From Candidatus Shapirobacteria bacterium (GTDB lineage: Bacteria; Patescibacteriota; Microgenomatia; UBA12405), in contig JBAZTV010000002.1 in NCBI GenBank assembly GCA_041661765.1, positions 139,130 to 203,129 on the forward strand: a DNA stretch of 64,000 nucleotides. The letters are read 5' to 3'. This document shows, piece by piece, positions 1 to 64,000 of the stretch; within the stretch, counting starts at the first letter, position 1; each line of letters begins with the position of its first letter. The notes beneath the pieces are model-generated. The model had not been told where the DNA came from. It ran no database searches and saw only the letters and a program-made list of their open reading frames with translations. The position numbers and the translations under genes are program-made.

Positions 1-11400: not shown

Positions 11401-14400
11401 TTACTTGTGTCTGTGACAGTATGTCCTGCTAAATCGGTTCCTATAACCTGAATTGTATAAATTCCATCGGCTACAATTTGGTTTGAATTGTTTTTACCAT
11501 CCCAAGAGATGTTTAGAGAATTTGTAATACTAGTAGAACCAAGATCTCTTACCTTAACTCCATGATCATCTAATATATTAATATCAGTATTCACTTCTTC
11601 AGAATAAGTGATATTAATATTTGTACCGGATACAGTATAAAAAGAAAGGGTGGGTGTAATGGTATCAATAATAGTTAAATTATTCTCTATAAAATTTATT
11701 ACGTAATTTGTTCCTGCATTAAGAGAACCTTGGGTAATTAAATAAGCACCTACTTCTTCACCTATTACGCGAGTGAGCGAACCAGATAATGTATCACCAA
11801 TAACCAAAGGTGAATTTGTGTAAGTTAGCGTAGAATCAGAGGTGCCTCTTTCTTTAGTCTGAACGTCAGCAGTGACAGTGATTGGCTTGGCATTTATGGT
11901 GAAGGTGCCAGGTTCAAAAAAAATAAAATAGTTAGTACTAGCGGCATTTGAGGCGGTGATAATGTAATTATTAACATTTTCACCTGTTGTACGGGTTAAA
12001 TTAACTAAGGTATCGAGAGATGTAGCGTCATCATCATTTATAAAACCGCTGTAAGAAGCGGTGAGAATTGGGTCAGTGTCACCATAAGTTTTATTACTAT
12101 TTTGAGCACTTATAATTAAATTTTTCTTATTTATGATAAACGATTGAGAAATATCTGGTGCGGCATTGTAGTTATCATCACCTGTTTGATGTGCAGTGAT
12201 TGTACAGCTGCCAGCTTTATTAATATGAATCATGTTATTTGATACATTACAGCCACCAAAAGCAGTGAAAGACACTAATAATCTGGAAGAGGCTGTGGCA
12301 ATAGTACTCACATTAAAATCAAAATCACCATAAGTTTTATTTTCTAAAGTGTTGAAAAATATATTTTGATCAAGTTTGTTTGTTGTGATATTTACACCAA
12401 CGCTTGCTACTGATTCATTAGTTGTTTCAGTTGCTTTGATTCTAGTGAAAAATGTATATTGGTGGTTTAGATTTAATTCTGTAAAAATTTCACTATCTTG
12501 CCAATTTACGCCATCTTCACTGAATTGATTTAAAACATTTGCAGTCAAAGTAACACTTGTAGTTGTTTTACTTACTAATATTGGTGCTGGTGGTGCCACT
12601 GGCCCATCCGCTTTAGTAATAACTTCGGTTGCAGTACTGGTAATAGAACCTGTCCCTACACCAACCTCTGCTGTTGCGGTTACTGTAATTATTGTTCCAA
12701 TATCAGCTAATCCTACTGTATAAGTGGATGCTGTTGCTCCATCTATATTTATGTCGTTACGTTTCCATTGATATGTTGGTGTCCCTGAGTTGGTTAAGGT
12801 TGGATTTACCATTAATGTGGTACCGAATTTAGTATCTCCTGTGATAACTATTGACCCGCTCATATTTTCAATCATATTAATACTGGTGGTTGTAGCATTA
12901 GAGCTTAGATACCAGTTATTTTGATTATCAAAATTACCACTTTCGGCTCCGACCAGTTTTGCGGAAACATTTATTGACTTACCAGCTAGCTCTGTTTTTG
13001 GAGTTAACGTGAAACGACATTTATAGGTTCCATTGGAATAACTTACTAATGATTGTCTATTGCCATTGATATTACTAAAATTGCTTAACCAAAAAGTAGT
13101 TTGATTATCGGCTAAGGTTAGAGTACCTAAATTAGTTTCACTGTTATCATTATTAATTTTTGTACCAGTAATTACGTAATCTTTTAAATTAATGTCATCA
13201 GGAAAATCAAGAGTTACTTGAGTGTCGACTTTATATTTTGTATCGAGACCAGTTAGATTACCAAAAGCTACATTACCGTCAATACTTGTTTGTTGGCCAG
13301 TGACTGTATTATATGATGATTCTTGAAAATTAATTGTTGGATTGATAATTTTAATACTAATACTTGATTCGTTTGAGGAGGTAAACCAATCTGTAGAATT
13401 GTTAAATTTATTGTCATCTTCAGCGACAACCACTTGATTTGTAATGTTTAGAGTCTTACCAGTAAGTGTAGTTAGATTAATTTTGAATCTGTAATTAATA
13501 TTTTCATTAGAATGATTTACCAAAGATGGTCTGATTTGTTGCATTAAATCATTTATTAACCATAAACTAGTTTGATTTTGGCCTAGAGTAATATTTCCTA
13601 TTGGTGTTTCAATATTGTCATTGACTATATAGCCGTCGATTTGAAGTCCAGCCAGATTAGTGCCAGCATTTAGGTCGATTTTTAAATCACTTTTATATTT
13701 TGAGTCTAAACCAGTGTAATCGCTGAAATTAACAGTATTAGTAAATATTGCCTGAGAATTGGATGAAATAGTTGGTTCTAGACTAGTAATAGTTGAAGTT
13801 ATGCCAATAATATTGACAGAGGAAGTGGCGGTATTAGAAACCATATACCAGTCGGCTGGATTATTAAAATTACCTTCTTCGGCCCCTACAGCTTGGGTGG
13901 ATAAACTGATTATTTTATTAGATAAGCTACTTGGTGGAACAAAAGTGAATTTGCAGGAATAATTTTTATTGGCATAATTTTGTAATGATGGTCTGGCTAC
14001 TTTAGTAAAATCGGATAACCAAACAACTGTTTGATTATCAGTTAAAGTGACATCTCCGATAGAAATTTCTTGTTGTTGACTGTTAAGACAAGTGACATCT
14101 ACATGAAGGTCTTTTAAATTGATACCTTGTGGAGGAATAAGGGTAACTTTTGTATCGATTTTGTATTTTGAATCAAGGTTGCTAAAATCGCCGTTTTCAA
14201 TAGTTGATTCGATAGTAGTAATTTGATTAGGGGCGGTAATATAGTTTGTCTTATCTAAAGATATGGTAAATCCAGCAATATTAACAAGACTATTTATAGT
14301 GTTTGAAGATGTAAACCAATTAGTAGAATTATCAAAATTAGTACTTTCGGCTGAAATAATTTTGGCCGAGACACCAATTGTTTTTCCAACTAAATCACTT

Positions 14401-15992
14401 TTTGGAGTTAAAGTGAAACGACATTTATAGGTTCCATTGGAATAACTTACTAATGATTGTCTATTGCCATTGATATTACTAAAATCGCTTAACCAAAAAG
14501 TAGTTTGATTATCGGCTAAGGTTAGAGTACCTAAATTAGTTTCACTGTTATCATTATTAATTTTTGTACCAGTAATTACGTAATCTTTTAAATTAATGTC
14601 ATCAGGAAAATCAAGAGTTACTTGAGTGTCGACTAAATATTTACTGTCAAGACCAGTTAAATTACCAAAAGTTCCTGTAGTAGTAATGGATCCAGGTGAA
14701 CCGGCGGCAAATGAATAATTGGCTTTATCATTAGTGAAGCCAATATTGGTGTCGATACCATTAATATTTAACTCAGTACCTGGGCTGAGTAGATACCAAT
14801 CATTTGGATTAGTGGTAAATTTATCACTTTCTGCCCCGACTAATTGAGAAGAAATATTCAGACTCTTAGCTGACATACCATCAGGTAATTTAAATTTAAT
14901 AGTGTAAGTTAAAGTTCCATAATTTCGGCCAACAAACATACTGTAATTCATTGATTGTCGACCAAAACCAAACAAATCACTAAATTGACTAATCCAAAAA
15001 CTACTTTGATCGGCAGGTAAAGTATAAGAGCCCATACTTTGGTAATTAGTTGTGCCTTTAACTTCACCAGTCATAGGAATACTGCCAGTGACACCTGTAG
15101 GTCGATTAAAAGTAATTAAAGTATCAAGTTTATATTTAGGATCAATATTAGAAAAATTTCCCAAATTTAAACTGATATAAAGAGTAACATCGGAACCGCT
15201 GGTGGTAGTTATACTAGAAATGCTAGTTGATCTGCCGGGATTTGTATTGCTTTGAGCAAAAATCACTGAAGAATTGGGCATTATTTGATCACTAGTAGGG
15301 ATAAAGATAGTAAAATGATTTAAATTTTTAATAGAAATCGAGGTATCTGTTTTTACAATGGCATTTTCTACTTTTTGAGCAGAATCAATTTTTGAAATTT
15401 CTTCGGCAAATTTTACACTAATATTTTCACCTCTTGATGATACTGGAATTGGCAAAGAAAGATTGTAAGTAAAAGAACCATCTGCCATATCCGAGGTAAT
15501 ACTATAAACTTTTTCTGACAAGGACTCTGTTTGCTCTATTTGTTCTTTAGTAAGAGTTATTTCTTCAATTTTTATATTACCTGCAGGACTAGGAAGCTTG
15601 GTAAAAGTTAATTTTATTTCATTATTTTGAGGAGCAATATATTCTTTATTTAATTCTACTTTTTCAAATGTCCATGGTGAAGGAATATTGGTTGGGGTTG
15701 GGGTTGATTGAATCGTTGGTGTTACCTCGATAGTTGAGGTTATAGTTGGAATTGCAGTCGGTTCAATAGTTGGTATAACTGTTGGTTCTAATAGTTCTGA
15801 TGTTGATGTTGATGTTGGAATTGCAGTTGGTTCAGTAATTTGAACAATTTCAGTGGGAGTGGGGATAGTTTCTTCGGCATAAACTGGTTGAGCAATAAAT
15901 AAAAATGGGGTGAAAGAATTCAATAAAAGAGAGATATTTGCGAGAATGGCAATAAATTTTTTTGCGGATTTTGTTTTAATCATAAAGGTCAA
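8454..15992 (-). CDS. giant secreted surface/adhesin-like repeat protein (2512 aa)
   Basis: The signal peptide is MTFMIKTKSAKKFIAILANISLLLNSFTPFLFIAQPVYA. A Thr/Pro-rich N-terminal linker follows. There are at least 7 copies of a module of about 155 aa with GLDSKYxVDTxVTL, NLKDY, DNQTxFWLSDF and GAExxNFxNxxNWY motifs. Two MBG-like segments (KTYGDFDF, KTYGDTDP) and Ig-like segments are present. A poly-Ser/Asn tract is followed by an FN3-like domain near the C-terminus. No LPXTG motif. Confidence 0.8.
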   Translation of the reverse strand: MTFMIKTKSAKKFIAILANISLLLNSFTPFLFIAQPVYAEETIPTPTEIVQITEPTAIPTSTSTSELLEPTVIPTIEPTAIPTITSTIEVTPTIQSTPTPTNIPSPWTFEKVELNKEYIAPQNNEIKLTFTKLPSPAGNIKIEEITLTKEQIEQTESLSEKVYSITSDMADGSFTYNLSLPIPVSSRGENISVKFAEEISKIDSAQKVENAIVKTDTSISIKNLNHFTIFIPTSDQIMPNSSVIFAQSNTNPGRSTSISSITTTSGSDVTLYISLNLGNFSNIDPKYKLDTLITFNRPTGVTGSIPMTGEVKGTTNYQSMGSYTLPADQSSFWISQFSDLFGFGRQSMNYSMFVGRNYGTLTYTIKFKLPDGMSAKSLNISSQLVGAESDKFTTNPNDWYLLSPGTELNINGIDTNIGFTNDKANYSFAAGSPGSITTTGTFGNLTGLDSKYLVDTQVTLDFPDDINLKDYVITGTKINNDNSETNLGTLTLADNQTTFWLSDFSNINGNRQSLVSYSNGTYKCRFTLTPKSDLVGKTIGVSAKIISAESTNFDNSTNWFTSSNTINSLVNIAGFTISLDKTNYITAPNQITTIESTIENGDFSNLDSKYKIDTKVTLIPPQGINLKDLHVDVTCLNSQQQEISIGDVTLTDNQTVVWLSDFTKVARPSLQNYANKNYSCKFTFVPPSSLSNKIISLSTQAVGAEEGNFNNPADWYMVSNTATSSVNIIGITSTITSLEPTISSNSQAIFTNTVNFSDYTGLDSKYKSDLKIDLNAGTNLAGLQIDGYIVNDNIETPIGNITLGQNQTSLWLINDLMQQIRPSLVNHSNENINYRFKINLTTLTGKTLNITNQVVVAEDDNKFNNSTDWFTSSNESSISIKIINPTINFQESSYNTVTGQQTSIDGNVAFGNLTGLDTKYKVDTQVTLDFPDDINLKDYVITGTKINNDNSETNLGTLTLADNQTTFWLSNFSNINGNRQSLVSYSNGTYKCRFTLTPKTELAGKSINVSAKLVGAESGNFDNQNNWYLSSNATTTSINMIENMSGSIVITGDTKFGTTLMVNPTLTNSGTPTYQWKRNDINIDGATASTYTVGLADIGTIITVTATAEVGVGTGSITSTATEVITKADGPVAPPAPILVSKTTTSVTLTANVLNQFSEDGVNWQDSEIFTELNLNHQYTFFTRIKATETTNESVASVGVNITTNKLDQNIFFNTLENKTYGDFDFNVSTIATASSRLLVSFTAFGGCNVSNNMIHINKAGSCTITAHQTGDDNYNAAPDISQSFIINKKNLIISAQNSNKTYGDTDPILTASYSGFINDDDATSLDTLVNLTRTTGENVNNYIITASNAASTNYFIFFEPGTFTINAKPITVTADVQTKERGTSDSTLTYTNSPLVIGDTLSGSLTRVIGEEVGAYLITQGSLNAGTNYVINFIENNLTIIDTITPTLSFYTVSGTNINITYSEEVNTDINILDDHGVKVRDLGSTSITNSLNISWDGKNNSNQIVADGIYTIQVIGTDLAGHTVTDTSKTITVDTTSPIITLIGDSVININIGSTYIDAGAIAFDNYDNDLKVIITGTVDTKNVGSYVIYYDAVDSSNNTAIQVIRTINVVDTKPQISFGEANYVTAVNQPIIISSSINFGDSTGFSSEYKVDVKISFQSDVNLKGLVINGFVNMGNGATTTFIPIVLNDNQITLWLKDFILQDRPSLVSRSNKNYTAYFYISAPANLAGKSIQVSSVAVVAKDEDFNNPNNWYNSSNIANVNLKIIGSTISFVNNQTNYSITPNSLQTIDSIIGFSDFSGLDSKYLVDTKVDFSPPVGINLKDYIITAIKINNDDTQTVLGTLTLGDNQTSFWLSDFTNIDRRSLVNYSNGTYKVRFIFTPKTNLAGKSMNISAQLIGAEDGNFDNPNNWYVSSNIITANINIIDNIAPIITINDYNHNPTNQDITVTATTNEGSLNTNSHIFTQNGTFDFIATDSVGNVTTETVTISNIDKSPPSIPSASIISGTYATSQTITLSSNGSSIIKYSNSVKLDNCNSGTIYTAPFLIDHSQIISVIACDLLGNMSSNIFSYNITQSIENTKPLVSDQGQLTMSNEIKLDNKSSLDLTSGINTVSGNKVTVDGFEVNLNNYNLGDLSAGVNLTEVKNVGDKSIKVEKAVTLQSSNNESIITLTNNSLNNIKVEIPNSTTILGPLNWNGKIEPPKSISNSGNAPSGFSVNNTAIEVGSPSVILLFDKPISIILNNVTGDVAYRPAGSNNWTRISQKCGGSYDNPNNPIFPGECYISNGINTKIFTYHFTTFAGLTKNSASSSSNNSSSSSSSNNSSSSSSSNNSSSSCSSSVCNDSKPESAPVLISARVTGFNEVTLTWKPAKGSVTYYLVAYGNKPGQMIYGNPNVGGRDTLSYTVKGLSIKNRYYFKVRAGNGCTPGDFSNEVSVVVTKGGSYVNQAVGFYPNVLGASTVNKRIKKPLNSNLIIPESTPKGVTPTEIQKQSDNSNKLFDYIKKIFSKFFF
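8989..9068. repeat. 27-bp tandem repeat, about 2.9 units
   Basis: gatgaattatttgaagaagatgaacta is repeated head-to-tail. On the minus strand it encodes the SSSNNSSSS low-complexity tract of the giant protein. Confidence 0.8.
13021..13270. repeat. intragenic direct repeat, copy 1 (about 250 bp, near-identical to 14408-14680)
   Basis: Runs of more than 200 bp are identical with only a few mismatches. It encodes VDTQVTLDFPDDINLKDYVITGTKINNDNSETNLGTLTLADNQTTFWLS... Confidence 0.8.
14408..14680. repeat. intragenic direct repeat, copy 2
   Basis: The same sequence as 13021-13270, 1387 bp downstream. This corresponds to a protein super-repeat of about 462 aa. Confidence 0.8.
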
Positions 15993-16173
15993 CTTTGAGC
16001 AGATTAACTTAAATAATCTAGTAATGAGCGTATTGTATATTTTTTTTATAGGTTTACAAGAAGCTAAAATTGTTTATTTTTAAAAAAAATCTAATATTTT
16101 TTTACAAAAAAATATATTCAAACATATCAATATGACCTATAAAAACGACAAATATTTCAATAAAAACTATATA

Positions 16174-17427
16174 TTATACGATCTTTTTTCTTTTTAAACC
16201 AAAAATCATAACCGCTAACATTACCAACTCACTAATTATTAAACTCCATCCAGCTTGAACAAATCCAAACTTTGGAATCAGAAGATAATTAATAGTCAGA
16301 TCAACTAGCATCCCAATTAAAACCGACCAAAAAACTATTTTTTGTTTCTTTTGAATCACTAATAAATTTCCCGCAAAAACCCTAAAATAATTAATTACTC
16401 CCGACCAAACCAACAAACTCATCACCCAAGCCGACACAATAAATGATGATCCATAAATCAATTTTACAATCAATTCTCTTTGCCAAGTTATCAACATCGC
16501 CAATGGAATCAACCCTAAAAGTGACAATCCAATTATCAATTTAATTAATTTATTAACCGTTTCCTTTTTATTTTCGTGAATTAAAACCGTAATTCTTGGA
16601 AAAATAGCATAATTAATCACATTTACACTTTGAAAAGCAAAAAGGATTTTATAAGCTGTTTGATACCATCCAACTTGATTATTTCCAAAATATCGGCCAA
16701 TTAATAAAGTATCATTATTGGCATAAACAACCATTGCCGCTGTCATTCCAAAAAGAGGAAGTGCTTCTTTTACTAATTCCTTCCAAAAATCAAAATCAAA
16801 AGCTATTTTAATTTTGATTTTCAATAAACTCATTTGCCAAATTCCCAAAATTATGGAGAATATTGTCGCCACCATATAACCCAAAACCAAATGAATTGCA
16901 GTTCCATGAAAACTAATAATTAACAATGCTGTTATCAAGGTTCCAACATAAAAAACCATTCTGTTAAAAAAAACCATTTCCATTTTTTCCCAAGCTTGAA
17001 AAATTGCAATAAATACTCCCTGAAAAATTGAAATCAAACTAAAAATTAAAGTTACTAATAATAACTGCATCGAAACTGGATTTCTAACAAACAAAAAAGA
17101 AATTACAAATAATAATCCAATTAAAACCGATAGCGCCAATTTCAATCCCATCAAATTACTTAAATACTTTTCAGTCAAATTTCTATGTTTTGCCACCTCA
17201 CGAGTAGTAATCGTCGTCAATCCAAAATCAGACAAAATCATAAATATGGCAATATAAGCAAAAGACAAATTAAAAGCTCCAAATTCCTGCGCCCCCCAAT
17301 ATCTCACCAACCCAACCGTTACAAAAAATAATAATATTTTTGAAAAAAATTCAACCGCCCCCAGCCAAAAAGTATTTTTGATTAATAACTGCCTATTCGA
17401 CAATTCCTCGTTATTGTTAAAAATCAT
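16174..17427 (-). CDS. wzx: polysaccharide/O-antigen flippase (Wzx, MOP superfamily)
   Basis: 417 aa with about 12 TM helices. The N-terminus NRQLLIKNTFWLGAVEFFSKILLFFVTVGLVRYWGAQEFGAFNLSFAYIAIF is typical Wzx/RfbX. Confidence 0.7.
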   Translation of the reverse strand: MIFNNNEELSNRQLLIKNTFWLGAVEFFSKILLFFVTVGLVRYWGAQEFGAFNLSFAYIAIFMILSDFGLTTITTREVAKHRNLTEKYLSNLMGLKLALSVLIGLLFVISFLFVRNPVSMQLLLVTLIFSLISIFQGVFIAIFQAWEKMEMVFFNRMVFYVGTLITALLIISFHGTAIHLVLGYMVATIFSIILGIWQMSLLKIKIKIAFDFDFWKELVKEALPLFGMTAAMVVYANNDTLLIGRYFGNNQVGWYQTAYKILFAFQSVNVINYAIFPRITVLIHENKKETVNKLIKLIIGLSLLGLIPLAMLITWQRELIVKLIYGSSFIVSAWVMSLLVWSGVINYFRVFAGNLLVIQKKQKIVFWSVLIGMLVDLTINYLLIPKFGFVQAGWSLIISELVMLAVMIFGLKRKKIV

Positions 17428-17432
17428 TTTTT

Positions 17433-18410
17433 TTAATCAGATTTATTCAATTGTTTATGCCAATTCCAAGCGCTTGAGATTATAGTTTCTAAATCAAAAT
17501 ATTTTGGTTCCCATTTTAAAATTTCTCTGGCTTTTTTAGAATCAGCAATTAACTCCGGAGGATCACCAGCTCGACGATCAACCTCTGTCACTTTAAAATC
17601 AACACCTGTTACCTTTTTAGCCACTTCAATAACTTGCTTAACCGAAAAACCACTTCCATTACCCAAATTAAAACTATCACTTTCACCACCATCTATTAAT
17701 TTTTTAAGAGCCAAAATATGAGCTTGGGCCAAATCAGTTACATGAACATAATCACGTATACATGTTCCATCTGTAGTCGGATAATCTGTTCCAAAAATTT
17801 TTATATCTTCTCTTTTTCCCAATGCTGCATCCAAAATTAACGGAATCAAATGAGATTCTGGGTTATGATTTTCACCAATTTCGCCATCAAGATCAGCTCC
17901 ACAAGCATTAAAATATCTTAAAGCCACATATTTCAGTCCATAAGCCACATCATAATCAGCCAAAATTTTTTCTACCATTAATTTAGCCTGTCCATAAGGA
18001 TTAATTGGAATTTGTAAATGCTTTTCATCTATTGGAGAATATTGTGGATTACCAAAAGTTGCCGCTGTTGAAGAAAAAATTATTTTTTTAACATCATTTT
18101 CCAACATTACTTGAAATAAATTCAAAGTATTAGCCACATTATTTTTATAGTATTTTTGTGGATCTTTTACTGATTCACCAACCTCAATAAAAGCCGCAAA
18201 ATGTAAAATTGCATCAATTGGATATTTTTTAAATACTCCTCTAATGTCTTCAATATTTCCTAAATCGCCTTGAAAAAAATCACCCCATTTCACCGCCTCT
18301 TTATGTCCTTTAATTAAACTGTCAAAAACCACCGTCGTATAACCCTGTTTGTTTAATTCTTTATTGATATGGGATCCAATATATCCCGCCCCACCTACAA
18401 TTAAAATCAT
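17433..18410 (-). CDS. galE: UDP-glucose 4-epimerase
   Basis: MILIVGGAGYIGSHINKEL, a YxxxK active site, and a length of 325 aa. Confidence 0.85.
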   Translation of the reverse strand: MILIVGGAGYIGSHINKELNKQGYTTVVFDSLIKGHKEAVKWGDFFQGDLGNIEDIRGVFKKYPIDAILHFAAFIEVGESVKDPQKYYKNNVANTLNLFQVMLENDVKKIIFSSTAATFGNPQYSPIDEKHLQIPINPYGQAKLMVEKILADYDVAYGLKYVALRYFNACGADLDGEIGENHNPESHLIPLILDAALGKREDIKIFGTDYPTTDGTCIRDYVHVTDLAQAHILALKKLIDGGESDSFNLGNGSGFSVKQVIEVAKKVTGVDFKVTEVDRRAGDPPELIADSKKAREILKWEPKYFDLETIISSAWNWHKQLNKSD

Positions 18411-18458
18411 AAATTTATTAATTTCTAATTATTAAATTTTATCACCTAAACAACGTTT

Positions 18459-18500
18459 TCCCCTCCTTTCGTCAAAGGAGGGGATTAAGGGGTGGATTTA
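18459..18500. repeat. GC-rich palindromic mini-element, intergenic copy A
   Basis: TCCCCTCCTTT-CGTC-AAAGGAGGGGA is a perfect 11-bp stem (18459-18484). The tail TTAAGGGGTGGATTTA follows and overlaps the metK stop codon. It belongs to the same family as the copies at 20905, 21518 and 22895. Confidence 0.6.
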
Positions 18501-19598
18501 AATTTTTTCCCATGGATACCCATCGTACCCAAAATGTCCATATCTAGCCGTCTTTTGATAAATAGGTCTTTTTAAATCTAATTCATCAATAATTCCTTTA
18601 ACCGACAAATCTAATAAACTCCACACAAAATTTTCAATTGTGGCCAAATCTTTCTTTTCAGTTCCAAAAGTTTCAATTGATTTACCAATTGGATCCCTCT
18701 GTCCAATCACATAGGCTAATTGCACCTCGCACCTATCCGCTAAACCAGCCGCCACTACATTTTTTGCCAAAAATCTAACCGCATAAGCCCCACTTCTATC
18801 TACTTTTGTAGGATCTTTTCCTGAAAAACAACCACCACCAATCCTTCCCATTCCACCATAAGTATCCACCACAATTTTTCGACCAGTCACTCCAGTATCA
18901 CTCGCTGGACCACCAATTTCCCATTGGCCAGTACCATTAAATATAAATTTATTAAAATTAATCTTTTCTAATTTATATTTTTCTAAAATCGGCAAAACAA
19001 CCAATTCGTATAATTTATTTTTTACAAAATCTTTATCCACTCTTAAATCAAATGGCTTAGCTAAAACAATCTTTTTCACCCCCATCACTTTTCCGTTTTC
19101 ATAAGCCACAACTACCTCTGCTTTTCCATCAGGCCTCAAAAAATTTAATTCACCAAATTGCAATTCATCCATCTTTCGGCAAAACTCATGTGATAAAACT
19201 ATTGGCATTGGCATTAATTGCGGAGTTTCATTACAAGCATATCCAAACATCATTCCCTGATCACCAGCTCCATCATTATCTGCTCCCAAGGCAATATCTT
19301 TTGATTGTTGATGAATTGCCACATCAAAAACAGCATTTTTATTAAAACAAAACTCTGCCTTGTTGTAGCCTAAATTTTCAATAACCTGCTGTGCTATTTT
19401 TTGATAATTCAATGCAAAATTACAAGTCACTTCCCCAGCCATCGTCACTTTATTAGTTGTTACTAAAGTCTCAACTGCCACTCTCGAATTTTTATCAAAA
19501 GTTAATGCGGTATCTAATACTGCATCAGAAATCTGGTCACAAATTTTATCGGGATGACCAGCACATACCGATTCAGAAACAAAAAGGGGATAGTTCAT
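18498..19598 (-). CDS. metK: S-adenosylmethionine synthetase
   Basis: The protein starts MNYPLFVSESVCAGHPDKICDQISDAVLD. A perfect AGGAGG RBS lies 6 nt upstream of the ATG at 19598. The ORF-track start at 19646 is an upstream extension. Confidence 0.9.
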   Translation of the reverse strand: MNYPLFVSESVCAGHPDKICDQISDAVLDTALTFDKNSRVAVETLVTTNKVTMAGEVTCNFALNYQKIAQQVIENLGYNKAEFCFNKNAVFDVAIHQQSKDIALGADNDGAGDQGMMFGYACNETPQLMPMPIVLSHEFCRKMDELQFGELNFLRPDGKAEVVVAYENGKVMGVKKIVLAKPFDLRVDKDFVKNKLYELVVLPILEKYKLEKINFNKFIFNGTGQWEIGGPASDTGVTGRKIVVDTYGGMGRIGGGCFSGKDPTKVDRSGAYAVRFLAKNVVAAGLADRCEVQLAYVIGQRDPIGKSIETFGTEKKDLATIENFVWSLLDLSVKGIIDELDLKRPIYQKTARYGHFGYDGYPWEKI

Positions 19599-19651
19599 AT
19601 TTTTCCTCCTGTTAATTAATAAAGAGGCTTGTCTTTCTACTTTCATAGAAA

Positions 19652-19697
19652 AAGCACCGCGAGTCCAAAATTTCAGACCTCGGTTGCTGTCCTGATT
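19652..19697 (-). terminator. possible intrinsic terminator of the upstream membrane-protein gene
   Basis: On the minus strand an imperfect stem ACCGAGGTC...GACTCGCGGT is followed by GCTTTTT. Confidence 0.25.
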
Positions 19698-19739
19698 TTT
19701 TTTAAATCAAAACTCCTGACAAAGCAAATTAATACTAAA

Positions 19740-20705
19740 CTATTCATTATGAACTTTCAACTTTCCTTTAGTTTCTTTATCAAAAAACAATAAAATTCCA
19801 CCAAATAAAGAATTAATCACTCCTAAAATCCCTAAAAAGGCTGACATTAATAAAATACTTTCACTTGAACTACTAAATTGAGAAAAGAAAAATAAATATA
19901 GCTGTTCTCTCGCTCCAAAACCTCCAATTGAAATTGGTAAAACTAAAATCATCGAGATTATTGGAATAAAAACAAAAACTGCAAAAAGACTCAAATTAAT
20001 ACCAAATTGCCACGCCACAAACCAAATTTGCAAAATATAAAATAATTCACTTAAAAACGACACAAAAAGACATTTTATTATCTGAATTTTATTTTTATCT
20101 TTAAATAATTCAAAAGCATCATCCAACCTATGTAATAAAGTAAATTTGGGTAGTAATTTAGATACATCAAAAAAATAAATAATAAAATAAACCACAAAAC
20201 AAGCCCCGTTTAAAATAATTAATAAATAAAAGATTGTTTCTGGAATAATTAATCCTTTATTTACACCAATAAATGCCGATATTAAGCCCAAAATCATAAA
20301 AATTGAAAATCCTATAAACCTATCCAAAACTACCGATCCTAATATTTTTGTTTTTGAAATTTTTGGATATTCACCATCAATTACAATCCATTTTGCCACT
20401 TCACCCACAACCGCCGTTGAAAAAAACAATGAATAAAAAGTGGCCAAAAAATTAGCCCGAGAAAAAGTCAAAAAAGTTTTTACCTCAATTTTAGGAAACA
20501 ATAACAAACTCCATCGAACAGAAATTAAAACTACTATTAAAAAACTAAAAATTATATTTACAAGAACAAACCAAAATGGAACATTTTTTACATCATCAAA
20601 GAGTTTAATAATATCAACTTTTCTAAATGCAAAATAAATTAAAACTACTGAAAAAAATAATCTAAATAATCTCGACTTAAAAATTTTTTTAAAAATTTCC
20701 AACAT
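19740..20705 (-). CDS. flippase-like / lysylphosphatidylglycerol-synthase-TM-like membrane protein (UPF0104-like)
   Basis: 321 aa with 7-8 TM helices and a basic N-terminus. It is transcribed divergently from the GT operon. Confidence 0.4.
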   Translation of the reverse strand: MLEIFKKIFKSRLFRLFFSVVLIYFAFRKVDIIKLFDDVKNVPFWFVLVNIIFSFLIVVLISVRWSLLLFPKIEVKTFLTFSRANFLATFYSLFFSTAVVGEVAKWIVIDGEYPKISKTKILGSVVLDRFIGFSIFMILGLISAFIGVNKGLIIPETIFYLLIILNGACFVVYFIIYFFDVSKLLPKFTLLHRLDDAFELFKDKNKIQIIKCLFVSFLSELFYILQIWFVAWQFGINLSLFAVFVFIPIISMILVLPISIGGFGAREQLYLFFFSQFSSSSESILLMSAFLGILGVINSLFGGILLFFDKETKGKLKVHNE

Positions 20706-20748
20706 AAACTAACTATTAGAATAACACGAAGTATAATTAAACAAATTT

Positions 20749-21996
20749 ATGAAAATACTATTAATAAGTCATATTTTTCCTCCCGCCATCGATGGCGGTT
20801 CAAAAGTCATTTATAAACTTGGCCAATATTTTGAATCCCAAAATCATCAAACTCTTTATTTAAGTTCCAATTGTTCCAGCACTGACGACTTCATCAAAAA
20901 AAGTCCTGCCCTGTCAAGGGAAGGATTTAGGAAGGGTTTTATAAAACTGCCCACATATCACCATCTTCGCCGACCCTTAAAATTTCTAAATTTATTTTTA
21001 AAACAAGATTTATTAAAAGTTTTTCAAAAAGGCCCGATTTTTAAAATTTTTCCGTTTCTAAAAGCCACTTATCAAATTTTAAAATTCAAACCCGATTTAA
21101 TTATCGCCGGTCCACTTCCAACAACTATTATTCTATATGCTGTTTTTTTCAAAAAAATAACTAATTCCAAACTTCTAATCAATGCTTCCTTCCACCCCAC
21201 CGACCAAGACTTTCAACAAAAACCACTAATTAATACCTTAAAAAAGGCAGATTTTTTGTGGACTCTTACTCAATCAGAAACTGATTATTTTACAAAAAAT
21301 TTTAATATCGACCCAAAAAAAATAATTCTCGCCGGCAACGGTGTCGATTATAATTTTTTAAAAAAATCAAAAATTCCCCGTCTTGTCTCGGCCAAAAGCC
21401 GATCCGCCTCTGGCGGAAAGGGAGGCTTAGGAAGCTTTAACATCTTATTCATCGGTTCTCTTGCCGCCCATAAACGCGTCGACATTTTAATTAAGTCTTT
21501 TTCAGATATTTTAGCGTCCCGCCCTGTCAAGGGAGGGATTGAGGGAGGGTTTAAACTTACTATCGCCGGCCAAAAAACCCTCTTCTATTCTCAAATCGAA
21601 AAACTAATCAATTCCCTTGACCCAAAATTAAAATCTAAAATCAATTTTATTTTTAATTTTAATCAAAAAGATTTGGCTAAAATAATTGATAATTGCTCTG
21701 TTTTAGTTTTACCCTCAGTTCAGGAAAGTTTTGGTTTAGTTATTGTCGAAGCCTGGGCTCGGCAAAAACCAGTAATTTGTGCCGATATTCCAGCATTAAA
21801 AGAATTAGTCCAAAATTCAAATGGGGGATTATTGTTTAAAACCAATGATCAATCAGATTTAACAAAAAAAATTCAAGAAATCATAGACAATCCAAAAAAA
21901 TCAGAACAAATGGGGAAAAATGGTTACAATTATGTTAAAAACAATTATACTTGGAATAATGTAGGAAATAAAATATGCCAAAAAATATTATGCTGA
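20749..21996 (+). CDS. glycosyltransferase family 4 carrying three in-frame mini-element insertions
   Basis: The N-terminus is MKILLISHIFPPAIDGGSKV and the C-terminal region is VLPSVQESFGLVIVEAWA...G. GC-rich inserts encode PALSREGFRKGFIKL, SAKSRSASGGKGGLGSF and ASRPVKGGIEGGFKL. Confidence 0.75.
   Translation: MKILLISHIFPPAIDGGSKVIYKLGQYFESQNHQTLYLSSNCSSTDDFIKKSPALSREGFRKGFIKLPTYHHLRRPLKFLNLFLKQDLLKVFQKGPIFKIFPFLKATYQILKFKPDLIIAGPLPTTIILYAVFFKKITNSKLLINASFHPTDQDFQQKPLINTLKKADFLWTLTQSETDYFTKNFNIDPKKIILAGNGVDYNFLKKSKIPRLVSAKSRSASGGKGGLGSFNILFIGSLAAHKRVDILIKSFSDILASRPVKGGIEGGFKLTIAGQKTLFYSQIEKLINSLDPKLKSKINFIFNFNQKDLAKIIDNCSVLVLPSVQESFGLVIVEAWARQKPVICADIPALKELVQNSNGGLLFKTNDQSDLTKKIQEIIDNPKKSEQMGKNGYNYVKNNYTWNNVGNKICQKILC
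20905..20941. repeat. palindromic mini-element copy B (intragenic, in-frame)
   Basis: CCTGCCCT-GTCA-AGGGAAGG hairpin with one mismatch, plus the tail ATTTAGGAAGGGTTTTA. Confidence 0.6.
21405..21441. repeat. related mini-element copy E (sub-family with CCGCC-TCT-GGCGG hairpin)
   Basis: CCGCCTCTGGCGG, then AAAGGGAGGCTTAGGAAGCTTTAA. The tail is homologous to the copy B tail. It encodes SASGGKGGLGSF. Confidence 0.45.
21518..21555. repeat. palindromic mini-element copy C (intragenic, in-frame)
   Basis: CCCGCCCT-GTCA-AGGGAGGG, plus the tail ATTGAGGGAGGGTTTAAA. Confidence 0.6.
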
Positions 21997-22433
21997 TAAT
22001 TACTCCTGTTTTAATAATAATTGCCGGAATTTTAATTTGGCGATTATTTTTTTATTTACCACCAGCTAACTCTATTAAGATCAAAATTGCCAACATTAAT
22101 TACAATATTGAATTAGCCACAACCATCGCCCAAAAAACAAAAGGGTTATCTGAACGAAATATTCTCTGTAAAAATTGCGGTATGCTTTTTACTTTTAGTT
22201 TTGAAACTAATTTGCCTTTTTGGATGAAAAACACTCTAATTCCTCTCGATATGATTTGGCTCGATAAAAATGGAAAAGTAGTTGATATTCAAACCGCCGT
22301 TGAAATTAATTCAAATAAAATTTACCAAAACCAAATTCCCGCCCAATATGTCCTTGAACTAAATGCTAATGATTCACAAAAAATAGGCCTAAAAATAGGT
22401 GACATTATTGATCTTTCAAAGATAAATGACTAA
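21975..22433 (+). CDS. DUF192-domain protein
   Basis: GLSERNILCKNCGMLFTFSFETNLPFWMKNTLIPLDMIWLDKNGKVV matches the DUF192/COG1430 core. There is an N-terminal TM anchor. Confidence 0.55.
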   Translation: MPKNIMLIITPVLIIIAGILIWRLFFYLPPANSIKIKIANINYNIELATTIAQKTKGLSERNILCKNCGMLFTFSFETNLPFWMKNTLIPLDMIWLDKNGKVVDIQTAVEINSNKIYQNQIPAQYVLELNANDSQKIGLKIGDIIDLSKIND

Positions 22434-23412
22434 TTTTTCTATTATTATTCCAAATTACAATGGTGCTTCATTTTTAACTAACTGTCTTAATTCTTTAAAA
22501 CAAGCAATAGATAATTGTCCTAATTCTGAATTCGAAATAATTCTAATCGATAACAACTCAAAAGATGATAGCCTTAAAATTTTTGAAATTATAATTCCTA
22601 AAAATTTTAATTATCGAATATTACTAAACTCAAAAAATTATGGATTCGCCAGTGCTGTTAATCAAGGAATTGAAAAAGCCAAATATGAATATGTAGTCTT
22701 ATTAAATAATGACCTCACCATGGAACCAAATTGGTTTCAGTTAATTTCTAAAACAATTAAAAAAAATAAAAATCCAAAAATCGCCACATTTTTCGGTACT
22801 GTTCTAAATAAAGAAGGCACAAAATTTGAATCCCAAGGTCTAAAATTTTTTTATTCCGGCAAATGTCAAAACATTTCCAACAGGGACAAATTCACCCCCT
22901 CCTTGTCAAAGGAGGGGGTTGGGGGTGGATTAGTTTGGGGTGCTTCCGCTGCTTTTATTGTCTACAATAAAAAAATATTAAAACAAATTGGTCTTTTTGA
23001 TTCTGATTTTTTTGCTTATTTGGAAGATGTCGATTTATCCCTCCGTCTTCATAATTTAAATTATCAAACTTTTTATATTCCCAAAGCTATTTCTTATCAC
23101 TTCGGTGGTGGCACCAGTAAAACTATGAAGAATATTCGCAGTCGATTATCCTATCGAAATTGGTTCTTCATAATTATAAAGAACTATTCTTCAAAAGAAT
23201 TTTTTACCAATTTTTCAAATATTTTAATTGAAAGATGTCACAACTTATCATATTTCTTTAAAGAAACCATTTCTGTTTATAAATGGAAATCTATTATAAT
23301 TTTTCCGTTCGATTTTATAAAAACATCTCTTGAAATTTTCATTTTACTCCCCAAAATATTAAAAAAACGAAAAACAATTCAAAAATTGATAAAATTAAAC
23401 AACTTAATATGA
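22426..23412 (+). CDS. glycosyltransferase family 2
   Basis: MTNFSIIIPNYNGASFLTNCLNSL...ILIDNNSKDDS...NNDL is a GT-A fold DxD region. The gene also carries an in-frame mini-element (PSLSKEGVGGGLVW). Confidence 0.75.
   Translation: MTNFSIIIPNYNGASFLTNCLNSLKQAIDNCPNSEFEIILIDNNSKDDSLKIFEIIIPKNFNYRILLNSKNYGFASAVNQGIEKAKYEYVVLLNNDLTMEPNWFQLISKTIKKNKNPKIATFFGTVLNKEGTKFESQGLKFFYSGKCQNISNRDKFTPSLSKEGVGGGLVWGASAAFIVYNKKILKQIGLFDSDFFAYLEDVDLSLRLHNLNYQTFYIPKAISYHFGGGTSKTMKNIRSRLSYRNWFFIIIKNYSSKEFFTNFSNILIERCHNLSYFFKETISVYKWKSIIIFPFDFIKTSLEIFILLPKILKKRKTIQKLIKLNNLI
22895..22936. repeat. palindromic mini-element copy D (intragenic, in-frame)
   Basis: CCCCCTCCTT-GTCA-AAGGAGGGGG is a perfect 10-bp stem. 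The tail is TTGGGGGTGGATTAGTTT. Compare copy A, whose tail is TTAAGGGGTGGATTTA. Confidence 0.65.
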
Positions 23413-24548
23413 TTATCGGCATTGATATCTCATCCATTCCTTATAAAACTGGCGTTAGTAATTACACTCTCAATCTAATTAGAAATTTAGTTAAACTCGA
23501 TAAGATCAACACTTACAAACTTTTTTATTCATCTCTTCGACTTCCACTTCCAAATGAAATACTTGCAATTAAAAATACTCATCCAAACGTTAAAGTCTAT
23601 CAGTTCAAACTACCACCAACCTTCCTACAAATTTTATGGAATCGATTCCATATTTTCCCAATTGAAATTTTTATTGGCAAATGTAACATTTTCCATACAT
23701 CAGACTGGACTCAACCACCAACCATAAAAGCCAAAACAATTACTACTGTTCACGACCTTACTCCTTTCTTACACCCTGAATGGCACCATCCAAAAGTTAT
23801 TACTGCTCATAAAAATAAAATGAATTTAGCCGCCAAAAAATGTTTTAAATTTATCTGTGTCTCCCAAAGTACTAAAACCGATTTATTAAAAATTTTTCCT
23901 AAAATTAAATCAGAGAAAATTGAAGTTATTTATGAAGCCGCCGAAGAAAAATATGGAAAATTTTTAAAATTAACAAAGGAAGTTCAAATAAAGAAAAAAG
24001 AAAACATTAAAAAACAATATGATTTAGATAAATTCATTTTAGCCCAAGGCACTCGTGAACCACGAAAAAATCTTAAAAGATTAATAGAAGCCTTCATTAT
24101 TTTCAAAAAAAATAATCCCAATTGTAAAGTCAATTTAGCTATTGCTGGAAAATATGGCTGGGGAGAAGATGTTGATGGCGCCAAAAACCCATCTGTAAAA
24201 ATTCTTGGATTTATCCCCGAAAAAGATATGGTTGCTCTCCATGCCAGTGCTATTTGTTTAGCTTATCCATCTCTTTATGAAGGTTTTGGCTTACCATTGG
24301 TCAAATCTTTAAAAGTTGGAACTCCGATTATTACCAGTAATATTTCTTCTATGCCCGAAGTCGGAGGTAATGCCGCTCTTTATGTCAATCCAAATTCAAT
24401 ACCAGACTTGACCAAAGCTATCACCAAAATAATTAAATCATCTGTTCTTAGAAAGAAATTAACAGCTAATGGTCTAATACAAGCCAAAAAATTTGATTGG
24501 TTGAAAACTGCTGAACAAACTTTATCTATTTACAAAAGTTTATGTTAA
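23409..24548 (+). CDS. glycosyltransferase family 4
   Basis: 379 aa. The C-terminus has the EX7E-type motif region (YPSLYEGFGLPLVKSLKVGTPIITSNISSMPEVGG). Confidence 0.75.
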   Translation: MIIGIDISSIPYKTGVSNYTLNLIRNLVKLDKINTYKLFYSSLRLPLPNEILAIKNTHPNVKVYQFKLPPTFLQILWNRFHIFPIEIFIGKCNIFHTSDWTQPPTIKAKTITTVHDLTPFLHPEWHHPKVITAHKNKMNLAAKKCFKFICVSQSTKTDLLKIFPKIKSEKIEVIYEAAEEKYGKFLKLTKEVQIKKKENIKKQYDLDKFILAQGTREPRKNLKRLIEAFIIFKKNNPNCKVNLAIAGKYGWGEDVDGAKNPSVKILGFIPEKDMVALHASAICLAYPSLYEGFGLPLVKSLKVGTPIITSNISSMPEVGGNAALYVNPNSIPDLTKAITKIIKSSVLRKKLTANGLIQAKKFDWLKTAEQTLSIYKSLC

Positions 24549-25666
24549 TCGGAATTGATGGTAACGAAGCCAATATTAAAAATCGTGTCGGTGTCGGTCA
24601 GTATGCCTTTAACCTTCTAAAAAATATTTATTTAATTGACCAAAAAAATCAATATATTATTTACTTAAAAGACCAACCGTTAGAAGATCTTCCTCAAGAA
24701 AGGCAAAATTGGCATTATAAAATTTTTGGTCCTCAAAAGCTTTGGACTAAATTTGCTCTCCCAATTCATCTTTTTACTCAAAAAGAAAAATTGGATATTT
24801 TTTATTCTCCCGGTCACTATTCTCCTCAATTTGCCCCTTGTCCCACAATTCCAACCATTCACGATCTTGGTTATCTTCAATTTCAAAATCAATTCACTAA
24901 AAAAGATCTTTATCAATTAATTAATTGGACTCGTCAATCCATTAAAAAATCCGCTCATATAATTACAGTTTCTGATTTTTCTAAAACTGAAATTGAAAAA
25001 ACTTATCAAATTGATCCGCAAAAAATAACTATTGCCTACAATGGTGTTGATGAGCCTTTAAAAGTTGATTTAAAAACACAACAAAAAATCTTATTATCCT
25101 ACTATTTACAACATAAAAATTATTATTTATATTTAGGTACACTAAAACCAAACAAAAACATTCCATTTCTAATTCGATCCTTTTCTCAATTTTTAAAAAC
25201 AACTGATCAGAAAACTAAACTAGTAATTGCTGGTAAAAAAGGATGGCTTTTTGATGAAATTTTTATTACCGTTCAAAAAGAGGGGATGGAGTCTAATATT
25301 GTCTTTACTGACTTTGTCGATGAATCTCAAAAAACAACTCTTTATAAACATGCCAAAGCTTTAATTTTACCTAGCACTTATGAAGGTTTTGGTATTCCCG
25401 CCATTGAAGCTATGAAATCAAACACACCCGTAATTTCCAGTAATATTGACCCACTAAAAGAAGTTATTCAAAATAACGGTTTTTATTTTGACCCAACCAA
25501 TCAAGAAGAATTGGTTCATCAGTTAATTAATTTTGAAAGAATTAATCCCAAAGAAATCAAAAAAATAACTGATCAAGCCAAAATTCGTGCTGATTTTTTC
25601 ACTTGGACCAACACCGCCAAATCCGTAATTTCCGTTTTTGAAAAATTTAAAAATGTAGGGGTGTGA
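24542..25666 (+). CDS. glycosyltransferase family 4
   Basis: 374 aa. LPSTYEGFGIPAIEAMKSNTPVISSNI. Confidence 0.75.
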   Translation: MLIGIDGNEANIKNRVGVGQYAFNLLKNIYLIDQKNQYIIYLKDQPLEDLPQERQNWHYKIFGPQKLWTKFALPIHLFTQKEKLDIFYSPGHYSPQFAPCPTIPTIHDLGYLQFQNQFTKKDLYQLINWTRQSIKKSAHIITVSDFSKTEIEKTYQIDPQKITIAYNGVDEPLKVDLKTQQKILLSYYLQHKNYYLYLGTLKPNKNIPFLIRSFSQFLKTTDQKTKLVIAGKKGWLFDEIFITVQKEGMESNIVFTDFVDESQKTTLYKHAKALILPSTYEGFGIPAIEAMKSNTPVISSNIDPLKEVIQNNGFYFDPTNQEELVHQLINFERINPKEIKKITDQAKIRADFFTWTNTAKSVISVFEKFKNVGV

Positions 25667-25710
25667 TTTATCACGCCCAAAAATATGGGTTTGATTAATC
25701 AAACCCCTAC
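25655..25710. promoter_or_regulatory. paired GC-rich palindromes at a gene junction
   Basis: Imperfect GGGGTGTGAT-tt-ATCACGCCC (25657-25679) overlaps the TGA stop of the upstream gene. Perfect 20-mer GGGTTTGATTAATCAAACCC (25687-25706) overlaps the ATG of the downstream gene. Confidence 0.4.
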
Positions 25711-26320
25711 AATATATAATGTACATATGAAAGACCGCACTGGCAAGAATCTAAATTTTCAAGAAATCTCTCAAAAAATTATTAATCGCTTTAAAACTAT
25801 TTGCCTCGAATTTTGGTTGATGATTTTAAGATTTGTCGGCTACATTCCTATTCACACTATCAGAAAAATTTTTTACATCGCCTCTGGAGTTGATATACCT
25901 TTAAATTCAACTATTCACATCGGTGCTAATTTTTTCAACCCTTCAAATATTAAAATCGGCCACGATACCATCATTGGTGATCATTGTTTTCTTGATGGCC
26001 GTGCTAAATTAACCATCGGCAATCATGTTGGCATTGCCAGTCAAGTTTTAATTTATAACGATGAACACAATATTCATTCCAATAATTATGAAAATTCTTT
26101 TGGTCCAGTTGAAATTGGAGATTACGTTTTCATTGGTCCTCGCGCCATAATTTTACCTGATGTAAAAATTGGTAAAGGTGCTGTTGTTGCCGCCGGTGCT
26201 GTTGTTACTAAAAATATCCCCGATTTTGAAATATGGGGCGGAATTCCAGCTCAAAAAATAAGTGATCGAAAAAATAAAAACCCAAATTATAAACTTGGTC
26301 GTGCTATGTTATTCCAATAA
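25685..26320 (+). CDS. hexapeptide-repeat sugar O-acetyltransferase (WcaF/LbH family)
   Basis: Left-handed beta-helix repeats (IGHDTIIGDHCFLDGRAKLTIGNHVGIASQVLIY...IGPRAIILPDVKIGKGAVVAAGAVV). The start may instead be the internal ATG at 25727. Confidence 0.7.
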   Translation: MGLINQTPTIYNVHMKDRTGKNLNFQEISQKIINRFKTICLEFWLMILRFVGYIPIHTIRKIFYIASGVDIPLNSTIHIGANFFNPSNIKIGHDTIIGDHCFLDGRAKLTIGNHVGIASQVLIYNDEHNIHSNNYENSFGPVEIGDYVFIGPRAIILPDVKIGKGAVVAAGAVVTKNIPDFEIWGGIPAQKISDRKNKNPNYKLGRAMLFQ

Positions 26321-26321
26321 T

Positions 26322-26867
26322 ATGATTAAAAAAATATTAATTGCCTTATTTTGTATTTTTAATATTTTTGCCATTGTTTATCTAATCAGTCCAACTCCAA
26401 CTCTTCCTGATCTTGTTAACAGTGTTAAATCAGACGAACCAGGCGACACTGTTCAATTAAAAAATGTTTCCGCCTACTACACCAACATGACTCGAACTGA
26501 AGTCATGAATTTTTACAAAGCTTACTATAGTGGCCCATTTAGAATCATTCTTAATCATCCACCCGAAAAATCGAAAGAAATAATTAAAGACACTATTCAA
26601 AGTTATTATTTTGAAGAATTTGTTCTACCTTTCAAAGAATCTATTTTTATTAATGGCTTCGAATGGGAAAATGATGTTTTCACCAAACCAGAAAATCGAT
26701 TAAAGAATAAATTGATTTTCAAGGATAAAGAATACAAAGCCAAAATTACCATCAAAGCCATTCCTACTTCAACACCAAATCGTATCATTGCTTTTTTATT
26801 CACCGAAGCCGCTGTCATTTTTACTCTCTACGCTTACAAATCTTTTTTAAAAAAGAAACATGATTAA
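26322..26867 (+). CDS. hypothetical membrane-anchored protein
   Basis: Internal ATG immediately after the upstream TAA. It has an N-terminal TM helix (MIKKILIALFCIFNIFAIVYLI) and no known domain. Confidence 0.35.
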   Translation: MIKKILIALFCIFNIFAIVYLISPTPTLPDLVNSVKSDEPGDTVQLKNVSAYYTNMTRTEVMNFYKAYYSGPFRIILNHPPEKSKEIIKDTIQSYYFEEFVLPFKESIFINGFEWENDVFTKPENRLKNKLIFKDKEYKAKITIKAIPTSTPNRIIAFLFTEAAVIFTLYAYKSFLKKKHD

Positions 26868-27786
26868 GCCTGTTCTTTCGATAATTATTGTTTCCTACAA
26901 CACTAGTGAAATAACTATTAATTGTCTTAAATCAATTTTTAAAGACAAAGGTCTTAAAGAAATTCCTTTTGAAATTATTGTTGTCGATAACAATTCTAAA
27001 GATGATTCGGTTATTCAAATCAAAAAAAACAAAGAAATAAAATTAATCTCCAATAAATTTAATGGGGGATTTGGTAAAGCTAATAATCAGGGTTTAAAAA
27101 TTGCCGAAGGTAATTATATTTTATTTTTAAATTCCGACACCATCATTCTTCACTCCGCCATCAGTCAAACTTTAAATTGGCTTTGCTCCCACCCCGAAGC
27201 TTCTGTTTGCACTGCTCAATTATTGAACAAAGACAAAACAATCCAAGCTTCTGGCGGTTTTTTTCCAAATTTACTAAACATAAAAACTTGGTGTTTCAAT
27301 TTAGATGATCTTCCTTTTGTTAATAAAATTATCAAGCCTCTTCATCCTCACACACCAAATTTTTACACTCACGACAAATTTTATTTAAAAGATCACCAAC
27401 AAGATTGGGTTACTGGTGCTTTTATGATGGTTCGATCATCTCATTTAAAACCAACCCATGGTTTTGATGAAAATTATTTTATGTACGGTGAAGAAATTGA
27501 ACTTTCTTATCGAATCAAAAAAAATAATCCCCAATCTCAAACTTGGTATTTAATTGGCCCTCAAATTATTCATCTTGGCGGTGCTTCAGCTCAAAACAAA
27601 ATCGATCCAATCATCAACGAGTATCGTGGTATTCTCGCTTTTTTTAAAAAACATAAAAGCCAATGGCAATACAATATAGTTAAATATCTAATTAAATTTA
27701 ATGCCTTCAATCGTGGTGTTATATACTCTATTAGAGGTAATAAAAATACCGCCTCACTTTATTTTCAAACATGTTCAAAAATCTAA
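26860..27786 (+). CDS. glycosyltransferase family 2
   Basis: MIKPVLSIIIVSYNTSEITINCL...VVDNNSKDDS...LNSDT. Confidence 0.75.
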   Translation: MIKPVLSIIIVSYNTSEITINCLKSIFKDKGLKEIPFEIIVVDNNSKDDSVIQIKKNKEIKLISNKFNGGFGKANNQGLKIAEGNYILFLNSDTIILHSAISQTLNWLCSHPEASVCTAQLLNKDKTIQASGGFFPNLLNIKTWCFNLDDLPFVNKIIKPLHPHTPNFYTHDKFYLKDHQQDWVTGAFMMVRSSHLKPTHGFDENYFMYGEEIELSYRIKKNNPQSQTWYLIGPQIIHLGGASAQNKIDPIINEYRGILAFFKKHKSQWQYNIVKYLIKFNAFNRGVIYSIRGNKNTASLYFQTCSKI

Positions 27787-29177
27787 ATATTTTTCGACCA
27801 ATAATCGCCATTCTCATTTTATTTATTCCTCTCTATCCCAAGTTTCCCTTAACTAGCGTCGATGGCACATATGTTGCTATTCGTCTCGACGATTTGGTGA
27901 TAGCCATTGCCATTTTAATTTGGGGCATTCATCAAATTACTCATAAATTTCCGGTTTTCAAAATAAAAATAACCAAATTATTTTTAGCCTATTTTATGGC
28001 TATTATTGCCAGTTTTGTCACTGCATTTTTAGTTTATCAAACCGATTCCACTAGTCTTCTACTTCTCCATTTGGCTCGCCGTTTTGAATACATTTCTTTA
28101 TTTTTTATTGCCATAAACAGTGTTAAATCAAAACAAGATTTAAAATTTAGTTATATTTTTCTTTTAATAGCCACCACTCTAGTAAGTATTTATGGCTATG
28201 GTCAAAAATATTTTCAATTCCCAGTAATTTCCACTATGAACTCCGAATTTTCCAAAGGCCAATTACTTCAAATGAGTACTTGGACTCGTATTAATTCTAC
28301 TTTTGCTGGTCACTATGACTTAGCCGCTTTTTTAAGTGTTGCTCTAATAATCATTGCCACAGTTTTTATTTTGAATAAAAATAAATGGATTAAATTATCT
28401 AGTTTGATCGTTTGGATTACTGCTTATCCAATTCTAACTTTCACTGCTTCTAGAGTTTCAATTTTTGCCTTTCTTATCGGAATTTGTTTTACTCTCTTTG
28501 CTTTAAGAAAATATTTTTGGATTATTCCTTTTTTTGTTTTAATTGGCTTTAGTATTTTTAATTCAGAAGATTTAAATCAAAGATTATTAGCTACTATTCC
28601 CGCTCTAAAAAATCAAATAACTAAAACTAAAACTACAATTACTATAACTCCTACCGCCACTCCAACTTCAATTCCAATTGCAGCCGTTATCACTAAAACG
28701 CCAATTATTAAAACGATATCACCAACTCCAACCATCGTTCACCACATTACCACTGAAAATTATCCTACCGTTGATGCTGATGCTGGCGTCGCCCGATCCG
28801 GTGAAATTCGTTTTAATGTTGAATGGCCACGAGCCATTAGAGCATTTAATAAAAACCCAATTATTGGCACTGGTCTTGGTTCTATTACTCTCGCTACCGA
28901 TAATGATTATCTTCGATTGTTAGGCGAAAGTGGACTTTTAGGATTTATTTCTTTCATGGCAATCCTACTATTTTTCACAATCAAAACGATACCTTTAATT
29001 TTCAAAAAGAATCAATTACTTAATAATCAAATATCTATTATCTTTCTTGGTTGTCTTTTAACCACTCTAATCAACGCTGTCTTTATTGATGTGTTTGAAG
29101 CCTCAAAAACTGCCTATCTTTTCTGGATAATGATGGGGTTTTATTATCAATTACTCAATTTTAAAGATGAAAAATAA
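27771..29177 (+). CDS. O-antigen ligase / Wzy-family membrane protein with an inserted Thr/Pro-rich linker
   Basis: Multi-TM protein. The C-terminal NDYLRLLGESGLLGFISFMAIL is the Wzy_C signature. The insert TKTKTTITITPTATPTSIPIAAVITKTPIIKTISPTPTIV lies at 28612-28737. Confidence 0.5.
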   Translation: MFKNLNIFRPIIAILILFIPLYPKFPLTSVDGTYVAIRLDDLVIAIAILIWGIHQITHKFPVFKIKITKLFLAYFMAIIASFVTAFLVYQTDSTSLLLLHLARRFEYISLFFIAINSVKSKQDLKFSYIFLLIATTLVSIYGYGQKYFQFPVISTMNSEFSKGQLLQMSTWTRINSTFAGHYDLAAFLSVALIIIATVFILNKNKWIKLSSLIVWITAYPILTFTASRVSIFAFLIGICFTLFALRKYFWIIPFFVLIGFSIFNSEDLNQRLLATIPALKNQITKTKTTITITPTATPTSIPIAAVITKTPIIKTISPTPTIVHHITTENYPTVDADAGVARSGEIRFNVEWPRAIRAFNKNPIIGTGLGSITLATDNDYLRLLGESGLLGFISFMAILLFFTIKTIPLIFKKNQLLNNQISIIFLGCLLTTLINAVFIDVFEASKTAYLFWIMMGFYYQLLNFKDEK

Positions 29178-30378
29178 AAGAAATATTTTAATGATCACCC
29201 CTTATATTCCGCGCCTTTCCCAGTCCGGTGGCCAAAACAGCTCTTTTTATTCAATAAAATATTTGTCTCCAGAAAATAATATTACCTTAATTTGTCTTAG
29301 TCCAGATGAAGAAGGATTAGAAGACATTAAACAATATTGTTCTAAGGTTATTGTTGTCAAACGTGGTAAAACCTGGGATCCCAAAAAAGTTCTCATGACT
29401 GGATTTAGTCCATATCCTTTTTTAGTCATGAAACACATCAATAAAAAATTTCGCGAAGCCATCCAACATGAACTAGATACTAATTCTTTCGATCTTATCC
29501 ACTGTGATTGTTTTTATCCAATGCCCAATATTCCTAAAACAAAAATCCCAATTGTTTTAGTCGATCTTACGGTTGAATATGAAGTCTATAAACATTATGT
29601 TGAAACTGTTACTAGTTGGAAAAAAATTTTAAAACCTCTTCTCTGGATTGACGTTTTAAAGCTTAAATATTGGGAAACTTATTATTGGAAAAACACTCAC
29701 ACTGTTGTTGCTTTTGCCGAAGAAGACCAACAATTAATTTCCAAAATCACCGGCCGCAATGATATTAAACTTTTTCAAAATGGTGTTGATAATAAATTTT
29801 TTGAATCAAAGGCTAAAACTGAAAAAAGCAAATTTCCTTCAATTTTATTCGGTGTTTCCAATATGAAATGGATGCAAAATCGCGAATCTGTAGAAATGAT
29901 AATGAAAGATTCTTGGCCAAAAATTAAAAAAGCAATACCTGAATGTAAATTTTACATAATTGGTCGCCATGCCCCGGATTATTACAATCATTATCGCTCT
30001 GAAGACATTATTGTCGAAGAAGCTGATTTTGATGGTCAGCCACAAGATCCTATGTTTTATTATCAATATTGCTGGGCTCTGGTCGCACCAATGGGCAGTG
30101 GTGGTGGCACCCGCAATAAATTCCTCGAAGCCATGGCCTGTCGACTGCCAATTATTACCACTCCGGAAGGTATGGGTGGAATTAAAATTGAAAATTTTAA
30201 ACAATCTATTATTTGTGACTACGATCAAATCGCTAAAAATACTATTGATTTATTGAAGGATAGTAAAAAAAGAATTCTGATGGGGGAGGAAGCTAATAAA
30301 CTTATTCGCAGTAAATATTCCTATCAAAGCAGTGTCAATGGTCTAAACCAAATTTATCAAGAGATTACCAAAAAATAA
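29167..30378 (+). CDS. glycosyltransferase family 4
   Basis: 403 aa. VAPMGSGGGTRNKFLEAMACRLPIITTPEGMGG. Confidence 0.7.
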   Translation: MKNKRNILMITPYIPRLSQSGGQNSSFYSIKYLSPENNITLICLSPDEEGLEDIKQYCSKVIVVKRGKTWDPKKVLMTGFSPYPFLVMKHINKKFREAIQHELDTNSFDLIHCDCFYPMPNIPKTKIPIVLVDLTVEYEVYKHYVETVTSWKKILKPLLWIDVLKLKYWETYYWKNTHTVVAFAEEDQQLISKITGRNDIKLFQNGVDNKFFESKAKTEKSKFPSILFGVSNMKWMQNRESVEMIMKDSWPKIKKAIPECKFYIIGRHAPDYYNHYRSEDIIVEEADFDGQPQDPMFYYQYCWALVAPMGSGGGTRNKFLEAMACRLPIITTPEGMGGIKIENFKQSIICDYDQIAKNTIDLLKDSKKRILMGEEANKLIRSKYSYQSSVNGLNQIYQEITKK

Positions 30379-30379
30379 A

Positions 30380-31291
30380 ATGGATTTATCAGTCATAATT
30401 TTAAATTACAACTCTGCCGATTATCTAAAAAAATGTCTCGAAAGCATTACTAAATCAGATATTGATAATTATAAATATGAGGTAATTATTGTTGACAATA
30501 ATTCCACCGACGACAGCATAAAATTATCAAAGTCTATCCATTCACCTAATTTTAAATATCTCGAATTAAAAACTAATCAGGGTTTTGCTCACGGCAATAA
30601 TCAGGGTTTAAAAGAAATAAACCCAAAAATCAGACTCGTTCTTTTTCTAAACCCCGACACTATTGTTCAAAAAGACACTTTCAAAAAAATGATCGAATTT
30701 TTTAATCAAAACAAAAATATCGACGCTGCCACTTGCCAAATCAATTTAGCTCTCACCGGGAAAATGCAACCAGAATGCCATCGTGGTTTTCCTACCCCTT
30801 GGAATTCTCTGTGTTATTTTACAGGTCTGTCAAAATTATTTCCCCATTCAAAAATATTCTCCGGCTATTTTATGGGCAATTTAGACAAAACTGTTCCACA
30901 TAAAATTGATGCCTGTGTCGGCGCTTTTCTAATGGTCAAAAAAGAAGTCGGCGACAAAATCAAATGGTGGAATGAAAAATATTTTTTCTATGGTGAAGAT
31001 CTTGATTTTTGTTATCAATTAAAACAAAATAATTTTAATTTATATTTTAATCCAAATTGTAAAATAACCCATTTTCAGGGAGTTTCTTCTGGTTTAATTA
31101 ACAAAAGCAAACATCTTTCCAAAGCCTCACGACAAACTAAAATCAAAGTTGCTAAAGCCAGCACTCAAGCCATGAGAATTTTTTATCAAGAAAATTTATT
31201 TTCCCATTATTCAATTTTCACCAAATTTTTAGTCATGTCCGGCATTCAATTACTAGAACTCAAAAGAGTCTTCAAAGCCAAATATTTATGA
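30380..31291 (+). CDS. glycosyltransferase family 2
   Basis: MDLSVIILNYNSADYLKKCLESI...IIVDNNSTDDS. Confidence 0.75.
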   Translation: MDLSVIILNYNSADYLKKCLESITKSDIDNYKYEVIIVDNNSTDDSIKLSKSIHSPNFKYLELKTNQGFAHGNNQGLKEINPKIRLVLFLNPDTIVQKDTFKKMIEFFNQNKNIDAATCQINLALTGKMQPECHRGFPTPWNSLCYFTGLSKLFPHSKIFSGYFMGNLDKTVPHKIDACVGAFLMVKKEVGDKIKWWNEKYFFYGEDLDFCYQLKQNNFNLYFNPNCKITHFQGVSSGLINKSKHLSKASRQTKIKVAKASTQAMRIFYQENLFSHYSIFTKFLVMSGIQLLELKRVFKAKYL

Positions 31292-32412
31292 AACAACATA
31301 TTGTTATCGATGCTCGTCTCTACGGATCTAAACACACTGGCATTGGCCGTTACACTAAAAATCTTCTCAAAGCCTTAACTGAATTGTCCGATTTTAAAAA
31401 ATATAAATTCACCTTAATTATTTACACAAATTTAGAAAACGAAATCAAAAAAGATTTAGGCGACAATTTTAATTATGTCACCACTAATATCCAACATTAC
31501 TCTCTAAATGAACAGCTTTTTTTACCTTTTTTAATTTATAAATTAAATCCCGATTTGGTCCACTTTACCCATTTTAATAAACCGATTCTTTATTTCAAAA
31601 AATCAGTCGTCACCATTCATGATTTAATCAAACATTTTTCTAAAGGCAAAGACACCACCACTAAAAACCAATTTTTATACCAAATAAAATATTTTTTTTA
31701 TCTAATTTTAATTCGCATCACTATTACTCAAAATCAAATAATTGTCCCCAGTAACTACTGGCGTGATTTTTTAATCAAAAAATATCATTTAAAAGATTTT
31801 CGAATCATTACTACTTATGAAGCTGTCGATCCAACTTTCTTAACCAATACTAAAAACGAAATCATTATTAAAAACCCCAAAAACTATTTGGTTTATACCG
31901 GCAATCTTTATCCTCATAAAAACATTATTATTGTTTTAAAAGCCCTTCAAAAACTACCAGACATCAAATTAAAAATTATTTGTGCTCGTGATTTTTTTAG
32001 CGAAAAATTATCAAAACAAATTAATCATCTAAAACTTAAAAAACAAGTTGAATTTCTCGGTTATCTCGACGACAAACAATTTAAAGAAGTTTATAAACAA
32101 GCCTTAGCTTTAATTCATCCGTCTTTAATGGAAGGTTTCAGCCTTACTGGTCTTGAAGCCATGGCTCTAAATTGCCCTGTAATTTCTTCAAATGCAAGCT
32201 GTCTCCCTGAAATTTATGGCGATTCTGTTCTTTATTTCGACCCAAATAATTCCGATGAATTAGTCCAAAAAATTAATCAATTAAAAAACAATTTGGAGCT
32301 ACGTCAAAAATTAATTAATCTCGGACATCAGCAAATCAAAAAATATTCTTGGAATAAAACCGCCAAAAAAACCATGGCCGTTTATGAAAAATTATTATGC
32401 GAAACGAAGTGA
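31288..32412 (+). CDS. glycosyltransferase family 4
   Basis: 374 aa. HPSLMEGFSLTGLEAMALNCPVISSNASCLPEIYG. Confidence 0.75.
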   Translation: MKQHIVIDARLYGSKHTGIGRYTKNLLKALTELSDFKKYKFTLIIYTNLENEIKKDLGDNFNYVTTNIQHYSLNEQLFLPFLIYKLNPDLVHFTHFNKPILYFKKSVVTIHDLIKHFSKGKDTTTKNQFLYQIKYFFYLILIRITITQNQIIVPSNYWRDFLIKKYHLKDFRIITTYEAVDPTFLTNTKNEIIIKNPKNYLVYTGNLYPHKNIIIVLKALQKLPDIKLKIICARDFFSEKLSKQINHLKLKKQVEFLGYLDDKQFKEVYKQALALIHPSLMEGFSLTGLEAMALNCPVISSNASCLPEIYGDSVLYFDPNNSDELVQKINQLKNNLELRQKLINLGHQQIKKYSWNKTAKKTMAVYEKLLCETK

Positions 32413-33512
32413 AGTCCGCCTCTGGTGGAAAAAAGCCAAAAATTGCTCTGTTCTATGATTGGTTAAATCAATGGGGTGGAGCCGAAAAAGTTTTACTTGA
32501 CTTAATTAAACTTTATCCTGAAGCTCCAATTTATACACTTGTCCACGATCCAAAAAAAACTAAATGGCTTCCAAAAAATACTAAAATTATTGCCTCATTT
32601 ATAAACAATCTTCCATTTTCAAAAAACAATCCAATTTTTTACACTCCATTATATTCAATTGCTCTCGAACAATTTGATTTTTCTCAATACGACATCATTA
32701 TTTCTACTACCCAAGTCTGCGGTCACTGTTTTATAACTCAACCAAAAACTCTTTACGTTTGCTATTTCCATAATATTAATCGTTACGTTTATCAAACTCC
32801 GCCCCAATTCCAAATTTTAAAACCGCTTCTAAATCAATATAAAAAAATAGATTTTGTTTATGGTCAACGACCTAACTATTTGTTTTGTAATTCAAAAACA
32901 GTTCAAAAGAGAATTAAAAATGCCTACAAAAGAGAAGCAAAAATAATTTATCCTGGCATCGACACTTCTTTTTTTATTCCTTCAAAAATAAATCCAACTG
33001 AAAAATATTTTTTAATTGTTTCCCGTCTAGTTTCCCATAAAAAAATCGATCTAGCCATTAAAGCCTGTCATAGATTGAATCAAAAATTATACATTGTCGG
33101 CACCGGCCGCGATAAAAATAAATTAATTAATCTAATCGATTCCATAAATGATTCAAATATAAAATTATTAGGAAAGGTTGATAATAATAAATTATTAAAT
33201 CTTTATCAAAATTGTCAGGCTTTAATTTGCCCTCAGTTAGAAGATTTTGGTCTAACTCCACTCGAAGCCCAAGCTTGTGGTAAACCAATTATTGCCTATA
33301 ATAAGGGAGGTTTAACTGAAACTATAAATTTAAAAACCGGAATATTTTTTAAAAATCAAACCGTAAAAAGTATTATTCATGCCATCAAAAAATTTAATCC
33401 CAAAGATTTTTCGCCATCTGATTGTATTTCTAATGCTGCCAAATTTTCTATCCAAAATTTTATGCTAAACTTTAAAAAAGAAATTAACCTCTTATGGCAG
33501 AATCATCAATAA
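32397..33512 (+). CDS. glycosyltransferase family 4
   Basis: 371 aa. The N-terminus KSASGGKKPKIALFYDWLNQWGGAEKVLLDL includes a mini-element-like sequence (32415-32437). Confidence 0.7.
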   Translation: MRNEVKSASGGKKPKIALFYDWLNQWGGAEKVLLDLIKLYPEAPIYTLVHDPKKTKWLPKNTKIIASFINNLPFSKNNPIFYTPLYSIALEQFDFSQYDIIISTTQVCGHCFITQPKTLYVCYFHNINRYVYQTPPQFQILKPLLNQYKKIDFVYGQRPNYLFCNSKTVQKRIKNAYKREAKIIYPGIDTSFFIPSKINPTEKYFLIVSRLVSHKKIDLAIKACHRLNQKLYIVGTGRDKNKLINLIDSINDSNIKLLGKVDNNKLLNLYQNCQALICPQLEDFGLTPLEAQACGKPIIAYNKGGLTETINLKTGIFFKNQTVKSIIHAIKKFNPKDFSPSDCISNAAKFSIQNFMLNFKKEINLLWQNHQ

Positions 33513-34588
33513 AACACTATATTTTTATTCTTTGCGGTGGAACCGGTCCCCGTCTTTGGCCTCTATCTCGAAAAAGCAAGCCTAAACAATTTCTCTCTTT
33601 TTTTAATAAAAAATCGATTTTAGAACAGACGATTAAAAGATCTCAACGTATTGCCGATAATAAAAATATTTACATCGTTTCTGGAAATGATTATATCGAT
33701 CGAATCCTTAAAATTGCCAAAGACTTTAATTTAACTAAAAACATAATTATTGAACCAGAAAAGAAAAATACCGCTCTGGCTATTCTTTTTGCCACTATCA
33801 AAATTAAACAAATAGACCCTAATGCTATCATTAGCACTTTTCCTTCTGATCACTACATTAAAAACACCGCTCGTTTAAAACAAACTCTCAATAAAGCTAA
33901 AACAATCGCTAATATTACTGACACCATTGTCACTATTGGTATTAAACCCACCAAACCAGATTCATCATATGGCTATATTTGCCCCAACCAAAAAATAGAC
34001 GATTACTACAATGTCTCCAAATTCATCGAAAAACCAAATCTTAAAAAAGCCGAAAAATTAATTGAAAAAAAATCTTACTGGAATTCAGGTATTTATACTT
34101 TTTCCGTTTCCACTTTGCTTTCTGAATTTGAAAAATTACAACCAGATTATTTTAACATAGCCATGGATTTAGAAAAAAATTTAGACTATCCAAAAAAAAT
34201 AGAACAAATATATAAACAATCTCCAAATTTATCCATTGATAAAGCTATCTCCGAAAAAACATCAAAAATAACTATGGTTCCAGCAACTTTCGATTGGAAT
34301 GATATTGGCGAATGGCATACTATTTTCAAAAGTTTACCCAAAAAAAAAGATAACAATGCTATTATTGACTCTAAAACTCAATTTTTAAGTACTAACTCCC
34401 AAAATTGTTTGATTTCTGGTCAAGATAAAAAATTAATCGGATTAGTTGGTGTGAATAATTTAGCTATAATTGACACTCCCGACGCTCTTTTAATTTGTAA
34501 TTTAGACTCTAGTTATAACGTTCGAGATTTAGTAAGCTTGATGGTGAAAAGTAAAAAATACAAAAAATACTTTTTAAATGAAAAATGA
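33494..34588 (+). CDS. manC: mannose-1-phosphate guanylyltransferase (NTP-transferase)
   Basis: The N-terminus YIFILCGGTGPRLWPLSRKSKPKQFL is the ManC/CpsB signature. Confidence 0.7.
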   Translation: MAESSIKHYIFILCGGTGPRLWPLSRKSKPKQFLSFFNKKSILEQTIKRSQRIADNKNIYIVSGNDYIDRILKIAKDFNLTKNIIIEPEKKNTALAILFATIKIKQIDPNAIISTFPSDHYIKNTARLKQTLNKAKTIANITDTIVTIGIKPTKPDSSYGYICPNQKIDDYYNVSKFIEKPNLKKAEKLIEKKSYWNSGIYTFSVSTLLSEFEKLQPDYFNIAMDLEKNLDYPKKIEQIYKQSPNLSIDKAISEKTSKITMVPATFDWNDIGEWHTIFKSLPKKKDNNAIIDSKTQFLSTNSQNCLISGQDKKLIGLVGVNNLAIIDTPDALLICNLDSSYNVRDLVSLMVKSKKYKKYFLNEK

Positions 34589-35223
34589 AAAAAATATTAT
34601 TCAAAATATTCAAAAGAACAATTGATTTTATTAGTTCATTATTTCTTCTCATTTTATTTTCCCCAATTATATTAATTACAATGATATTAATTAAAATCAG
34701 CTCTCCAGGTCCAATTTTCTTTAGACAAAAAAGAGTCGGTAAAAACAATCACCAATTTTGGATGTACAAATTCCGTTCCATGTATACTGGTGATAATGAT
34801 AAAAGACTAAGAGAAAATTACCCTGAACTTTGGAAAAAATATAAAGACGGTGGTTGGAAATTAGAAATGTCCCAAGATCCTCGTATCACCCCAATCGGTA
34901 AAAAAATTAGATCTCTCACTATCGACGAATTTCCTCAACTAATTAATGTACTAAAAGGGGATATGAGTTTGGTTGGACCCAGAGCCTATCGAGAAGAAGA
35001 ACTTCAAGAACAAGAAAAAAAATATCCTAAAACCAAAAAATATATTGATATTATTAGATCCGCTAAACCAGGCATTACCGGTGTTTGGCAAACTAGTGGT
35101 CGAAATGATATTTCTTTCGAACAACGAGCCAAAATGGATGCCGAATATATTAAAAAACAATCATTTTTTGATGAAATACTTATAATTTTAAAAACTCCAA
35201 CATCTATGTTGTCTCGTTGGTAA
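34585..35223 (+). CDS. initiating sugar-phosphate transferase (bacterial sugar transferase, WbaP/PglC-like)
   Basis: One N-terminal TM helix, then SPGPIFFRQKRVGKNNHQFWMYKFRSM...DEFPQLINVLKGDMSLVGPRA. Confidence 0.8.
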   Translation: MKKILFKIFKRTIDFISSLFLLILFSPIILITMILIKISSPGPIFFRQKRVGKNNHQFWMYKFRSMYTGDNDKRLRENYPELWKKYKDGGWKLEMSQDPRITPIGKKIRSLTIDEFPQLINVLKGDMSLVGPRAYREEELQEQEKKYPKTKKYIDIIRSAKPGITGVWQTSGRNDISFEQRAKMDAEYIKKQSFFDEILIILKTPTSMLSRW

Positions 35224-35242
35224 TTTTAAGTTAAACTTTAAT

Positions 35243-37237
35243 ATGGAACAGTCAACACCAAACACGCCTCCAATTATTTCCACCACACCACCAGTCATTT
35301 CATCAATCAAACATTCCATGTCTCCAACCAAAATTAAGCCTGAGTCTGATTCCAAAAAAATAATTAAAAAAAGAATTCTTTCGGTTCTTTACGTCCTTTT
35401 GATTATTTTTTCTGTTTTGGCGGTATTATTTTTCTTTTTAATTTTTGTTCCTGGACAAAAAATATATGCTCAAATTGGAAAAATTAAAGAATCTGTTCCT
35501 GTATTTAAACAAGCTATTAACGATAAAGATTTAATTAAAGTTAAAGAAACTTTAATTACCATTAAAACTCAAACTGCTTCTATTGAATCCAGTTATAAAA
35601 AATTCTTCTGGACTAAAAATTTACCTATTATCGGAAATTATTACAAAGATGGTCAACAAGTTTTAATTATTGCCAAAGAAGGAATTGAAACAGGGGAGAT
35701 TTTAACTCAAGCTATTGAACCATATAAAGATTTTTTAGGTGTTAAAGGTGGTTCTGTAAATAGTGAACAAACTACTGCAGATCGCATTACCTTTTTAACT
35801 CAGTCAGTCGAAGGATTAATTCCATATTTAGACCAAATCGAAACTAAAATTACCACTATGCAAAACGCCGCCGACAAAATCGACGCTTCTCGTTATCCAG
35901 AAGAATTCAAAGGTTATATTATAAAATCCAATATTACCAAGCTTCAAGAAACAATTAATGAAACTCATAAATTAGTTAAAGAAGATAAACCAATAATTTC
36001 CAAGATATCATGGCTTTTAGGCAAAGACAGCCCCAGAAAATATCTATTAGTTTTTCAAAACGATGCTGAACTCAGACCAAGTGGAGGTTTTTGGACTGCC
36101 TACAGTACTTTAATTGTTAAGGACGGTAAAGTAACCCCTGGTACTGCCAGTAATATTTATGATCTTGACGATAAGCTAAACAGTAAAGTTTCAGCCCCAA
36201 GATTAATTAAGTCATATCACATAAATGTACCTTACCTTACTCTTCGTGACAGTAATCTTTCACCTGACTTTCCAGCCGATGCTCAAATATTTTTAGAACA
36301 ATATATTAAAGCTATGGGCGGTAAAGATAAATTCGATGCTGTAATTGCTATTGATACTAAGTTATTAGTCGATATGGTTGGAATCTTAGGAAAATTAGAC
36401 ACCAGAGTTGGAACTTTTACCACCAATCCCGACAAAAGATGCGATGGCTGTCCTTCTATAATTTACGAATTAGAATGGATTTCAGGACGACCAAGAAATT
36501 ATATTGAAAAAAATCGAAAAGATTTTTTAAACCCTTTAATGTCATCATTACTAGCAAATTTAATGGGAGCAGAAAAATCAAAAATGGGATCAATAATAGA
36601 AGCTGGCCTAAAAAATATTAATGAAAAACATATTATGTTTTATTTTCCAGACGAAGAAATGCAAAAAATTGGAAACTTAGCCAATATTACTGGAAAAATA
36701 ATTGACGTTGACAAAAGTGTTGATTATATTCATTTAAATGATGCTAATTTCGCCAGTGCTAAAAGTAATATCTTTATTACTCAAAAAATTAAACACGATA
36801 TTACTATTAAAAATGGAGTAGCTGAACACAAAATTTCCGTAACTTACGATAATCCAAGCGCTGCATCAAACTGTAATTTAGAAAAAGGCGATCTGTGCTT
36901 AAATGCCGCTCAATATCGTGACTTATTCAGATTTTACGTTCCAATCGGTTCTAAACTTATTAAAATGACTGGTTCAGAAGTTGAGGTGGAGCCTTATGAA
37001 GAATTAAATAAATTAGTTTTTGAAGGTTTTTATGGCAACAAATATGCCTTAAATGCCAAATCAAATCTTAAAACTTCAGTGCAATATACATCAGGGGCTA
37101 CCATCGGATCAACCTATACTCTAGTACTTCAAAAACAACCAGGAACAAAACCAATTGAATATGGATTAACTATAAACGGTGAAGAACAGCCAACTTTTCA
37201 ATGGGCGGCCGATAAAACCATCAAATTTTCTCTATAA
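35243..37237 (+). CDS. DUF4012-like membrane-anchored protein
   Basis: An N-terminal TM helix, then KYLLVFQNDAELRPSGGFWTAYSTLIVKDGKV, which resembles the DUF4012 core. The domain is common next to glycan loci. Confidence 0.45.
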   Translation: MEQSTPNTPPIISTTPPVISSIKHSMSPTKIKPESDSKKIIKKRILSVLYVLLIIFSVLAVLFFFLIFVPGQKIYAQIGKIKESVPVFKQAINDKDLIKVKETLITIKTQTASIESSYKKFFWTKNLPIIGNYYKDGQQVLIIAKEGIETGEILTQAIEPYKDFLGVKGGSVNSEQTTADRITFLTQSVEGLIPYLDQIETKITTMQNAADKIDASRYPEEFKGYIIKSNITKLQETINETHKLVKEDKPIISKISWLLGKDSPRKYLLVFQNDAELRPSGGFWTAYSTLIVKDGKVTPGTASNIYDLDDKLNSKVSAPRLIKSYHINVPYLTLRDSNLSPDFPADAQIFLEQYIKAMGGKDKFDAVIAIDTKLLVDMVGILGKLDTRVGTFTTNPDKRCDGCPSIIYELEWISGRPRNYIEKNRKDFLNPLMSSLLANLMGAEKSKMGSIIEAGLKNINEKHIMFYFPDEEMQKIGNLANITGKIIDVDKSVDYIHLNDANFASAKSNIFITQKIKHDITIKNGVAEHKISVTYDNPSAASNCNLEKGDLCLNAAQYRDLFRFYVPIGSKLIKMTGSEVEVEPYEELNKLVFEGFYGNKYALNAKSNLKTSVQYTSGATIGSTYTLVLQKQPGTKPIEYGLTINGEEQPTFQWAADKTIKFSL

Positions 37238-37797
37238 TGGATAAATACCAAAACACAATTGGTATTGTTATTAATAAAAAAACAATCAAAGAAACTGATT
37301 TATTAATAACACTTTTAACCCCAAGGAATGGAAAAATCGTTGCACTAGCTAAAGGTGCTAAAAATATCAAAAGCAGTCGTTTAAGTTCTCTTCAACTCGG
37401 CAACATCATTAAAGCCCAACTTTACCAAAAAAATGACTTTCTTTGGTTGTCCGAATCTCAAACTATCACTCCATTTTTGCAAGGTGAAAAAAATCTCACC
37501 CAATTAAATTTATTATTTTATTTTTTGGAAATTTTAAATCGTCTCATCGCTGAAAATCAACAAATTGAAAATATTTATAAAATTTCCCAAGAAATTATCG
37601 ATGCCATCAACCAAAATCAACTTAACCGCTACATTAAAAATGAAATTATTTTTTTAGAAGCTCTCGGCTTTGGTGTCCCTGACGAAATTAATCTATATTT
37701 TCAAAAAAAAGATTACAAAACAACTCAACAATTAATCAAAGGCTTCTTTGAATCCATTATCGAAAAACCATTAGAAAGCAATAAGCTTTTTAAGTAA
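37237..37797 (+). CDS. recO: RecO-like recombination mediator (short form, OB-fold N-terminal domain)
   Basis: MDKYQNTIGIVINKKTIKETDLLITLLTPRNGKIVALAKGA fits the RecO N-terminus. At 186 aa it lacks the Zn-finger. Confidence 0.4.
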   Translation: MDKYQNTIGIVINKKTIKETDLLITLLTPRNGKIVALAKGAKNIKSSRLSSLQLGNIIKAQLYQKNDFLWLSESQTITPFLQGEKNLTQLNLLFYFLEILNRLIAENQQIENIYKISQEIIDAINQNQLNRYIKNEIIFLEALGFGVPDEINLYFQKKDYKTTQQLIKGFFESIIEKPLESNKLFK

Positions 37798-37816
37798 TCT
37801 CAGGTTATAATATTCC

Positions 37817-39139
37817 ATGGCAGAAAAAAATCAAACTGAACTCGTTAGTAAGATCGTTAGTCTTTGTAAAAGACGTGGAATTATTTTTCAAAACTCAGAA
37901 ATCTATGGCGGTGTCCAAGGTTTTTATGACTATGGTCCTATTGGTTCTTTAATGAAACTAAATTGGAAAAACCTTTGGTGGAATGATAACGTCATTAAAC
38001 GCCGCGATGTTGTCGGTATTGATGGTTCAATAATAACTCATCCAACTGTTTGGCAAGCTTCTGGCCATGTCAAAAATTTTGCCGATATTATGGTTGAATG
38101 TAAATCTTGTCACAAAAGATTTCGTCCTGACCTTCTCGATGATCCATCAAAATGTCCAGAATGTGATGGTCAATTTACTAAAGGTCGTAAATATAATATT
38201 TTATTTGAGACCGAAATTGGTGTCATCGAAGGTGAAAAACAACACGCTTATTTAAGAGGTGAAGCATGTCAAACTATTTATCTCGATTTTAAAAATATTG
38301 TCGATTCTTGTCGTGTCAAAATTCCTTTTGGTATTGCTCAAATCGGAAAAGCTTTCCGAAATGAAATCACTCCAAAAAATTTTCTTTATCGTACTCGCGA
38401 ATTTGAGCAATGGGATATTCAATATTTTGTCCATCCAACCGAAATGGATAAATGGTTCGAATATTGGAAAAAAAATCGCATGACTTGGTATCAAAAATTA
38501 TTCAATAATCCAGAAAATCTTCGCTTTCGTCAACATGAGAAAGACGAATTGGTTTTTTATGCCAAAAAAGCATTTGATATTGAATATAATACCCCTTGGG
38601 GTTGGGCAGAAATGGAAGGAATTCATTGGCGTTCTGATTATGATTTAACTCAACATTCTAAATTCAGTGGCCAAGATCTTTCGTATTTAGATCCAATCAC
38701 TCACGAAAAATATTTACCACATATCACCGAAACTTCTGGTGGTGTCGACCGTAGTTTCTTTTTCATACTTCTCGATGCTTACCGTGAAGAAAAAAATGAA
38801 TCAAGTGAAATTCGCACTGTTTTAAAAATAAATCCAAAAATTTCTGCCTATAAAATGGCAATTCTTCCACTTGCCGCCAATAAACCAGAACTGATCAAAA
38901 AAGCTGAAGATATTTTTCAAAAATTAAATGAAAAATATTCAGTTGATTGGGATGATAGTAGTAATATTGGTAAAAAATATCGCCGTCAAGACGAAATTGG
39001 TACTCCTTGGTGTTTAGTTGTTGATTATCAAACTCTCGAAGACAATACTGTCAGTATCCGCGACAGAGATACTATGAAGCAAATAAGAATTAAAACTGAT
39101 GAAGTTGACAATTGGTTGGAAAAACAGTTAAATAAATAA
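37817..39139 (+). CDS. glyQS: glycine--tRNA ligase (dimeric class II)
   Basis: IIFQNSEIYGGVQGFYDYGPIGSLMKLNWKNLWW and class II motifs. 440 aa. Confidence 0.9.
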   Translation: MAEKNQTELVSKIVSLCKRRGIIFQNSEIYGGVQGFYDYGPIGSLMKLNWKNLWWNDNVIKRRDVVGIDGSIITHPTVWQASGHVKNFADIMVECKSCHKRFRPDLLDDPSKCPECDGQFTKGRKYNILFETEIGVIEGEKQHAYLRGEACQTIYLDFKNIVDSCRVKIPFGIAQIGKAFRNEITPKNFLYRTREFEQWDIQYFVHPTEMDKWFEYWKKNRMTWYQKLFNNPENLRFRQHEKDELVFYAKKAFDIEYNTPWGWAEMEGIHWRSDYDLTQHSKFSGQDLSYLDPITHEKYLPHITETSGGVDRSFFFILLDAYREEKNESSEIRTVLKINPKISAYKMAILPLAANKPELIKKAEDIFQKLNEKYSVDWDDSSNIGKKYRRQDEIGTPWCLVVDYQTLEDNTVSIRDRDTMKQIRIKTDEVDNWLEKQLNK

Positions 39140-39140
39140 T

Positions 39141-39857
39141 ATGAAGAAATCAATAATAATTTTTATTTCAATTAGTGTTATCATTTTAGTCTCATTAATT
39201 TTATTTTTTACGTTAGGTAAAAAAAATACTTCTAATACTAAAATCACCACTAAAAATACTACTCCAGTCACTAAAAAAATTGAATTATCCGCCGATGAAA
39301 AACCCTACATTAGCCTTATTCCCAGTTCTGAAGGCCATAATTTAATTTTTAAAGTTAAAGACATTCCGACTAAATTTACCACCGCCGAATATGAGTTAAT
39401 CTACACTGCTAAAGATGAAAATATAGAAATCGAAAAAGGAGTCAGCGGTACAATTGAGTTATCCGGAGGTGTTTTTGAAAAAGACCTATTATTAGGCACT
39501 GCCAGCTGCACCAACGGTTGTAAATATAAATACGATGAAGGTGTCACTGGAGGAATCCTCACCCTTACTCTAAAAACAAATAATAAAGAATACTTCTCTT
39601 ACGAAACGCCATTCGTTCTAACAAATTCCACCGATATTAATAAAGAAAAAAAATTAACTCTAATTGAAGAAAATTTTATTATCAATGGCACTGTCACTTC
39701 TAAAAGTGATTATTTCATCGCTCTTAAAAATTTACAATCCCTTTATTCCGTCTTCTCCAGTGGTAATGGTAAAGGCAAAATCACTTCAATTGAGCCAGCC
39801 ACTGTTATTAAAACTGACTTAACCTCAATAACTGGTGATTACACTATTACTCAATAA
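39141..39857 (+). CDS. hypothetical membrane-anchored/secreted protein
   Basis: N-terminal TM helix. No recognisable domain. Confidence 0.3.
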   Translation: MKKSIIIFISISVIILVSLILFFTLGKKNTSNTKITTKNTTPVTKKIELSADEKPYISLIPSSEGHNLIFKVKDIPTKFTTAEYELIYTAKDENIEIEKGVSGTIELSGGVFEKDLLLGTASCTNGCKYKYDEGVTGGILTLTLKTNNKEYFSYETPFVLTNSTDINKEKKLTLIEENFIINGTVTSKSDYFIALKNLQSLYSVFSSGNGKGKITSIEPATVIKTDLTSITGDYTITQ

Positions 39858-40741
39858 TGGAATTTCACACTCCCGTTCTATTAAGTGAAACCATTGATCT
39901 TCTTGATGTCCAAAAAAATAAAATTTATATTGATGGTACCCTCGGTCATGGTGGACACACTCTAGAAATTCTCAAAAAAGGTGGCATCGTTTATGGTATC
40001 GATCAAGATCCAAAAAATTTAGAAATCGCCATCAATCGAATCAAAGAAGCAGGATTTGAAAAACAATTTTTTCCAATTCACAATAATTTTAATCAATTAG
40101 AAAATATTATTAATAAAAAGATTAAACAAAAGATCGACGGTATAGTAATTGATCTCGGTATCAGTCAAAATCAACAAACAGATCAAGACAGGGGGTTTTC
40201 ATTTAATGACGAAAACTCTCTCGATATGAGATTAGATCCAGAAAATCAGGAATTAACCGCCGAAGAAATTATTAACACCTACAACTACGACGAACTTTTT
40301 GAAATATTTAGTAAATATGCCCAAGAGGTTTATAGTAAGCCATTAATTTTAAAAATAATTCGCGAGCGTCAAAAATCACCAATAAAAACTGCCACAAGAC
40401 TGGCAAATATTATTAGAGACTTTTACAAAGAACGCCATTTAAAATCTAAAATCGACCCCAGTACTAAAATATTTTTAAGTCTCAGAATTGTCGTCAACGA
40501 TGAATTTAATAATTTAAAAAATATTCTTATCCAAAGTTTAAAAATAGTCGCCTCAAATGGTAATGTCTGTATAATTTCTTTTAATTCCGGTGAAGATCGA
40601 ATTGTTAAACAATTTATCAGGAAATATGCTGATCAAAAAACTATTATCGAAAATAAAAAATCTATTAAAACCTCTTTTCAAGAAATAAAGAAAAACCCTT
40701 TATCTCGCTCAGCCACCTTAAGATCGTATAGAATAGTATAA
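39857..40741 (+). CDS. rsmH: 16S rRNA (cytosine1402-N4)-methyltransferase
   Basis: MEFHTPVLLSETIDLL...YIDGTLGHGGH. First gene of the dcw cluster. Confidence 0.9.
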   Translation: MEFHTPVLLSETIDLLDVQKNKIYIDGTLGHGGHTLEILKKGGIVYGIDQDPKNLEIAINRIKEAGFEKQFFPIHNNFNQLENIINKKIKQKIDGIVIDLGISQNQQTDQDRGFSFNDENSLDMRLDPENQELTAEEIINTYNYDELFEIFSKYAQEVYSKPLILKIIRERQKSPIKTATRLANIIRDFYKERHLKSKIDPSTKIFLSLRIVVNDEFNNLKNILIQSLKIVASNGNVCIISFNSGEDRIVKQFIRKYADQKTIIENKKSIKTSFQEIKKNPLSRSATLRSYRIV

Positions 40742-40742
40742 G

Positions 40743-41000
40743 ATGCTAAACAAACCATTTTTTTTACTCATCTTTTTTTTGATCATCATTCAAGTCGTCT
40801 TTTCATTTTATTATTCCAGTGAAATTATTAATCAAAATAATCTAATCAATCAAAATCAAGTTACTCTTCAATCTTTTAAAATTGAAAATCAAGAATTAGA
40901 GGAAAAATTAGCCATCCTTTCTTCTTTAACCAAAATTGAAGCCACTGCCAGTCAAAAAAAATATATAAATTTGAAAGAAACTATTAATCTCAAAAATTAA
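40743..41000 (+). CDS. ftsL: FtsL-like small bitopic cell-division protein
   Basis: 85 aa with one TM helix followed by a coiled-coil region. It sits between rsmH and ftsI. Confidence 0.45.
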   Translation: MLNKPFFLLIFFLIIIQVVFSFYYSSEIINQNNLINQNQVTLQSFKIENQELEEKLAILSSLTKIEATASQKKYINLKETINLKN

Positions 41001-41001
41001 A

Positions 41002-42654
41002 GTGCAAAATTCAAGGTCTAAAATATTATCTATCGCTCTCACTTTTTGTTTTATAATCGTTTCTTTCCGTTTTTTTTATTGGCAAGTTTTAAAAGCCCCA
41101 GAATTAAAAGAGAAAGCTAAAAACCAAACTTATAAACTTGAAAAAATATTACCTGAACGTGGAAAAATATATTCTTCTGATAATTTTCCCTTAGTTTTAA
41201 ATCAAACTACTTATCAACTTTCTCTTTATAAACCAAATTTTAAAGAAGATTTTGATAAAATTTTAGATCAAATTGAACAAGCTTATCCAAATTTCAAAAC
41301 TGAAAATATTGAATCAATCGACAAATTTAAAAATAACCCAAATCAAAAATGGATAACTTTTAACTCTGCCTTAAATGAAAAACAAAAAAAAATATTAGAT
41401 ATACCTGGGATTGAATTTCAAAAAATAGAGAAAAGATTTTATCCAGAAAATTCTATGGCCAGAGATATTCTTGGAACCATCGGTAGAGATTTTAGTGGTA
41501 CCCAAATTGGATATGGAGGTCTCGAAGCTTTTTATCAAAAACAATTACAAGGAAAGATTGGTTTTATTTGGGGTCCTCAAGACGCTACTGGAAAAACTAT
41601 TCTAAATAAAAAGAGCTGGAGCTCAGATGCAGCTAATGGTAGGAATATTTTTACTAATATCAATCGCAGTGCTCAATTTTATGTTGAAAAACTTCTCCAA
41701 GAAGGCATTGATAAATTTTCCGCTGATTCTGGATCAATTACTATCATTGAACCAAAAACTGGAGCAATTTTAGCTATGGCTTCACTAACTGCCACCAGTT
41801 CCGCCACTCCCAGTTCTATTAGAAATCCCGCCATTTCCGATCTTTTTGAACCAGGATCTATATTTAAACCTCTAATCGTTTCCATGGCTCTCGACACCAA
41901 AACTATTGACACTAATTATATTTGCACAAAATGCAACCAATCCCATATTATTGGTAAATATAATATTAGTAATTGGGATAGTGAATTTCATGCTGATTCT
42001 AGTCTTCAAGATATTATTAAAAACTCCGATAATATTGGTATGAGCTATATTATTGCCAAACTCGGTAAGGAAAATTTCTTAAATTATTATCAAAAACTCG
42101 GACTCACCCAAAAAACTGGAATTGATCTTCAGGGTGAAGCTAAGCCAACCATGAAAACCGAATGGCCAGAAATTGATTTAGCCACTGCCTCTTTTGGACA
42201 AGGAATTGTCGTCACTCAAATCGGCATGCTTCAAGCCTTTAATACTATTGCCAACGACGGTATTTTAGTTAAACCAAAAATCGTCAATTATTTTACTGAA
42301 AACGATAAAATTATTAAAAATAAAAATCAAAAAGAATTCCAAGTTTTTAATCAACAAACAATTAAAGATATTAAATCAATATTAAAATACTCAGTCGAAA
42401 ATGGTGTTGTTACCAAAATGAAACCAGAAAATCTTGAAGTTTGTGCCAAAAGCGGCACCGCACAAGTAGCTATTGGTGGTAGTTATGAAAATAATTCTTC
42501 CACTATCGCCTCATACATTGGATTTTCTCCCTGTTATAATCCCAAATTTACCATGATTGTCACCATTAATAATCCAAAAACTTCACCGTGGGGATCGAGT
42601 ACCGCTGCTCCAATTTGGTATGAGTTAGCATCAAAATTAAACGATTTGTTATAA
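41002..42654 (+). CDS. ftsI: class B penicillin-binding protein (transpeptidase)
   Basis: SxxK (SIFKP), SxN (KNSDNIG) and KSGT (AKSGTAQ) motifs. There is an N-terminal TM anchor. Confidence 0.85.
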   Translation: MQNSRSKILSIALTFCFIIVSFRFFYWQVLKAPELKEKAKNQTYKLEKILPERGKIYSSDNFPLVLNQTTYQLSLYKPNFKEDFDKILDQIEQAYPNFKTENIESIDKFKNNPNQKWITFNSALNEKQKKILDIPGIEFQKIEKRFYPENSMARDILGTIGRDFSGTQIGYGGLEAFYQKQLQGKIGFIWGPQDATGKTILNKKSWSSDAANGRNIFTNINRSAQFYVEKLLQEGIDKFSADSGSITIIEPKTGAILAMASLTATSSATPSSIRNPAISDLFEPGSIFKPLIVSMALDTKTIDTNYICTKCNQSHIIGKYNISNWDSEFHADSSLQDIIKNSDNIGMSYIIAKLGKENFLNYYQKLGLTQKTGIDLQGEAKPTMKTEWPEIDLATASFGQGIVVTQIGMLQAFNTIANDGILVKPKIVNYFTENDKIIKNKNQKEFQVFNQQTIKDIKSILKYSVENGVVTKMKPENLEVCAKSGTAQVAIGGSYENNSSTIASYIGFSPCYNPKFTMIVTINNPKTSPWGSSTAAPIWYELASKLNDLL

Positions 42655-42667
42655 TTGAATACTTTCA

Positions 42668-43969
42668 ATGGTTCAAAAATTAAAAAACGTCCTTCTCCAT
42701 CTACCAAAAAGTTTTTTTTACAATTTAAAGTACGGTTTTCCAAGTAAAAAATTAACTCTAATTGGTATCACTGGAACAGACGGTAAAACTACTACTTGCA
42801 CCCTAGTCAATGAAATATTAAAACAATCTGGTCTAAAAACTGGGTTAATCACTACTATTGGTGCAAAAATTGGCGATAAAGAAATAGATACTGGTTTTCA
42901 CACCACCACTCCAGATCCATCTATTCTCCAAAAAATTTTTACCGATATGGTAAAGGCTGGAATAACCCATGTTGTCTGCGAAGTTACCTCACATGCTCTT
43001 GATCAATACCGTTTTTGGGGTTGTAATTTTGAAGTTTCTGGTATCACCAATACCTCACACGAACATCTCGATTATCATAAAAATATAGAATCTTATATTG
43101 GAACTAAAGCTAAGCTTTTTTCAATTTCTAAAAGTGCTGTTTTAAATAAAGACGATCAATCTTTCGACATAATTAAAAAACAAATCAAAATCCCTTTTAA
43201 AACATTTAGTATTAAAAAAACTTCAGATTATCAAGCCCAAAAAATTAAATTAGATTCAAATTCATTAAGTTTTCATGTTAATGGTCAAAAATTTACCACC
43301 GACAGTAATTATGAATATCAGGTTTATAACATTCTGTTGGCCACTGCAATTTGTTATAAATTAGAAATAAATTCAGAAATAATTCAACGAGTAATAAAAC
43401 ATTTTCCAGAAACAAAAGGTCGTCGAGAAGAAATCCAAAATGACCTTAAATTTAAAACAATCATTGATTTTGCTCACACTCCATTTGCTCTTGAATCATC
43501 ACTTTCTTCACTTAACAAAACTAATCAAGGAAATACTATCGTTATTTTTGGAGCCACTGGTGGACGAGACCAAAGTAAACGCCCAATAATGGGTGAAATT
43601 GTTTCTAAGTTAGCCAACATCGCCTTAATCACTTCGGATGATACTAGAAACGAAAAAATAGAAAATATTAATAAACAAATAATAAGTGGTATTGATCCAA
43701 AAAAATCAGAACTAATTGATTATCAAGAAATTAAAAATAAAAAGCAAATTCAAAAAGTACTCGAATTATCCAATAAAAAATTTATATATTTTAATATTCC
43801 CAATCGTCAAGACGCCTTTAATTTAGCCATAAAATTAGCTCAACCAAACGATGTTGTTATTGCCTGTGGTAAGGGCCATGAAACCACTATTCTCCATGGA
43901 CACACTGAATATCCCTGGTCGGAAGCAGAAGCTTTTAGAACTGCCTTCAGACTTCGAAAAACAAAATAA
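42668..43969 (+). CDS. murE: UDP-MurNAc-tripeptide synthetase (MurE-type Mur ligase, short N-terminus)
   Basis: P-loop IGITGTDGKTTT, GATGGRDQSKRPIMG and TSDDTRNE, which is a variant of the DNPR motif with the Arg retained. Confidence 0.7.
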   Translation: MVQKLKNVLLHLPKSFFYNLKYGFPSKKLTLIGITGTDGKTTTCTLVNEILKQSGLKTGLITTIGAKIGDKEIDTGFHTTTPDPSILQKIFTDMVKAGITHVVCEVTSHALDQYRFWGCNFEVSGITNTSHEHLDYHKNIESYIGTKAKLFSISKSAVLNKDDQSFDIIKKQIKIPFKTFSIKKTSDYQAQKIKLDSNSLSFHVNGQKFTTDSNYEYQVYNILLATAICYKLEINSEIIQRVIKHFPETKGRREEIQNDLKFKTIIDFAHTPFALESSLSSLNKTNQGNTIVIFGATGGRDQSKRPIMGEIVSKLANIALITSDDTRNEKIENINKQIISGIDPKKSELIDYQEIKNKKQIQKVLELSNKKFIYFNIPNRQDAFNLAIKLAQPNDVVIACGKGHETTILHGHTEYPWSEAEAFRTAFRLRKTK

Positions 43970-43970
43970 T

Positions 43971-44579
43971 ATGACTCAGTTTAATTTAAAAAATACCAAT
44001 AATATTGATCAAAATTATAAAAATGGTCTCCTTCCTCAAAGAAACGACAAAAATTTATTTTATTCTCAATCCAGCAGCCGTTCTAATTTAAAAAACTTCA
44101 ACTTAAATTCAGAAAATCGCCGAATTTTAAGAAAAACAGATGACTTTAGTTTTGAGAAAATGCTTTTAAAAGATTTTAATTATAACGTCAAAGTTCAAAA
44201 AGAAATCTCTACTTGGATAAAAACACTTGATTGGAATTTTCCAATAAGTTCAATTAAAAATGTTTTCAAAAATCATATTTTTAATTATATATATATATGG
44301 AAAGATAAACAAAAAAATATCATTGCTTACTCTCTTTGTTATTTCTCAAAAGATATTAGCCATATCGCCTACGTTTTTTACAACCCAAAATTAACCCATG
44401 AAAATTTACCTATCCGCTTAGTTTTACAAGTCATTATCGACAGCCAAAAATTAGGTCTAAAATATTGTTATCTCGGTCGCTTTTCTCAAGATATTGGTTT
44501 TTACAAAAGAAATATGCCAGGTTTTGAATATTTTGAAAACAATCAATGGCTTCCATATAAAAATTTGTTTAAAATTTAA
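43971..44579 (+). CDS. ATE/Bpt-like aminoacyl-tRNA--protein transferase-fold protein (GNAT-like), Cys-less
   Basis: The C-terminus LGLKYCYLGRFSQDIGFYKRNMPGFEYFENNQW resembles the ATE_C core (GLxYxYLGYWI...KMxYKxxFxPxExL...W). The N-terminal F.L.S.ENRRILRK resembles ATE_N. Confidence 0.4.
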   Translation: MTQFNLKNTNNIDQNYKNGLLPQRNDKNLFYSQSSSRSNLKNFNLNSENRRILRKTDDFSFEKMLLKDFNYNVKVQKEISTWIKTLDWNFPISSIKNVFKNHIFNYIYIWKDKQKNIIAYSLCYFSKDISHIAYVFYNPKLTHENLPIRLVLQVIIDSQKLGLKYCYLGRFSQDIGFYKRNMPGFEYFENNQWLPYKNLFKI

Positions 44580-44581
44580 TT

Positions 44582-45955
44582 ATGCATATTCATATTTTAG
44601 GAATCGCCGGAACTATGACTGCCTCATTAGCCATCGCCCTAAAAAAAGAAGGGCACGTTATTACTGGTTCAGATCAAGAAAAAATTTATCCACCTATTAG
44701 TACTATTCTCAAAAAAGCCAACATCAAAATCAATTCTTCAAAAATTAATTCGACTATAGATTTAGCCATAATTGGTTCATCTTTTTCTAATTTTCAAAAA
44801 ACCAAAGAAGAGCTTGAGCAAATAAAAAAATTAAATATCAAATATATTTCCGCCAGTGAGTTTATTGCCCAAAATTTAAGCAAAGAAGACTCTATCTTAA
44901 TTGCCGGAACCTACGGTAAAACCACTATTTCCTCTCTTGTCTCTTGGATTTTTGATCAGGCCAATTTAAACCCCAATTATATGTTCGGCGGAAAAGCACT
45001 TAATCATTTTCCCTCAGTTAATATCTCCCCATCAAATTGGTCTATTATCGAAGCCGATGAATCAATTCATGGTCTCGACACTCAAGCCAAATTTTTATAT
45101 TACCCAGTCAAATTTTTATTACTAACTAGTGCTGATTGGGAACACAAAGATTCTTATTCCACCGAAATTGAAAATTTTAATGCCTTTAAAAAATTAATTT
45201 TAAATGTTCCCACTGATGGAATTTTATTTATAAATTCCCAAGGATATCAAACAAAAGAACTAAGTCTTTATTCAAAATCAAAAATAATTACCTATAATTC
45301 ACCAACTTCTGATTATTTTATAAAAAATATAAAAATCAAAAAAAATTTTTCCATTTTAGACATCAAAACTCCTAGAAATATTATCCAAATCAAAACTAAA
45401 TTAATTGGCCAATTCAACTTTGAAAACATTTTAGCCGCCATCACTATTGTTGATAGTTTAAATATTCCCCAAACTAAAATTAAACAAGCCATTTCAAAAT
45501 TTAAAGGTATTAATCGTCGAATTGAAAAAATTTATGATCATGGAAATATTATTATATTTGATGATTTTGCCCAATCTTCCAATAGAATAAAATCAACTAT
45601 TGCTGCTATAAAATTTCATTATCCAAAAAATAATATCAAAATTTTATACCAACCTCACGCTTCCTTTATTCAACACAAGAAAAGCCTAAAAGAATTTAAA
45701 AACGTTTTTGATTCAGTTTCTGAAGTCGTCTTGTCTAAATTAAGTTTTAATCATAAAGTTGAAAAAAATAATCGTGTCACTGCCAAAGATTTTAAAGAGG
45801 TGGTTGGTAATAAATTAATATATCTTCCCATCGATAAAGATATTTGTTCTTTTTATAAAAAAAATCTCAAAAGTGGCGATATTTTAATTAATATGAGCTC
45901 TGGCGGTTTTAGTGGAAATAAAATTGTAAAATCTATTATTAATTCTTTAAAATAA
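44582..45955 (+). CDS. Mur ligase of the MurC/Mpl clade, with Mpl-like N-terminal signature
   Basis: MHIHILGIAGTMTASLAIALKKEGHVITGSDQEKIYPPISTIL (IHILGIxGTxMxxLA and YPPMST are Mpl-typical). P-loop GTYGKTT. Confidence 0.65.
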   Translation: MHIHILGIAGTMTASLAIALKKEGHVITGSDQEKIYPPISTILKKANIKINSSKINSTIDLAIIGSSFSNFQKTKEELEQIKKLNIKYISASEFIAQNLSKEDSILIAGTYGKTTISSLVSWIFDQANLNPNYMFGGKALNHFPSVNISPSNWSIIEADESIHGLDTQAKFLYYPVKFLLLTSADWEHKDSYSTEIENFNAFKKLILNVPTDGILFINSQGYQTKELSLYSKSKIITYNSPTSDYFIKNIKIKKNFSILDIKTPRNIIQIKTKLIGQFNFENILAAITIVDSLNIPQTKIKQAISKFKGINRRIEKIYDHGNIIIFDDFAQSSNRIKSTIAAIKFHYPKNNIKILYQPHASFIQHKKSLKEFKNVFDSVSEVVLSKLSFNHKVEKNNRVTAKDFKEVVGNKLIYLPIDKDICSFYKKNLKSGDILINMSSGGFSGNKIVKSIINSLK

Positions 45956-45958
45956 TCT

Positions 45959-47287
45959 ATGTCCAGATATATCATTAATGGTGGTAAACCACTTAAAGGT
46001 GAAGTTTCTATTAGAGGTGCCAAAAATGCCAGTTTTAAACAAATTATCGCTTCCATGTTAACCGATAAAACAGTTCAATTAAATAATGTTCCAAAAATTT
46101 CAGATGTCAAAATAACCACCAGTATCGCCAAAAGTTTAGGTTGTCAAATAAACCAAATAGGGGATCACAGTCTAGAATTAAAAACTTCTAAAATAACTAA
46201 TTCAACAGTGCCCAATGGTACTGGTGAAAAATCTAGAACCTCATTTATATTTGTCGCCCCATTACTCACCAGAACTGGAACTGCCATTGTTCCTACTCCA
46301 GGCGGCGATAAATTAGGTAATAGACCATTAGACCGTCTTTTTGATTGTTTTTCAAAAATGAATATTCATTTTTCTGAAACTGAAAATAATATTACATTTA
46401 ACACCGACAAAATTATCGGCACTCATTATACTTTTACAAAACCTTCTCATACCGTCACCGAAGTAATCCTTATGACTGCCACTCTCGCTAACGGCGAAAC
46501 CATCATCGACAACGCTGCTCTTGAACCAGAAATCGATGACTTAATCTTAATGCTAAATCAGATGGGAGCTAATATTCAAAGAGATCTAAAAAATAATAAA
46601 AGAATAATTATTCAAGGTGTATCTAAATTAAAAGGAACTGAACATGATGTAATTTGCGATCGAAATGAAATAGTCACTTTCGCTTGTGCCGCTTTAGCTA
46701 CTAAAGGGTCAGTCTCTATTTTTAGAGTCAAACCAAAAGTTGTTCAAACATTTTTAGAAATTATTGAAAAAATGGGGGCTAAAATTAAAACTGGTAATGA
46801 TGAAATTTATGTTGAATGGGTTAAGCCTTTGACCAATATTGATATTGAAACTGGACCAGAACCAGAATTTATGACCGATTGGCAGGCTATTTTTTCTGTT
46901 CTATTAACTCAAACCGTTGGTTGTAGTTCTATTATCGAAAAGGTCTATCCTAGCCGATTTCAACACATTGAAAATCTTAAAAAAATGGGAGTTAAGGTTA
47001 ATTTTTTCAATCCAGAAATAAATAATCCGAACGAATATTATCAATTTAATAAAGAAAGTGATCGTCCTGAATATTTTCATGGTGTTAAAATTTATGGCCC
47101 TACCAAATTAAAACCATCTAATTTTGTTATTAAAGATCTTCGAGCTGGAGCCTCAGCTACAATTGCTGCTCTAACCGCATCTGGTAAATCAACTATTGAT
47201 GGAGTCGAGTATATTGAGAGGGGATATGAAAAATTAGCTGAGCGTCTTTGGTCTCTAGGTGCTAATATAGAATATATAAAAACATAA
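45959..47287 (+). CDS. murA: UDP-N-acetylglucosamine 1-carboxyvinyltransferase
   Basis: MSRYIINGGKPLKGEVSIRGAKNASFKQIIASML...LDRLF. 442 aa. Confidence 0.9.
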   Translation: MSRYIINGGKPLKGEVSIRGAKNASFKQIIASMLTDKTVQLNNVPKISDVKITTSIAKSLGCQINQIGDHSLELKTSKITNSTVPNGTGEKSRTSFIFVAPLLTRTGTAIVPTPGGDKLGNRPLDRLFDCFSKMNIHFSETENNITFNTDKIIGTHYTFTKPSHTVTEVILMTATLANGETIIDNAALEPEIDDLILMLNQMGANIQRDLKNNKRIIIQGVSKLKGTEHDVICDRNEIVTFACAALATKGSVSIFRVKPKVVQTFLEIIEKMGAKIKTGNDEIYVEWVKPLTNIDIETGPEPEFMTDWQAIFSVLLTQTVGCSSIIEKVYPSRFQHIENLKKMGVKVNFFNPEINNPNEYYQFNKESDRPEYFHGVKIYGPTKLKPSNFVIKDLRAGASATIAALTASGKSTIDGVEYIERGYEKLAERLWSLGANIEYIKT

Positions 47288-47290
47288 TTT

Positions 47291-48325
47291 ATGATTCATC
47301 TATATCTAGGACTACTTCTCTTTTCTTTTTTAATCACCAGTATTTTAGTTATACCTTTCATTAACCTTCTCTATAAATTTAAATTTCAACGACAAACTCA
47401 AAAAACCACTGACTTCCAAAACAAAAGAACTACCATATTCGACAAATTTCACAATCTAAAATCAGGGACACCTGTTGGTGGCGGATTATTGATTATCGCC
47501 ACTGTTTCCATTCTTTTTATATTACTTTTTCCAATTCTTAAATTTTCTCGAATCTTTATTTCATCCAATTACACTATCACCCATGAAATCGCTATTCTAT
47601 TTTTTACTTTCATTAGTTTTGGTATGCTCGGTCTTTATGACGACGTACACAAATTTTTCGGATTCAAAAATACTGGATTCTTCGGCCTAAAAATGATCCA
47701 TAAATTAATTTTACAAATAATAATTTCATTAATCATTTCCTTTATGATTTATTTTCAATTAAAAATTGATTTTATTTATCTACCGTTTTTTGGCGCTATT
47801 AATTTAGGATTTTTCTTTATCCCTATTTCCGTCATTTTTATCACTGGCTTTGCTAATTTCTTTAATATTACTGATGGCTTAGACGGTTTATCTGGCGGAC
47901 TTTTAATGTTTGCTCTTTTTGCGTTTTGGATTTTAGCCAGCACTTCAATGGATACTGTTCTCTCTTCATTTTTAGCTCTCTGGATCGGTTCTCTAATAGC
48001 ATTTCTTTATTTTAATGTTTATCCAGCCAGAATCTGGCTCGGCGATGTTGGGTCACTCTCTTTCGGTGCCACTTTTGCTGTAATTGCTTTACTTTTAGGA
48101 AAAGTCGTTCCTTTAATTATAGTAGGAGCTCCATTCATTATTGAAGGTTTATCCAGTGCTATTCAACTATTCAGTAAAAAATATTTTCATAAAAAAGTTT
48201 TTCCCGCTGCTCCAATTCACCTTACTTTCCAAAACATGGGTTGGGAAGAGCCAAAAATCGTTTTCAGGGCTTGGCTAGCCGGAATTATATTAGCAGTATT
48301 TGGACTATGGTTAGGACTAAATTAG
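47291..48325 (+). CDS. mraY: phospho-N-acetylmuramoyl-pentapeptide transferase
   Basis: FANFFNITDGLDGLSGG and LGDVGSLSFGA motifs. 10 TM helices. Confidence 0.9.
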   Translation: MIHLYLGLLLFSFLITSILVIPFINLLYKFKFQRQTQKTTDFQNKRTTIFDKFHNLKSGTPVGGGLLIIATVSILFILLFPILKFSRIFISSNYTITHEIAILFFTFISFGMLGLYDDVHKFFGFKNTGFFGLKMIHKLILQIIISLIISFMIYFQLKIDFIYLPFFGAINLGFFFIPISVIFITGFANFFNITDGLDGLSGGLLMFALFAFWILASTSMDTVLSSFLALWIGSLIAFLYFNVYPARIWLGDVGSLSFGATFAVIALLLGKVVPLIIVGAPFIIEGLSSAIQLFSKKYFHKKVFPAAPIHLTFQNMGWEEPKIVFRAWLAGIILAVFGLWLGLN

Positions 48326-48846
48326 AACTACAACAAGAGATAGAGAAATATATCGGCTTACCTTATAGTAAGAATATCCTTAAAGACGACAAAATAATCA
48401 AAGAACAATTTCTTGGAGGTAAAGGCAATTGTCGACAAATAGCTACAGAAACTATCCGACTTGCCCAAAAACAAAAAATAGATTTAATTCAATTAAATAA
48501 CCAAGAATTTTATAATTTTCAAAAAAAGAACCATATCGGTATTGATTGTTCTGGCCTTGCCTGTCAATTATTAAATTTTTATTTTAATTCAGAATTAAAT
48601 CCTCGCCAAACTTCCGCCAACATATTGACCTCCACTCCAATTTCAAAAGAAATAAAACCAAATGAAATTAAAACAGGAGATTTGATCCGACAAAAAAACG
48701 GTCATCATGTCTTATTTATCATCGACAAACAAGGCAACACCATTAATTATGTCGACAGTTCATTTTCCGGCAGGGGAGTAAGATATGGAACTGCCGACCT
48801 CACCAATAAATCATTTATCCACCAAGGCTTCTTTCGATTAATTTAA
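48307..48846 (+). CDS. NlpC/P60-like papain-fold cysteine peptidase (putative cell-wall hydrolase)
   Basis: Internal ATG at 48307. The ORF-track start is a TTG inside mraY. IGIDCSGLACQLL provides the catalytic Cys and GDLIRQKNGHHVLFII the His. Confidence 0.4.
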   Translation: MVRTKLELQQEIEKYIGLPYSKNILKDDKIIKEQFLGGKGNCRQIATETIRLAQKQKIDLIQLNNQEFYNFQKKNHIGIDCSGLACQLLNFYFNSELNPRQTSANILTSTPISKEIKPNEIKTGDLIRQKNGHHVLFIIDKQGNTINYVDSSFSGRGVRYGTADLTNKSFIHQGFFRLI

Positions 48847-48861
48847 AATAAAAATCAAAAT

Positions 48862-49020
48862 CTATTTTTCCTCGATTAATTCTCGATATTTTAGTGGAGT
48901 CAAAGATAAAATCTCTACCTCAGTCCCACATTCAGGACATTCAATAATATCTCCCACCATTGTGGCTTCTATTAATTCAATTTCTGTTTCACAATCTGGA
49001 CAAATAACTTTTTCGTTCAT
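48862..49020 (-). CDS. 52-aa LysW-like double CPxCG zinc-ribbon protein (absent from the ORF track)
   Basis: The minus-strand translation is MNEKVICPDCETEIELIEATMVGDIIECPECGTEVEILSLTPLKYRELIEEK. Compare Thermus LysW, ...CPECGAELRL...CEDCGAELEVVGLDPLRLE... The C-terminus ends EEK, not the acceptor EDWGE. Confidence 0.45.
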   Translation of the reverse strand: MNEKVICPDCETEIELIEATMVGDIIECPECGTEVEILSLTPLKYRELIEEK

Positions 49021-49060
49021 GTTTTATTAAAATTAATAACTAGTATAATTAAACTATTAT

Positions 49061-49882
49061 ATGGCAAATACACCTTTAATTAAATTAGAAAATGTTTATC
49101 TAAAAAGAGAAGACTTAAACGAAACCGGCTCAGCTAAAGATCGAGCCATGATTTTTCAAATCGAAAATTTAAAAAAACAGGGTTTTAAAACTGCTGTCAT
49201 TTCCAGCACTGGCAATGCCGCCATTTCCGCCGCCTATTTTTGCCACCTTAATCAAATTGACCTAACAATTTTTGTTTCCCCTAAAATCAATAAAACTAAA
49301 TTTGATTTACTCAAAAAGGATGGTGGTCAAATTTTTATTACCGATCAACCAATTAGTGAATCCATAAAATTTTCCAAAAAAAATCACTCCTATCTTCTTC
49401 GTCAATCCACCGACCCCAGTGCCCTAATTGGTTACCAAGAAATTGGCAAAGAATTAATGAATAAACTACCCCAAATTACAAGTATTTTTGTTCCAGTTGG
49501 CAGTGGTACAACCCTTCTAGGAATTTCTCAAACATTGACATCATCAGTTAAAATCTATGCCACTCAACCAGCCAGTAATTGTCCTTTATCAAAATTTTTT
49601 GATTCAAATTATCAACCAGAAACAGAAAATATCACCGATGCACTTTCCGCTAAATATCTTCCTTTAAAATCTCAAATAATTTCTACCATTAAAAACAGTG
49701 GTGGCACTGGTCTGGTCGTTCAAAATAATGAAATTTTAGAAGCCCAAAAAATACTAGAATCAAATAAAATAAAAACATCTCTAGAAGGTGCTTTAGCTTT
49801 TGCTGGCTTTAAAAAAGCCACTAAAAATAATCTAAATATAGGCAGTTATCCAGTAGTGATTCTAACCGGATGCCAAAGATAA
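49061..49882 (+). CDS. PLP-dependent fold-type II enzyme (threonine synthase / Trp-synthase-beta-like)
   Basis: TPLIKLENVYLKREDLNETGSAKDRA carries the PLP Lys. Then STGNAAISAAYF and a Gly-rich loop VGSGTT. At 273 aa it is short. Confidence 0.55.
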   Translation: MANTPLIKLENVYLKREDLNETGSAKDRAMIFQIENLKKQGFKTAVISSTGNAAISAAYFCHLNQIDLTIFVSPKINKTKFDLLKKDGGQIFITDQPISESIKFSKKNHSYLLRQSTDPSALIGYQEIGKELMNKLPQITSIFVPVGSGTTLLGISQTLTSSVKIYATQPASNCPLSKFFDSNYQPETENITDALSAKYLPLKSQIISTIKNSGGTGLVVQNNEILEAQKILESNKIKTSLEGALAFAGFKKATKNNLNIGSYPVVILTGCQR

Positions 49883-50982
49883 ATCTAGAAACCACTATTA
49901 ATAAATCGCCTTATATTTTCTTTTTTTTAGTCGTCGATAAATTTTTAGATATCGAAATCCCTCAATTAACAAAATTCGAAAAAATTTATCTTTCCGACTA
50001 TCCCTCAATTAAAGAAAAAAACAGCGGCAAATTACTATCAAACCCAAAAGTTATTGACTACATTTTAAAAAAATCTCAAAAGACTAAACTCATTCCTGCC
50101 ATAATTCCTTTTAAACCATCCGCTAAAATTGATTTTTTGTGTCAAAAATATAATTGGATAAATATTAGTAATCCTAGCCCTATTAATCGTTTTTTAGAAG
50201 ACAAAATTAAATTTGCCAAACTTAGTCAAAAATACAAATTACCAACCATTCCTTTTTCCATTGATAATTTTTCTCAAAAAAATTTTTTAAAATATCAAAA
50301 ACTTTATAATAAAAAATTAGTTCTTCAAACCCACTTTGGTTGGGCTGGTAATAGCACATTTTCAGCCGAATCTTGGAATGAAATTAAAGATAAAATTTCT
50401 TCTGATGTTATTGTAAAATACAGCCCCTTTATTAAATCTTCTTATTCCTTATTAAATAATTGTTGTCTTACTAAATTTGGTCTAATTCAAAGTCCACCTG
50501 CTCTTCAATACACTGGAATTTATCCCTATACAAAAAATCCCTTCACTACTGTCGGTCGGCAATGGCCATCTTTTGCTCCCTTAAAAATAACCAATGAAAT
50601 TAATAAAATAACTGAAAATTTCAGTAAAATTTTGAAAGAAATCGGTTATAAAGGTTTTTTTGGTCTCGATTTTTTAATTTATAAAAATAAAGTTTTTTTA
50701 TTAGAATGTAACCCTCGTCTAACCGCATCCTTTGGTTTTTATACAAAAATAGAACAAAAACAAAATATCACTCCTCTTTTCTATTTTCATATTGTTGAAT
50801 TCTTAAAAACTAATTATCAAATTAACCTAAAACAAGAGCAATCAAGATTCAATAATAAAAAAATTATCGGTTCTGAGTTAACCACAAAAGATAAAAATAA
50901 TCACACTCATCAAAAACTAAATTTTGATTACCCTTTATCAAAAACCACCAATCCTATCTCTATTTCCCAAAAAATTAAATGA
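49870..50982 (+). CDS. ATP-grasp carboxylate-amine ligase of unknown specificity
   Basis: GFFGLDFLIYKNKVFLLECNPRLTASFGF is a typical ATP-grasp C-domain. 370 aa. Confidence 0.55.
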   Translation: MPKINLETTINKSPYIFFFLVVDKFLDIEIPQLTKFEKIYLSDYPSIKEKNSGKLLSNPKVIDYILKKSQKTKLIPAIIPFKPSAKIDFLCQKYNWINISNPSPINRFLEDKIKFAKLSQKYKLPTIPFSIDNFSQKNFLKYQKLYNKKLVLQTHFGWAGNSTFSAESWNEIKDKISSDVIVKYSPFIKSSYSLLNNCCLTKFGLIQSPPALQYTGIYPYTKNPFTTVGRQWPSFAPLKITNEINKITENFSKILKEIGYKGFFGLDFLIYKNKVFLLECNPRLTASFGFYTKIEQKQNITPLFYFHIVEFLKTNYQINLKQEQSRFNNKKIIGSELTTKDKNNHTHQKLNFDYPLSKTTNPISISQKIK

Positions 50983-52145
50983 AAGAAACTAAATCTCCTC
51001 TTCTATTTTTGGTTTTTAGTTTAGTTTTTATTGGACTTATTTTTATTTCTATTTCATCATTAAGTGAAGCCAGCTCCTCAATTGGAGATAAATTCTTTTA
51101 TATAAAAAAACAAGGATTTTGGCTTGTTTTAGGAATAATTTCTTTTTATATAACTTCAAAAATCAATATTAAAACTATTAAAAAATTTTCTTTTGCCCTT
51201 TATGCAATTTCCATTTTCGGTTTAATACTGGTTTTAATTCCAAGCCTAGGAAATGAAGCTCTTGGTGCCAGACGTTGGTTGAATTTAGGTTTTACCAGCA
51301 TCCAGCCTTCAGAAATTTTAAAATTAACTTCAATCATTTATTTTTCTTTTCTTTTTTCCAAAAAAGAAAACCTTAATATAAAAAACCTGATTTTTTACCT
51401 TGGTCTTCCTTTTATATTAATAATTGTAGAGCCAAATTTAAGCACCGCTATTTTAATTTCAGCCATAGTTAGTTCCATTTATTATCTTTCCGGAGGAGAT
51501 ATTGTTCCTTTATTTAGTATTTTTTGCATTATTTTAATAATCAGTATTCCATTAATTTTTTTATCACCATATCGATCAGCCAGACTAAAAACTTTTTTAG
51601 AACCACAACAAAATCAAGAAACTTCATCGTACCACAGCAATCAAATCATTCTAACCCTTTCTTCTGGAGGTTTTTTTGGTAAAGGCTTCGCTAATTCGGA
51701 TCAAAAATATAAATTCCTTCCAAAAATTTCCACCGATTCAATTCTTGCTGTTATTGGTGAAGAAATTGGTTTTATAGGAATTTTTGCAGTTTTATTGGTT
51801 TATCTTTCCTTAATAAATTATCTTTTAAGATTTTCTCAAACTATAGATGATCCATTTCAAAGTTTAATAGTATCAGGAAGCGCTTGTTGGATTGCCTATC
51901 AAAGCTTGATTAATATTTCCGCCATTACTGCTCTCATTCCATTAACTGGCGTCACTCTCCCATTTATTTCCTATGGCGGATCCTCCCTTATTACTCTTTT
52001 TATTGTTATTGGTCTAATCAGAAACATCGAAAAAAACCAAAAAATGTTGCTATACTCAAAGAGTGAACACAGTAAAAAAGACGATAATAATCACCGGAAC
52101 ACACTTAACTCCAGCGCTAGAACTCATTCGCCAATTGAAAATTGA
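50979..52145 (+). CDS. ftsW: SEDS-family peptidoglycan glycosyltransferase
   Basis: 10 TM helices. LPFISYGGSSLI C-terminal motif. The hydrophilic tail overlaps murG by 83 bp. Confidence 0.8.
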   Translation: MKETKSPLLFLVFSLVFIGLIFISISSLSEASSSIGDKFFYIKKQGFWLVLGIISFYITSKINIKTIKKFSFALYAISIFGLILVLIPSLGNEALGARRWLNLGFTSIQPSEILKLTSIIYFSFLFSKKENLNIKNLIFYLGLPFILIIVEPNLSTAILISAIVSSIYYLSGGDIVPLFSIFCIILIISIPLIFLSPYRSARLKTFLEPQQNQETSSYHSNQIILTLSSGGFFGKGFANSDQKYKFLPKISTDSILAVIGEEIGFIGIFAVLLVYLSLINYLLRFSQTIDDPFQSLIVSGSACWIAYQSLINISAITALIPLTGVTLPFISYGGSSLITLFIVIGLIRNIEKNQKMLLYSKSEHSKKDDNNHRNTLNSSARTHSPIEN

Positions 52146-53157
52146 TAACAAAATTGATTGGCAAATAAATTATATTGGTCGAAAAAATAATTCCAGTGTC
52201 GGTAATAACCCCTCAATTGAATCTAAAATTATCCCAAAAATAGGCATAAATTTTTATTCCATTAATTGTGGCAAATTGGATCGTCGTTGGCTTCTAAATA
52301 CCATAAAAGGTCTTCCTCAAACCACCAGTTCATTATTTAAATCTTTAAGATTAATTAAAAAAATAAAACCGGATATTATTGTTTCCTTTGGAGGCTATGT
52401 TTCTGTTCCAGTAATTATTAGTAGTTTTTTAAAAAAAATACCATCTATTACTCATGAACAAACCCTAACCAATAGTTTAACCACAAAAATTAATAGTCTT
52501 TTTGTCAACAAAGTAGCTCTTTCTTTTAATAATAAAAATCAAAAAGAAAATCTTCCCAAAAACAAAATAATTATTACCGGAAATCTATTAAGACAAGAAA
52601 TTTTTCATCCACAAATTTCAAAAATAGGCGACAATCTCAAAAAAATAAAAGTTCCTATTATTTATATTACCGCCGGCAATCAAGGTTCCCACACTATAAA
52701 CTTATTAATTAAAAAAATATTACCTGAGCTAAAAAAATATTTTATAATTCACCAAACTGGAAAAAATGATTTTTCTGAGTTCAAAAAAATGGAAAAAAAA
52801 TACCCAAATTACCAAGTTTTTGACTATCTAGAAGCTAATAATGTCGGACATATCTTTAATAAAGCAGATCTCATTATTAGTCGTTCCGGTGCCAACACCA
52901 GCCAAGAAATTGTCGCCCTAAACAAAAAATCAATTTTAATTCCACTTAAAATTAGTCAACAAAATGAGCAATTATTAAATGCTCTTTGGGTAAAAGAAAA
53001 AAATCCAAAAAATACCCAAATTATAGAAGAAAAAAATATCACTAAAAAAAATGTTTTAAAAAAAATAAATAAATTAATTATTGTTAAAACCAAAAAAATC
53101 GCCATTAAAAACACTGATAACTTAAAACTTTTAAACTTAATTCATGAAATTATTTAA
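52063..53157 (+). CDS. murG: UDP-GlcNAc:lipid I N-acetylglucosaminyltransferase
   Basis: IIITGTHLTPALELIRQL N-terminal loop. GT28 C-terminal domain (ITAGNQGSHTIN...ISRSGANTSQEIV). Confidence 0.8.
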   Translation: MNTVKKTIIITGTHLTPALELIRQLKIDNKIDWQINYIGRKNNSSVGNNPSIESKIIPKIGINFYSINCGKLDRRWLLNTIKGLPQTTSSLFKSLRLIKKIKPDIIVSFGGYVSVPVIISSFLKKIPSITHEQTLTNSLTTKINSLFVNKVALSFNNKNQKENLPKNKIIITGNLLRQEIFHPQISKIGDNLKKIKVPIIYITAGNQGSHTINLLIKKILPELKKYFIIHQTGKNDFSEFKKMEKKYPNYQVFDYLEANNVGHIFNKADLIISRSGANTSQEIVALNKKSILIPLKISQQNEQLLNALWVKEKNPKNTQIIEEKNITKKNVLKKINKLIIVKTKKIAIKNTDNLKLLNLIHEII

Positions 53158-53527
53158 GATTTTTATTTTTATTATTTTTTTTTCAGCCCTTTTCTACTCT
53201 ATTTTTTCATTTGTAAATTCCTCTGGAGATAAGATCAATCCAATTTCAAATAAAAACAATTTTTATCTTCAATTAGAACATGGTTTAAAAACAGCTCAAA
53301 TTGACCTTACAAAAAGTACCATCAAGGATTATCAAAATCAATTTGAATTCTATATAATTAATGAAGGCAATAATCCAATTAAAATTATTTTATCCACTCA
53401 AAAAAATCCATATTGGCAAATTGCTTCTTTACAAGAAATTTTAAAAACAGCTAAAATTAATAATAAGCAACTACAATTAGTTGATCTCAGTATCAACCAC
53501 CCATATGCAACATTCAAAAATAATTAA
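53144..53527 (+). CDS. minimal FtsQ/DivIB-like protein (by position only)
   Basis: 127 aa. One N-terminal TM helix. Located between murG and ftsA. Confidence 0.3.
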   Translation: MKLFKIFIFIIFFSALFYSIFSFVNSSGDKINPISNKNNFYLQLEHGLKTAQIDLTKSTIKDYQNQFEFYIINEGNNPIKIILSTQKNPYWQIASLQEILKTAKINNKQLQLVDLSINHPYATFKNN

Positions 53528-54761
53528 TGTAATCGATATTGGCACTTCAAAAGTTACTAGTCTTGTTGGACAATATTTAGATGCTGAAGATAAATTCAAT
53601 ATTATTGCAGTTTCTTCAATTCCATCCCTCGGTTTTCGAAAAGGCCAAATAATTAATTTAGAACAAGCTTCTCAAACCATCACTCAAAGTATTGAATCTG
53701 CAGAAAGAATGGCCGGATTTCAAATAAATAATGCTCATATTTCCATTTCTGCTCCTCATATTGAATCAATAAATTCTCATGGGGTTGTTGCTATTAGTAA
53801 TCCCAATGGTGAAATCGATGCCAATGATATCAGTCGTGTCACCGAAGCCGCCAAGGCTATTTCTTTGCCAAGCGGTAAAGAAATAATCCATATTATCCAA
53901 AGAAAATTTACCGTCGACGGCCAAGAAGGTGTCATTGATCCAATAGGAATGAACGGCATCCGACTCGAAGTTGAAGCTCATTTAATTTTAGCTTCTAGTC
54001 CAGCTCTAAAAAATCTCAAAAAATGTCTTGAAGATATCGGTATTAAAATTGAATCTCTGACTTATGCTGGTCTCAGCACCGCCACTGCCGCCCTAACCGA
54101 CACCGAAAAAGAGCTCGGCGTTGCCCTGGTCGATATTGGTGGTAGTATTACCAATATCACAATTTTTATCGAAGGTTCCCCAGTTTTTTCATCAGTCATT
54201 CCAATTGGTGCCAACAATGTAACTAATGATCTCGCCATTGGTCTTCGATTTTCCATCGAAGATGCTGAAAAAATAAAATTAAAATTAGTTAAATTATTTG
54301 AAAACAAAAAATTCGAAGATGATGTTGAACTATCTCATTTCGATATTCACTCAGAAGATAAGAAAAAAATTTCTCTTCAAACTGCCATAAATGGCATTAT
54401 CAAACCTCGACTCGAAGAAATTTTTAGTTTAATCTATTCCCAAATTGAAGCCAGTGGCTTTCATCAATCAATTCCAGCCGGTATTGTTCTAACCGGTGGC
54501 GGTGCTATGACCGTTAATGCTAAGGAAATTTGTAATCGAACCATTCCTCTTCCATTAAGAATTGCTAATCCTCCAAAAGTAGGTGGTATAGTTGATGATA
54601 TTATGAATCCAGCTTATACTAGCACTATTGGTCTTTTGCTTTATAATAAAAAATCAAAAAAATGCAGTGGTTCAAATATTAAAGGTATTAAAACCCCAAA
54701 AATTTCCATGAGTGGACTTTTTGATAAAATCAAAAAAATACTAGAACCACTTTTACCCTAA
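53481..54761 (+). CDS. ftsA: cell-division protein FtsA
   Basis: [14 protein letters not shown] actin-fold phosphate-1 motif, and GGGAM near the C-terminus. The ORF-track start is TTG at 53481. The first ATG is at 53505. Confidence 0.85.
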
Positions 54762-54763
54762 AT

Positions 54764-55939
54764 ATGGGATTAATTAAAACTCTCACTGGACAATTTGCCA
54801 AAATAAAAGTCATCGGAGTCGGTGGCGGTGGTAATAATGCCATCAATTCAATGATTTCTGAAAACGCCATCAAAGGTGTTGATTTTATTGCTGTTAATAC
54901 CGATTCTCAAGCTCTTTTAAATTCCCTCGCTTCAATTAAAATTCAAATTGGTGAGAAATTAACTAAAGGTCTTGGAGCTGGGGGTAATCCTCAAATGGGA
55001 CAAAAAGCCGCCGAAGAATCAAAAGAAAGAATTAAAGAAGTTTTACAAGGAACCGATATGGTTTTCATTACTGGTGGTATGGGCGGTGGCACATGTACTG
55101 GAGCAGCTCCAGTTATTGCCCATATCGCCAAAAAAGAGTTGGGGATTTTAACTATCGGTGTTGTTACTAAACCATTTTTATTCGAAGGCACTCGTCGCAT
55201 GACCAACGCCGAAGAAGGAATTTCTCAATTAAGAGAAAACGTTGACACTCTAATTGTCATTCCAAATCAAAAAGTCATGGAAGTCGTTAATAATAAAGCC
55301 ACTCTTTTAGAAGCCTTTAAGATTGCTGACTCTGTTTTAAGTAAAGGTACCAAAGCTATTGCTGATCTAATTACTGTCCCAGGATTAATAAATCTAGATT
55401 TCGCCGATATTAAAACTGTTATGAGTAATGCTGGTTCCGCTCTTATGGGAACAGGTGAAGCCGAAGGTGAAAATAAAATTCAAAAAGCCGTCGAAGATGC
55501 TATCGATTCACCGTTAGTCGAAGTCAATATTGAAGGTGCTAGAGGAGTCTTAATCAATGTTACTGGTGGTCCTGATATTACTATGTCCGAAATTGAAGAA
55601 GCAGCCAGAAATATCACTGAACGAACCGCTCCTGATGCCAATATTATTTTTGGAGCCACTATTGATAAAGAACTTAAAGGCAAAGTTAAAATTTCTGTTA
55701 TTGCTACTGGGTTTGATACCAGTCGCGCTAATCTTTATCAACACATAAAAAAACCACAACAAACTCTAATAAATCTATCCAATCAATCAAAAATTTCAAC
55801 ACCAGAAACTAAAAATACATCAAATGAATCAAATTTCAGTGAAAATAGAATAAAAGAATTTTTAAATACCAAAGAAGTTCCTACTGGAATTGATATCATC
55901 GATGAATACGATATTCCAGCTTTTTTAAGAAAAAAATAA
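54764..55939 (+). CDS. ftsZ: cell-division GTPase FtsZ
   Basis: [13 protein letters not shown] and [12 protein letters not shown] tubulin signature. Confidence 0.95.
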
Positions 55940-56012
55940 AAAAAACGGCTTACTCACTAAAAACACTCAATACCAAAGTGGTATCAAATATTTTTAGCTT
56001 TCAGCCGTCATT

Positions 56013-56444
56013 TTATGGATGTCCAATAAAGTACTCACTAACATTAGTTTCGTTTTTTCCTGTCAAATTTGATAATTTTTTAAGACATTCATCTGAAAAA
56101 TTGTCAACTTTTTGAATAAAACCATATTTTTCAGGAAAATATATCCACACTGGAGTTTTTGTTATTACCTTCATTGGTTCATAGAAAATAACTCTTCCTT
56201 GAAAAACAAACCCATCGGCTCTTTTAGTTTCAGGATCACCGGGCAAAAACGTATCACTTTTAAAATCGACAATAATAATAGCTCCTCTGGGAACTATTTC
56301 ATTATTAATCTGAACTAATTGCCACCCTTCGTTGATTTTTAAATTTTTTGGACTTAATTCATAATTTATTAAAAAAAAGACACTTATTCCCAATAATAAT
56401 AAAACCAAAATCGAAATTTTTCTCCTATTAGACTTTTCCATCAA
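56013..56444 (-). CDS. hypothetical exported protein
   Basis: 143 aa. N-terminal signal/TM helix. No domain match. Confidence 0.3.
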   Translation of the reverse strand: MMEKSNRRKISILVLLLLGISVFFLINYELSPKNLKINEGWQLVQINNEIVPRGAIIIVDFKSDTFLPGDPETKRADGFVFQGRVIFYEPMKVITKTPVWIYFPEKYGFIQKVDNFSDECLKKLSNLTGKNETNVSEYFIGHP

Positions 56445-56640
56445 AAAAACCTCTCTTTTCGTATTTTATTTGAACATCAAATTTTAAAAGACCAATCTAT
56501 ATAAAAACTTAGAAGCTTTTTCTAAGTAATAAAAGATTTTTATTAGCTTAAACAACTTTCATTGTTAAAACTACCCCATAATATCATTATTTATATTATA
56601 AGTCAATATATTAGCCCTAATTTATAGTGTAAAATACACT

Positions 56641-59493
56641 ATGTCTAAATTTAAGAATATTCCTAATAATGTCAGTTTTCCTGCACTCGAAGAAGAAATA
56701 ATTTCTTTTTGGAAAGAAAACAAAATTTTTGAAAAATCAGTTGATCAAAGATCAGACAAAAACACTTACACTTTTTACGATGGTCCTCCATTTATAACAG
56801 GAATGCCTCATCACGGCCACTTATTATCTAGTATCGCCAAAGACATCATTCCTCGATATCAAACCATGAAAGGCAAAAAAGTTAAACGAGTTTGGGGTTG
56901 GGATTGTCATGGTCTTCCTGCTGAAAATAAAGTTGAAGAAAGACTTGGTCTAAAATCCAAAAAAGATATTGAACAAATTGGTATTCGTCGATATATTGAT
57001 GAATGTTATTCTTATGTTCAGAATGTTTCTCAAGAATGGGAATGGTACATCGACCATATTGGTCGTTGGGTAGATTTTAAAAATGCCTATAAAACCATGG
57101 ATTTAAACTATATGGAGACTGTTATGTGGGTTTTTTCCGAGTTATATAAAAAGGGGTTAATTTACAAAGGTCGTCGAATTTCTTTATATTGTCCTCGTTG
57201 TTCCACCCCACTTTCCAATTTCGAAATCGCCATGGATAATTCCTACAAAGAAGTCGAAGATCCCGCTATCTCTATAAAATTTAAGTTAAAAAATAAAGAT
57301 GCTTATATTTTAGCTTGGACCACCACTCCTTGGACTCTTCCAGGAAATTTAGCTTTAGCCGTAAATAAAAATGAAGATTATGTTGAAGTTTTAGTTAATC
57401 AAGAAAAAATAATTTTAGCCAAAGCCCGATTAGAAACCGTTTTAGCTAATCAAAAATATGAAATTATTAAAGAATTTAAAGGTCAAGAATTAATTGGCCT
57501 TTCTTATCAACCTCTTTATAGTTTTTTTACCCAAACTCTTCCTGATTATAAAATATATCATGCCGATTTTGTGTCTATGACCGACGGCACTGGCATTGTC
57601 CATATCGCCCCTGGCTTTGGTGAAGATGATTCCGCCCTAGGTAAAGAAAATAATTTATCCGTCATCGATCATGTCGATGATGAAGGAAAAATAATTGAAC
57701 AAGTGACTCCCTTTGCTGGACTATTTGTAAAAAAAGCTGACCCTTTAGTTATTGATGATTTAAAATCCAGAAACTTAATTTTTAAAGAAGAAAAAATCAA
57801 ACACAGTTATCCTTTTTGTTATCGCTGCGGCACTCCGTTAATTTATAAATCTCAAACTGCTTGGTATCTTAACGTTCAATCTATAAAAGATGGCATGAAA
57901 ACCACCAATCAAAAAATAAATTGGATTCCGGAACATATTAAAAATGGTCGTTTTGGGCAGGGGATTGAAACCGCTCCAGATTGGTGTCTTTCTCGATCTC
58001 GATATTGGGCCTCTCCAATTCCAGTTTGGGAATGTGATTGTGGTGAAAAATATGTTCCAAACTCAATTGCTAATTTAGAAGCTAAATCTGGTCAAAAGGT
58101 AACTAATCTTCACAAACCAGATATTGACGAAGTCACCATTAAATGTGATAAATGTGGAAAAGAAGTCCATCGGGTTACTGAAGTTTTAGATTGTTGGTTT
58201 GAATCCGGCGCCATGCCTTATGCTGAACGCCATTATCCGTTTGAAAATAAAGATAAATTAAAAAAAGAATTTCCCGCTGATTATATAGTTGAATATATCG
58301 GTCAAACTCGAGGCTGGTTTTACACCCTTCACGTTTTATCCAATGCCTTATTTAAATCAGAATCTTTTAAAAATTGCGTTGTCACGGGTACTATTATGGG
58401 CACTGATGGTCGTAAAATGAGTAAACTTTTCAAAAATTACCCTGATCCAAAAATGGTTATTCAAAAATATAGTGGAGAAGCTATGCGTTTATATTTAATG
58501 GGCGGTGTCATTATGGTTGGTGAAAATATGAATATCAACGAGAAAGAAATAGAGGATAAAGTTAAATTTGTTCTTTTACCTCTTTGGAATTGTCTTAAAT
58601 ATCTCAACACTTATGCTCAAATGCACGATTGGACTCCTGCTTTAAATTCCAAAAATAATTCCACTAATATTCTTGATCAATGGATTATCACTAGAACTGA
58701 TCAGTTAACTCAAGAATTTGCCCAAGAATTGGATAAATATATTATTCCTAATGCTGTTAAATTAATAACTCCTTACATTGAAGATTTATCTCGTTGGTAC
58801 ATTCGCCAATCACGAGATCGATTTGTTAACGGAGACAAAAAAGCTCTTCAAACCCTATGGCAAGTTTTAGTTCAATTTATAAAAACTACTGCTCCATTAA
58901 TGCCATTTATCACTGAATATTTTTATCAAAATTTAGTTTTACCTTTCAATTCAAAAGCCTCTGAGTCTATTCATTTAGAACTTTATCCAGAAACAAAACA
59001 AATTAATCAACAGTTATTAGCCAATATGGTTTATGTTAGAGAAATTTGTGAACAGGGTAATATGATTAGAAAAACTAGCAATTTAAGCACTCGACAACCA
59101 TTGTCTAAAGCCACTATTAATAGTTCTAAAAAAATAAATTTGGATAAATCTTCATTAGACATTATAAAAAATGAATTAAATGTTAAAGCCGTAGAGACGA
59201 CCAATCTGGGCGTCTCAGACCAAAGTATCAACAATGTCTCAGACCAAAATCTAACAGTCACTCTAGATACTAATATCACTCCAAAATTAAAAGCTGAAGG
59301 TGATACTCGCGATTTAATTCGTCAAATTCAAAGTCTTCGTAAAGAAAACCAATTAAACCTTAAAGATAAAATCAAAATTTTTGCCCCAACTTGGCCAGTC
59401 GATTTTGAAAAAGAAATTTTAATAAAAACACTCGGAGTTAGTATTGAAAAATCAGAAAATGTCACGATCTCTCTGGCTTCCAACTCTAATTAG
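56641..59493 (+). CDS. ileS: isoleucine--tRNA ligase (type 2, no C-terminal Zn domain)
   Basis: FYDGPPFITGMPHHGH (HIGH region), RKMSKL (KMSKS) and the WCLSRSRYW editing-domain motif. 950 aa. Confidence 0.9.
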   Translation: MSKFKNIPNNVSFPALEEEIISFWKENKIFEKSVDQRSDKNTYTFYDGPPFITGMPHHGHLLSSIAKDIIPRYQTMKGKKVKRVWGWDCHGLPAENKVEERLGLKSKKDIEQIGIRRYIDECYSYVQNVSQEWEWYIDHIGRWVDFKNAYKTMDLNYMETVMWVFSELYKKGLIYKGRRISLYCPRCSTPLSNFEIAMDNSYKEVEDPAISIKFKLKNKDAYILAWTTTPWTLPGNLALAVNKNEDYVEVLVNQEKIILAKARLETVLANQKYEIIKEFKGQELIGLSYQPLYSFFTQTLPDYKIYHADFVSMTDGTGIVHIAPGFGEDDSALGKENNLSVIDHVDDEGKIIEQVTPFAGLFVKKADPLVIDDLKSRNLIFKEEKIKHSYPFCYRCGTPLIYKSQTAWYLNVQSIKDGMKTTNQKINWIPEHIKNGRFGQGIETAPDWCLSRSRYWASPIPVWECDCGEKYVPNSIANLEAKSGQKVTNLHKPDIDEVTIKCDKCGKEVHRVTEVLDCWFESGAMPYAERHYPFENKDKLKKEFPADYIVEYIGQTRGWFYTLHVLSNALFKSESFKNCVVTGTIMGTDGRKMSKLFKNYPDPKMVIQKYSGEAMRLYLMGGVIMVGENMNINEKEIEDKVKFVLLPLWNCLKYLNTYAQMHDWTPALNSKNNSTNILDQWIITRTDQLTQEFAQELDKYIIPNAVKLITPYIEDLSRWYIRQSRDRFVNGDKKALQTLWQVLVQFIKTTAPLMPFITEYFYQNLVLPFNSKASESIHLELYPETKQINQQLLANMVYVREICEQGNMIRKTSNLSTRQPLSKATINSSKKINLDKSSLDIIKNELNVKAVETTNLGVSDQSINNVSDQNLTVTLDTNITPKLKAEGDTRDLIRQIQSLRKENQLNLKDKIKIFAPTWPVDFEKEILIKTLGVSIEKSENVTISLASNSN

Positions 59494-60454
59494 TTTATTA
59501 ATCCTTTTTTGTATTAATATTTTAATGGTTAGTTCAGTTGCTCCAAACTTGGTTGGTAAGCAATTAATTGCTTGGGGTTTTGGAATAATTTTATTCTGTA
59601 TTGGTAAACAAATAAACTTAAAACAATTAAGTTCCTATAAATGGCCTATCTTTATAGTTTGTAATATTTTTCTATTCCTACCAATCATATTAAACAGTAT
59701 CACTCGCGGTTCTCGTCGATGGATTTATATCGCTGGACAAACCATCCAACCATCTGAATTTGTTAAACCTTGGCTTATGTCATTTTTAGCTAACACCAAT
59801 TTTCCATTACTTCATTTTATTCCTGTCACTATTATTATGGCTCAACCAGACCTTGGTAGTGCTATTTCTGTTTTCTTTTTAATTATTCCCATTATTTTAT
59901 ATAATAAAAAATTACTTCGACTATCAATTATCTTTGGATTAATTTTTATTTTAATTTCACCACTAATTTACAACTACTGTCTTCATGATTATCAACAAAA
60001 ACGAATTACTACCTTTTTAAATCCAAAAGCCGATCCGTTAGGCGAAGGTTATAATGTTATTCAATCTCAGATTGCCATCGGCTCTGGTGGTATTTTTGGT
60101 AAAGGTTATAAAAAGGGGACTCAAGGACAATTATTATTTTTACCCGAAAAACACACTGATTTTATGTTTGCTGCCACCGCCGAAGAATTAGGTTTAGTTG
60201 GTATTTCTATCGTTTTAATTGCTTATTTTTTATTAATCAGTACTCTTTTTAATAAAGCTTTTTCCACTAAAAACCGACCTCTCTTTATATTTACTCTTGG
60301 CATTGCCATCCAAATTTGGATGCAAACTTTTGTAAATATTGGCATGAATATCGGCCTTCTTCCTGTCACTGGAATTCCTTTACCTTTTATTTCTGTCGGC
60401 GGATCATCTTTAATGGCTTTATTATTCTCCCTTGGAATCGTCTACTCTTCATAA
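59444..60454 (+). CDS. rodA: second SEDS-family protein (RodA-like)
   Basis: PDLGSAI, GEGYNVIQSQIAIGSGGIFGKGY and LPFISVGGSSLM. The start is uncertain because it overlaps the ileS end. Confidence 0.75.
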   Translation: MKNQKMSRSLWLPTLISLLILFCINILMVSSVAPNLVGKQLIAWGFGIILFCIGKQINLKQLSSYKWPIFIVCNIFLFLPIILNSITRGSRRWIYIAGQTIQPSEFVKPWLMSFLANTNFPLLHFIPVTIIMAQPDLGSAISVFFLIIPIILYNKKLLRLSIIFGLIFILISPLIYNYCLHDYQQKRITTFLNPKADPLGEGYNVIQSQIAIGSGGIFGKGYKKGTQGQLLFLPEKHTDFMFAATAEELGLVGISIVLIAYFLLISTLFNKAFSTKNRPLFIFTLGIAIQIWMQTFVNIGMNIGLLPVTGIPLPFISVGGSSLMALLFSLGIVYSS

Positions 60455-60465
60455 GAATCTTAATC

Positions 60466-60493
60466 TTGTTAAGTTTTTTTCCTATGTTATAAT
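60466..60493 (+). promoter_or_regulatory. sigma70-like promoter of rplU-rpmA, near-leaderless
   Basis: TTGTTA (60466-60471), a 16-nt spacer, and TATAAT (60488-60493). The ATG is 8 nt downstream. Confidence 0.45.
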
Positions 60494-60501
60494 CAAAAAG
60501 T

Positions 60502-60816
60502 ATGAAATACGCAGTCATTGCCATTTCTGGCACCCAACACCAAGTTGAAGAAAACCAAAAAATTGTTGTCGATCTTTTAAACCTAAAAGAAGATGAAAAA
60601 TCTTCCACTGATCAGGTTTTATTGACTGTCAATGAAGACAAAGTTACTGTCGGCACTCCAACCGTCAAAAATGCTTCTGTCGAATTTAAAGTTTTAAAAA
60701 ATTTCCAAGGTGAAAAACTTAAAGTTTTTAAATATAAATCAAAATCTCGTTATCGTAAAACCACCGGTTTCAGAGCTCAACTAACTGAAATCGAAATTAC
60801 TAAAATTAATTTCTAA
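60502..60816 (+). CDS. rplU: 50S ribosomal protein L21
   Basis: MKYAVIAISGTQHQVEENQKIVVD...KSKSRYRKTTGFRAQLTEI. Confidence 0.9.
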   Translation: MKYAVIAISGTQHQVEENQKIVVDLLNLKEDEKSSTDQVLLTVNEDKVTVGTPTVKNASVEFKVLKNFQGEKLKVFKYKSKSRYRKTTGFRAQLTEIEITKINF

Positions 60817-60819
60817 AAC

Positions 60820-61134
60820 ATGGCACATACAAAATCACAGGGTAAAACCAATCAAAAATCAAATCGACCCGGACAAAGAAGAGGTGTAAAAGTTTTTGGT
60901 AGTCAAACAATTAAAGTCGGCGAAATCATCATTCGACAAGTAGGTTCCAGTTTTCACGCTGGCAAAGGCACTAAAACAGGTAAAGATTTCACCATCTACG
61001 CCATGAGGCCAGGCATTGTAAAATTCTTCAAAAAATTTGGCAAAAACATCGTCTCCGTAATCAAAGCTGAAAAAACTAAAAAAGAAATTACTGCTAAAAA
61101 AATCACTACCAAAAAAATAGTCGACAAAGCATAA
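60820..61134 (+). CDS. rpmA: 50S ribosomal protein L27 with Lys-rich C-terminal extension
   Basis: MAHTKSQGKTNQKSNRPGQRRGVKVFGSQ...GKDFTIYA. Confidence 0.9.
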   Translation: MAHTKSQGKTNQKSNRPGQRRGVKVFGSQTIKVGEIIIRQVGSSFHAGKGTKTGKDFTIYAMRPGIVKFFKKFGKNIVSVIKAEKTKKEITAKKITTKKIVDKA

Positions 61135-61206
61135 ATTTCAATTTGACGTATTCTGCATCACTTTTTCTCACTTTTTTCACGCATATTTTCATAGTATCAT
61201 TTAACT

Positions 61207-62049
61207 ATGACTATGAAACAAGTTTCTCAAATCCCAACCAATCAATTAGAACCAAATCCACTGCAACCACGAGGTATTATTAATCAAGAATCAATTTCTG
61301 AATTAATTGAGTCTATTAAAGAGCATGGAATATTAGAACCGCTCATTATTGCTAAAACTCCAGCCGGATATCAAATAATCGCTGGAGAAAGGCGCTGGCG
61401 TTCTGCTAGAGCCCTCAAATTAGAATACGTTCCAGCTATTATCAAAGAAACCACTCCTCAACAAATGTTAGAAATGGCCATTGTTGAAAATGTCCAACGA
61501 AAAGATCTAAATCCAATGGAACGTGCCAAAGCATTTTTACGACTTAGAGAAGAATTCACTTTTGATAATAATAAAATCGCCAAACGAGTTAGTAAAAGTG
61601 TTCCTTATGTCATTAATTGTCTAAAATTATTAACTCTTCCAGATGCCATCAAAGATGGTCTATTATCTGGTCTCATCAGCGAAGGTCATGCTCGTGCCTT
61701 ATCTGGAATAGGGGACACTCGATTAATGATCGAAGCCTACAAAATTATTTTAAAAGAAAAAGCCTCTGTTCGCCGTGCTGAAGATATTGCCAGAAGAATG
61801 AGAAAAAAAATTGAAGAAGGTGATGTTCCGATTACTAAAGAAAATTTACCTCAATTTTTAAAATCAAAAATCGACAATATTAGTCAAGATCTTCAATCAG
61901 TTTTTAATAAAAAAACCACCTCTGTAAAAATTATTCAAACTAACGTCTTAACAAAAGTAACATTCCAATTTAAAGGCCCAATTGATCAAAGATTTGACGA
62001 ATTAAAAAACCTTTATAAACAAGTTTGTAAGAAAGACCTGCAAAATTAA
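61207..62049 (+). CDS. parB: ParB/Spo0J chromosome-partitioning protein
   Basis: LQPRGIINQESISELIESIKEHGILEPLII...IIAGERRWRSA is the ParB box. Confidence 0.85.
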   Translation: MTMKQVSQIPTNQLEPNPLQPRGIINQESISELIESIKEHGILEPLIIAKTPAGYQIIAGERRWRSARALKLEYVPAIIKETTPQQMLEMAIVENVQRKDLNPMERAKAFLRLREEFTFDNNKIAKRVSKSVPYVINCLKLLTLPDAIKDGLLSGLISEGHARALSGIGDTRLMIEAYKIILKEKASVRRAEDIARRMRKKIEEGDVPITKENLPQFLKSKIDNISQDLQSVFNKKTTSVKIIQTNVLTKVTFQFKGPIDQRFDELKNLYKQVCKKDLQN

Positions 62050-62645
62050 AACCTAACTGCTGGAACCAAACCTATCGAAGATACTGGCCAATATTTAAAA
62101 AATGCCTTTCCTACAATTAATTCTTTTTTAATTGGACCAAATTCACGACCATCTCGAGAATGCTGTCTATTGTCACCAAAACATAAATATTCATCACTTG
62201 GAACCATTAATTCAACTCCTTCCTGGGCATATTGACCTTCCATTGTTATGACATCACTAGCCAAAAATGTCTGATTCAATAATTCTCCATTCAAATAAAC
62301 CTTTCCATTTTTAACCATTACCTTATCACCTGGAAGTCCGATAATTCTTTTAATATATTCACACTCTTCAGCTGCACAAGGTTCAGTTGATGGAGCTTTA
62401 AAAATAACTACATCACCTCGCTGCGGATCCCCCAAATAGTAAGATATTTTCTCTGTCAATAAAAATTCCTTATCCACAAAATTTGGTAACATCGAGCTCC
62501 CTTTCACTTCATTTGGTTGGGCCACAAAAAGATACAAGAGTACAAAAACTGCTAAAGCTAAAACTATTGATTGAATAAAATCCAAAATAAAACCACCAAT
62601 TGACCCTCTCTGATTTTTATAAATTTCACTTTTCATAATTATCAA
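62046..62645 (-). CDS. lepB: signal peptidase I (S26)
   Basis: GSSMLPNF carries the catalytic Ser. YIKRIIGLPGD carries the catalytic Lys. N-terminal TM helix. Confidence 0.85.
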   Translation of the reverse strand: MIIMKSEIYKNQRGSIGGFILDFIQSIVLALAVFVLLYLFVAQPNEVKGSSMLPNFVDKEFLLTEKISYYLGDPQRGDVVIFKAPSTEPCAAEECEYIKRIIGLPGDKVMVKNGKVYLNGELLNQTFLASDVITMEGQYAQEGVELMVPSDEYLCFGDNRQHSRDGREFGPIKKELIVGKAFFKYWPVSSIGLVPAVRF

Positions 62646-62662
62646 TTATAGTGGAATTTTGG

Positions 62663-62677
62663 TTGACTTGGTATAAT
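62663..62677 (+). promoter_or_regulatory. extended -10 promoter upstream of tRNA-Val
   Basis: TTGACT is directly abutting TGGTATAAT (TGn-TATAAT). Confidence 0.4.
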
Positions 62678-62689
62678 CTAATTCACCAA

Positions 62690-62743
62690 GGTTGTTTAGC
62701 CTTTGCCCGTCCGTAGCTTTAGCGAAGGAGGGTCAGTTGGTTA
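62690..62743 (+). other. partial duplication of the tRNA-Val 5' half, interrupted by a 32-nt GC-rich insert
   Basis: GGTTGTTTAGC (matching tRNA nt 1-11), then CTTTGCCCGTCCGTAGCTTTAGCGAAGGAGGG, then TCAGTTGGTTA (matching tRNA nt 12-22). The true tRNA starts 13 nt downstream. Confidence 0.4.
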
Positions 62744-62755
62744 ATAAATTTATTA

Positions 62756-62829
62756 GGTTGTTTAGCTCAGTTGGTTAGAGCGTTCCGTTCACATCGGAGA
62801 GGTCACAGGTTCGAATCCTGTAACAACCA
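62756..62829 (+). tRNA. tRNA-Val (anticodon CAC)
   Basis: GGTTGTT acceptor, GCTCAGTTGGTTAGAGC D-arm, TTCCG-TTCACAT-CGGAG anticodon arm, ACAGG-TTCGAAT-CCTGT T-arm, AACAACC-A. CCA is not encoded. Confidence 0.85.
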
Positions 62830-63888
62830 CTTCTTAAAATAATCCTTATCGTAGGCCTTAATTAAAACCTCAGTTCCATAATTAAACGCTGCAAAATTAT
62901 TTGCACAGACTTCAAAATAATTTTTCTGTGTTATTTTATTTTGATTTAATTCCAAAATTTCATTCATCTTCTGATAACTTATTGCTGCATTTTCACTAAT
63001 CTTAAAACCTTTTTTATTTTTATTTAATTTAATTAGATTATCAATCAAATCCTGATAACTATTAGTAATTTTAAAACCTTTACTTGCTTCATTTTTTGAA
63101 CAATTATTTATAAACGACAACCAAATAGTCGCATTGTCGATAATTTTTCCACTAATAATTGTTTCATTTTTTCCTTTTTTAAAATCAAAAATATTCCTTA
63201 TCAAAACTCTAGGTTGATTTTTATCCAAAGATTTTAAAGCTGCCTTTAATTCTTTATTGTTTTTATTTAAAACTAATAAAGAATTTATATCTTCTTTTAT
63301 TATCGATTTCAAAAATGAAACATTATCTTTATTGTTAATAATTTGGCCATCAATTGGATTAATTTTAATATTACTAATTTCTCCATTAGTAATATTTTTT
63401 TCCCAATAATACCAATTAGTATTATCTGTATTACCCGCCACCACATGAATTAAACCATCACCATTTCCAACTAAATTAACATTACAAGATTTATAATTTT
63501 TATTTTTTATCACCACAAAACCATCATTATCATTAACAGGGGATTCATTATCGCATTTAACCGAATAATCAACTGGTGAACCAACAAAAACTACTAAACT
63601 GTTACTCAAATCTTGAGATTCGCCGACCACACCCACTTGGCTTAATCCAATTTCCATCATTACTTGATTAATAGTTTTATTAACAATTTCTCCATGTTTA
63701 CTATTGATCTCTATTGCGTCACTTTTTCCATAATTTGCACTTCTTACCAAAACAGTGCCATCTCCACTAGTGGAATACAAAAATTTATTAATTCTTCCGT
63801 CTGGCCAAATCCCCAAAACATTATCAAAAACATTATTATTTTTAAGTTCAATAGAATCAATCGTTTTAAAATAACTACCAGCAAACAA
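62803..63888 (-). CDS. hypothetical protein; may continue upstream toward the window edge
   Basis: 361 aa, Asn/Lys-rich, with a GDGTVLVRSANYG segment. The 3' end overlaps tRNA-Val in antisense by 27 bp. Confidence 0.35.
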   Translation of the reverse strand: MFAGSYFKTIDSIELKNNNVFDNVLGIWPDGRINKFLYSTSGDGTVLVRSANYGKSDAIEINSKHGEIVNKTINQVMMEIGLSQVGVVGESQDLSNSLVVFVGSPVDYSVKCDNESPVNDNDGFVVIKNKNYKSCNVNLVGNGDGLIHVVAGNTDNTNWYYWEKNITNGEISNIKINPIDGQIINNKDNVSFLKSIIKEDINSLLVLNKNNKELKAALKSLDKNQPRVLIRNIFDFKKGKNETIISGKIIDNATIWLSFINNCSKNEASKGFKITNSYQDLIDNLIKLNKNKKGFKISENAAISYQKMNEILELNQNKITQKNYFEVCANNFAAFNYGTEVLIKAYDKDYFKKWLLQDSNL

Positions 63889-64000
63889 TTTTAAATTTAT
63901 CCCATAATTTGCACCATTAATATTTTTATTTTTTAAAAAAGTATTATTCGTTTCTAATTTATCATTACTTAAAATTTTTCCATTTTTATTAACATAATTA

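What the first reader, a model, noticed from the sequence alone, without database searches (positions are those of the whole stretch)
44582..45955. The MurC-position ligase carries Mpl (murein tripeptide ligase) signatures
The N-terminus HIHILGIAGTMTASLAIAL...GSD...YPPIST matches the Mpl consensus (IHILGICGTFMGGLA...YPPMST) better than MurC (FIGIGGxGMSGIA). No murD, murF or ddl lies in this 64-kb window, and MurE here is N-terminally short. The organism may therefore ligate a preformed peptide to UDP-MurNAc by salvage rather than build it stepwise. That would be notable for a reduced-genome bacterium.
Basis: partly seen in the sequence, partly recalled or inferred. Interest (0 to 1): 0.5.

Follow-up and report, generated by a model that had tools for sequence, protein, structure and literature searches.

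The report
Non-canonical cell-wall ligase replacing MurC
In a whole lineage of ultra-small CPR bacteria (Shapirobacteria-like), the usual first two peptide-adding cell-wall enzymes (MurC and MurD) are missing from the division/cell-wall operon, and in their places sit a divergent Mpl-like ligase and five unusual helper genes, which points to a different and so far undescribed way of starting the peptidoglycan peptide.

Summary
Its N-terminus resembles Mpl, the window has no murD, murF or ddl, and MurE lacks its N-terminal domain.

The protein is neither a canonical Mpl nor a canonical MurC. It is a third, CPR-specific branch of that family with its own invariant substrate-domain signature (DDFAQS, PHASF, R398). 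It lacks both arginines that hold L-Ala in MurC, and it lacks Mpl's FFDKRSK, HH and EPRSNT motifs.

Canonical Microgenomates share the same syntenic frame but carry PgeF-MurC-MurB-MurA-MurF-MraY-MurD. This lineage has ATE_C-like transferase, ligase, MurA, MraY, NlpC/P60-like peptidase, LysW-like Zn-ribbon (invariant EEK tail), PLP enzyme and ATP-grasp. That order holds in 52 of 52 GTDB species with enough flank. None has murC, murD, murF, murB, ddl or PgeF within 10 kb.

Two cautions. The N-terminal Mpl signature is not diagnostic, and the short MurE is a lineage-wide trait.

Most likely the ligase starts the stem peptide with a non-canonical, probably preformed, acceptor. Whether that acceptor is salvaged or made by the module is unresolved. 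A genome-wide Mur inventory could not be run.

The parts
41002..42654 (+). ftsI / class B PBP (D,D-transpeptidase). It is the upstream anchor of the cluster.
   Evidence: NCBIfam PBP2/SpoVD/FtsI hits. Active-site motifs S286xxK, S342xN and K483SG are intact. Present in 52/52 surveyed loci.
42668..43969 (+). murE lacking the N-terminal (UDP-binding) domain 1; 433 aa.
   Evidence: TIGR01085 scores 344 bits, above its cutoff, with the alignment starting at profile position about 77. The same truncation occurs in canonical Microgenomates L018. The specificity motif is DDTR, versus DNPR in E. coli. Present in 52/52 loci.
43971..44579 (+). ATE_C-family (aminoacyl-tRNA-protein transferase-like, GNAT-fold) protein of 202 aa. 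It occupies the slot held by PgeF (Cu-oxidase_4) in canonical Microgenomates.
   Evidence: Pfam ATE_C scores 26.2 bits (cutoff 25), and 25/25 orthologs match. NCBIfam arginyltransferase E=1e-8. Present in 51/52 loci. It is tightly coupled to the ligase; the commonest arrangements are a 4-bp overlap or a gap of a few bp. Read-through fusions occur in L067 and L095 and in P0124.
44582..45955 (+). THE FINDING: a CPR-specific MurC/Mpl-family UDP-MurNAc ligase of 457 aa, at the syntenic position of MurC.
   Evidence: AF2 model pLDDT 93.5; three-domain MurC/Mpl fold.
45959..47287 (+). murA
   Evidence: TIGR01072 scores 409 bits, above its cutoff. Adjacent to the ligase in 44/52 loci.
47291..48325 (+). 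mraY
   Evidence: TIGR00445 scores 161.8 bits (below its 192 cutoff); Pfam Glycos_transf_4. Present in 52/52 loci.
48307..48846 (+). Cytoplasmic NlpC/P60-family cysteine peptidase-like protein of 179 aa. It is the first gene in the slot where murD normally sits.
   Evidence: Pfam NLPC_P60 scores 23.3 bits (cutoff 23), and 21/25 orthologs match. G-x-D-C-S-G-L and His are invariant. No TM segment or signal peptide. Present in 52/52 loci. Fused to the C-terminus of a ligase in P0161.
48862..49020 (-). LysW-like 4-Cys zinc-ribbon protein of 52 aa with an invariant C-terminal Glu-Glu-Lys.
   Evidence: TIGR01206 lysW scores 35.5 bits, E=7e-9, below its 53.2 cutoff. Pfam Zn_ribbon_LysW appears in the precomputed gene calls. 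In 67 orthologs C7, C10, C28, C31 and E50-E51-K52 are at least 95% conserved. Present in 52/52 loci.
49061..49882 (+). Fold-type II PLP enzyme (threonine-synthase / serine-racemase-like), 273 aa.
   Evidence: Pfam PALP scores 159 bits. Nearest NCBIfam is the archaeal-type threonine synthase at 99 bits, far below its cutoff. Nearest PDB entries are Thr deaminase and Ser racemase at about 44 bits. The PLP Lys26 (GSxKDR), SSxGNAA and GSGxT are invariant. Present in 51/52 loci.
49870..50982 (+). ATP-grasp ligase of unknown specificity, 370 aa. It is not a Ddl-type enzyme.
   Evidence: Pfam ATP-grasp_3. NCBIfam PRK06524 scores 97 bits against a 684 cutoff. The E279-C-N-P-R283 motif is invariant. 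Only generic ATP-grasp hits in the PDB. Present in 52/52 loci.
50979..52145 (+). ftsW (SEDS glycosyltransferase). It is the downstream anchor of the murD slot.
   Evidence: TIGR02614 scores 312.7 bits. Present in 52/52 loci.
52063..53157 (+). murG (start codon uncertain).
   Evidence: TIGR01133 scores 187 bits. Present in 51/52 loci.

Best explanation
The gene encodes the only UDP-MurNAc-binding amino-acid or peptide ligase of this organism's dcw operon. It belongs to a CPR-specific third branch of the MurC/Mpl family.

In the Shapirobacteria-like lineage this ligase has displaced the true MurC at its syntenic position. In the same operon PgeF was replaced by an ATE_C-like aminoacyl-tRNA transferase homolog. 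MurD was replaced by a block of four genes: an NlpC/P60-like peptidase, a LysW-like Zn-ribbon with an EEK tail, a PLP enzyme and an ATP-grasp. MurB and MurF left the cluster.

Mechanism. Shown or near-certain from conserved residues and fold: like all Mur ligases, it activates the lactyl carboxylate of UDP-MurNAc with ATP, and an amine attacks the acyl-phosphate.

Inferred: the amine is not free L-Ala bound the MurC way. It is most likely the N-terminus of a short preformed unit. The simplest candidate is an L-Ala-D-Glu-type dipeptide, because the conserved MurE still needs a gamma-carboxylate to extend. The co-inherited cytoplasmic module would deliver this unit. It could do so by trimming imported murein peptides (NlpC/P60), by building or extending it (ATE_C-like transferase, ATP-grasp, PLP enzyme), or both.

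The source of the acceptor (host salvage or endogenous synthesis) and the role of the LysW-like protein are not resolved.
For: **Displacement at a fixed syntenic slot**
- Canonical Microgenomates L018 and L017 read GlyRS...rsmH-ftsL-ftsI-murE(short)-PgeF-MurC-murB-murA-(ddl)-murF-mraY-murD-ftsW-murG-ftsQ-ftsA-ftsZ-IleRS.
- The window has the same frame, including GlyRS at 37817 and IleRS at 56641, but reads murE-ATE-ligase-murA-mraY-NlpC/P60-LysW-PALP-ATPgrasp-ftsW.
- The L017/L018 ligases are true MurC types (DDYAHHP, FQPHTYSRTK, GAGxI). They are only about 26% identical to the target.

**Lineage-wide conservation**
- 270 relatives were found among GTDB species representatives.
- In 52/52 loci with enough flank the order is the same.
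- None of the 52 has MurC-type, MurD, MurF, MurB, Ddl or PgeF within 10 kb.

**Indirect genome-level evidence**
- Contig-length matching links the Microgenomates MurF and MurD hit tables 12 times. This is the positive control.
- It never links either table to the 108 target-clade contigs of at least 10 kb, eight of which are 0.5-1.1 Mb.

**Active enzyme with a re-tooled acceptor pocket**
- P-loop K113/T115, E157/D159/E160, H188, N279/N282 and R313 are at least 98% conserved in 124 clade members.
- So are the clade-specific D328-F-A-Q-S332, H359-A-x-F362 and R398.
- Of the HiMurC L-Ala contacts (Y346, H348, H376, R377, R380; PMC3060825 with numbering), only H376 is kept.

**Family placement**
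- BLASTP favours Ec Mpl (157 vs 99 bits), and 129/134 nearest representatives are closer to Mpl.
- The NJ tree puts the clade (bootstrap 100) on the Mpl side with 66% support.

**Physical coupling to peptide-handling partners**
- ATE-ligase fusions occur in P0124, L067 and L095. A ligase-NlpC/P60 fusion occurs in P0161.
- The whole module recurs next to a ligase only about 31% identical, in L016.
- An ATE-type transferase makes a new N-terminal residue, and this ligase consumes an N-terminal amine, which gives the fusion a rationale (inference).

**Other support**
- All module proteins are predicted to be cytoplasmic.
- Purified Mpl enzymes accept L-Ala-D-Glu and longer peptides (PMC3060825, Table 3).
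Against: - No substrate was tested. The acceptor is inferred only from lost and gained residues and from neighbours.
- Against broad profiles the protein is equidistant from Mpl and MurC (339 vs 333 bits; C-domain 81 vs 92). TIGRFAM murC outscores mpl (236.8 vs 178.2). The Mpl-side node has only 66% bootstrap in an NJ tree whose sampling is biased towards the query.
- The Mpl residues proposed to bind the tripeptide (HH, EPRSNT, SNG) are not conserved either.
- Over-expressed E. coli Mpl complements a murC mutant (PMC3060825), so an Mpl-like scaffold can use a single amino acid.
- A relative (L013, 39% identity) keeps murF in the cluster, and L016 keeps murB nearby. The missing genes of the window lineage may therefore simply lie elsewhere.
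- The genome-wide absence of murC, murD, murF, ddl and murB is not shown. The contig-length test is limited to the top 120 hits of each table.
- FtsI is intact, so a D-Ala-D-Ala-type donor must still be made somehow. The model does not explain how.
- The roles of the LysW-like protein, PLP enzyme and ATP-grasp are unassigned.
Confidence: 0.5

Rival explanations
1. Functional MurC with a re-shaped pocket. The ligase still adds one amino acid (L-Ala, Gly or L-Ser) to UDP-MurNAc. The ATP-grasp, PLP enzyme and LysW-like block does the MurD-equivalent job: it makes and adds the second, possibly unusual or D-configured, residue. The ATE_C-like enzyme adds a side-chain or cross-bridge residue as Fem transferases do. 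The NlpC/P60-like enzyme proofreads in place of PgeF.
For: - The ligase sits exactly where MurC sits in L017/L018.
- MurE is retained.
- TIGRFAM murC is the best-scoring model.
- The AF2 model superposes best on closed HiMurC (TM 0.86).
- The four-gene block occupies precisely the murD slot.
- The nearest solved relatives of the PLP enzyme include serine racemase.
- ATP-grasp enzymes are known to add D-amino acids to peptidoglycan precursors (PMC2922099, introduction).
- Mpl can use L-Ala when over-expressed (PMC3060825).
Against: - Both arginines that hold the L-Ala carboxylate in MurC are replaced (A360, I363), and Y346 and H348 become F and Q. This holds across the clade at 98% or more.
- It is unclear why MurC would be swapped for a 26%-identical paralog, and PgeF (the editor of MurC errors) lost, if the first step were unchanged.
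- The ATE-ligase fusion is harder to explain if ATE acts several steps later.
Confidence: 0.3
2. Ordinary recycling Mpl. The organism has a complete canonical MurC-F/Ddl pathway elsewhere in the genome, and this gene simply re-attaches recycled tripeptide.
For: - JGI annotates many clade members as Mpl.
- The N-terminal motifs and the C-terminal MSSGGF resemble Mpl.
- A cytoplasmic NlpC/P60 is typical of murein-peptide recycling (established knowledge of B. subtilis YkfC).
- The rest of the genome was not inspected.
Against: - It fails the TIGR01081 cutoff by 210 bits and lacks FFDKRSK, Tyr182, HH and EPRSNT.
- It sits in the essential dcw operon at the MurC position in 52/52 species, with murC and murD deleted from their slots.
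- No target-clade contig, including eight of 0.5-1.1 Mb, is shared with the Microgenomates MurD or MurF hit tables, while those two tables share 12 contigs with each other.
- The conserved MurE would be redundant for a tripeptide ligase.
Confidence: 0.07
3. Carrier-protein route. The LysW-like protein, through its invariant EEK tail, is a scaffold on which the ATP-grasp, PLP enzyme and ATE-like transferase build or modify an amino acid or short peptide. The NlpC/P60-like peptidase releases it, and the ligase couples it to UDP-MurNAc. This would be analogous to LysW/LysX amino-group carrier pathways.
For: - The Zn-ribbon matches LysW models (E=7e-9).
- Its C-terminal EEK and four Cys are invariant in 67 orthologs.
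- It is always adjacent to an ATP-grasp and a PLP enzyme (52/52 loci), including in the very distant L016.
- A peptidase and a tRNA-dependent transferase are fused to the ligase in some genomes.
Against: - The tail ends in Lys, not the Glu used by LysW.
- The score is below the TIGR01206 cutoff.
- The ATP-grasp is not of the LysX/RimK type.
- No kinase, reductase or aminotransferase typical of carrier pathways is present.
- The reading rests entirely on gene neighbourhood.
Confidence: 0.1

Closest known systems
[quoted passage not shown]
   Same: - Same three-domain fold.
- No N-terminal extension.
- GIxGT(F/M) loop with a bulky residue at position 12.
- GSD...YPP(M/I)ST motif.
- An inserted loop after E(A/G)DE.
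- DDFA motif.
- C-terminal MS(N/S)GGF.
- Best pairwise BLAST and PDB sequence hit.
   Different: - 26% identity, and 178 bits against a 389-bit cutoff.
- The Mpl-only motif (S/T)AFFDKRSK is GLDTQAKF.
- Tyr182 is Ser, SGP is SAS, HH is QS, and EPRSNT is QPHASF.
- It lies in the dcw operon at the MurC position rather than at a separate recycling locus.
- MurE is still needed downstream.
MurC, UDP-MurNAc:L-Ala ligase (E. coli b0091; H. influenzae PDB 1p3d; TIGR01082), including the true MurC of canonical Microgenomates (L017, L018)
   Same: - Same fold (TM 0.86 to 1p31).
- Same syntenic position between murE and murA.
- EADES and QPH motifs.
- Highest-scoring NCBIfam model.
- Catalytic P-loop, Mg and ATP residues are conserved.
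   Different: - 22-26% identity, and 237 bits against a 335-bit cutoff.
- Four of the five L-Ala-contacting residues are lost (Y346F, H348Q, R377A, R380I).
- GAGxI at the C-terminus is replaced by SSGGF.
- It is not accompanied by MurD or PgeF.
Murein-peptide recycling set of B. subtilis (YkfA/B/C) and E. coli (MpaA/Mpl). Recalled from established knowledge, not tested here.
   Same: A cytoplasmic NlpC/P60 gamma-D-Glu-diamino-acid endopeptidase type enzyme combined with a ligase that re-attaches a peptide to UDP-MurNAc.
   Different: Here the genes are embedded in, and apparently substitute for part of, the essential biosynthetic operon. No peptide transporter, LD-carboxypeptidase or epimerase was seen within 10 kb.
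LysW/LysX amino-group carrier protein system (TIGR01206)
   Same: A protein of about 52 aa with a 4-Cys Zn-ribbon and an acidic C-terminal tail, encoded next to an ATP-grasp ligase.
   Different: The tail is EEK, not EDWGE. The ATP-grasp is not RimK/LysX-type. There are no LysZ, LysY, LysJ or LysK homologs. The context is cell wall rather than lysine or arginine synthesis.
Aminoacyl-tRNA transferases of the GNAT fold: Bpt/ATE1 (PF04377) and Fem/MurM peptidoglycan transferases
   Same: ATE_C domain hit in 25/25 orthologs. The gene lies in a peptidoglycan precursor operon, as Fem-type enzymes often do.
   Different: It is only 202 aa, has no ATE_N domain, and scores far below the NCBIfam equivalog cutoffs. 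It is fused or translationally coupled to the first Mur ligase, which is not known for Fem or Bpt.

Membership tests
Mpl (TIGR01081) | Score at or above the curated NCBIfam equivalog cutoff (388.7 bits) | tested here: not met
   178.2 bits.
Mpl | Mpl-only motif (S/T)AFFDKRSK after EADE(Y), plus Tyr182 (Das et al. 2011, PMC3060825) | tested here: not met
   The target reads EADES-IHGLDTQAKF. A loop of similar length is present, but the motif and the Tyr are absent. This holds across the clade. The loop itself also occurs in MurC-type enzymes (L017, L018, P0186).
Mpl | GI(C/G)GTFM loop with a bulky residue in place of MurC's Gly, and the YPPMST motif | tested here: met
   GIAGTMT and YPPIST. However, the control P0186 shows these motifs also occur in a ligase at the murC position next to murD, so they are not sufficient.
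Mpl | Mpl-specific C-domain residues proposed to bind the peptide (F374, A375, H376, H377; E402-PRSNT407; S483-N-G485) | tested here: not met
   F-A is kept. HH becomes Q-S, EPRSNT becomes QPHASF, and SNG becomes SSG.
Mpl | Ligates L-Ala-gamma-D-Glu-mDAP (tri-, tetra- or pentapeptide) to UDP-MurNAc | not testable with these tools
   Needs an enzyme assay. Retention of MurE argues against the tripeptide as the main substrate (inference).
MurC (TIGR01082) | Score at or above the curated NCBIfam equivalog cutoff (335.1 bits) | tested here: not met
   236.8 bits.
MurC | L-Ala-binding residues of HiMurC: Tyr346, His348 (DDYGHHP); His376, Arg377, Arg380 (QPHRYSR) | tested here: not met
   The target has F329, Q331, H359, A360 and I363, so only His376 is kept. 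DDFAQS and PHAxF are at least 98% conserved in the clade.
MurC | Located in the dcw cluster and accompanied by MurD, which uses its product | tested here: inconclusive
   The position is met: it is syntenic with MurC of L018. MurD is absent within 10 kb in 52/52 species and from every matched contig. Whole genomes could not be read.
MurC/Mpl superfamily (Mur ligase fold) | Three domains (Rossmann-like N, P-loop ATPase M, Rossmann-like C) with catalytic Lys, Glu and His | tested here: met
   Pfam Mur_ligase and Mur_ligase_M. AF2 pLDDT 93.5, with Foldseek TM 0.86 to 1p31 and 0.83 (target-normalised) to the N+M domains of 3eag. K113, E157 and H188 are invariant.
LysW amino-group carrier (TIGR01206); applies to the neighbour at 48862-49020 | Zn-ribbon plus a C-terminal ...EDWGE tail ending in Glu; score at or above 53.2 bits | tested here: not met
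   The Zn-ribbon is present, the score is 35.5 bits, and the tail is an invariant EEK.
ATE_C (PF04377); applies to the neighbour at 43971-44579 | Pfam gathering score of 25 bits | tested here: met
   26.2 bits, and 25/25 orthologs match. No PDB relative was detectable by sequence profile.
NlpC/P60 (PF00877); applies to the neighbour at 48307-48846 | Pfam gathering score of 23 bits and a conserved catalytic Cys...His | tested here: met
   23.3 bits, which is marginal. 21/25 orthologs match. C80 and H133 of alignment A4 are invariant. PDB hits to Spr/MepS are not significant.

The most novel reading that the evidence does not exclude
An entire CPR lineage (at least 80, and possibly around 270, GTDB species) makes peptidoglycan without MurC and MurD, and in the window's sub-lineage perhaps without MurF/Ddl. 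It would start the stem peptide through a previously undescribed route. A short peptide or modified amino acid would be assembled or trimmed in the cytoplasm by a tRNA-dependent ATE-like transferase, an ATP-grasp ligase, a PLP enzyme and an NlpC/P60 peptidase, possibly on a LysW-like carrier protein. A dedicated Mpl-like ligase would then attach it en bloc to UDP-MurNAc.
Probability: 0.3. Interest if true: 0.88.

Novelty: new variant of a known kind. Interest (0 to 1): 0.7.

Why it matters
The cytoplasmic Mur pathway (MurA-F) is regarded as near-universal in wall-bearing bacteria and is a major antibiotic target.

A conserved operon in which MurC and MurD are cleanly replaced by other enzyme classes would be the first natural bypass of the first two peptide-adding steps. 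It would also show how obligate episymbionts with minimal metabolism obtain D-Glu-containing wall peptides, whether from the host or by a new route. It would define a new specificity class within Mur ligases. Finally, it would give functions to five CPR "hypothetical" families that always travel together.

The finding also gives a practical warning. Automatic annotations of these proteins as "Mpl" (JGI), or by N-terminal motif, are unreliable.

Tried and rejected
1. **Genome-wide inventory.**
   - Walking off the window ends with the look-up of encoding contigs added only sugar-metabolism genes on one side. The protein at the other end was not on record.
   - Whole assemblies cannot be read with these tools.
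   - The substitute, contig-length matching between hit tables, works as a positive control. It is limited by the 120-row truncation.
2. **Hidden or degraded murD, murF or ddl in the window.** phmmer and tblastn found none.
3. **Pseudogene or decaying ligase.** Rejected. The catalytic residues and 80 positions are at least 98% conserved in 124 sequences.
4. **Fold comparison to separate Mpl from MurC.** Uninformative. TM-scores follow open versus closed domain arrangement.
5. **Short MurE as evidence for off-nucleotide peptide assembly.** Rejected. The canonical-pathway Microgenomates L018 has the same truncation, and MurF is short there too.
6. **The upstream GlyRS as a dedicated tRNA charger for the ATE-like enzyme.** Rejected. 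It is conserved synteny that is also present in L018.
7. **Profile-versus-PDB searches for the ATE-like, NlpC/P60-like and ATP-grasp proteins.** They gave no significant or specific relatives.
8. **Literature.** Seven full-text searches found no description of this arrangement (paper reads 71, 72, 79). The one dcw-evolution paper that was found excluded CPR (PMC8871954).
Full report
**1. Observation**

The ORF at 44582-45955 (+) is real, 457 aa with an ATG start. It has Pfam Mur_ligase (N) and Mur_ligase_M domains. An AlphaFold2 model built on 54 clade sequences is confident (pLDDT 93.5, pTM 0.92) and shows the full three-domain MurC/Mpl fold.

- **The N-terminus looks like Mpl.** It has no N-terminal extension and reads GIAGTMT and GSD...YPPIST. 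The best PDB sequence hit is the Psychrobacter Mpl 3hn7. BLASTP gives 157 bits to E. coli Mpl and 99 bits to E. coli MurC.
- **No murD, murF or ddl in the window.** Family scans of nearly every ORF of at least 100 aa, plus tblastn with E. coli and Microgenomates queries, find only two Mur-family ligases in the 64 kb. There is no murB either.
- **MurE lacks domain 1**.

The DNA is about 30% G+C. The closest genome is a Candidatus Shapirobacteria MAG, with 93% protein identity (L019). This places it in the CPR / Patescibacteria, Microgenomates.

**2. What the protein is**

It is neither a canonical Mpl nor a canonical MurC.

NCBIfam scores are below both curated cutoffs: murC 236.8 vs 335.1, and mpl 178.2 vs 388.7. 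In a three-way alignment it is 26.2% identical to Ec Mpl and 24.8% to Ec MurC, while those two share 30.1%. I built local HMMs from 42 canonical Mpl and 16 MurC-type sequences. Against them it scores 339 vs 333 bits full length, 247 vs 233 for the N and M domains, and 81 vs 92 for the C domain.

An exhaustive search of 1.84 billion representatives shows that its nearest relatives are a large, diverse set of CPR-type ligases. In an NJ tree (142 sequences, 463 columns, 200 bootstraps, rooted on MurD):
- The target's clade has 100% support.
- It nests in a 68-taxon CPR-type assemblage (59%).
- That assemblage joins canonical Mpl rather than canonical MurC with only 66% support.

I tested each motif using the Mpl-defining features listed by Das et al. 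2011 (PMC3060825) and HiMurC numbering recovered from the PDB alignment.

| Feature | Mpl | MurC | Target |
|---|---|---|---|
| Glycine-rich loop | GICGTFM | GIGGAGM | GIAGTMT (Mpl-like) |
| After GSD | YPPMST | NPVTQ | YPPIST (Mpl-like) |
| Loop after EADE | YD-AFFDKRSKF (inserted) | SDASF (short) | S-IHGLDTQAKF (inserted, but motif and Tyr182 absent) |
| Residues 90-92 | SGP | RRA | SAS (not Mpl-like) |
| DD-motif | DDFAHHP | DDYGHHP | DDFAQSS (F-A kept, both His lost) |
| After strand | EPRSNT | QPHRYSR | QPHASFI (His kept, both Arg lost) |
| C-terminus | MSNGGF | GAGNI | MSSGGF (Mpl-like) |

Of the five HiMurC residues that contact L-Ala (Y346, H348, H376, R377, R380), only H376 survives.

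Across 124 clade members the catalytic core is at least 98% conserved: K113, T115, E157, D159, E160, H188, N279, N282 and R313. So is a clade-specific C-domain signature: D328-F-A-Q-S332, H359-A-x-F362, R398 and Y414-x-P416. This is an active enzyme with a distinct acceptor pocket, not a decaying gene.

**3. The N-terminal signature is not diagnostic**

The inserted loop also occurs in the true MurC of canonical Microgenomates (L017, L018).

The control protein P0186 has YPP plus the loop, and BLAST places it closer to Ec Mpl (261 vs 223 bits). Yet it has a MurC-type C domain (DDYAHHP, EPHTFTR) and lies at murD-ftsW-murG-[ligase], the classical murC position.

**4. Context: the decisive comparison**

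The gene lies in a dcw operon: rsmH, ftsI, murE, ATE_C-like, LIGASE, murA, mraY, NlpC/P60-like, LysW-like Zn-ribbon (minus strand), PLP enzyme, ATP-grasp, ftsW, murG, ftsA, ftsZ.

Microgenomates that keep murF (found with the short MurF of a relative) show the canonical version of the same syntenic frame. It is flanked by the same GlyRS and IleRS: ftsI, murE(short), PgeF-type Cu-oxidase_4, MurC, murB, murA, (ddl), murF(short), mraY, murD, ftsW, murG, ftsQ, ftsA, ftsZ (L017 and L018). Their ligase is a genuine MurC type and only about 26% identical to the target.

Relative to its canonical cousins, the window's lineage shows four changes:
- MurC was swapped for the divergent ligase.
- PgeF was swapped for an ATE_C-like protein.
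- MurD was swapped for a four-gene block.
- murB and murF were lost from the cluster.

An intermediate relative (L013, 39% identity) has the swap but still keeps a short murF before mraY.

**5. Generality**

A scan of one genome per GTDB species found 270 relatives, and the best 80 (39-93% identity) were fetched with 10-kb flanks. I scored them by tblastn with all relevant queries.

In the 52 loci with enough flank:

| Gene | Loci |
|---|---|
| MurE, MraY, NlpC/P60-like, LysW-like, ATP-grasp, FtsI, FtsW | 52 |
| ATE-like, PLP enzyme, MurG | 51 |
| MurA | 44 |
| MurC-type, MurD, MurF, MurB, Ddl, PgeF | 0 |

The module also recurs beside a ligase only about 31% identical, in a distant CPR genome (L016).

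Rosetta-stone evidence links the partners:
- ATE-ligase fusions occur in P0124 and as read-through ORFs in L067 and L095.
- In most of the 78 loci the ATE-like stop codon lies within a few bp of the ligase start. Twelve loci show a 4-bp overlap.
- P0161 is a ligase-NlpC/P60 fusion.

**6. Partner identities**

- **ATE_C-like.** 25/25 orthologs match, and the window copy is above the gathering score.
- **NlpC/P60-like.** 21/25 orthologs match, and the window copy is marginally above the gathering score. The catalytic Cys and His are invariant.
- **LysW-like.** E=7e-9 but below the curated cutoff. The four Cys and a C-terminal Glu-Glu-Lys are invariant in 67 orthologs, whereas true LysW ends in ...EDWGE.
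- **PLP enzyme.** Fold-type II. Its nearest relatives are threonine synthase, threonine deaminase and serine racemase. The PLP lysine and phosphate loop are invariant.
- **ATP-grasp.** The ECNPR motif is intact, and it is not Ddl-like.

All of these proteins lack hydrophobic segments, unlike the MraY and FtsI controls, so they are predicted to be cytoplasmic.

**7. Is the rest of the Mur pathway elsewhere?**

This could not be tested directly. As a substitute I compared the "longest contig" lengths in the hit tables.

The Microgenomates MurF and MurD tables share 12 contig lengths, including 466,595, 578,079 and 615,331. This shows the method detects genes on the same contig.

The 190 contig lengths of the target clade include 108 of at least 10 kb and eight of 0.5-1.1 Mb. 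They share none with either table. The only coincidences are two contigs under 3 kb.

This is suggestive but not conclusive. Each table lists only the top 120 hits: MurD at 59% identity or more to the query, and MurF at 43% or more.

FtsI keeps its SxxK, SxN and KSG motifs. A D-Ala-D-Ala-type donor is therefore still expected, and its origin is unexplained if MurF and Ddl are truly absent.

**8. Interpretation**

*Shown:*
- A distinct, conserved and catalytically intact MurC/Mpl-family ligase occupies the MurC slot.
- MurC, MurD and PgeF, plus MurB and MurF, are missing from their operon slots across the lineage.
- Five cytoplasmic proteins co-inherit with the ligase, and some fuse to it.

*Inferred:*
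- The ligase starts the stem peptide with an acceptor other than MurC-style L-Ala.
- Because MurE is retained and conserved (44% identical to the canonical L018 MurE), the simplest acceptor is a dipeptide of the L-Ala-D-Glu type rather than Mpl's tripeptide. Purified Mpl does accept L-Ala-D-Glu weakly (PMC3060825, Table 3).
Alternatively, the ATE-like transferase, ATP-grasp and PLP enzyme could build it.

I cannot decide between these sources. The main rival is that the enzyme still adds a single amino acid and the four-gene block replaces MurD. That rival remains quite plausible (0.3).

**9. Comparison with what is known, and novelty**

The ligase is a new variant within the Mur ligase family. 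It works like MurC and Mpl in chemistry but fails the membership tests of both.

I found no description of the operon-level replacement in seven full-text literature searches. The one paper on dcw-cluster evolution explicitly omitted CPR.

If whole-genome inventories confirm that MurC and MurD are absent, this would be a natural bypass of the first two peptide-adding steps of peptidoglycan synthesis in a large bacterial lineage.

Noticed in passing
window 8454-15992 (-): Giant 2512-aa ORF (TTG start) with MBG_2, bacterial surface Ig-like, FlgD-Ig and fn3 domains. It is probably a surface adhesin of the kind expected in an episymbiont.
   Followed up: partly
window 42668-43969; L018 4396-5631 and 10001-11239; L013 12759-14033: Both MurE and MurF of Microgenomates lack their N-terminal (UDP-binding) domains. 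This includes genomes with a full canonical pathway. It is a lineage-wide domain loss that raises its own question about how the UDP-MurNAc-peptide is held.
   Followed up: partly
window 43600-43640 (MurE residues about 312-318): The MurE specificity motif is DDTR in the window clade (L006: DDTR). It is EDPR in L013 and L018, and DNPR in E. coli. The third-position amino acid may therefore differ in this lineage.
   Followed up: no
window 39141-39857 (+): A 238-aa ORF with no family hit sits where mraZ is expected, upstream of rsmH. Relatives L013 and L018 have a recognisable MraZ there.
   Followed up: no
window 53144-53527 (+): A 127-aa ORF with no Pfam hit lies at the ftsQ position. Canonical Microgenomates have a POTRA-containing FtsQ of 235-247 aa.
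   Followed up: no
window 59444-60454 (+): A second SEDS protein (FtsW/RodA family) lies downstream of IleRS, in addition to the ftsW at 50979-52145.
   Followed up: no
window 20749-35223 (+) and 71-8389: A long polysaccharide-synthesis operon: GT1/GT2/GT4 glycosyltransferases, Wzy, hexapeptide acyltransferase, undecaprenyl-phosphate sugar transferase, and DUF4012. Nearby are a Wzx flippase, UDP-glucose dehydrogenase, a sulfatase-family (LTA-synthase-like) protein and a Fic-domain protein.
   Followed up: no
L020-L098 record titles: Many GTDB records carrying this CPR cluster are titled 'uncultured Gammaproteobacteria bacterium'. One is titled 'Candidatus Methanoperedens sp.' (L076) and one 'Candidatus Saccharibacteria' (L048). 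These are evidently placeholder or mis-binned names.
   Followed up: no
L057, L065, L067, L073, L077, L084, L086, L090, L092, L096: In some loci of the clade (8 of the 52 with full flanks) murA is not between the ligase and mraY. The cluster is therefore still being remodelled within the lineage.
   Followed up: no
P0181 (959 aa), P0260 (897 aa): Natural MurE-MurC and MurD-MurC fusion proteins turned up among the distant representatives.
   Followed up: no
L016 9310-9921: In the distant relative L016 a DUF2238 membrane-protein gene is inserted between the ATE_C gene and the ligase. murB lies 5 kb upstream on the opposite strand.
   Followed up: no

What the first reader, a model, noticed from the sequence alone, without database searches (positions are those of the whole stretch)
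48307..50982. Non-canonical cassette replaces murD between mraY and ftsW: NlpC/P60-like + LysW-like zinc ribbon + PLP fold-II enzyme + ATP-grasp ligase
In a conserved dcw cluster murD normally sits between mraY and ftsW. Here that slot holds four genes. The first is a papain-fold peptidase-like gene. The second is a 52-aa double-CPxCG zinc-ribbon ORF on the opposite strand that the ORF track missed. It resembles the LysW amino-group carrier but lacks the C-terminal EDWGE acceptor. The third is a threonine-synthase-like PLP enzyme. The fourth is an ATP-grasp ligase. ATP-grasp enzymes ligate D-Ala-D-Ala (Ddl) or load carrier proteins (LysX). Fold-II PLP enzymes include serine racemase. Together with the dcw context, this suggests a module that makes or attaches a non-standard amino acid to peptidoglycan precursors. 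Alternatively it is a carrier-protein-based amino-acid pathway. murD, murF and ddl are not in this window.
Basis: partly seen in the sequence, partly recalled or inferred. Interest (0 to 1): 0.7.

Follow-up and report, generated by a model that had tools for sequence, protein, structure and literature searches.

The report
Carrier-protein amino-acid module in cell-wall operon
An ultra-small candidate-phyla-radiation (CPR) bacterium carries, where the cell-wall gene murD normally sits, a conserved four-gene set that probably prepares a D-amino acid, most likely D-glutamate, for the wall on a small carrier protein; this is an undescribed variant of an essential pathway.

Summary
Between mraY and ftsW lie a cytoplasmic NlpC/P60-like cysteine amidase (48307-48846), a 52-aa LysW-homologous zinc ribbon on the minus strand (48862-49020), an orphan fold-type-II PLP enzyme (49061-49882) and an orphan ATP-grasp ligase (49870-50982). 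All four genes are present in 66 of 67 species-level Shapirobacteria/Microgenomates loci.

More distant Patescibacteria keep the core (LysW-like, PLP enzyme, ATP-grasp). There it sits either in the murD slot or directly after a genuine murD. Natural fusions link the parts: PLP::ATP-grasp, ATP-grasp::P60 and P60::MurD. About 90 LysW-like copies were read and all end in [E/D]-E-K, not LysW's EDWGE.

A cassette-free relative has MurL+MurD, the known alternative D-Glu route, in the same slot.

Best reading (confidence about 0.3): an "inverted LysW" cycle supplies D-Glu. The ATP-grasp tethers L-Glu to the carrier's terminal lysine, the PLP enzyme inverts it, and P60 releases D-Glu for MurD.

Main rival: a replacement for Alr/Ddl.

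That murD is functionally replaced is unproven. murB is also missing from the cluster, and one cassette-free relative also lacks murD in its cluster. Genome-wide absence of murD, murF and ddl could not be tested.

The parts
48307..48846 (+). Cytoplasmic NlpC/P60-like cysteine amidase (179 aa, no signal peptide by inspection). Proposed unloading enzyme or amidase.
   Evidence: Pfam NLPC_P60 E 8.7e-5, 22.9 bits against a threshold of 23. hhalign against the P60 domain of the ATP-grasp::P60 fusions gives E 1e-4 and probability 57%. Cys81 is conserved in 76/76 orthologues, His134 in 77/77, and Asp/His/Glu150 in 76/77. The AF2 model from a single sequence is unusable (pLDDT 44).
48862..49020 (-). 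LysW-homologous zinc-ribbon protein (52 aa, two CPxCG motifs, net charge about -10). Its C-terminal tail ...L(I/V)EEK is invariant. Proposed carrier.
   Evidence: PF21344 44.4 bits against a threshold of 27. TIGR01206 scores 35.5, below its cut-off of 53.2. A three-sequence family profile matches PDB LysW 5k2m_E at E 1e-8 and 3wwl_A at E 3e-8. All 78 orthologues end in K, and 73 of 78 end in EEK. Distant copies in L087-L090, L093-L095, L098, L099 and L102/L103 end in [E/D]EK.
49061..49882 (+). Orphan fold-type-II PLP enzyme (273 aa). Proposed racemase or epimerase.
   Evidence: PF00291 159 bits. The best NCBIfam hits are archaeal-type ThrC at 99 bits against a cut-off of 358, and Ser/Thr dehydratases. 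The family profile against PDB gives Thr dehydratase 65 bits, Ser racemase 58, CysK 54, ThrC 52 and Asp racemase 50. Invariant motifs: GSxKDR (Lys26), S-S/A-T/S-G-N-A-A, RQSTDP, GSG(T/A)T. It is fused to the ATP-grasp in P0274/P0176.
49870..50982 (+). Orphan ATP-grasp ligase (370 aa). Proposed loading enzyme.
47291..48325 (+). mraY, the upstream flank of the slot.
   Evidence: TIGR00445 162 bits; PF00953.
50979..52145 (+). ftsW, the downstream flank of the slot.
   Evidence: TIGR02614 313 bits; PF01098 299 bits.
42668..43969 (+). MurE-type ligase lacking the N-terminal (UDP-binding) domain. Context gene, possibly in the same pathway.
   Evidence: TIGR01085 344 bits against a cut-off of 257, matching profile positions 77-424 only. 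ftsI ends 13 nt upstream, so there is no room for an N-terminal domain.
43971..44579 (+). ATE_C-like protein with the fold of aminoacyl-tRNA-protein transferases. Context gene.
   Evidence: PF04377 25.5 bits; arginyltransferase NCBIfam models at 34 bits or less. In L088 it is fused to the N-terminus of the MurC-like ligase (53% identity, E 9e-68).
44582..45955 (+). MurC-like ligase. Context gene.
   Evidence: TIGR01082 237 bits (cut-off 335); mpl 178 bits; murD only 72 bits.

Best explanation
The cassette is a carrier-protein module of peptidoglycan-precursor synthesis that acts at the D-glutamate (MurD) step.

Proposed cycle (an "inverted LysW"):
1. The ATP-grasp activates a carboxyl group of free L-glutamate, probably the gamma-carboxyl as BesA does. 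It joins it to the epsilon-amino group of the invariant C-terminal lysine of the acidic LysW-like protein.
2. The tethered residue keeps a free alpha-amino group. The fold-II PLP enzyme can therefore form an aldimine with it and invert it to D.
3. The papain-fold P60 amidase cleaves the gamma-D-glutamyl-lysine amide. Its relatives are gamma-D-Glu- and diamino-acid-specific.
4. D-Glu is released for MurD, either free or next to the enzyme.

ATP makes the L-to-D conversion one-directional, as in the MurD2/MurL route.

Shown here: the gene identities, the conservation, the fusions, the linkage to murD and the invariant EEK tail.

Inferred: the cargo (Glu), the attachment site (Lys epsilon-NH2), the reaction of the PLP enzyme, and the role of P60.
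For: Conservation and coupling of the parts:
- All four genes are present in 66 of 67 species-level loci.
- The core (LysW-like, PLP enzyme, ATP-grasp) recurs in distant Patescibacteria.
- Fusions couple the enzymes: PLP::ATP-grasp (P0274), ATP-grasp::NlpC/P60 (P0175, P0195, P0225, P0261; Pfam 62-70 bits), and P60::MurD (P0314).

Linkage to murD:
- The module directly follows a genuine murD (TIGR01087 258 bits, cut-off 212) in L087, and its orthologues in L093, L094, L095 and L102/L103. It is also near murD in L098 and L099. All of these lie outside any dcw cluster.
- In the window clade and in L088-L090 it sits in the murD slot.
- The cassette-free relative L104 has a MurL-like protein (233 bits) plus MurD (354 bits) in that slot. 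This is the known ATP-dependent alternative D-Glu route.

The carrier:
- The carrier is a true LysW homologue. LysW carries Glu and alpha-aminoadipate (general knowledge).
- Its tail ends in [E/D]EK in all roughly 90 copies read, even where the ATP-grasp is highly diverged (phmmer 116-125 bits to the window protein).

The enzymes:
- The ATP-grasp groups structurally with ligases that activate a small carboxylate: BesA (a gamma-glutamyl ligase), L-amino-acid ligases, PGM1 and biotin carboxylase, whose nucleophile sits on a carrier-protein lysine. It does not group with LysX/RimK, which activate a protein carboxylate.
- The PLP enzyme is about equally distant from Ser/Asp racemases, dehydratases and ThrC.
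- The fused P60 domains match MepS/Spr and YkfC-type gamma-D-Glu-diamino-acid peptidases.
- The P60-like catalytic triad is conserved.
Against: - No biochemical data exist. No complex model could be made.
- A plain racemase would be enough to supply MurD, so the need for ATP, a carrier and an amidase is argued only by analogy with MurL.
- The window clade shows no murD in 64 kb or within 10 kb either side of the cassette in 80 loci. The model therefore requires a murD elsewhere, and that was not verified.
- The L090 and L102 lineages lack a detectable P60 nearby, and L106 has the P60-like gene without the core. P60 may therefore be accessory or have another role.
- Canonical Alr and Ddl sit in the dcw clusters of cassette-free relatives (L104, L106) but not in cassette-bearing ones. 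This also fits the Alr/Ddl-analogue rival.
- The residue before G-N in the asparagine loop is Thr, as in ThrC, not the Ser base of serine racemase (comparison from memory).
Confidence: 0.3

Rival explanations
1. Non-orthologous replacement of Alr plus Ddl. The fold-II PLP enzyme racemises alanine (or serine), and the ATP-grasp makes D-Ala-D-Ala (or D-Ala-D-X) for MurF. The LysW-like protein and P60 are accessory.
For: - The enzyme classes are the same as in the Alr/Ddl pair, and a PLP::ATP-grasp fusion exists.
- The cassette-free relatives L104 (ddl, 348 bits) and L106 (alr plus ddl) carry the canonical genes inside the dcw cluster. The fully visible window-clade cluster has none.
- L089 and L090 carry murF next to the cassette but no ddl in the part of the cluster that is visible.
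- FtsI in the window is a DD-transpeptidase-type PBP, which needs D-Ala-D-Ala termini (general knowledge).
- From memory (Penalver et al. 2024, not readable here), many CPR genomes lack one of the two racemases.
Against: - Where the dcw cluster is broken up, the module stays with murD, not with murF.
- The always-present LysW-like protein with its invariant EEK tail has no role in this model.
- The window clade has no murF in its cluster.
- The ATP-grasp fails all Ddl profiles (TIGR01205 at 15.9 bits against 246) and is structurally nearer to BC, BesA and L-amino-acid ligases.
- The upstream parts of the L088-L090 clusters were not visible, so the anticorrelation rests on few loci.
Confidence: 0.22
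2. True functional replacement of MurD. [quoted passage not shown] The PLP enzyme supplies D-Glu.
For: - The cassette occupies exactly the murD slot in the window clade and in L088-L090. No murD lies within the window or the flanks of 80 loci.
- L089 has murC, murB, murA, murF, mraY and murG in one cluster, lacking only murD and ddl among the visible genes (murE is presumably upstream, cut off).
- The MurC-like protein scores below the MurC cut-off and has a substantial Mpl score (237 and 178 bits).
Against: - At least seven loci carry the module together with a genuine murD, and P60::MurD fusions exist.
- L106 lacks murD in its cluster without having the cassette.
- murB, which has no known substitute, is also missing from the window cluster. 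Absence from the cluster is therefore weak evidence.
- The carrier has no role in this model.
Confidence: 0.12
3. A side-chain or cross-bridge D-amino-acid ligase system of the Aslfm/Racfm type. A racemase makes D-Asp (or D-Glu or D-Ser), and the ATP-grasp attaches it to the epsilon-amino group of the position-3 diamino acid of the precursor. The EEK tail mimics the ...Glu-Lys acceptor.
For: - An ATP-grasp plus a racemase in a peptidoglycan context.
- Weak similarity to PRK06849-type ATP-grasps (24 bits).
- A fold-II Asp racemase is among the PLP enzyme's relatives.
- The terminal Lys preceded by Glu resembles the acceptor.
- An ATE/Fem-like transferase in the cluster suggests branched stem peptides.
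Against: - Linkage is to murD, not to murE or murF.
- There is no reason for a conserved protein mimic.
- The comparison with Aslfm rests on memory and was not tested by sequence here.
Confidence: 0.08
4. Salvage of host or own muropeptides. P60 cuts imported stem peptides. The PLP enzyme and the ATP-grasp re-tailor and re-ligate the pieces for re-use.
For: - The P60 relatives include cytoplasmic YkfC-type recycling peptidases.
- CPR bacteria are episymbionts with minimal biosynthesis (general knowledge).
- The ATP-grasp::P60 fusions resemble amidase/synthetase pairs.
Against: - No transporter or other recycling genes were seen adjacent in the loci read.
- The carrier is unexplained.
- The core occurs without P60 in some lineages.
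Confidence: 0.08

Closest known systems
LysW/LysX amino-group carrier protein system (Thermus, Sulfolobus and Thermococcus lysine/arginine biosynthesis; Streptomyces AmCP pathways)
   Same: A small acidic double-CxxC zinc-ribbon protein that is homologous to LysW. It is encoded next to an ATP-grasp ligase and a releasing hydrolase. It has a conserved C-terminal tail. The known cargo of LysW is Glu or alpha-aminoadipate.
   Different: - The tail ends in EEK, not EDWGE, and is about 7 residues shorter.
- It scores below the TIGR01206 cut-off.
- There are no LysZ, LysY or LysJ genes.
- The release enzyme is a papain-fold P60, not the M20 peptidase LysK.
- The partner is a fold-II PLP enzyme.
- The context is the dcw/murD locus of Patescibacteria.
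MurD2/MurL alternative D-Glu route (Xanthomonas; PMC8788868)
   Same: A solution for D-Glu at stem position 2 that is encoded beside murD, depends on ATP and runs in one direction. A MurL-like gene plus murD sits in the same mraY-ftsW slot in the relative L104.
   Different: There is no MurL homologue in the window. The enzymes here (PLP, ATP-grasp, P60, carrier) are unrelated to MurL. [quoted passage not shown]
Alr plus Ddl (D-Ala-D-Ala branch)
   Same: A PLP enzyme plus an ATP-grasp ligase inside a cell-wall cluster.
   Different: The PLP fold is type II, not type III. The ATP-grasp fails the Ddl profiles. There is an extra carrier and an amidase. Linkage is to murD.
Ligase/amidase pairs on one bond: glutathionylspermidine synthetase/amidase, and the tubulin tyrosine ligase/vasohibin cycle on the ...EEY tail (from memory)
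   Same: An ATP-dependent ligase with an ATP-grasp-type fold is paired, and sometimes fused, with a papain-fold cysteine amidase. The target is an acidic C-terminal ...EE-X protein tail.
   Different: These systems have a different evolutionary origin, no PLP enzyme, and a regulatory rather than biosynthetic role. The analogy was not tested here.
BesA (gamma-glutamyl ligase of the propargylglycine pathway) and PGM1 or L-amino-acid ligases
   Different: Only about 10% identity. There is no sequence-level match, and the context is unrelated.

Membership tests
LysW / amino-group carrier protein (PF21344, TIGR01206) | Zinc ribbon of about 50-60 aa with two CxxC pairs, homologous to the LysW globular domain | tested here: met
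   PF21344 44.4 bits against a threshold of 27. A three-sequence family profile matches PDB LysW 5k2m_E at E 1e-8 and 3wwl_A at E 3e-8.
LysW / amino-group carrier protein (PF21344, TIGR01206) | C-terminal acidic tail ending in Glu (EDWGE), whose gamma-carboxyl carries the cargo | tested here: not met
   The tail is ...ELIEEK. The terminal residue is Lys in 78 of 78 orthologues and in all distant copies read.
LysW / amino-group carrier protein (PF21344, TIGR01206) | Score above the curated equivalog cut-off | tested here: not met
   TIGR01206 35.5 bits against 53.2; NF041070 34.8 against 75.
LysW / amino-group carrier protein (PF21344, TIGR01206) | Partner genes lysX (RimK-type ATP-grasp), lysZ, lysY, lysJ and lysK | tested here: not met
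LysW / amino-group carrier protein (PF21344, TIGR01206) | Covalent loading of an amino acid on the tail | not testable with these tools
   This needs mass spectrometry.
NlpC/P60 (PF00877, clan CA cysteine peptidases) | Profile match at or above the gathering score | tested here: inconclusive
   22.9 bits against 23, E 8.7e-5. hhalign to the fused P60 domains gives E 1e-4 and probability 57%. The AF2 model is unusable.
NlpC/P60 (PF00877, clan CA cysteine peptidases) | Conserved Cys-His-polar catalytic triad | tested here: met
   Cys81 76/76, His134 77/77, Asp/His/Glu150 76/77.
Threonine synthase (TIGR00260 and archaeal-type PRK models) | Full-length match above the curated cut-off | tested here: not met
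   Best hit is PRK08329 at 99 bits against 358; TIGR00260 scores 39 against 167.
Fold-type-II PLP enzymes (PF00291) | PALP domain with the Schiff-base lysine and the glycine-rich phosphate loop | tested here: met
   159 bits against 35. Lys26 in GSxKDR and the GSG(T/A)T loop are invariant.
Serine/aspartate racemase (fold II) | Second catalytic base, a Ser directly before G-N in the asparagine loop | tested here: inconclusive
   The loop reads S-S-T-G-N, with Thr at that position and an invariant Ser one residue earlier. The comparison with serine racemase is from memory.
[quoted passage not shown] | Match to the Ddl profiles | tested here: not met
MurD (Mur ligase family) | A Mur ligase with a MurD profile match located in the slot | tested here: not met
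   Only MurE-like and MurC-like Mur ligases are in the window. The ATP-grasp is not a Mur ligase.
MurD2/MurL pathway | A MurL homologue next to murD | tested here: not met
   phmmer with the L104 MurL-like protein finds nothing in the window or in the cassette loci.

The most novel reading that the evidence does not exclude
In these bacteria part or all of the stem peptide is built on the LysW-like protein instead of on UDP-MurNAc.

1. Glu is tethered to the terminal lysine and inverted by the PLP enzyme.
2. The ATE-like aminoacyl-tRNA transferase adds L-Ala to its free amine. ATE-family enzymes normally act on N-terminal Asp or Glu of proteins. Here the ATE-like protein is fused to the MurC-like ligase in L088.
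3. The MurE and MurF ligases, which lack their N-terminal domain, extend the chain.
4. The MurC-like ligase joins UDP-MurNAc in an Mpl-like manner.
5. P60 releases the product.

MurD would then be dispensable in the window clade.
Probability: 0.07. Interest if true: 0.95.

Novelty: new variant of a known kind. Interest (0 to 1): 0.78.

Why it matters
Peptidoglycan precursor synthesis is one of the most conserved and best-studied bacterial pathways and a major antibiotic target. Known exceptions at the D-Glu step are rare; MurD2/MurL is one.

How candidate-phyla-radiation bacteria obtain the D-amino acids for their walls is an open question. From memory, many of them lack one or both classical racemases.

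A conserved module linked to murD, made of a LysW-type carrier, a PLP enzyme, an ATP-grasp ligase and a papain-fold amidase, would be three things:
- a new use of amino-group-carrier-type proteins outside lysine, arginine and secondary metabolism;
- a candidate for the missing D-amino-acid source in a very large bacterial radiation;
- a directly testable system of four small soluble proteins.

The cassette-free relatives with MurL/MurD or Alr/Ddl in the same cluster give natural controls.

Tried and rejected
- Single-sequence phmmer of MurE-like or MurC-like against the window ORFs was too insensitive; the two did not detect each other. It was replaced by family HMMs, which do cross-detect.
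- Six literature searches for the cassette, LysW in cell-wall contexts, or missing murD in Patescibacteria found nothing relevant. Iyer et al. 2009 and Penalver et al. 2024 are not held.
- The afdb50 fold library was unavailable.
- AF2 of the P60-like protein from a single sequence gave pLDDT 44 and was discarded.
- Searches with Patescibacterial MurD and MurF profiles looked for copies on the known cassette-bearing long contigs. None appeared in the top 120 hits, but the lists are truncated, so this is inconclusive.
- The promoter and terminator scan around the divergent LysW-like/PLP junction was uninformative.
- The idea that loss of the N-terminal domain in MurE and MurF is specific to cassette carriers was rejected. 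The cassette-free relatives L104 and L106 have the same truncation.
- The idea that P60 is an obligatory core part was weakened. L090 and L102 lack it nearby, and L106 has it without the core.
- ThrC, PurK, LysX, RimK and Ddl assignments were rejected because all scores lie far below the curated cut-offs.

Full report
**What is in the window.**
The window has about 30% G+C. Its proteins are closest to Candidatus Shapirobacteria (Microgenomates, Patescibacteria/CPR), with up to 91% identity. A division/cell-wall (dcw) cluster runs on the plus strand in this order:
- rsmH, an ftsL-sized ORF, and ftsI;
- a MurE-type ligase that lacks the N-terminal domain (42668-43969);
- an ATE_C-like protein (43971-44579);
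- a MurC-like ligase (44582-45955);
- murA, then mraY (47291-48325);
- the four genes of the finding;
- ftsW (50979-52145), murG, a small ftsQ-sized ORF, ftsA, ftsZ, ileS and a second SEDS gene.

- a 179-aa P60-like protein starting at ATG 48307;
- a 52-aa zinc ribbon on the minus strand (48862-49020);
- a 273-aa PALP-domain protein (49061-49882);
- a 370-aa ATP-grasp (49870-50982).

Start and stop codons overlap at three junctions: mraY/P60 by 19 nt, PALP/ATP-grasp by 13 nt, and ATP-grasp/ftsW by 4 nt. The three plus-strand genes are therefore embedded in the operon.

**Identity of each part.**
- Zinc ribbon. It is a genuine LysW homologue. Pfam PF21344 gives 44.4 bits against a threshold of 27. 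A three-sequence family profile matches solved LysW chains at E 1e-8 and 3e-8. It fails the LysW equivalog cut-off (35.5 against 53.2). Its tail is shorter than LysW's and ends ...ELIEEK.
- PLP enzyme. It is an orphan within fold type II. A family profile is about equally distant from threonine dehydratase (65 bits), serine racemase (58), cysteine synthase (54), threonine synthase (52) and aspartate racemase (50). All NCBIfam scores are far below cut-off.
- P60-like protein. It sits at the Pfam threshold (22.9 against 23). It keeps Cys81, His134 and Asp/His/Glu150 in all or all but one of 76-77 orthologues. It aligns with the P60 domain of related fusion proteins at E 1e-4. It has no signal peptide by inspection. 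An AF2 model from the single sequence was unusable.

**Conservation.**
A scan of one genome per GTDB species found 125 relatives of the ATP-grasp, and 80 loci were fetched. Among the 67 loci that hold both mraY and ftsW, 66 have P60, the minus-strand zinc ribbon, PALP and the ATP-grasp in the same order. All 78 zinc-ribbon orthologues end in Lys, and 73 end in EEK.

**Beyond the clade.**
A profile search of 1.84 billion representative proteins found 231 clusters at E<1e-30. Some members are natural fusions:
- PLP::ATP-grasp (P0274, 782 aa);
- ATP-grasp::NlpC/P60 (four clusters, Pfam P60 62-70 bits);
- ATP-grasp::GNAT (one cluster).

The fused P60 domains match MepS/Spr and YkfC-type gamma-D-Glu-diamino-acid peptidases.

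The contexts of distant members fall into two types.

Type A is an intact dcw cluster with the module between mraY and ftsW and no murD there.
- L088 has a P60-like gene.
- L089 has P60, and its LysW gene was missed by the gene caller.
- L090 has no P60.
- L089 and L090 also carry a murF between murA and mraY.

Type B is an island outside any dcw cluster, in which the module directly follows murD.
- The murD of L087 is genuine: TIGR01087 gives 258 bits against a cut-off of 212.
- Its orthologues in L093, L094, L095 and L102/L103 have the same arrangement.
- In L098 and L099 the module lies 1.5-5 kb from murD.
- In L094 the P60 domain is fused to MurD itself.
- One murD locus of this subfamily (L096) shows no module within 8 kb on either side.

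Every LysW-like copy in these lineages ends in [E/D]EK, although the ATP-grasps are highly diverged from the window's.

**Cassette-free relatives.**
- L104 has murC-murB-murA-ddl-murF-mraY, then a MurL-like protein (NF041275, 233 bits), then murD (354 bits), then ftsW. MurD2/MurL is the known ATP-dependent route that adds L-Glu and epimerises it on the nucleotide precursor (PMC8788868). The mraY-ftsW slot is thus used in this radiation for alternative ways to place D-Glu.
- L105 has the canonical order with murD.
- L106 has a MurF 60% identical to that of L089. Its cluster carries canonical alr and ddl between ftsI and murE, and a P60-like gene. mraY is directly followed by ftsW, with no murD and no LysW/PALP/ATP-grasp core.

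Three lessons follow.
1. murD can be absent from the cluster without the cassette. Absence from the cluster therefore does not show absence from the genome. murB is missing from the window cluster too.
2. Truncated MurE and MurF are general in this group and are not tied to the cassette.
3. Canonical Alr and Ddl are seen in the clusters of cassette-free relatives only. This keeps an Alr/Ddl-analogue reading alive.

**Mechanism.**
The fusions and the conserved neighbourhood establish that the LysW-like protein, the PLP enzyme and the ATP-grasp act together in peptidoglycan precursor synthesis, often with a P60 amidase. They also show that the module is coupled to murD more than to any other mur gene.

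The reading that gives every part a role is a carrier cycle with inverted polarity compared with LysW.
- In LysW, the cargo's amine is tied to a terminal Glu, so that its carboxyl end can be processed.
- Here a terminal Lys would hold a carboxyl group of the cargo. The alpha-amine stays free, and a PLP enzyme needs that free amine.

With L-Glu as cargo the steps would be:
1. gamma-glutamyl ligation to the carrier's terminal Lys; BesA is the best non-carboxylase structural neighbour of the ATP-grasp;
2. PLP-dependent inversion;
3. release by a gamma-D-Glu-specific papain-fold amidase, which yields D-Glu for MurD with ATP making the conversion one-directional.

I give this specific model about 0.3. 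I give the broader statement, a carrier-assisted amino-acid activation and modification module of the Mur pathway, about 0.55.

The attachment site could instead be a Glu side chain, or the C-terminal carboxylate after P60 removes the Lys. The latter would resemble LysX or tubulin tyrosine ligase. This cannot be decided here.

**Rivals.**
- Alr/Ddl analogue: 0.22.
- Direct functional replacement of MurD: 0.12.
- Aslfm/Racfm-like branch ligase: 0.08.
- Muropeptide salvage: 0.08.

The most novel reading not excluded is that the stem peptide is assembled on the carrier, with L-Ala added by the ATE-like aminoacyl-tRNA transferase. That protein is fused to the MurC-like ligase in L088 (53% identity, E 9e-68). 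I give this reading about 0.07.

**Limits.**
- Whether the window's genome encodes murD, murF, ddl, murB, alr or murI elsewhere could not be tested. Collection scans and protein searches are capped. The two profile searches that were possible were dominated by other lineages.
- No protein-complex model could be computed.
- No paper on this cassette was found in the searchable library.

Noticed in passing
L104:6556-9356 (JGI Ga0155160_127): A Patescibacterial dcw cluster carries a MurL-like gene (NF041275, 233 bits, well below the Xanthomonadales-specific cut-off of 700) directly before murD (354 bits), between mraY and ftsW. Canonical ddl and murB are in the same cluster. The MurD2/MurL route has been reported only from some Proteobacteria and rare actinobacteria (PMC8788868).
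   Followed up: partly
window 43971-44579; L088:1331-3268: An ATE_C-like protein, with the fold of aminoacyl-tRNA-protein transferases, sits between the MurE-like and MurC-like genes. In L088 it is fused to the N-terminus of the MurC-like ligase (53% identity, E 9e-68). This suggests a tRNA-dependent step coupled to MurC.
   Followed up: partly
window 42668-43969; L089:3867-5114; L090:4574-5836; L104:4405-5607; L106:9001-11450: MurE- and MurF-type ligases in this group lack the N-terminal domain that binds the UDP moiety; matches start at about profile position 65-97. This holds whether or not the cassette is present.
   Followed up: partly
window 45959-48325 compared with L089 and L090: The window clade has murA directly followed by mraY (3-nt gap). 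Relatives have murF between them, and L104 has both ddl and murF there. murF, ddl and murB are all missing from the window cluster.
   Followed up: partly
L005:8656-8964: In one lineage with a cassette-bearing cluster (its ATP-grasp cluster is named Candidatus Woesebacteria at NCBI), a MazG-type NTP pyrophosphohydrolase gene is inserted on the minus strand next to the LysW-like gene.
   Followed up: no
window 8454-15992 (-): A 2512-aa ORF has MBG, bacterial Ig-like, FlgD-Ig and fibronectin-III domains. It is probably a giant surface protein.
   Followed up: no
window 71-8389 and 16174-37237: A large block of polysaccharide and envelope genes lies upstream of the dcw cluster. It includes many GT1, GT2 and GT4 glycosyltransferases, a Wzy-like and a Wzx/MurJ-like protein, nucleotide-sugar enzymes, a sulfatase-family protein, a Bac_transf priming transferase, a DUF4012 protein and a Fic-domain protein.
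   Followed up: no
window 59444-60454: A second SEDS (FtsW/RodA family) gene follows ileS downstream of ftsZ. This arrangement is conserved in most of the related loci.
   Followed up: no
L008-L010, L015-L017 and others (records CAY.../CAZ...): Many MAG records that carry this Shapirobacteria-type cluster are titled 'uncultured Gammaproteobacteria bacterium'. This is evidently a wrong taxonomic label.
   Followed up: no
L106:5973-7241: A fragmented second MurE-like gene, with separate M-domain and C-domain ORFs, lies beside an intact copy. Y1 transposase genes flank the cluster. This suggests recent rearrangement of that dcw cluster.
   Followed up: no

What the first reader, a model, noticed from the sequence alone, without database searches (positions are those of the whole stretch)
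48862..49020. Unannotated 52-aa zinc-ribbon gene on the minus strand
The clean ORF MNEKVICPDCETEIELIEATMVGDIIECPECGTEVEILSLTPLKYRELIEEK is below the 60-aa cutoff of the ORF track. It has two CPxCG knuckles 19 residues apart and an acidic C-terminal half. It is transcribed divergently from the PLP gene, with a 40-bp shared intergenic region containing TAGTATAAT. Its spacing and the EVEI..L.PL..E segment match LysW-family carrier proteins.
Basis: seen in the sequence. Interest (0 to 1): 0.55.

Follow-up and report, generated by a model that had tools for sequence, protein, structure and literature searches.

The report
LysW-like carrier in cell-wall cassette
The 52-codon ORF is a real, strongly conserved gene for a LysW-shaped zinc-ribbon protein, but it is not the lysine-pathway LysW: it belongs to a separate branch with a fixed Glu-Glu-Lys tail that always travels with a PLP enzyme, an ATP-grasp ligase and usually a cysteine amidase, next to peptidoglycan-precursor genes, a combination I could not find described.

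Summary
The ORF at 48862-49020 (-) exists as described. It is a real gene. 121 GTDB species encode a relative, dN/dS is 0.02-0.2, and its protein identity (59-96%) exceeds that of its enzyme neighbours. It has the LysW fold: Pfam PF21344 scores 44 bits against a threshold of 27, and the six best PDB fold matches are all LysW. It fails the other defining LysW features. The tail ends ...E-E-K rather than EDWGE, ends in Lys, and is exactly 5 residues shorter. It scores below both NCBIfam LysW cut-offs, and no LysX/Z/Y/J/K gene lies nearby. Public pipelines name it "lysine biosynthesis protein LysW", which is probably wrong. The EEK-tailed branch extends beyond Ca. Shapirobacteria to CPR2, Dojkabacteria and Dormibacterota. 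In every one of 10 further neighbourhoods examined, the small gene is divergent from a threonine-synthase-like PLP enzyme followed by an amino-acid-ligase/PurK-type ATP-grasp. A cytoplasmic NlpC/P60-like amidase adjoins in 8 of the 10 and in the window. The trio lies beside MurD (4 neighbourhoods) or between mraY and ftsW, the usual murD position (the window and 3 others). My best reading is a carrier or scaffold protein for an ATP-dependent load, modify and release cycle that feeds peptidoglycan stem-peptide synthesis. The chemistry is inferred, not shown.

The parts
48862..49020 (-). 52-aa LysW-fold zinc-ribbon protein. It has four Cys (C7, C10, C28, C31) and a fixed-length acidic tail ending E50-E51-K52.
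   Evidence: Translation. Pfam PF21344 44.4 bits. Fold match to LysW. 169 close homologues, all ending ...EEK. dN/dS 0.02-0.2.
49021..49060 (.). 40-bp divergent intergenic region. TATAAT lies on the + strand at 49044-49049, 11 nt before the PLP-gene ATG. TATAAT lies on the - strand as the complement of 49056-49061, 35 nt before the small gene's ATG. It is probably a shared bidirectional promoter.
   Evidence: Sequence. Near-invariance in 6 related genomes. The consensus scan is not above chance. Promoter function is inferred.
49061..49882 (+). 273-aa fold-type-II PLP enzyme, threonine-synthase-like. The PLP lysine lies in TGSAKDR and the second motif is VISSTGNAA. It is the first gene divergent from the zinc-ribbon gene.
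   Evidence: Pfam PALP 159 bits. The best NCBIfam hits are threonine-synthase models, all below cut-off. PDB hits are spread evenly over Thr deaminase, Ser racemase, ThrC and CysK. Motifs are conserved in all lineages. It is adjacent to the small gene in every locus that extends that far.
49870..50982 (+). 370-aa ATP-grasp carboxylate-amine ligase. It overlaps the PLP gene by 13 nt. The ExN Mg site (ECNPR) is invariant.
48307..48846 (+). 179-aa cytoplasmic NlpC/P60-like cysteine amidase with a DCSG Cys motif and a GHHV His. It has no signal peptide and is convergent with the zinc-ribbon gene.
   Evidence: Pfam NLPC_P60 scores 22.9 bits against a gathering score of 23, which is marginal. Start as called on public contigs. 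Homologues carrying DCS sit next to the trio in L084, L086, L087, L091, L092, L094 and L095. The same holds in the P0429 locus.

Best explanation
The ORF encodes a small acidic zinc-ribbon protein that is homologous in fold to the amino-group carrier LysW. It belongs to a separate, widespread branch whose C-terminal arm has a fixed length and ends Glu-Glu-Lys.

It is the small-protein component of a conserved cassette. The other members are a threonine-synthase-like PLP enzyme, an amino-acid-ligase/PurK-type ATP-grasp ligase, and usually a cytoplasmic NlpC/P60-like cysteine amidase. The cassette is tied to peptidoglycan-precursor synthesis, most specifically to the MurD (D-glutamate-adding) step.

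Proposed working cycle (inferred):
1. The ATP-grasp ligase uses ATP to attach an amino acid covalently to the tip of the arm.
2. The PLP enzyme converts the tethered amino acid.
3. The papain-fold amidase releases the product, or hands it on, for stem-peptide assembly.

The specific version I think fits all four proteins best is this. L-Glu is joined through its gamma-carboxyl to the epsilon-amino group of the invariant terminal Lys. This leaves its alpha-amino group free for PLP chemistry, for example L-to-D inversion. A gamma-D-glutamyl-specific NlpC/P60 amidase then frees D-Glu for MurD.

Shown here: the gene is real, it has the LysW fold, its tail is distinct, and the cassette and its cell-wall neighbourhood are conserved. 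Inferred: covalent loading, the attachment atom, the substrate and the product.
For: Real gene:
- 121 species encode a relative.
- The reading frame and the terminal K are kept in 76/76 extracted genes, and EEK in 74/76.
- dN/dS is 0.02-0.2.
- Protein identity is 59-96%, higher than PALP (46-93%), ATP-grasp (41-90%) and NlpC (36-89%) in the same loci.

LysW fold.

Distinct branch:
- 254 short proteins fetched end in EK, mostly EEEK, IEEK, VEEK or DEEK.
- The arm is 21 residues after the last CxxC in 179/249, against 26 in 22/24 EDWGE proteins.

Cassette:
- The order MraY-NlpC-[ZnR]-PALP-ATPgrasp-FtsW is the same in all Shapirobacteria loci long enough to show it.
- The same divergent ZnR | PALP-ATPgrasp trio occurs in Dormibacterota, Dojkabacteria, CPR2 and seven further neighbourhoods.
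- NlpC/P60 homologues adjoin it in 8 of these 10 further neighbourhoods.

Cell-wall link:
- The Mur ligase convergent with the small gene is MurD-like in four neighbourhoods. TIGR01087 scores are 192, 251, 166 and 209.5 bits against a cut-off of 212.
- In the window and three other neighbourhoods the trio lies directly between mraY and ftsW, where murD normally lies. In two more it lies beside mraY but not between mraY and ftsW. The parts of these clusters that were typed hold MurE, MurC/Mpl-like and MurF, but no MurD-like gene.

Enzymes look active:
- The ATP-grasp ExN site is invariant.
- The PLP lysine motif is conserved in all lineages.
- The DCS Cys motif of the amidase is conserved.

Chemistry precedents among the closest structures: BesA makes gamma-glutamyl amides, and PylC acylates a lysine epsilon-amine.

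An ATP-driven, one-way L-to-D glutamate conversion on a tethered substrate, tied to a MurD-like ligase (MurD2/MurL), is known (PMC8788868).
Against: - Nothing here shows covalent loading.
- The free arm is short, about 5-9 residues, and may not reach a buried active site.
- The model shows residues 43-47 still in a strand.
- No glutamate racemase of PLP fold type II is known to me. The PLP enzyme looks most like threonine synthases, which use phosphorylated substrates.
- The amidase is missing from two clusters, L089 and L090.
- Overall charge complementarity is not general. The ATP-grasp has a charge of +27.8 in the window but -8.5 in Dormibacterota.
- I could not test whether cassette-bearing genomes lack murI, dat or murD.
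- A single-gene racemase would seem cheaper than four genes.
Confidence: 0.45

Rival explanations
1. It is the canonical LysW/ArgW of alpha-aminoadipate lysine (or arginine) biosynthesis, as NCBI and JGI name it.
For: It shares the Pfam domain and fold. Sources name it 'lysine biosynthesis protein LysW'.
Against: - It scores below both NCBIfam LysW cut-offs.
- Its terminal residue is Lys, not the Glu whose gamma-carboxyl carries the substrate in LysW, and the arm is 5 residues shorter.
- No LysX, LysZ, LysY, LysJ, LysK or homocitrate-synthase gene lies in any of about 90 loci.
- The control EDWGE protein has all of them.
Confidence: 0.03
2. It is a ribosomally made substrate or scaffold rather than a recycled carrier. 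The encoded C-terminal Lys (or Glu-Lys) is itself modified or extended by the ATP-grasp and PLP enzymes, then cut off by the NlpC/P60 peptidase as a small molecule. This follows the logic of scaffold-peptide pathways for amino-acid-derived products. Alternatively, the tail serves as a primer.
For: - The terminal Lys is invariant and the tail length is fixed.
- A peptidase is in the cassette.
- The gene has its own divergent promoter region, which would allow high expression.
Against: - Consuming a 52-residue zinc protein per product molecule is costly for a cell-wall building block.
- The alpha-amino group of the encoded Lys is locked in the peptide bond, so a fold-type-II PLP enzyme cannot act on its C-alpha.
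- The well-folded LysW-like domain, as opposed to a disordered leader, argues for a reusable docking module.
Confidence: 0.17
3. The PLP enzyme and ATP-grasp act directly on free amino acids or on UDP-MurNAc-peptide. An example would be a racemase plus a D-amino-acid ligase, like the aspartate racemase and D-aspartate ligase pair of enterococci (recalled from memory). The zinc-ribbon protein would then be a non-covalent adaptor, regulator or substrate mimic, with its Glu-Lys end resembling the gamma-D-Glu-L-Lys of the stem peptide.
For: - The cassette is embedded in cell-wall clusters.
- Serine racemases are among the best PDB sequence hits of the PLP enzyme.
- FemAB genes lie nearby in two loci.
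Against: - A canonical Ddl co-exists with the trio in L094, so the ATP-grasp is not simply the Ddl.
- It is hard to see why a mere regulator would keep a LysW fold, an invariant terminal residue and a fixed arm length across phyla, and be more conserved than the enzymes.
- The strict trio linkage outside dcw clusters suggests a direct working partnership.
Confidence: 0.2
4. It is a chance ORF or a conserved non-coding or regulatory element read as an ORF.
For: It is short, and many spurious ORFs of 40-80 aa exist in this AT-rich window.
Against: - dN/dS is 0.02-0.2 with most variation at third codon positions.
- There are hundreds of homologues down to 35% identity with the four Cys and the tail kept.
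- The fold prediction is confident.
- There is no Rfam match.
Confidence: 0.01

Closest known systems
LysW / ArgW amino-group carrier proteins (Thermus thermophilus, Sulfolobus tokodaii, Thermococcus kodakarensis; PDB 3wwl, 3vpb, 5k2m)
   Same: Both are about 54-aa acidic four-Cys zinc ribbons with the same fold (TM 0.70-0.76) and the same ECxxCGxExE..S..PL core. Each has a C-terminal acidic arm and is encoded beside an ATP-grasp ligase.
   Different: - The arm ends E-E-K, not EDWGE. The terminal residue is Lys, not the Glu that carries the substrate.
- The arm is 5 residues shorter.
- The partner ATP-grasp is of the amino-acid-ligase/PurK type, not RimK/LysX.
- The other partners are a fold-II PLP enzyme and an NlpC/P60 amidase, instead of a kinase, a reductase, a fold-I aminotransferase and an M20 hydrolase (for the canonical set).
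- The pathway context is the cell wall, not lysine or arginine synthesis.
MurD2 / MurL alternative route to the D-Glu of peptidoglycan (Xanthomonas; PMC8788868)
   Same: It is a non-canonical way of supplying D-Glu for position 2 of the stem peptide, tied to a MurD-like ligase. It uses ATP, and the conversion happens on a tethered rather than a free glutamate.
   Different: There the tether is UDP-MurNAc-L-Ala and the epimerase is a single protein with no known domains. Here the proposed tether is a protein, and the enzymes are a PLP enzyme, an ATP-grasp and an amidase. A D-Glu function is only my inference.
Carrier-protein-dependent cysteine synthesis CysO / CysM / Mec+ of Mycobacterium tuberculosis (recalled from memory, not tested here)
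   Same: A small carrier protein works through its C-terminus with a fold-type-II PLP enzyme, and a dedicated protease releases the amino-acid product.
   Different: CysO is a ubiquitin-fold protein with a thiocarboxylated Gly-Gly end, activated by adenylation. No zinc ribbon or ATP-grasp is involved, and there is no link to the cell wall.
ATP-grasp ligases BesA (8yi6) and PylC (4ffl)
   Different: Both act on free amino acids, not on a protein tail. Sequence identity is only 9-10%.

Membership tests
Pfam PF21344 Zn_ribbon_LysW (LysW-like globular domain) | Sequence match above the curated gathering score | tested here: met
   44.4 bits against a gathering score of 27, E 1.3e-11, covering residues 6-47.
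LysW / amino-group carrier protein (functional family) | Four-Cys zinc-ribbon fold of LysW | tested here: met
   The AF2 model has pLDDT 87.8. Foldseek ranks 1-6 are all LysW chains with TM 0.70-0.76, and the next hits have E > 1.
LysW / amino-group carrier protein (functional family) | C-terminal EDWGE-type arm whose terminal Glu gamma-carboxyl carries the substrate | tested here: not met
   The tail is ELIEEK. The terminal Lys is invariant in all extracted homologues. The arm is 21 residues after the last CxxC, against 26 in EDWGE proteins.
LysW / amino-group carrier protein (functional family) | Score above the NCBIfam cut-offs (TIGR01206 lysW; NF041070 LysW/ArgW) | tested here: not met
   35.5 against 53.2, and 34.8 against 75. 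The match stops at model position 45 of 54, so the tail is not matched.
LysW / amino-group carrier protein (functional family) | Encoded with LysX (RimK-type ATP-grasp), LysZ kinase, LysY reductase, LysJ aminotransferase and LysK hydrolase | tested here: not met
   None of these occurs in the window or in any related locus. The control EDWGE LysW has HCS, aconitase, IDH, LysX, LysY, LysZ and LysJ.
LysW / amino-group carrier protein (functional family) | Strongly acidic small protein | tested here: met
   pI 4.05 and charge -10.5. The family median is -8.5, against -17.5 for EDWGE proteins.
LysW / amino-group carrier protein (functional family) | Covalent loading of an amino acid on the arm by an ATP-grasp ligase | not testable with these tools
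   This needs mass spectrometry or an in-vitro assay.
EEK-tailed LysW-like branch and its cassette (defined here) | Divergent gene pair with a ThrC-like PALP gene followed by an ATP-grasp_3 gene | tested here: met
   The window, all Shapirobacteria loci that extend far enough, and 10 further neighbourhoods.
EEK-tailed LysW-like branch and its cassette (defined here) | Neighbourhood of MurD or of the murD position in a dcw cluster | tested here: met
   In the window the trio lies between mraY (47291-48325) and ftsW (50979-52145). MurD-like ligases adjoin the trio in L084, L087, L091 and L092. The exception is L086 (Dojkabacteria), which has no cell-wall gene within 7 kb.

The most novel reading that the evidence does not exclude
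A protein-tethered route makes a peptidoglycan amino acid. An ATP-grasp ligase hangs L-glutamate (or another amino acid) on the epsilon-amine of the carrier's terminal lysine. A PLP enzyme inverts or remodels it on the carrier. A gamma-D-glutamyl-type NlpC/P60 amidase then releases it for MurD. This would be the first 'carboxyl-side' carrier protein, the mirror image of LysW, which holds the amino side. It would also be a third way to supply D-Glu, used by several candidate-phyla-radiation lineages and by Dormibacterota.
Probability: 0.2. Interest if true: 0.85.

Novelty: new variant of a known kind. Interest (0 to 1): 0.66.

Why it matters
LysW-type carrier proteins are known only from lysine and arginine synthesis and a few secondary-metabolite pathways. 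This branch has a different reactive end and a different enzyme set, and it is wired into the cell-wall gene cluster of ultra-small bacteria and of Dormibacterota. That points to an undescribed step in peptidoglycan-precursor supply. It also flags a systematic misannotation ('lysine biosynthesis protein LysW') in organisms that have no such pathway nearby. Finally, it gives a small, testable four-protein system.

Tried and rejected
- Literature searches combining LysW with Patescibacteria, candidate phyla radiation, Mur ligase, NlpC or ATP-grasp, searches for 'LysW-like', and a search combining 'glutamate racemase' with 'candidate phyla radiation' and 'peptidoglycan' found no description of this branch or cassette. 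One paper id recalled from memory was not held.
- The global charge-complementarity test was inconclusive. The partner enzymes are basic in the AT-rich window, but the ATP-grasp is acidic in the GC-rich Dormibacterota locus.
- The sigma-70 and terminator scan of 48200-49400 was not above chance.
- The idea that PALP and ATP-grasp simply replace alanine racemase and Ddl is weakened, because a canonical Ddl sits in the same cluster in L094.
- No significant PADLOC defence-system match was found. There is no Rfam family at the locus.
- I prepared a linker-fused, paired alignment of ATP-grasp and zinc ribbon for complex prediction.
- The afdb50 fold library was not available.
- I could not check for murI, dat or murD elsewhere in these genomes.

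Full report
**1. The observation**

It is listed as a 52-aa ATG ORF. The next gene on the other strand starts at 49061, so the spacer is 40 bp, and TAGTATAAT lies at 49041-49049.

Two small corrections apply. Only the second zinc knuckle is CPxCG; the first is CPDC-E. The gene is 'unannotated' only with respect to the 60-aa ORF track. Identical genes are called on three public contigs, and NCBI and JGI already name orthologues 'lysine biosynthesis protein LysW'.

**2. It is a real gene under strong purifying selection**

- A word-indexed protein search found 169 homologues at 65-96% identity.
- A scan of one genome per GTDB species found a relative in 121 species. Nearly all records with a meaningful title are Ca. 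Shapirobacteria.
- In 76 extracted genes the frame is intact. All end in Lys, and 74 end in EEK.
- On the ungapped core, codon-position entropy is 0.55/0.25/1.28. Pairwise dN/dS is 0.02-0.2, with window-against-relative values of 0.02-0.23 at dS 0.5-1.4.
- In the same loci the small protein (59-96% identity) is better conserved than the PLP enzyme (46-93%), the ATP-grasp (41-90%) and the NlpC/P60-like protein (36-89%).
- No Rfam family or tRNA overlaps it.

**3. It has the LysW fold**

- Pfam Zn_ribbon_LysW scores 44.4 bits against a gathering score of 27.
- phmmer against PDB sequences finds Thermococcus LysW (2.7e-7) and Thermus LysW (5.4e-6), aligning the whole core.
- An AF2 model built on 149 homologues has pLDDT 87.8.
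- Its six best Foldseek matches in the PDB are all LysW chains (TM 0.70-0.76, probability 1.00). The next matches have E > 1.
- The protein is acidic, with pI 4.05 and charge -10.5.

**4. It is not LysW in the functional sense**

- It falls below the NCBIfam cut-offs for lysW (35.5 against 53.2) and LysW/ArgW (34.8 against 75). The match ends before the tail.
- In LysW the substrate is carried on the gamma-carboxyl of the terminal Glu of an EDWGE arm (established knowledge of the family). Here the arm is ...K-Y-R-E-L-I-E-E-K.
- The arm length is fixed: 21 residues after the last CxxC in 179 of 249 EK-ended proteins, against 26 in 22 of 24 EDWGE proteins.
- None of the window, the 80 Shapirobacteria loci or the other loci holds a LysX/RimK-type ligase, an amino-acid kinase, a semialdehyde dehydrogenase, a class-III aminotransferase or an M20 hydrolase next to the gene.
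- As a control, a canonical EDWGE protein retrieved by the same search (P0483) sits in a textbook operon: homocitrate synthase, aconitase, isocitrate-type dehydrogenase, LysX, LysY, LysZ and LysJ.

**5. The EEK tail defines a much wider branch**

A profile search of 1.84 billion representative proteins gave 771 hits. Among the best 150, 46 short proteins end in E-x-K or EK and 23 have W-containing EDWGE-type ends. The rest are tandem or fused forms, or have other tails.

A second search seeded with non-Shapirobacteria EEK proteins returned members labelled CPR2, Dojkabacteria and Dormibacteria/Dormibacterota. A few Chloroflexi-labelled hits in the same list were canonical EDWGE LysW.

**6. A conserved cassette**

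In all Shapirobacteria loci long enough to show it, the order is MraY, NlpC/P60-like, [zinc ribbon on the opposite strand], PALP, ATP-grasp, FtsW, MurG, FtsA, FtsZ.

I examined ten further neighbourhoods of distant EEK proteins:
- Dormibacterota L084/L085
- Dojkabacteria L086
- CPR2 L087/L088
- L089, L090, L091, L092, L094 and L095
- a JGI contig

In every one, the small gene is again divergent from a PALP gene followed by an ATP-grasp gene. The distant ATP-grasp and PALP proteins are homologous to those of the window (26-42% identity by tblastn). They hit the same NCBIfam models, PRK06524 and threonine-synthase models.

Proteins with no Pfam hit on record beside the trio in L086, L091, L094 and L095, and the truncated gene at the contig end in L092, are homologues of the window's NlpC/P60-like protein. 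All carry the DCS Cys motif, and the full-length ones lack an N-terminal signal-like segment. The amidase is therefore present in 8 of these 10 further neighbourhoods, and also in the window. It is absent from the L089 and L090 clusters.

**7. Link to the cell wall, and to MurD in particular**

- The Mur ligase that is convergent with the small gene in L084, L087, L091 and L092 is best matched by MurD. TIGR01087 scores are 192, 251, 166.5 and 209.5 bits against a cut-off of 212. These four cassettes lie outside dcw clusters.
- In the window, L089, L090 and L094 the trio lies between mraY and ftsW, the usual place of murD. In the P0429 locus and L095 it lies beside mraY but not between mraY and ftsW.
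The Mur ligase in L094 was not typed.
- L094 also holds a canonical Ddl, so the cassette ATP-grasp is not just the D-Ala-D-Ala ligase.
- L086 is the one locus without cell-wall genes within 7 kb.

**8. What the partner enzymes are**

*PLP enzyme.* It is a fold-type-II enzyme whose best NCBIfam hits are short threonine-synthase models, all far below cut-off. By PDB sequence it is equidistant from threonine deaminase, serine racemase, threonine synthase and cysteine synthase. The TGSxKDR lysine motif and the VISSxGNAA motif are kept in all lineages.

*Amidase.* It matches Pfam NLPC_P60 only marginally in the window (22.9 against 23). The match is clear in Dormibacterota and CPR2.

**9. Mechanism**

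The shown facts are a LysW-fold docking domain, a fixed-length arm with an invariant terminal Lys and near-invariant preceding Glu, and strict linkage to a ligase, a PLP enzyme and a papain-fold amidase. Together they fit a load, modify and release cycle on a protein carrier, as in the LysW system but with other enzymes. Which atom is used is inferred.

A fold-II PLP enzyme needs a free alpha-amino group. This argues against LysW-style attachment through the substrate's amine. It favours attachment of the substrate's carboxyl group to the epsilon-amine of the terminal Lys. Two of the closer structural relatives of the ATP-grasp do chemistry of this kind: BesA makes gamma-glutamyl amides and PylC acylates a lysine epsilon-amine.

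NlpC/P60 enzymes typically cut gamma-D-glutamyl-diamino-acid bonds (established knowledge). Given the MurD neighbourhood, the most coherent specific proposal is ATP-driven conversion of L-Glu to D-Glu on the carrier, with D-specific release.

A precedent exists in MurD2/MurL, described in PMC8788868. There, D-Glu is made in an ATP-dependent, one-way conversion on a tethered substrate, by an enzyme that works with a MurD-like ligase.

I put about 0.45 on the general carrier model and about 0.2 on the D-Glu version.

**10. Rivals**

- *Canonical LysW:* effectively excluded (section 4).
- *A consumed ribosomal scaffold or substrate:* possible, but costly for a cell-wall building block.
- *A non-covalent adaptor or stem-peptide mimic:* the enzymes would act on free or UDP-bound substrates. 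This is possible. It explains the conserved arm less well.
- *Chance ORF:* excluded (section 2).

**11. The spacer**

The 40-bp intergenic region is almost invariant in six relatives whose synonymous sites have diverged substantially. It carries a perfect TATAAT on each strand. One lies 11 nt before the PLP-gene ATG and the other 35 nt before the small gene's ATG. This fits a shared bidirectional promoter, although the generic scan was not above chance. The divergent orientation of the small gene relative to all its partners is conserved across phyla.

**12. Novelty and limits**

I found no paper describing this branch or cassette in the searchable library. That library is incomplete.

Everything about chemistry rests on gene neighbourhood, fold similarity and family knowledge. 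I could not examine whole genomes for murI, dat or murD, and I could not predict complexes.

Noticed in passing
window 39857-55939: The dcw cluster runs RsmH, a small FtsL-like ORF, PBP, MurE-like, ATE_C-like, MurC/Mpl-like, MurA, MraY, the cassette, FtsW, MurG, FtsQ-like, FtsA, FtsZ. It has no MurD, MurF, MurB or Ddl. The MurC-like ligase scores below the MurC cut-off (237 against 335), with Mpl as second hit (178). The MurE-like protein matches the model only from position 97 of 486 (NF001126) or 77 of 472 (TIGR01085), so it lacks the usual N-terminal domain.
   Followed up: partly
window 43971-44579 (+): A 202-aa protein weakly similar to arginyl-tRNA-protein transferase (ATE_C, Fem-like fold) is conserved between MurE and the MurC-like ligase in all Shapirobacteria loci and in L090. 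It may be a tRNA-dependent amino-acid transferase acting on the stem peptide. FemAB genes sit near the trio in two other lineages.
   Followed up: no
window 8454-15992 (-): A very long ORF of 2512 aa with a TTG start. I did not examine it.
   Followed up: no
window 16174-37237: A large surface-polysaccharide cluster lies upstream of the dcw genes. It holds many GT1/GT2/GT4 glycosyltransferases, a Wzx-type flippase, a Wzy/O-antigen-ligase-like protein, an epimerase/dehydratase and a hexapeptide acyltransferase. SAM synthetase and a lysyl-PG-synthase-like membrane protein are also present.
   Followed up: no
loci L006, L008, L010-L014 and others; L068: Many GTDB records that carry this Shapirobacteria-type cluster are titled 'uncultured Gammaproteobacteria bacterium', and one is titled 'Candidatus Methanoperedens sp.'. 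These titles look like placeholders or mis-binned contigs, not true taxonomy.
   Followed up: no
proteins P0246-P0248, P0266, P0274, P0278, P0281-P0286 and others: Other LysW-like forms appeared in the profile search. They include tandem double zinc ribbons of 120-185 aa with basic or acidic C-terminal extensions, and single ribbons with long poly-acidic tails ending in W-containing motifs other than EDWGE. Their contexts were not examined.
   Followed up: no
L092 7134-9185 (-): The MurD-like ligase beside the trio is 683 aa and carries an extra DUF559 (endonuclease-like) region at its C-terminal side.
   Followed up: no
L084 7140-7174; L092 7134-7153: The 3' ends of the zinc-ribbon gene and of the convergent MurD-like gene overlap by 35 and 20 nt. 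The packing is very tight, which argues for long-standing linkage.
   Followed up: no

What the first reader, a model, noticed from the sequence alone, without database searches (positions are those of the whole stretch)
62663..62829. tRNA-Val preceded by a promoter-driven partial copy of its own 5' half split by a 32-nt GC-rich insert
Downstream of a TTGACT-TGGTATAAT promoter the sequence reads GGTTGTTTAGC, then a 32-nt insert CTTTGCCCGTCCGTAGCTTTAGCGAAGGAGGG, then TCAGTTGGTTA. The two flanking pieces reproduce nt 1-22 of the real tRNA, which starts 13 nt later. This could be a scar of an element that integrated into and then re-duplicated the tRNA 5' end. It could also be a decoy or leader structure affecting RNase P processing. 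The insert contains an AAGGAGGG stretch reminiscent of the mini-element arms.
Basis: seen in the sequence. Interest (0 to 1): 0.5.

Follow-up and report, generated by a model that had tools for sequence, protein, structure and literature searches.

The report
Hairpin-split tRNA-Val fragment: selfish-insertion scar
A 66-base block in front of a valine tRNA gene of an uncultured Shapirobacteria (CPR) bacterium is a dispensable, come-and-go partial copy of the tRNA's own start, split by a GC-rich hairpin; in related genomes the same kind of block comes with a tiny GIY-YIG nuclease gene, which points to a little-known family of selfish inserts in tRNA genes.

Summary
Downstream of a TGGTATAAT extended -10 lie tRNA nt 1-11, a 32-nt GC-rich hairpin, tRNA nt 12-22, a 12-nt AT spacer and then an intact tRNA-Val(CAC).

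The block is an exact 66-nt indel. A relative with 96% identical LepB and an identical promoter region lacks it. An independent assembly has it unchanged.

The block is patchy across Shapirobacteria. It occurs in one or two tandem copies, 55-66 nt long. The hairpin is 88-97% conserved where neighbouring non-coding DNA is 51-62% identical.

Other lineages show the same layout with unrelated hairpins. At this same locus, other relatives carry a roughly 86-aa GIY-YIG ORF between a hairpin-split tRNA fragment and the intact tRNA. In a protein-first test, all eight inspected contexts of homologues of that nuclease abutted hairpin-split tRNA copies of Val, Pro or Ala.

My best reading is an ORF-less miniature, or relic, of a tRNA-gene-invading cassette. 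It would be co-transcribed in the leader and lost precisely through its 11-nt repeats. A functional leader role is not excluded, because the hairpin is conserved and the folding test gave mixed results. I found no published description.

The parts
62669..62677 (+). Extended -10 promoter-like element TGGTATAAT. It is the native tRNA-Val promoter, now 12 nt upstream of the partial copy instead of the tRNA.
   Evidence: Sequence. The TGnTATAAT element and the 12-nt distance to tRNA +1 are conserved in insert-free relatives L001-L004, L007 and L186. The adjacent TTGACT (62663-62668) is not conserved and sits too close to be a -35.
62690..62700 (+). Partial copy of tRNA-Val nt 1-11 (acceptor 5' strand, U8, A9 and the start of the D-stem).
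   Evidence: Exact 11-mer repeat of 62756-62766; two copies in the window against 0.01 expected.
62701..62732 (+). 32-nt GC-rich hairpin insert ('hpW'): stems CCC/GGG and UCC/GGA, a G.A/U-A/A.G internal loop, and GC/GC closing a UUUA loop.
   Evidence: Unique in the window. Fold. Homologous copies in L067, L182-185, L017/L082, L158 and L023 are 88-97% identical. 94% of cells pair, with one compensatory U-A to A-U change, which is not significant. No Rfam family matches.
62733..62743 (+). Partial copy of tRNA-Val nt 12-22 (rest of the D-stem 5' strand plus the D-loop).
   Evidence: Exact 11-mer repeat of 62767-62777; two copies in the window against 0.02 expected.
62744..62755 (+). AT-rich 12-nt spacer between the partial copy and the intact tRNA. 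Its length varies among relatives (roughly 2-14 nt; most end in ATTA).
   Evidence: Alignment A1.
62690..62755 (+). The 66-nt indel unit as a whole (partial copy + hairpin + spacer). Because of the 11-nt direct repeat, its boundaries can be shifted by 0-11 nt.
   Evidence: The LepB-to-tRNA distance is 119 nt here and 53 nt in L001-L004, L007 and L186, whose flanks are the same. L017/L082 carry two tandem units.
62756..62830 (+). Intact tRNA-Val(CAC), the functional gene.
   Evidence: ARAGORN; Rfam RF00005 at 71 bits, E = 6.6e-15. Orthologous and divergent from LepB in about 30 Shapirobacteria genomes.

Best explanation
The 66-nt block is a lineage-variable insertion in the leader of tRNA-Val(CAC). 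It is a partial duplicate of the tRNA's first 22 nt, made non-tRNA-like by a conserved GC-rich hairpin inserted in the 5' strand of the D-stem.

I read it as the ORF-less miniature, or relic, of a class of selfish cassettes that invade tRNA genes in CPR bacteria. A full-length cassette carries a replacement copy of one part of the tRNA plus a GIY-YIG nuclease ORF of about 85-100 aa (catalytic domain only). It leaves the displaced resident part beside the gene, always split by GC-rich hairpins.

Here the native promoter still drives the displaced or partial copy. The intact tRNA is therefore made with a leader of roughly 70 nt that RNase P must remove. The block is not required for tRNA function. 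It can be expanded or deleted precisely by slippage or recombination between the 11-nt direct repeats.

Shown:
- the indel polymorphism
- the hairpin family and its copy-number variation
- the occupation of the same locus by GIY-YIG cassettes in relatives
- the general link between GIY-YIG ORFs and hairpin-split tRNA copies

Inferred:
- descent of this ORF-less unit from such a cassette, or its mobilisation in trans
- a homing-type gene-conversion mechanism
- co-transcription with the tRNA and removal by RNase P
- the role of the hairpin, which might neutralise the extra tRNA piece, give immunity, or serve as a recognition site
For: 1. Exact 66-nt presence/absence at an otherwise identical site. 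L186 (LepB 96% identical) has the identical promoter region and no block. L181 (LepB 100%) has the identical block.

2. Patchy distribution on the LepB tree. The block is present in window/L181, L182-185, L067, L017/L082 and L023, and absent in the interleaved L186, L001 and L002. Units are 55-66 nt long and come as one or two tandem copies.

3. The hairpin is 88-97% identical in lineages where flanking non-coding DNA is 51-62% and LepB DNA 69-70% identical.

4. The same architecture occurs with unrelated hairpins, and the partial copy matches its own tRNA, in L027, L066/L075/L128, L080, L069 and L103.

5. At the same LepB/tRNA-Val locus, L005 and L166-169 show this order: promoter, hairpin-split 5' tRNA fragment, GIY-YIG ORF (PF01541, E = 1e-16), intact tRNA. 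The ORF's stop codon lies inside tRNA nt 8-10.

6. Protein-first test. I fetched contexts for six of the 26 homologues of that ORF, giving 15 places. All 8 that I inspected abut tRNA-derived sequence. In seven of them the D-loop of that sequence is split between nt 17 and 18 by GC hairpins; L174 instead has the hairpin after nt 17 joined directly to the tRNA's 3' end. The tRNAs are Val, Pro and Ala. ARAGORN finds an intact tRNA within 100 nt in 13 of the 15.

7. L103 combines a window-like single-hairpin 5' fragment directly upstream of an intact tRNA-Met with a GIY-YIG ORF downstream.

8. Displaced 5' and 3' fragments bracket intact tRNAs in L023, L149 and L163.
Against: - No GIY-YIG or other nuclease ORF is present in the 64-kb window or in any locus that carries this particular hairpin.
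- The window hairpin is not homologous to the double hairpins of the GIY-YIG cassettes. It sits at nt 10/11, not at 17/18.
- The 12-nt spacer is too short to show descent from an ORF.
- No 3' displaced fragment is present here.
- The strong conservation of the hairpin, one compensatory change and one G-U change are equally what a functional RNA element would show.
- Homing or cleavage by these nucleases has never been tested.
- The distribution could reflect repeated loss of an old feature rather than mobility.
Confidence: 0.55

Rival explanations
1. The block is a functional leader element. The hairpin is an RNA structure selected to act on the precursor. It might sequester the extra 5' strand so that the tRNA folds and RNase P cuts correctly, or it might bind a factor or tune processing.
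For: - The hairpin is as conserved as the tRNA itself (88-97%) across lineages whose neighbouring non-coding DNA is 51-62% identical.
- 94% of cells pair. There is one compensatory U-A to A-U change and one C-G to U-G change.
- In the window, the predicted probability of the genuine acceptor stem is 0.87 with the hairpin and 0.00 without it. None of 100 shuffled inserts did as well.
- L067, L158 and L080 show partial effects.
Against: - The block is absent from the closest relative (LepB 96%, identical promoter) and from most Shapirobacteria, so the tRNA works without it.
- Any insulating role only repairs a problem that the duplication itself created.
- The folding effect is absent in L023, L027 and L075.
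- Covariation is not significant: 154 of 500 shuffles were as good.
- No Rfam family matches and no terminator is predicted.
Confidence: 0.18
2. Two unrelated local events produced the block. First, a slippage-type tandem duplication of the tRNA's first 22 nt plus spacer. Second, a separate insertion of one of the GC-rich palindromic mini-elements that pepper this genome. Nuclease cassettes play no part.
For: - GC-rich hairpin segments are lineage-variable in-frame insertions in protein genes of the same window.
- One of them, TCCGCCTCTGGCGGA at 21403-21417, is identical to a hairpin found in split tRNA copies elsewhere.
- Tandem copy-number change of the unit is seen in L017/L082.
Against: - The same hairpin occurs only in this tRNA context, once per locus, and never elsewhere in the window.
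- Independent lineages with unrelated hairpins have the insert at the same place, nt 5-11 of a partial copy. Chance insertion into neutral DNA does not predict this.
- The duplication starts exactly at tRNA +1.
Confidence: 0.2
3. The block is a classical attL/attR-type scar of an integrase-mediated integrative element or prophage that has since been almost entirely deleted.
For: Partial tRNA copies next to intact tRNA genes are the usual footprint of integrating elements (PMC9897764).
Against: - The whole block is 66 nt.
- No integrase is present in any occupied relative; occupied alleles carry a GIY-YIG ORF instead.
- The 5' end of the tRNA is duplicated, not the 3' end.
- The copy is split by a conserved hairpin.
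- The same tiny unit recurs in several lineages.
Confidence: 0.04

Closest known systems
tRNA gene fragments left by integrating genetic elements (attL/attR partial tRNA copies; van der Gulik et al. 2023, PMC9897764)
   Same: A partial copy of a tRNA lies beside an intact tRNA gene. Presence or absence varies between related genomes. The copy is not a functional tRNA.
   Different: Here the 5' end is duplicated rather than the 3' end. The 'element' is only 12-55 nt long, and no integrase is present. The fragment is split by a conserved GC-rich hairpin and sits between the promoter and the gene.
Free-standing GIY-YIG homing endonucleases in tRNA gene clusters (phage T4 SegB; PMC2330249)
   Same: Small GIY-YIG ORFs sit directly beside tRNA genes, in relatives at this locus and at other CPR tRNA genes. 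They are polymorphic among relatives, as expected for homing by gene conversion.
   Different: The CPR proteins are only about 82-104 aa, with the catalytic domain and no recognisable DNA-binding domain. The cassettes duplicate part of the target tRNA and carry hairpin-split copies. The window itself has no ORF. No cleavage has been tested.
Mobile endonuclease ORFs that bring a replacement copy of a gene end and displace the resident end (for example the GIY-YIG ORF at atp6 in Allomyces mitochondria; from my own knowledge, not checked here)
   Same: The logic is the same. The insert keeps the gene functional by supplying a duplicate part, and the displaced original part remains as a pseudo-fragment next to it.
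   Different: The target here is a tRNA gene in a bacterial chromosome. The fragments carry hairpin insertions. The window version has lost, or never had, the ORF.
Palindromic or hairpin-forming selfish elements inserted in genes (Rickettsia palindromic elements, from my own knowledge; sponge mitochondrial repetitive hairpin-forming elements, PMC2800124, title and abstract only)
   Same: Short GC-rich hairpin-forming inserts occur in an AT-rich genome and are tolerated inside genes. The same window has such segments in frame inside glycosyltransferase genes.
   Different: The hairpin of this finding is not a dispersed repeat. There is one copy in 64 kb, and it is always in this tRNA context.
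Group I introns in tRNA genes of Patescibacteria (PMC13011429)
   Same: Same phylum, same type of target gene, and a selfish origin.
   Different: Those are ribozyme introns in the anticodon loop of a single continuous gene. Here the downstream tRNA is complete and uninterrupted, the insert is 32 nt, and no intron model matches.

Membership tests
tRNA (Rfam RF00005) | Cloverleaf that scores above the gathering threshold | tested here: met
   62756-62829 scores 71 bits against a threshold of 29. ARAGORN calls Val(CAC). The upstream copy at 62690-62743 gives no tRNA hit in either tool, so it is not a second tRNA gene.
Integrase-type integration scar (attL/attR) | A direct repeat of part of the tRNA flanks an element body that encodes, or once encoded, a tyrosine or serine integrase | tested here: not met
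   The repeats are present, but only 12 nt, or 55 nt counting the hairpin, lie between them. No occupied relative carries an integrase.
Integrase-type integration scar (attL/attR) | The duplicated segment is usually the 3' part of the tRNA | tested here: not met
   The duplicated segment is nt 1-22, the 5' part.
Free-standing GIY-YIG homing-endonuclease cassette | A GIY-YIG ORF within the inserted DNA | tested here: not met
   tblastn with 27 GIY-YIG queries finds nothing in the window or in any locus with this hairpin. The ORF is present at the same locus in L005 and L166-169.
Free-standing GIY-YIG homing-endonuclease cassette | Presence/absence polymorphism at one precise site among close relatives | tested here: met
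   Exact 66-nt indel between the window/L181 and L186, L001 and L002. GIY-YIG-occupied L005 contrasts with its empty sister L003.
Free-standing GIY-YIG homing-endonuclease cassette | The nuclease cleaves the empty allele and the insert is copied in by repair | not testable with these tools
   This needs purified protein tested on empty-allele DNA (L186- or L003-type).
Dispersed palindromic mini-element (RPE/REP/MITE-like) | Many homologous copies at unrelated sites in one genome | tested here: not met
   One copy in 64 kb at up to 3 mismatches. In about 200 fetched loci the hairpin occurs only upstream of tRNA-Val(CAC). Whole genomes could not be searched.
Group I intron in a tRNA gene | A ribozyme of at least about 200 nt interrupts one continuous tRNA, usually in the anticodon loop | tested here: not met
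   The insert is 32 nt and lies in a partial copy. The downstream tRNA is uninterrupted. There is no intron hit at E <= 10.
Archaeal-type split or BHB-intron tRNA | The tRNA halves or an intron must be joined or spliced to give a functional tRNA | tested here: not met
   The genome context is bacterial (L21, L27, ParB, LepB, FtsW). A complete tRNA follows, so no splicing is needed.
Conserved cis-regulatory leader RNA | Present in orthologous leaders of relatives, with covariation that supports the structure | tested here: inconclusive
   The block is absent from most relatives, including the closest. Where present it is highly conserved, with only one compensatory pair (154 of 500 shuffles as good).

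The most novel reading that the evidence does not exclude
CPR bacteria harbour a previously undescribed class of minimal homing cassettes aimed at tRNA genes. The nucleases are GIY-YIG proteins of about 90 aa with only a catalytic domain. They may recognise the cloverleaf or cruciform-prone tRNA DNA, or the GC hairpins, rather than a long sequence. On this reading the 55-66-nt hairpin-split tRNA fragments such as this one are their non-autonomous derivatives. They would be mobilised in trans and spread horizontally between Shapirobacteria lineages. The hairpin would serve as the recognition or immunity determinant and, at the RNA level, as an insulator that keeps the adjacent tRNA foldable.
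Probability: 0.25. Interest if true: 0.75.

Novelty: new variant of a known kind. Interest (0 to 1): 0.55.

Why it matters
tRNA genes are classic landing sites for large integrating elements. What turns up here is a much smaller and apparently undescribed layer of parasitism in the reduced genomes of CPR bacteria.

- Inserts of 55-400 nt duplicate part of a tRNA gene.
- They mark the spare piece with GC-rich hairpins.
- They often carry a nuclease ORF of about 90 aa.

If these cassettes really home into tRNA genes, three things follow.
- They explain stray tRNA fragments and odd tRNA leaders in CPR genome annotations.
- They offer compact nucleases with unusual target recognition.
- They give a concrete case in which an RNA hairpin may have been selected to neutralise a harmful gene fragment.

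For annotation, the practical message is that the upstream piece is not a second or split tRNA gene.

Tried and rejected
**Searches that gave nothing**
- An Rfam search of 61500-64000 at E <= 10 found only the tRNA. Nothing matched the leader.
- The terminator scan found none.
- A viral-contig scan for the window hairpin gave 0 hits.
- A viral-contig scan for the double-hairpin motif gave 24 hits. All were chance matches in GC-rich coding DNA with no tRNA or GIY-YIG nearby, so I discarded them.
- Seven literature searches found no description of hairpin-split tRNA fragments or of GIY-YIG/tRNA cassettes in CPR.

**Loci and tests that turned out uninformative**
- L032 and L039 have 1-1.5 kb between LepB and the tRNA. 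These turned out to be ordinary inserted genes and are irrelevant.
- The covariation test on 7 hairpin variants had too little variation to decide.
- The 'insulator' folding test was clear in the window but failed in L023, L027 and L075, so I do not use it as the main explanation.

**Ideas considered and dropped**
- A 13-codon mini-ORF starts at the TTG after the AGGAGG in the hairpin's 3' arm. The frame and length are not conserved in L067 or L182, so I rejected it.
- The 12-nt spacer might be a remnant of the GIY-YIG ORF's 3' end, since it resembles the L005 and L023 spacers. It is too short and too AT-rich to count as evidence.
- The 32-nt insert contains a further TTTAGC copy of tRNA nt 6-11. 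This is not conserved in L158 or L082.
- The recurrent junction motif CCTGCCCGCC at the ends of pseudo-tRNA fragments in other phyla remains unexplained.

**Limits of the survey**
- The pattern required TCAGTTGGT within 5-35 nt of the tRNA. The 56% share of Val among hits therefore has no proper background.

Full report
**1. Observation**

- TGGTATAAT at 62669-62677, with TTGACT directly abutting it at 62663-62668
- 12 nt of spacer
- GGTTGTTTAGC at 62690-62700
- a 32-nt GC-rich insert at 62701-62732
- TCAGTTGGTTA at 62733-62743
- a 12-nt AT-rich spacer at 62744-62755
- a canonical tRNA-Val(CAC) at 62756-62830 (ARAGORN; Rfam tRNA 71 bits)

The two 11-mers reproduce tRNA nt 1-11 and 12-22. Each occurs exactly twice in the window, against 0.01-0.02 expected. 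The insert is unique in the window. The upstream piece is not called as a tRNA by either tool.

TTGACT cannot be a -35 because the spacing is 3 nt. The element that relatives conserve is the extended -10, TGnTATAAT.

**2. Context**

The window comes from a Candidatus Shapirobacteria (CPR/Microgenomates) genome. The divergent upstream neighbour is signal peptidase I (LepB, 62049-62636, minus strand). It is 100% identical to a protein from a Shapirobacteria MAG. The pairing of LepB with a divergent tRNA-Val(CAC) is conserved in about 30 species-level genomes fetched with LepB.

**3. The block is an indel**

In the closest species representatives (L001-L004, L007) the promoter is followed after 12 nt by the tRNA itself. 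The distance from LepB to the tRNA is 53 nt there and 119 nt here, a difference of exactly 66 nt.

A contig whose LepB is 96% identical (L186) has a base-for-base identical promoter region and no block. An independent assembly with 100% identical LepB (L181) has the identical block. That excludes an assembly artefact.

Contigs with 91% identical LepB (L182-185) carry a 55-nt version. L067 has a 61-nt version. L017/L082 have two tandem 57-nt units. L023 and L158 have more divergent versions.

On a neighbour-joining LepB tree, carriers and non-carriers interleave. At least three gains or three losses are needed in the clade with 87% or more LepB identity. A deletion between the two GGTTGTTTAGC repeats would restore the empty allele precisely. 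The two-unit allele shows that slippage on these repeats does occur.

**4. The hairpin**

The insert folds into a stem-loop with these features:
- stems CCC/GGG and UCC/GGA
- a G.A / U-A / A.G internal loop
- a GC/GC pair closing the loop

Together with the tRNA-derived flanks it forms an extended hairpin.

Across seven variants, 94% of cells pair. There is one compensatory change (U-A to A-U in L158) and one C-G to U-G change (L067). This is not significant, since 154 of 500 shuffles do as well, because the sequence hardly varies.

That lack of variation is itself notable. Identity to the window is 88-97% for the hairpin and 86-99% for the tRNA. In the distant carriers it is only 51-62% for the 60 nt upstream and 69-70% for LepB DNA. 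The hairpin is therefore either constrained or recently transferred.

It matches no Rfam family at E <= 10 and is not followed by a terminator-like T run.

**5. The same architecture elsewhere**

L027 belongs to a different Shapirobacteria lineage with a different tRNA-Val sequence. It has tRNA nt 1-10, an unrelated hairpin, nt 11-23, a spacer and then the tRNA. The copy matches its own tRNA.

I ran a metagenome scan for a D-loop copy 5-35 nt upstream of a tRNA.
- Val dominated the identified tRNAs, 59 of 106. There is no proper background for this figure.
- Many hits are plain partial duplicates.
- Several repeat the hairpin-split layout: L066/L075/L128 and L080 (Val-GAC), L069 (Phe) and L103 (Met).

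**6. Link to GIY-YIG cassettes**

In L005, the sister of the empty L003, the same intergenic site holds the following, in order:
- the promoter
- tRNA nt 1-8
- a 30-nt double hairpin
- tRNA nt 9-17
- a second double hairpin
- tRNA nt 18 to about 30
- an 86-aa ORF (Pfam GIY-YIG, E = 1e-16)
- the intact tRNA

The ORF's stop codon TAG is nt 8-10 of the intact tRNA.

A protein search with this ORF returned 26 small proteins of 82-104 aa, with the GIY-YIG domain only. Those with names came from CPR. I fetched the contexts of six of them, which gave 15 places.
- The first set, L166-169, is again the LepB/tRNA-Val(CAC) locus.
- Each of the 8 arrangements I inspected has the ORF abutting tRNA-derived sequence. 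In seven of them the D-loop of that sequence is split between nt 17 and 18 by GC-rich hairpins of the types TCAGCCAAAGGCTGA and TCGGCCTCTGGCCGA. L174 instead has a single hairpin after nt 17 joined directly to the tRNA's 3' end.
- The tRNAs involved are Val-CAC, Val-GAC, Pro-UGG, Ala-GGC and Ala-UGC.
- The layouts are of two kinds: a split 5' part, then the ORF, then the intact tRNA; or the intact tRNA, then the ORF, then a split 3' part.
- ARAGORN finds an intact tRNA within 100 nt in 13 of the 15 places.

GIY-YIG homologues also lie in 7 of the 119 pattern-selected loci. In L103 a window-like single-hairpin 5' fragment lies directly upstream of the intact tRNA-Met, and the GIY-YIG ORF lies just downstream.

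L023, L149 and L163 show intact tRNAs bracketed by displaced 5' and 3' fragments of a resident tRNA, and those fragments again carry hairpins.

No GIY-YIG ORF occurs in the window or in any locus with the window-type hairpin.

**7. Interpretation**

The shown facts are these:
- The block is a dispensable, polymorphic insertion.
- It belongs to a conserved hairpin family.
- Hairpin-split partial tRNA copies are the constant companions of small GIY-YIG ORFs at CPR tRNA genes, including this very locus.

From these I infer that the block is an ORF-less miniature or relic of such a cassette. An insert into the 5' part of the gene brought a replacement copy and left the promoter-proximal resident piece behind. 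The unit is co-transcribed as a leader of about 70 nt that RNase P removes.

The role of the hairpin is open. In the window, deleting it in silico lets the extra 5' strand capture the acceptor 3' strand. The probability of the genuine acceptor stem falls from 0.87 to 0.00, and none of 100 shuffled inserts does as well as the real one. The effect is partial in L067, L158 and L080. It is absent in L023, L027 and L075. Other possibilities are interruption of the direct repeat, immunity to the nuclease, or a recognition site. None could be tested here.

**8. Rivals**

- A functional leader is supported by the conservation and by the folding result in the window. It is weakened by the block's absence from the closest relatives.
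- Independent slippage plus insertion of a mobile palindrome is supported by GC-rich, lineage-variable, in-frame segments inside glycosyltransferase genes of the same window. It does not explain why this hairpin is found only in this tRNA context, or why unrelated hairpins sit at the same place in other lineages.
- An integrase-type scar lacks any integrase and duplicates the wrong end of the tRNA.

**9. Known systems**

The closest known systems are:
- tRNA fragments left by integrating elements (PMC9897764)
- free-standing GIY-YIG homing endonucleases in tRNA clusters, such as T4 SegB (PMC2330249)
- endonuclease ORFs that bring a replacement gene end (my own knowledge)
- hairpin-forming selfish elements (PMC2800124, title and abstract only)
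- group I introns of Patescibacteria tRNA genes (PMC13011429), a paper in which my term search found no mention of GIY-YIG, duplication or hairpins

I found no description of hairpin-split tRNA duplicates or of these cassettes. The library is incomplete, so this is absence of evidence only.

**10. Verdict**

The 'RNase P decoy' half is untested. The feature itself is a small relic, but it opens onto an apparently undescribed family of minimal cassettes that invade tRNA genes in CPR bacteria.

Noticed in passing
window 20782-20800, 20903-20939, 21400-21440, 21516-21552, 22895-22931: GC-rich hairpin 'mini-elements' lie in frame inside two glycosyltransferase ORFs (20749-21996 and 22426-23412). 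They encode peptides such as SPALSREGFRKGF, RSASGGKGGLGS and SRPVKGGIEGGF. In an alignment with nine homologues these segments are lineage-variable insertions or replacements, and other homologues carry similar peptides at other positions. The 15-mer TCCGCCTCTGGCGGA at 21403-21417 is identical to one hairpin of the split tRNA copies beside GIY-YIG ORFs in L176-L178.
   Followed up: partly
window 62803-62830 (minus-strand ORF 62803..63888): The C-terminus (..KKWLLQDSNL) of the downstream lipase/LCAT-like ORF is read from the reverse complement of the tRNA-Val 3' end, a 28-nt overlap. The same ending appears in the L005 orthologue.
   Followed up: no
L149 560-1090; L163 760-1000; L023 (tRNA region, minus strand): 'tRNA within a tRNA'. 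An intact tRNA-Val is bracketed by the 5' and 3' fragments of a different resident tRNA-Val whose acceptor strands match each other. The gene has in effect been replaced by an insertion in the anticodon loop or D-arm. The displaced fragments carry GC hairpins at nt 37/38 or in the T-loop.
   Followed up: partly
L086, L165, L140, L146, L116, L161, L144, L109, L056, L153 (upstream of tRNA-Val genes): A recurrent junction motif, CCTGCCCGCC or CCTGCCTGCC, sits where the similarity of upstream pseudo-tRNA fragments to the tRNA ends, after nt 21-23 or nt 37. It appears in contigs that look like several different phyla. In L023 and L080 the same motif forms the 5' arm of a hairpin.
   Followed up: no
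L176 and L178, 1091-1785: Two tandem GIY-YIG ORFs, each followed by a hairpin-split tRNA-Ala copy. L177 and L179 have one at the same locus, so these cassettes vary in copy number.
   Followed up: no
L055, L058, L155: Long tandem arrays of about 50-nt units (about 14-nt units in L155) that begin like a tRNA 5' half (GGGCCGGTAGCTCAGTTGGTA...) but contain no complete tRNA. The origin is unknown.
   Followed up: no
window 10200-15050 and 8974-9062: Diverged repeats with a period of about 470 nt (families D1-D9) span about 5 kb. They may lie within a large repetitive protein gene, but the ORFs there were not examined. Separately there is a 27-nt tandem repeat that would encode acidic EEDELDELF units.
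   Followed up: no
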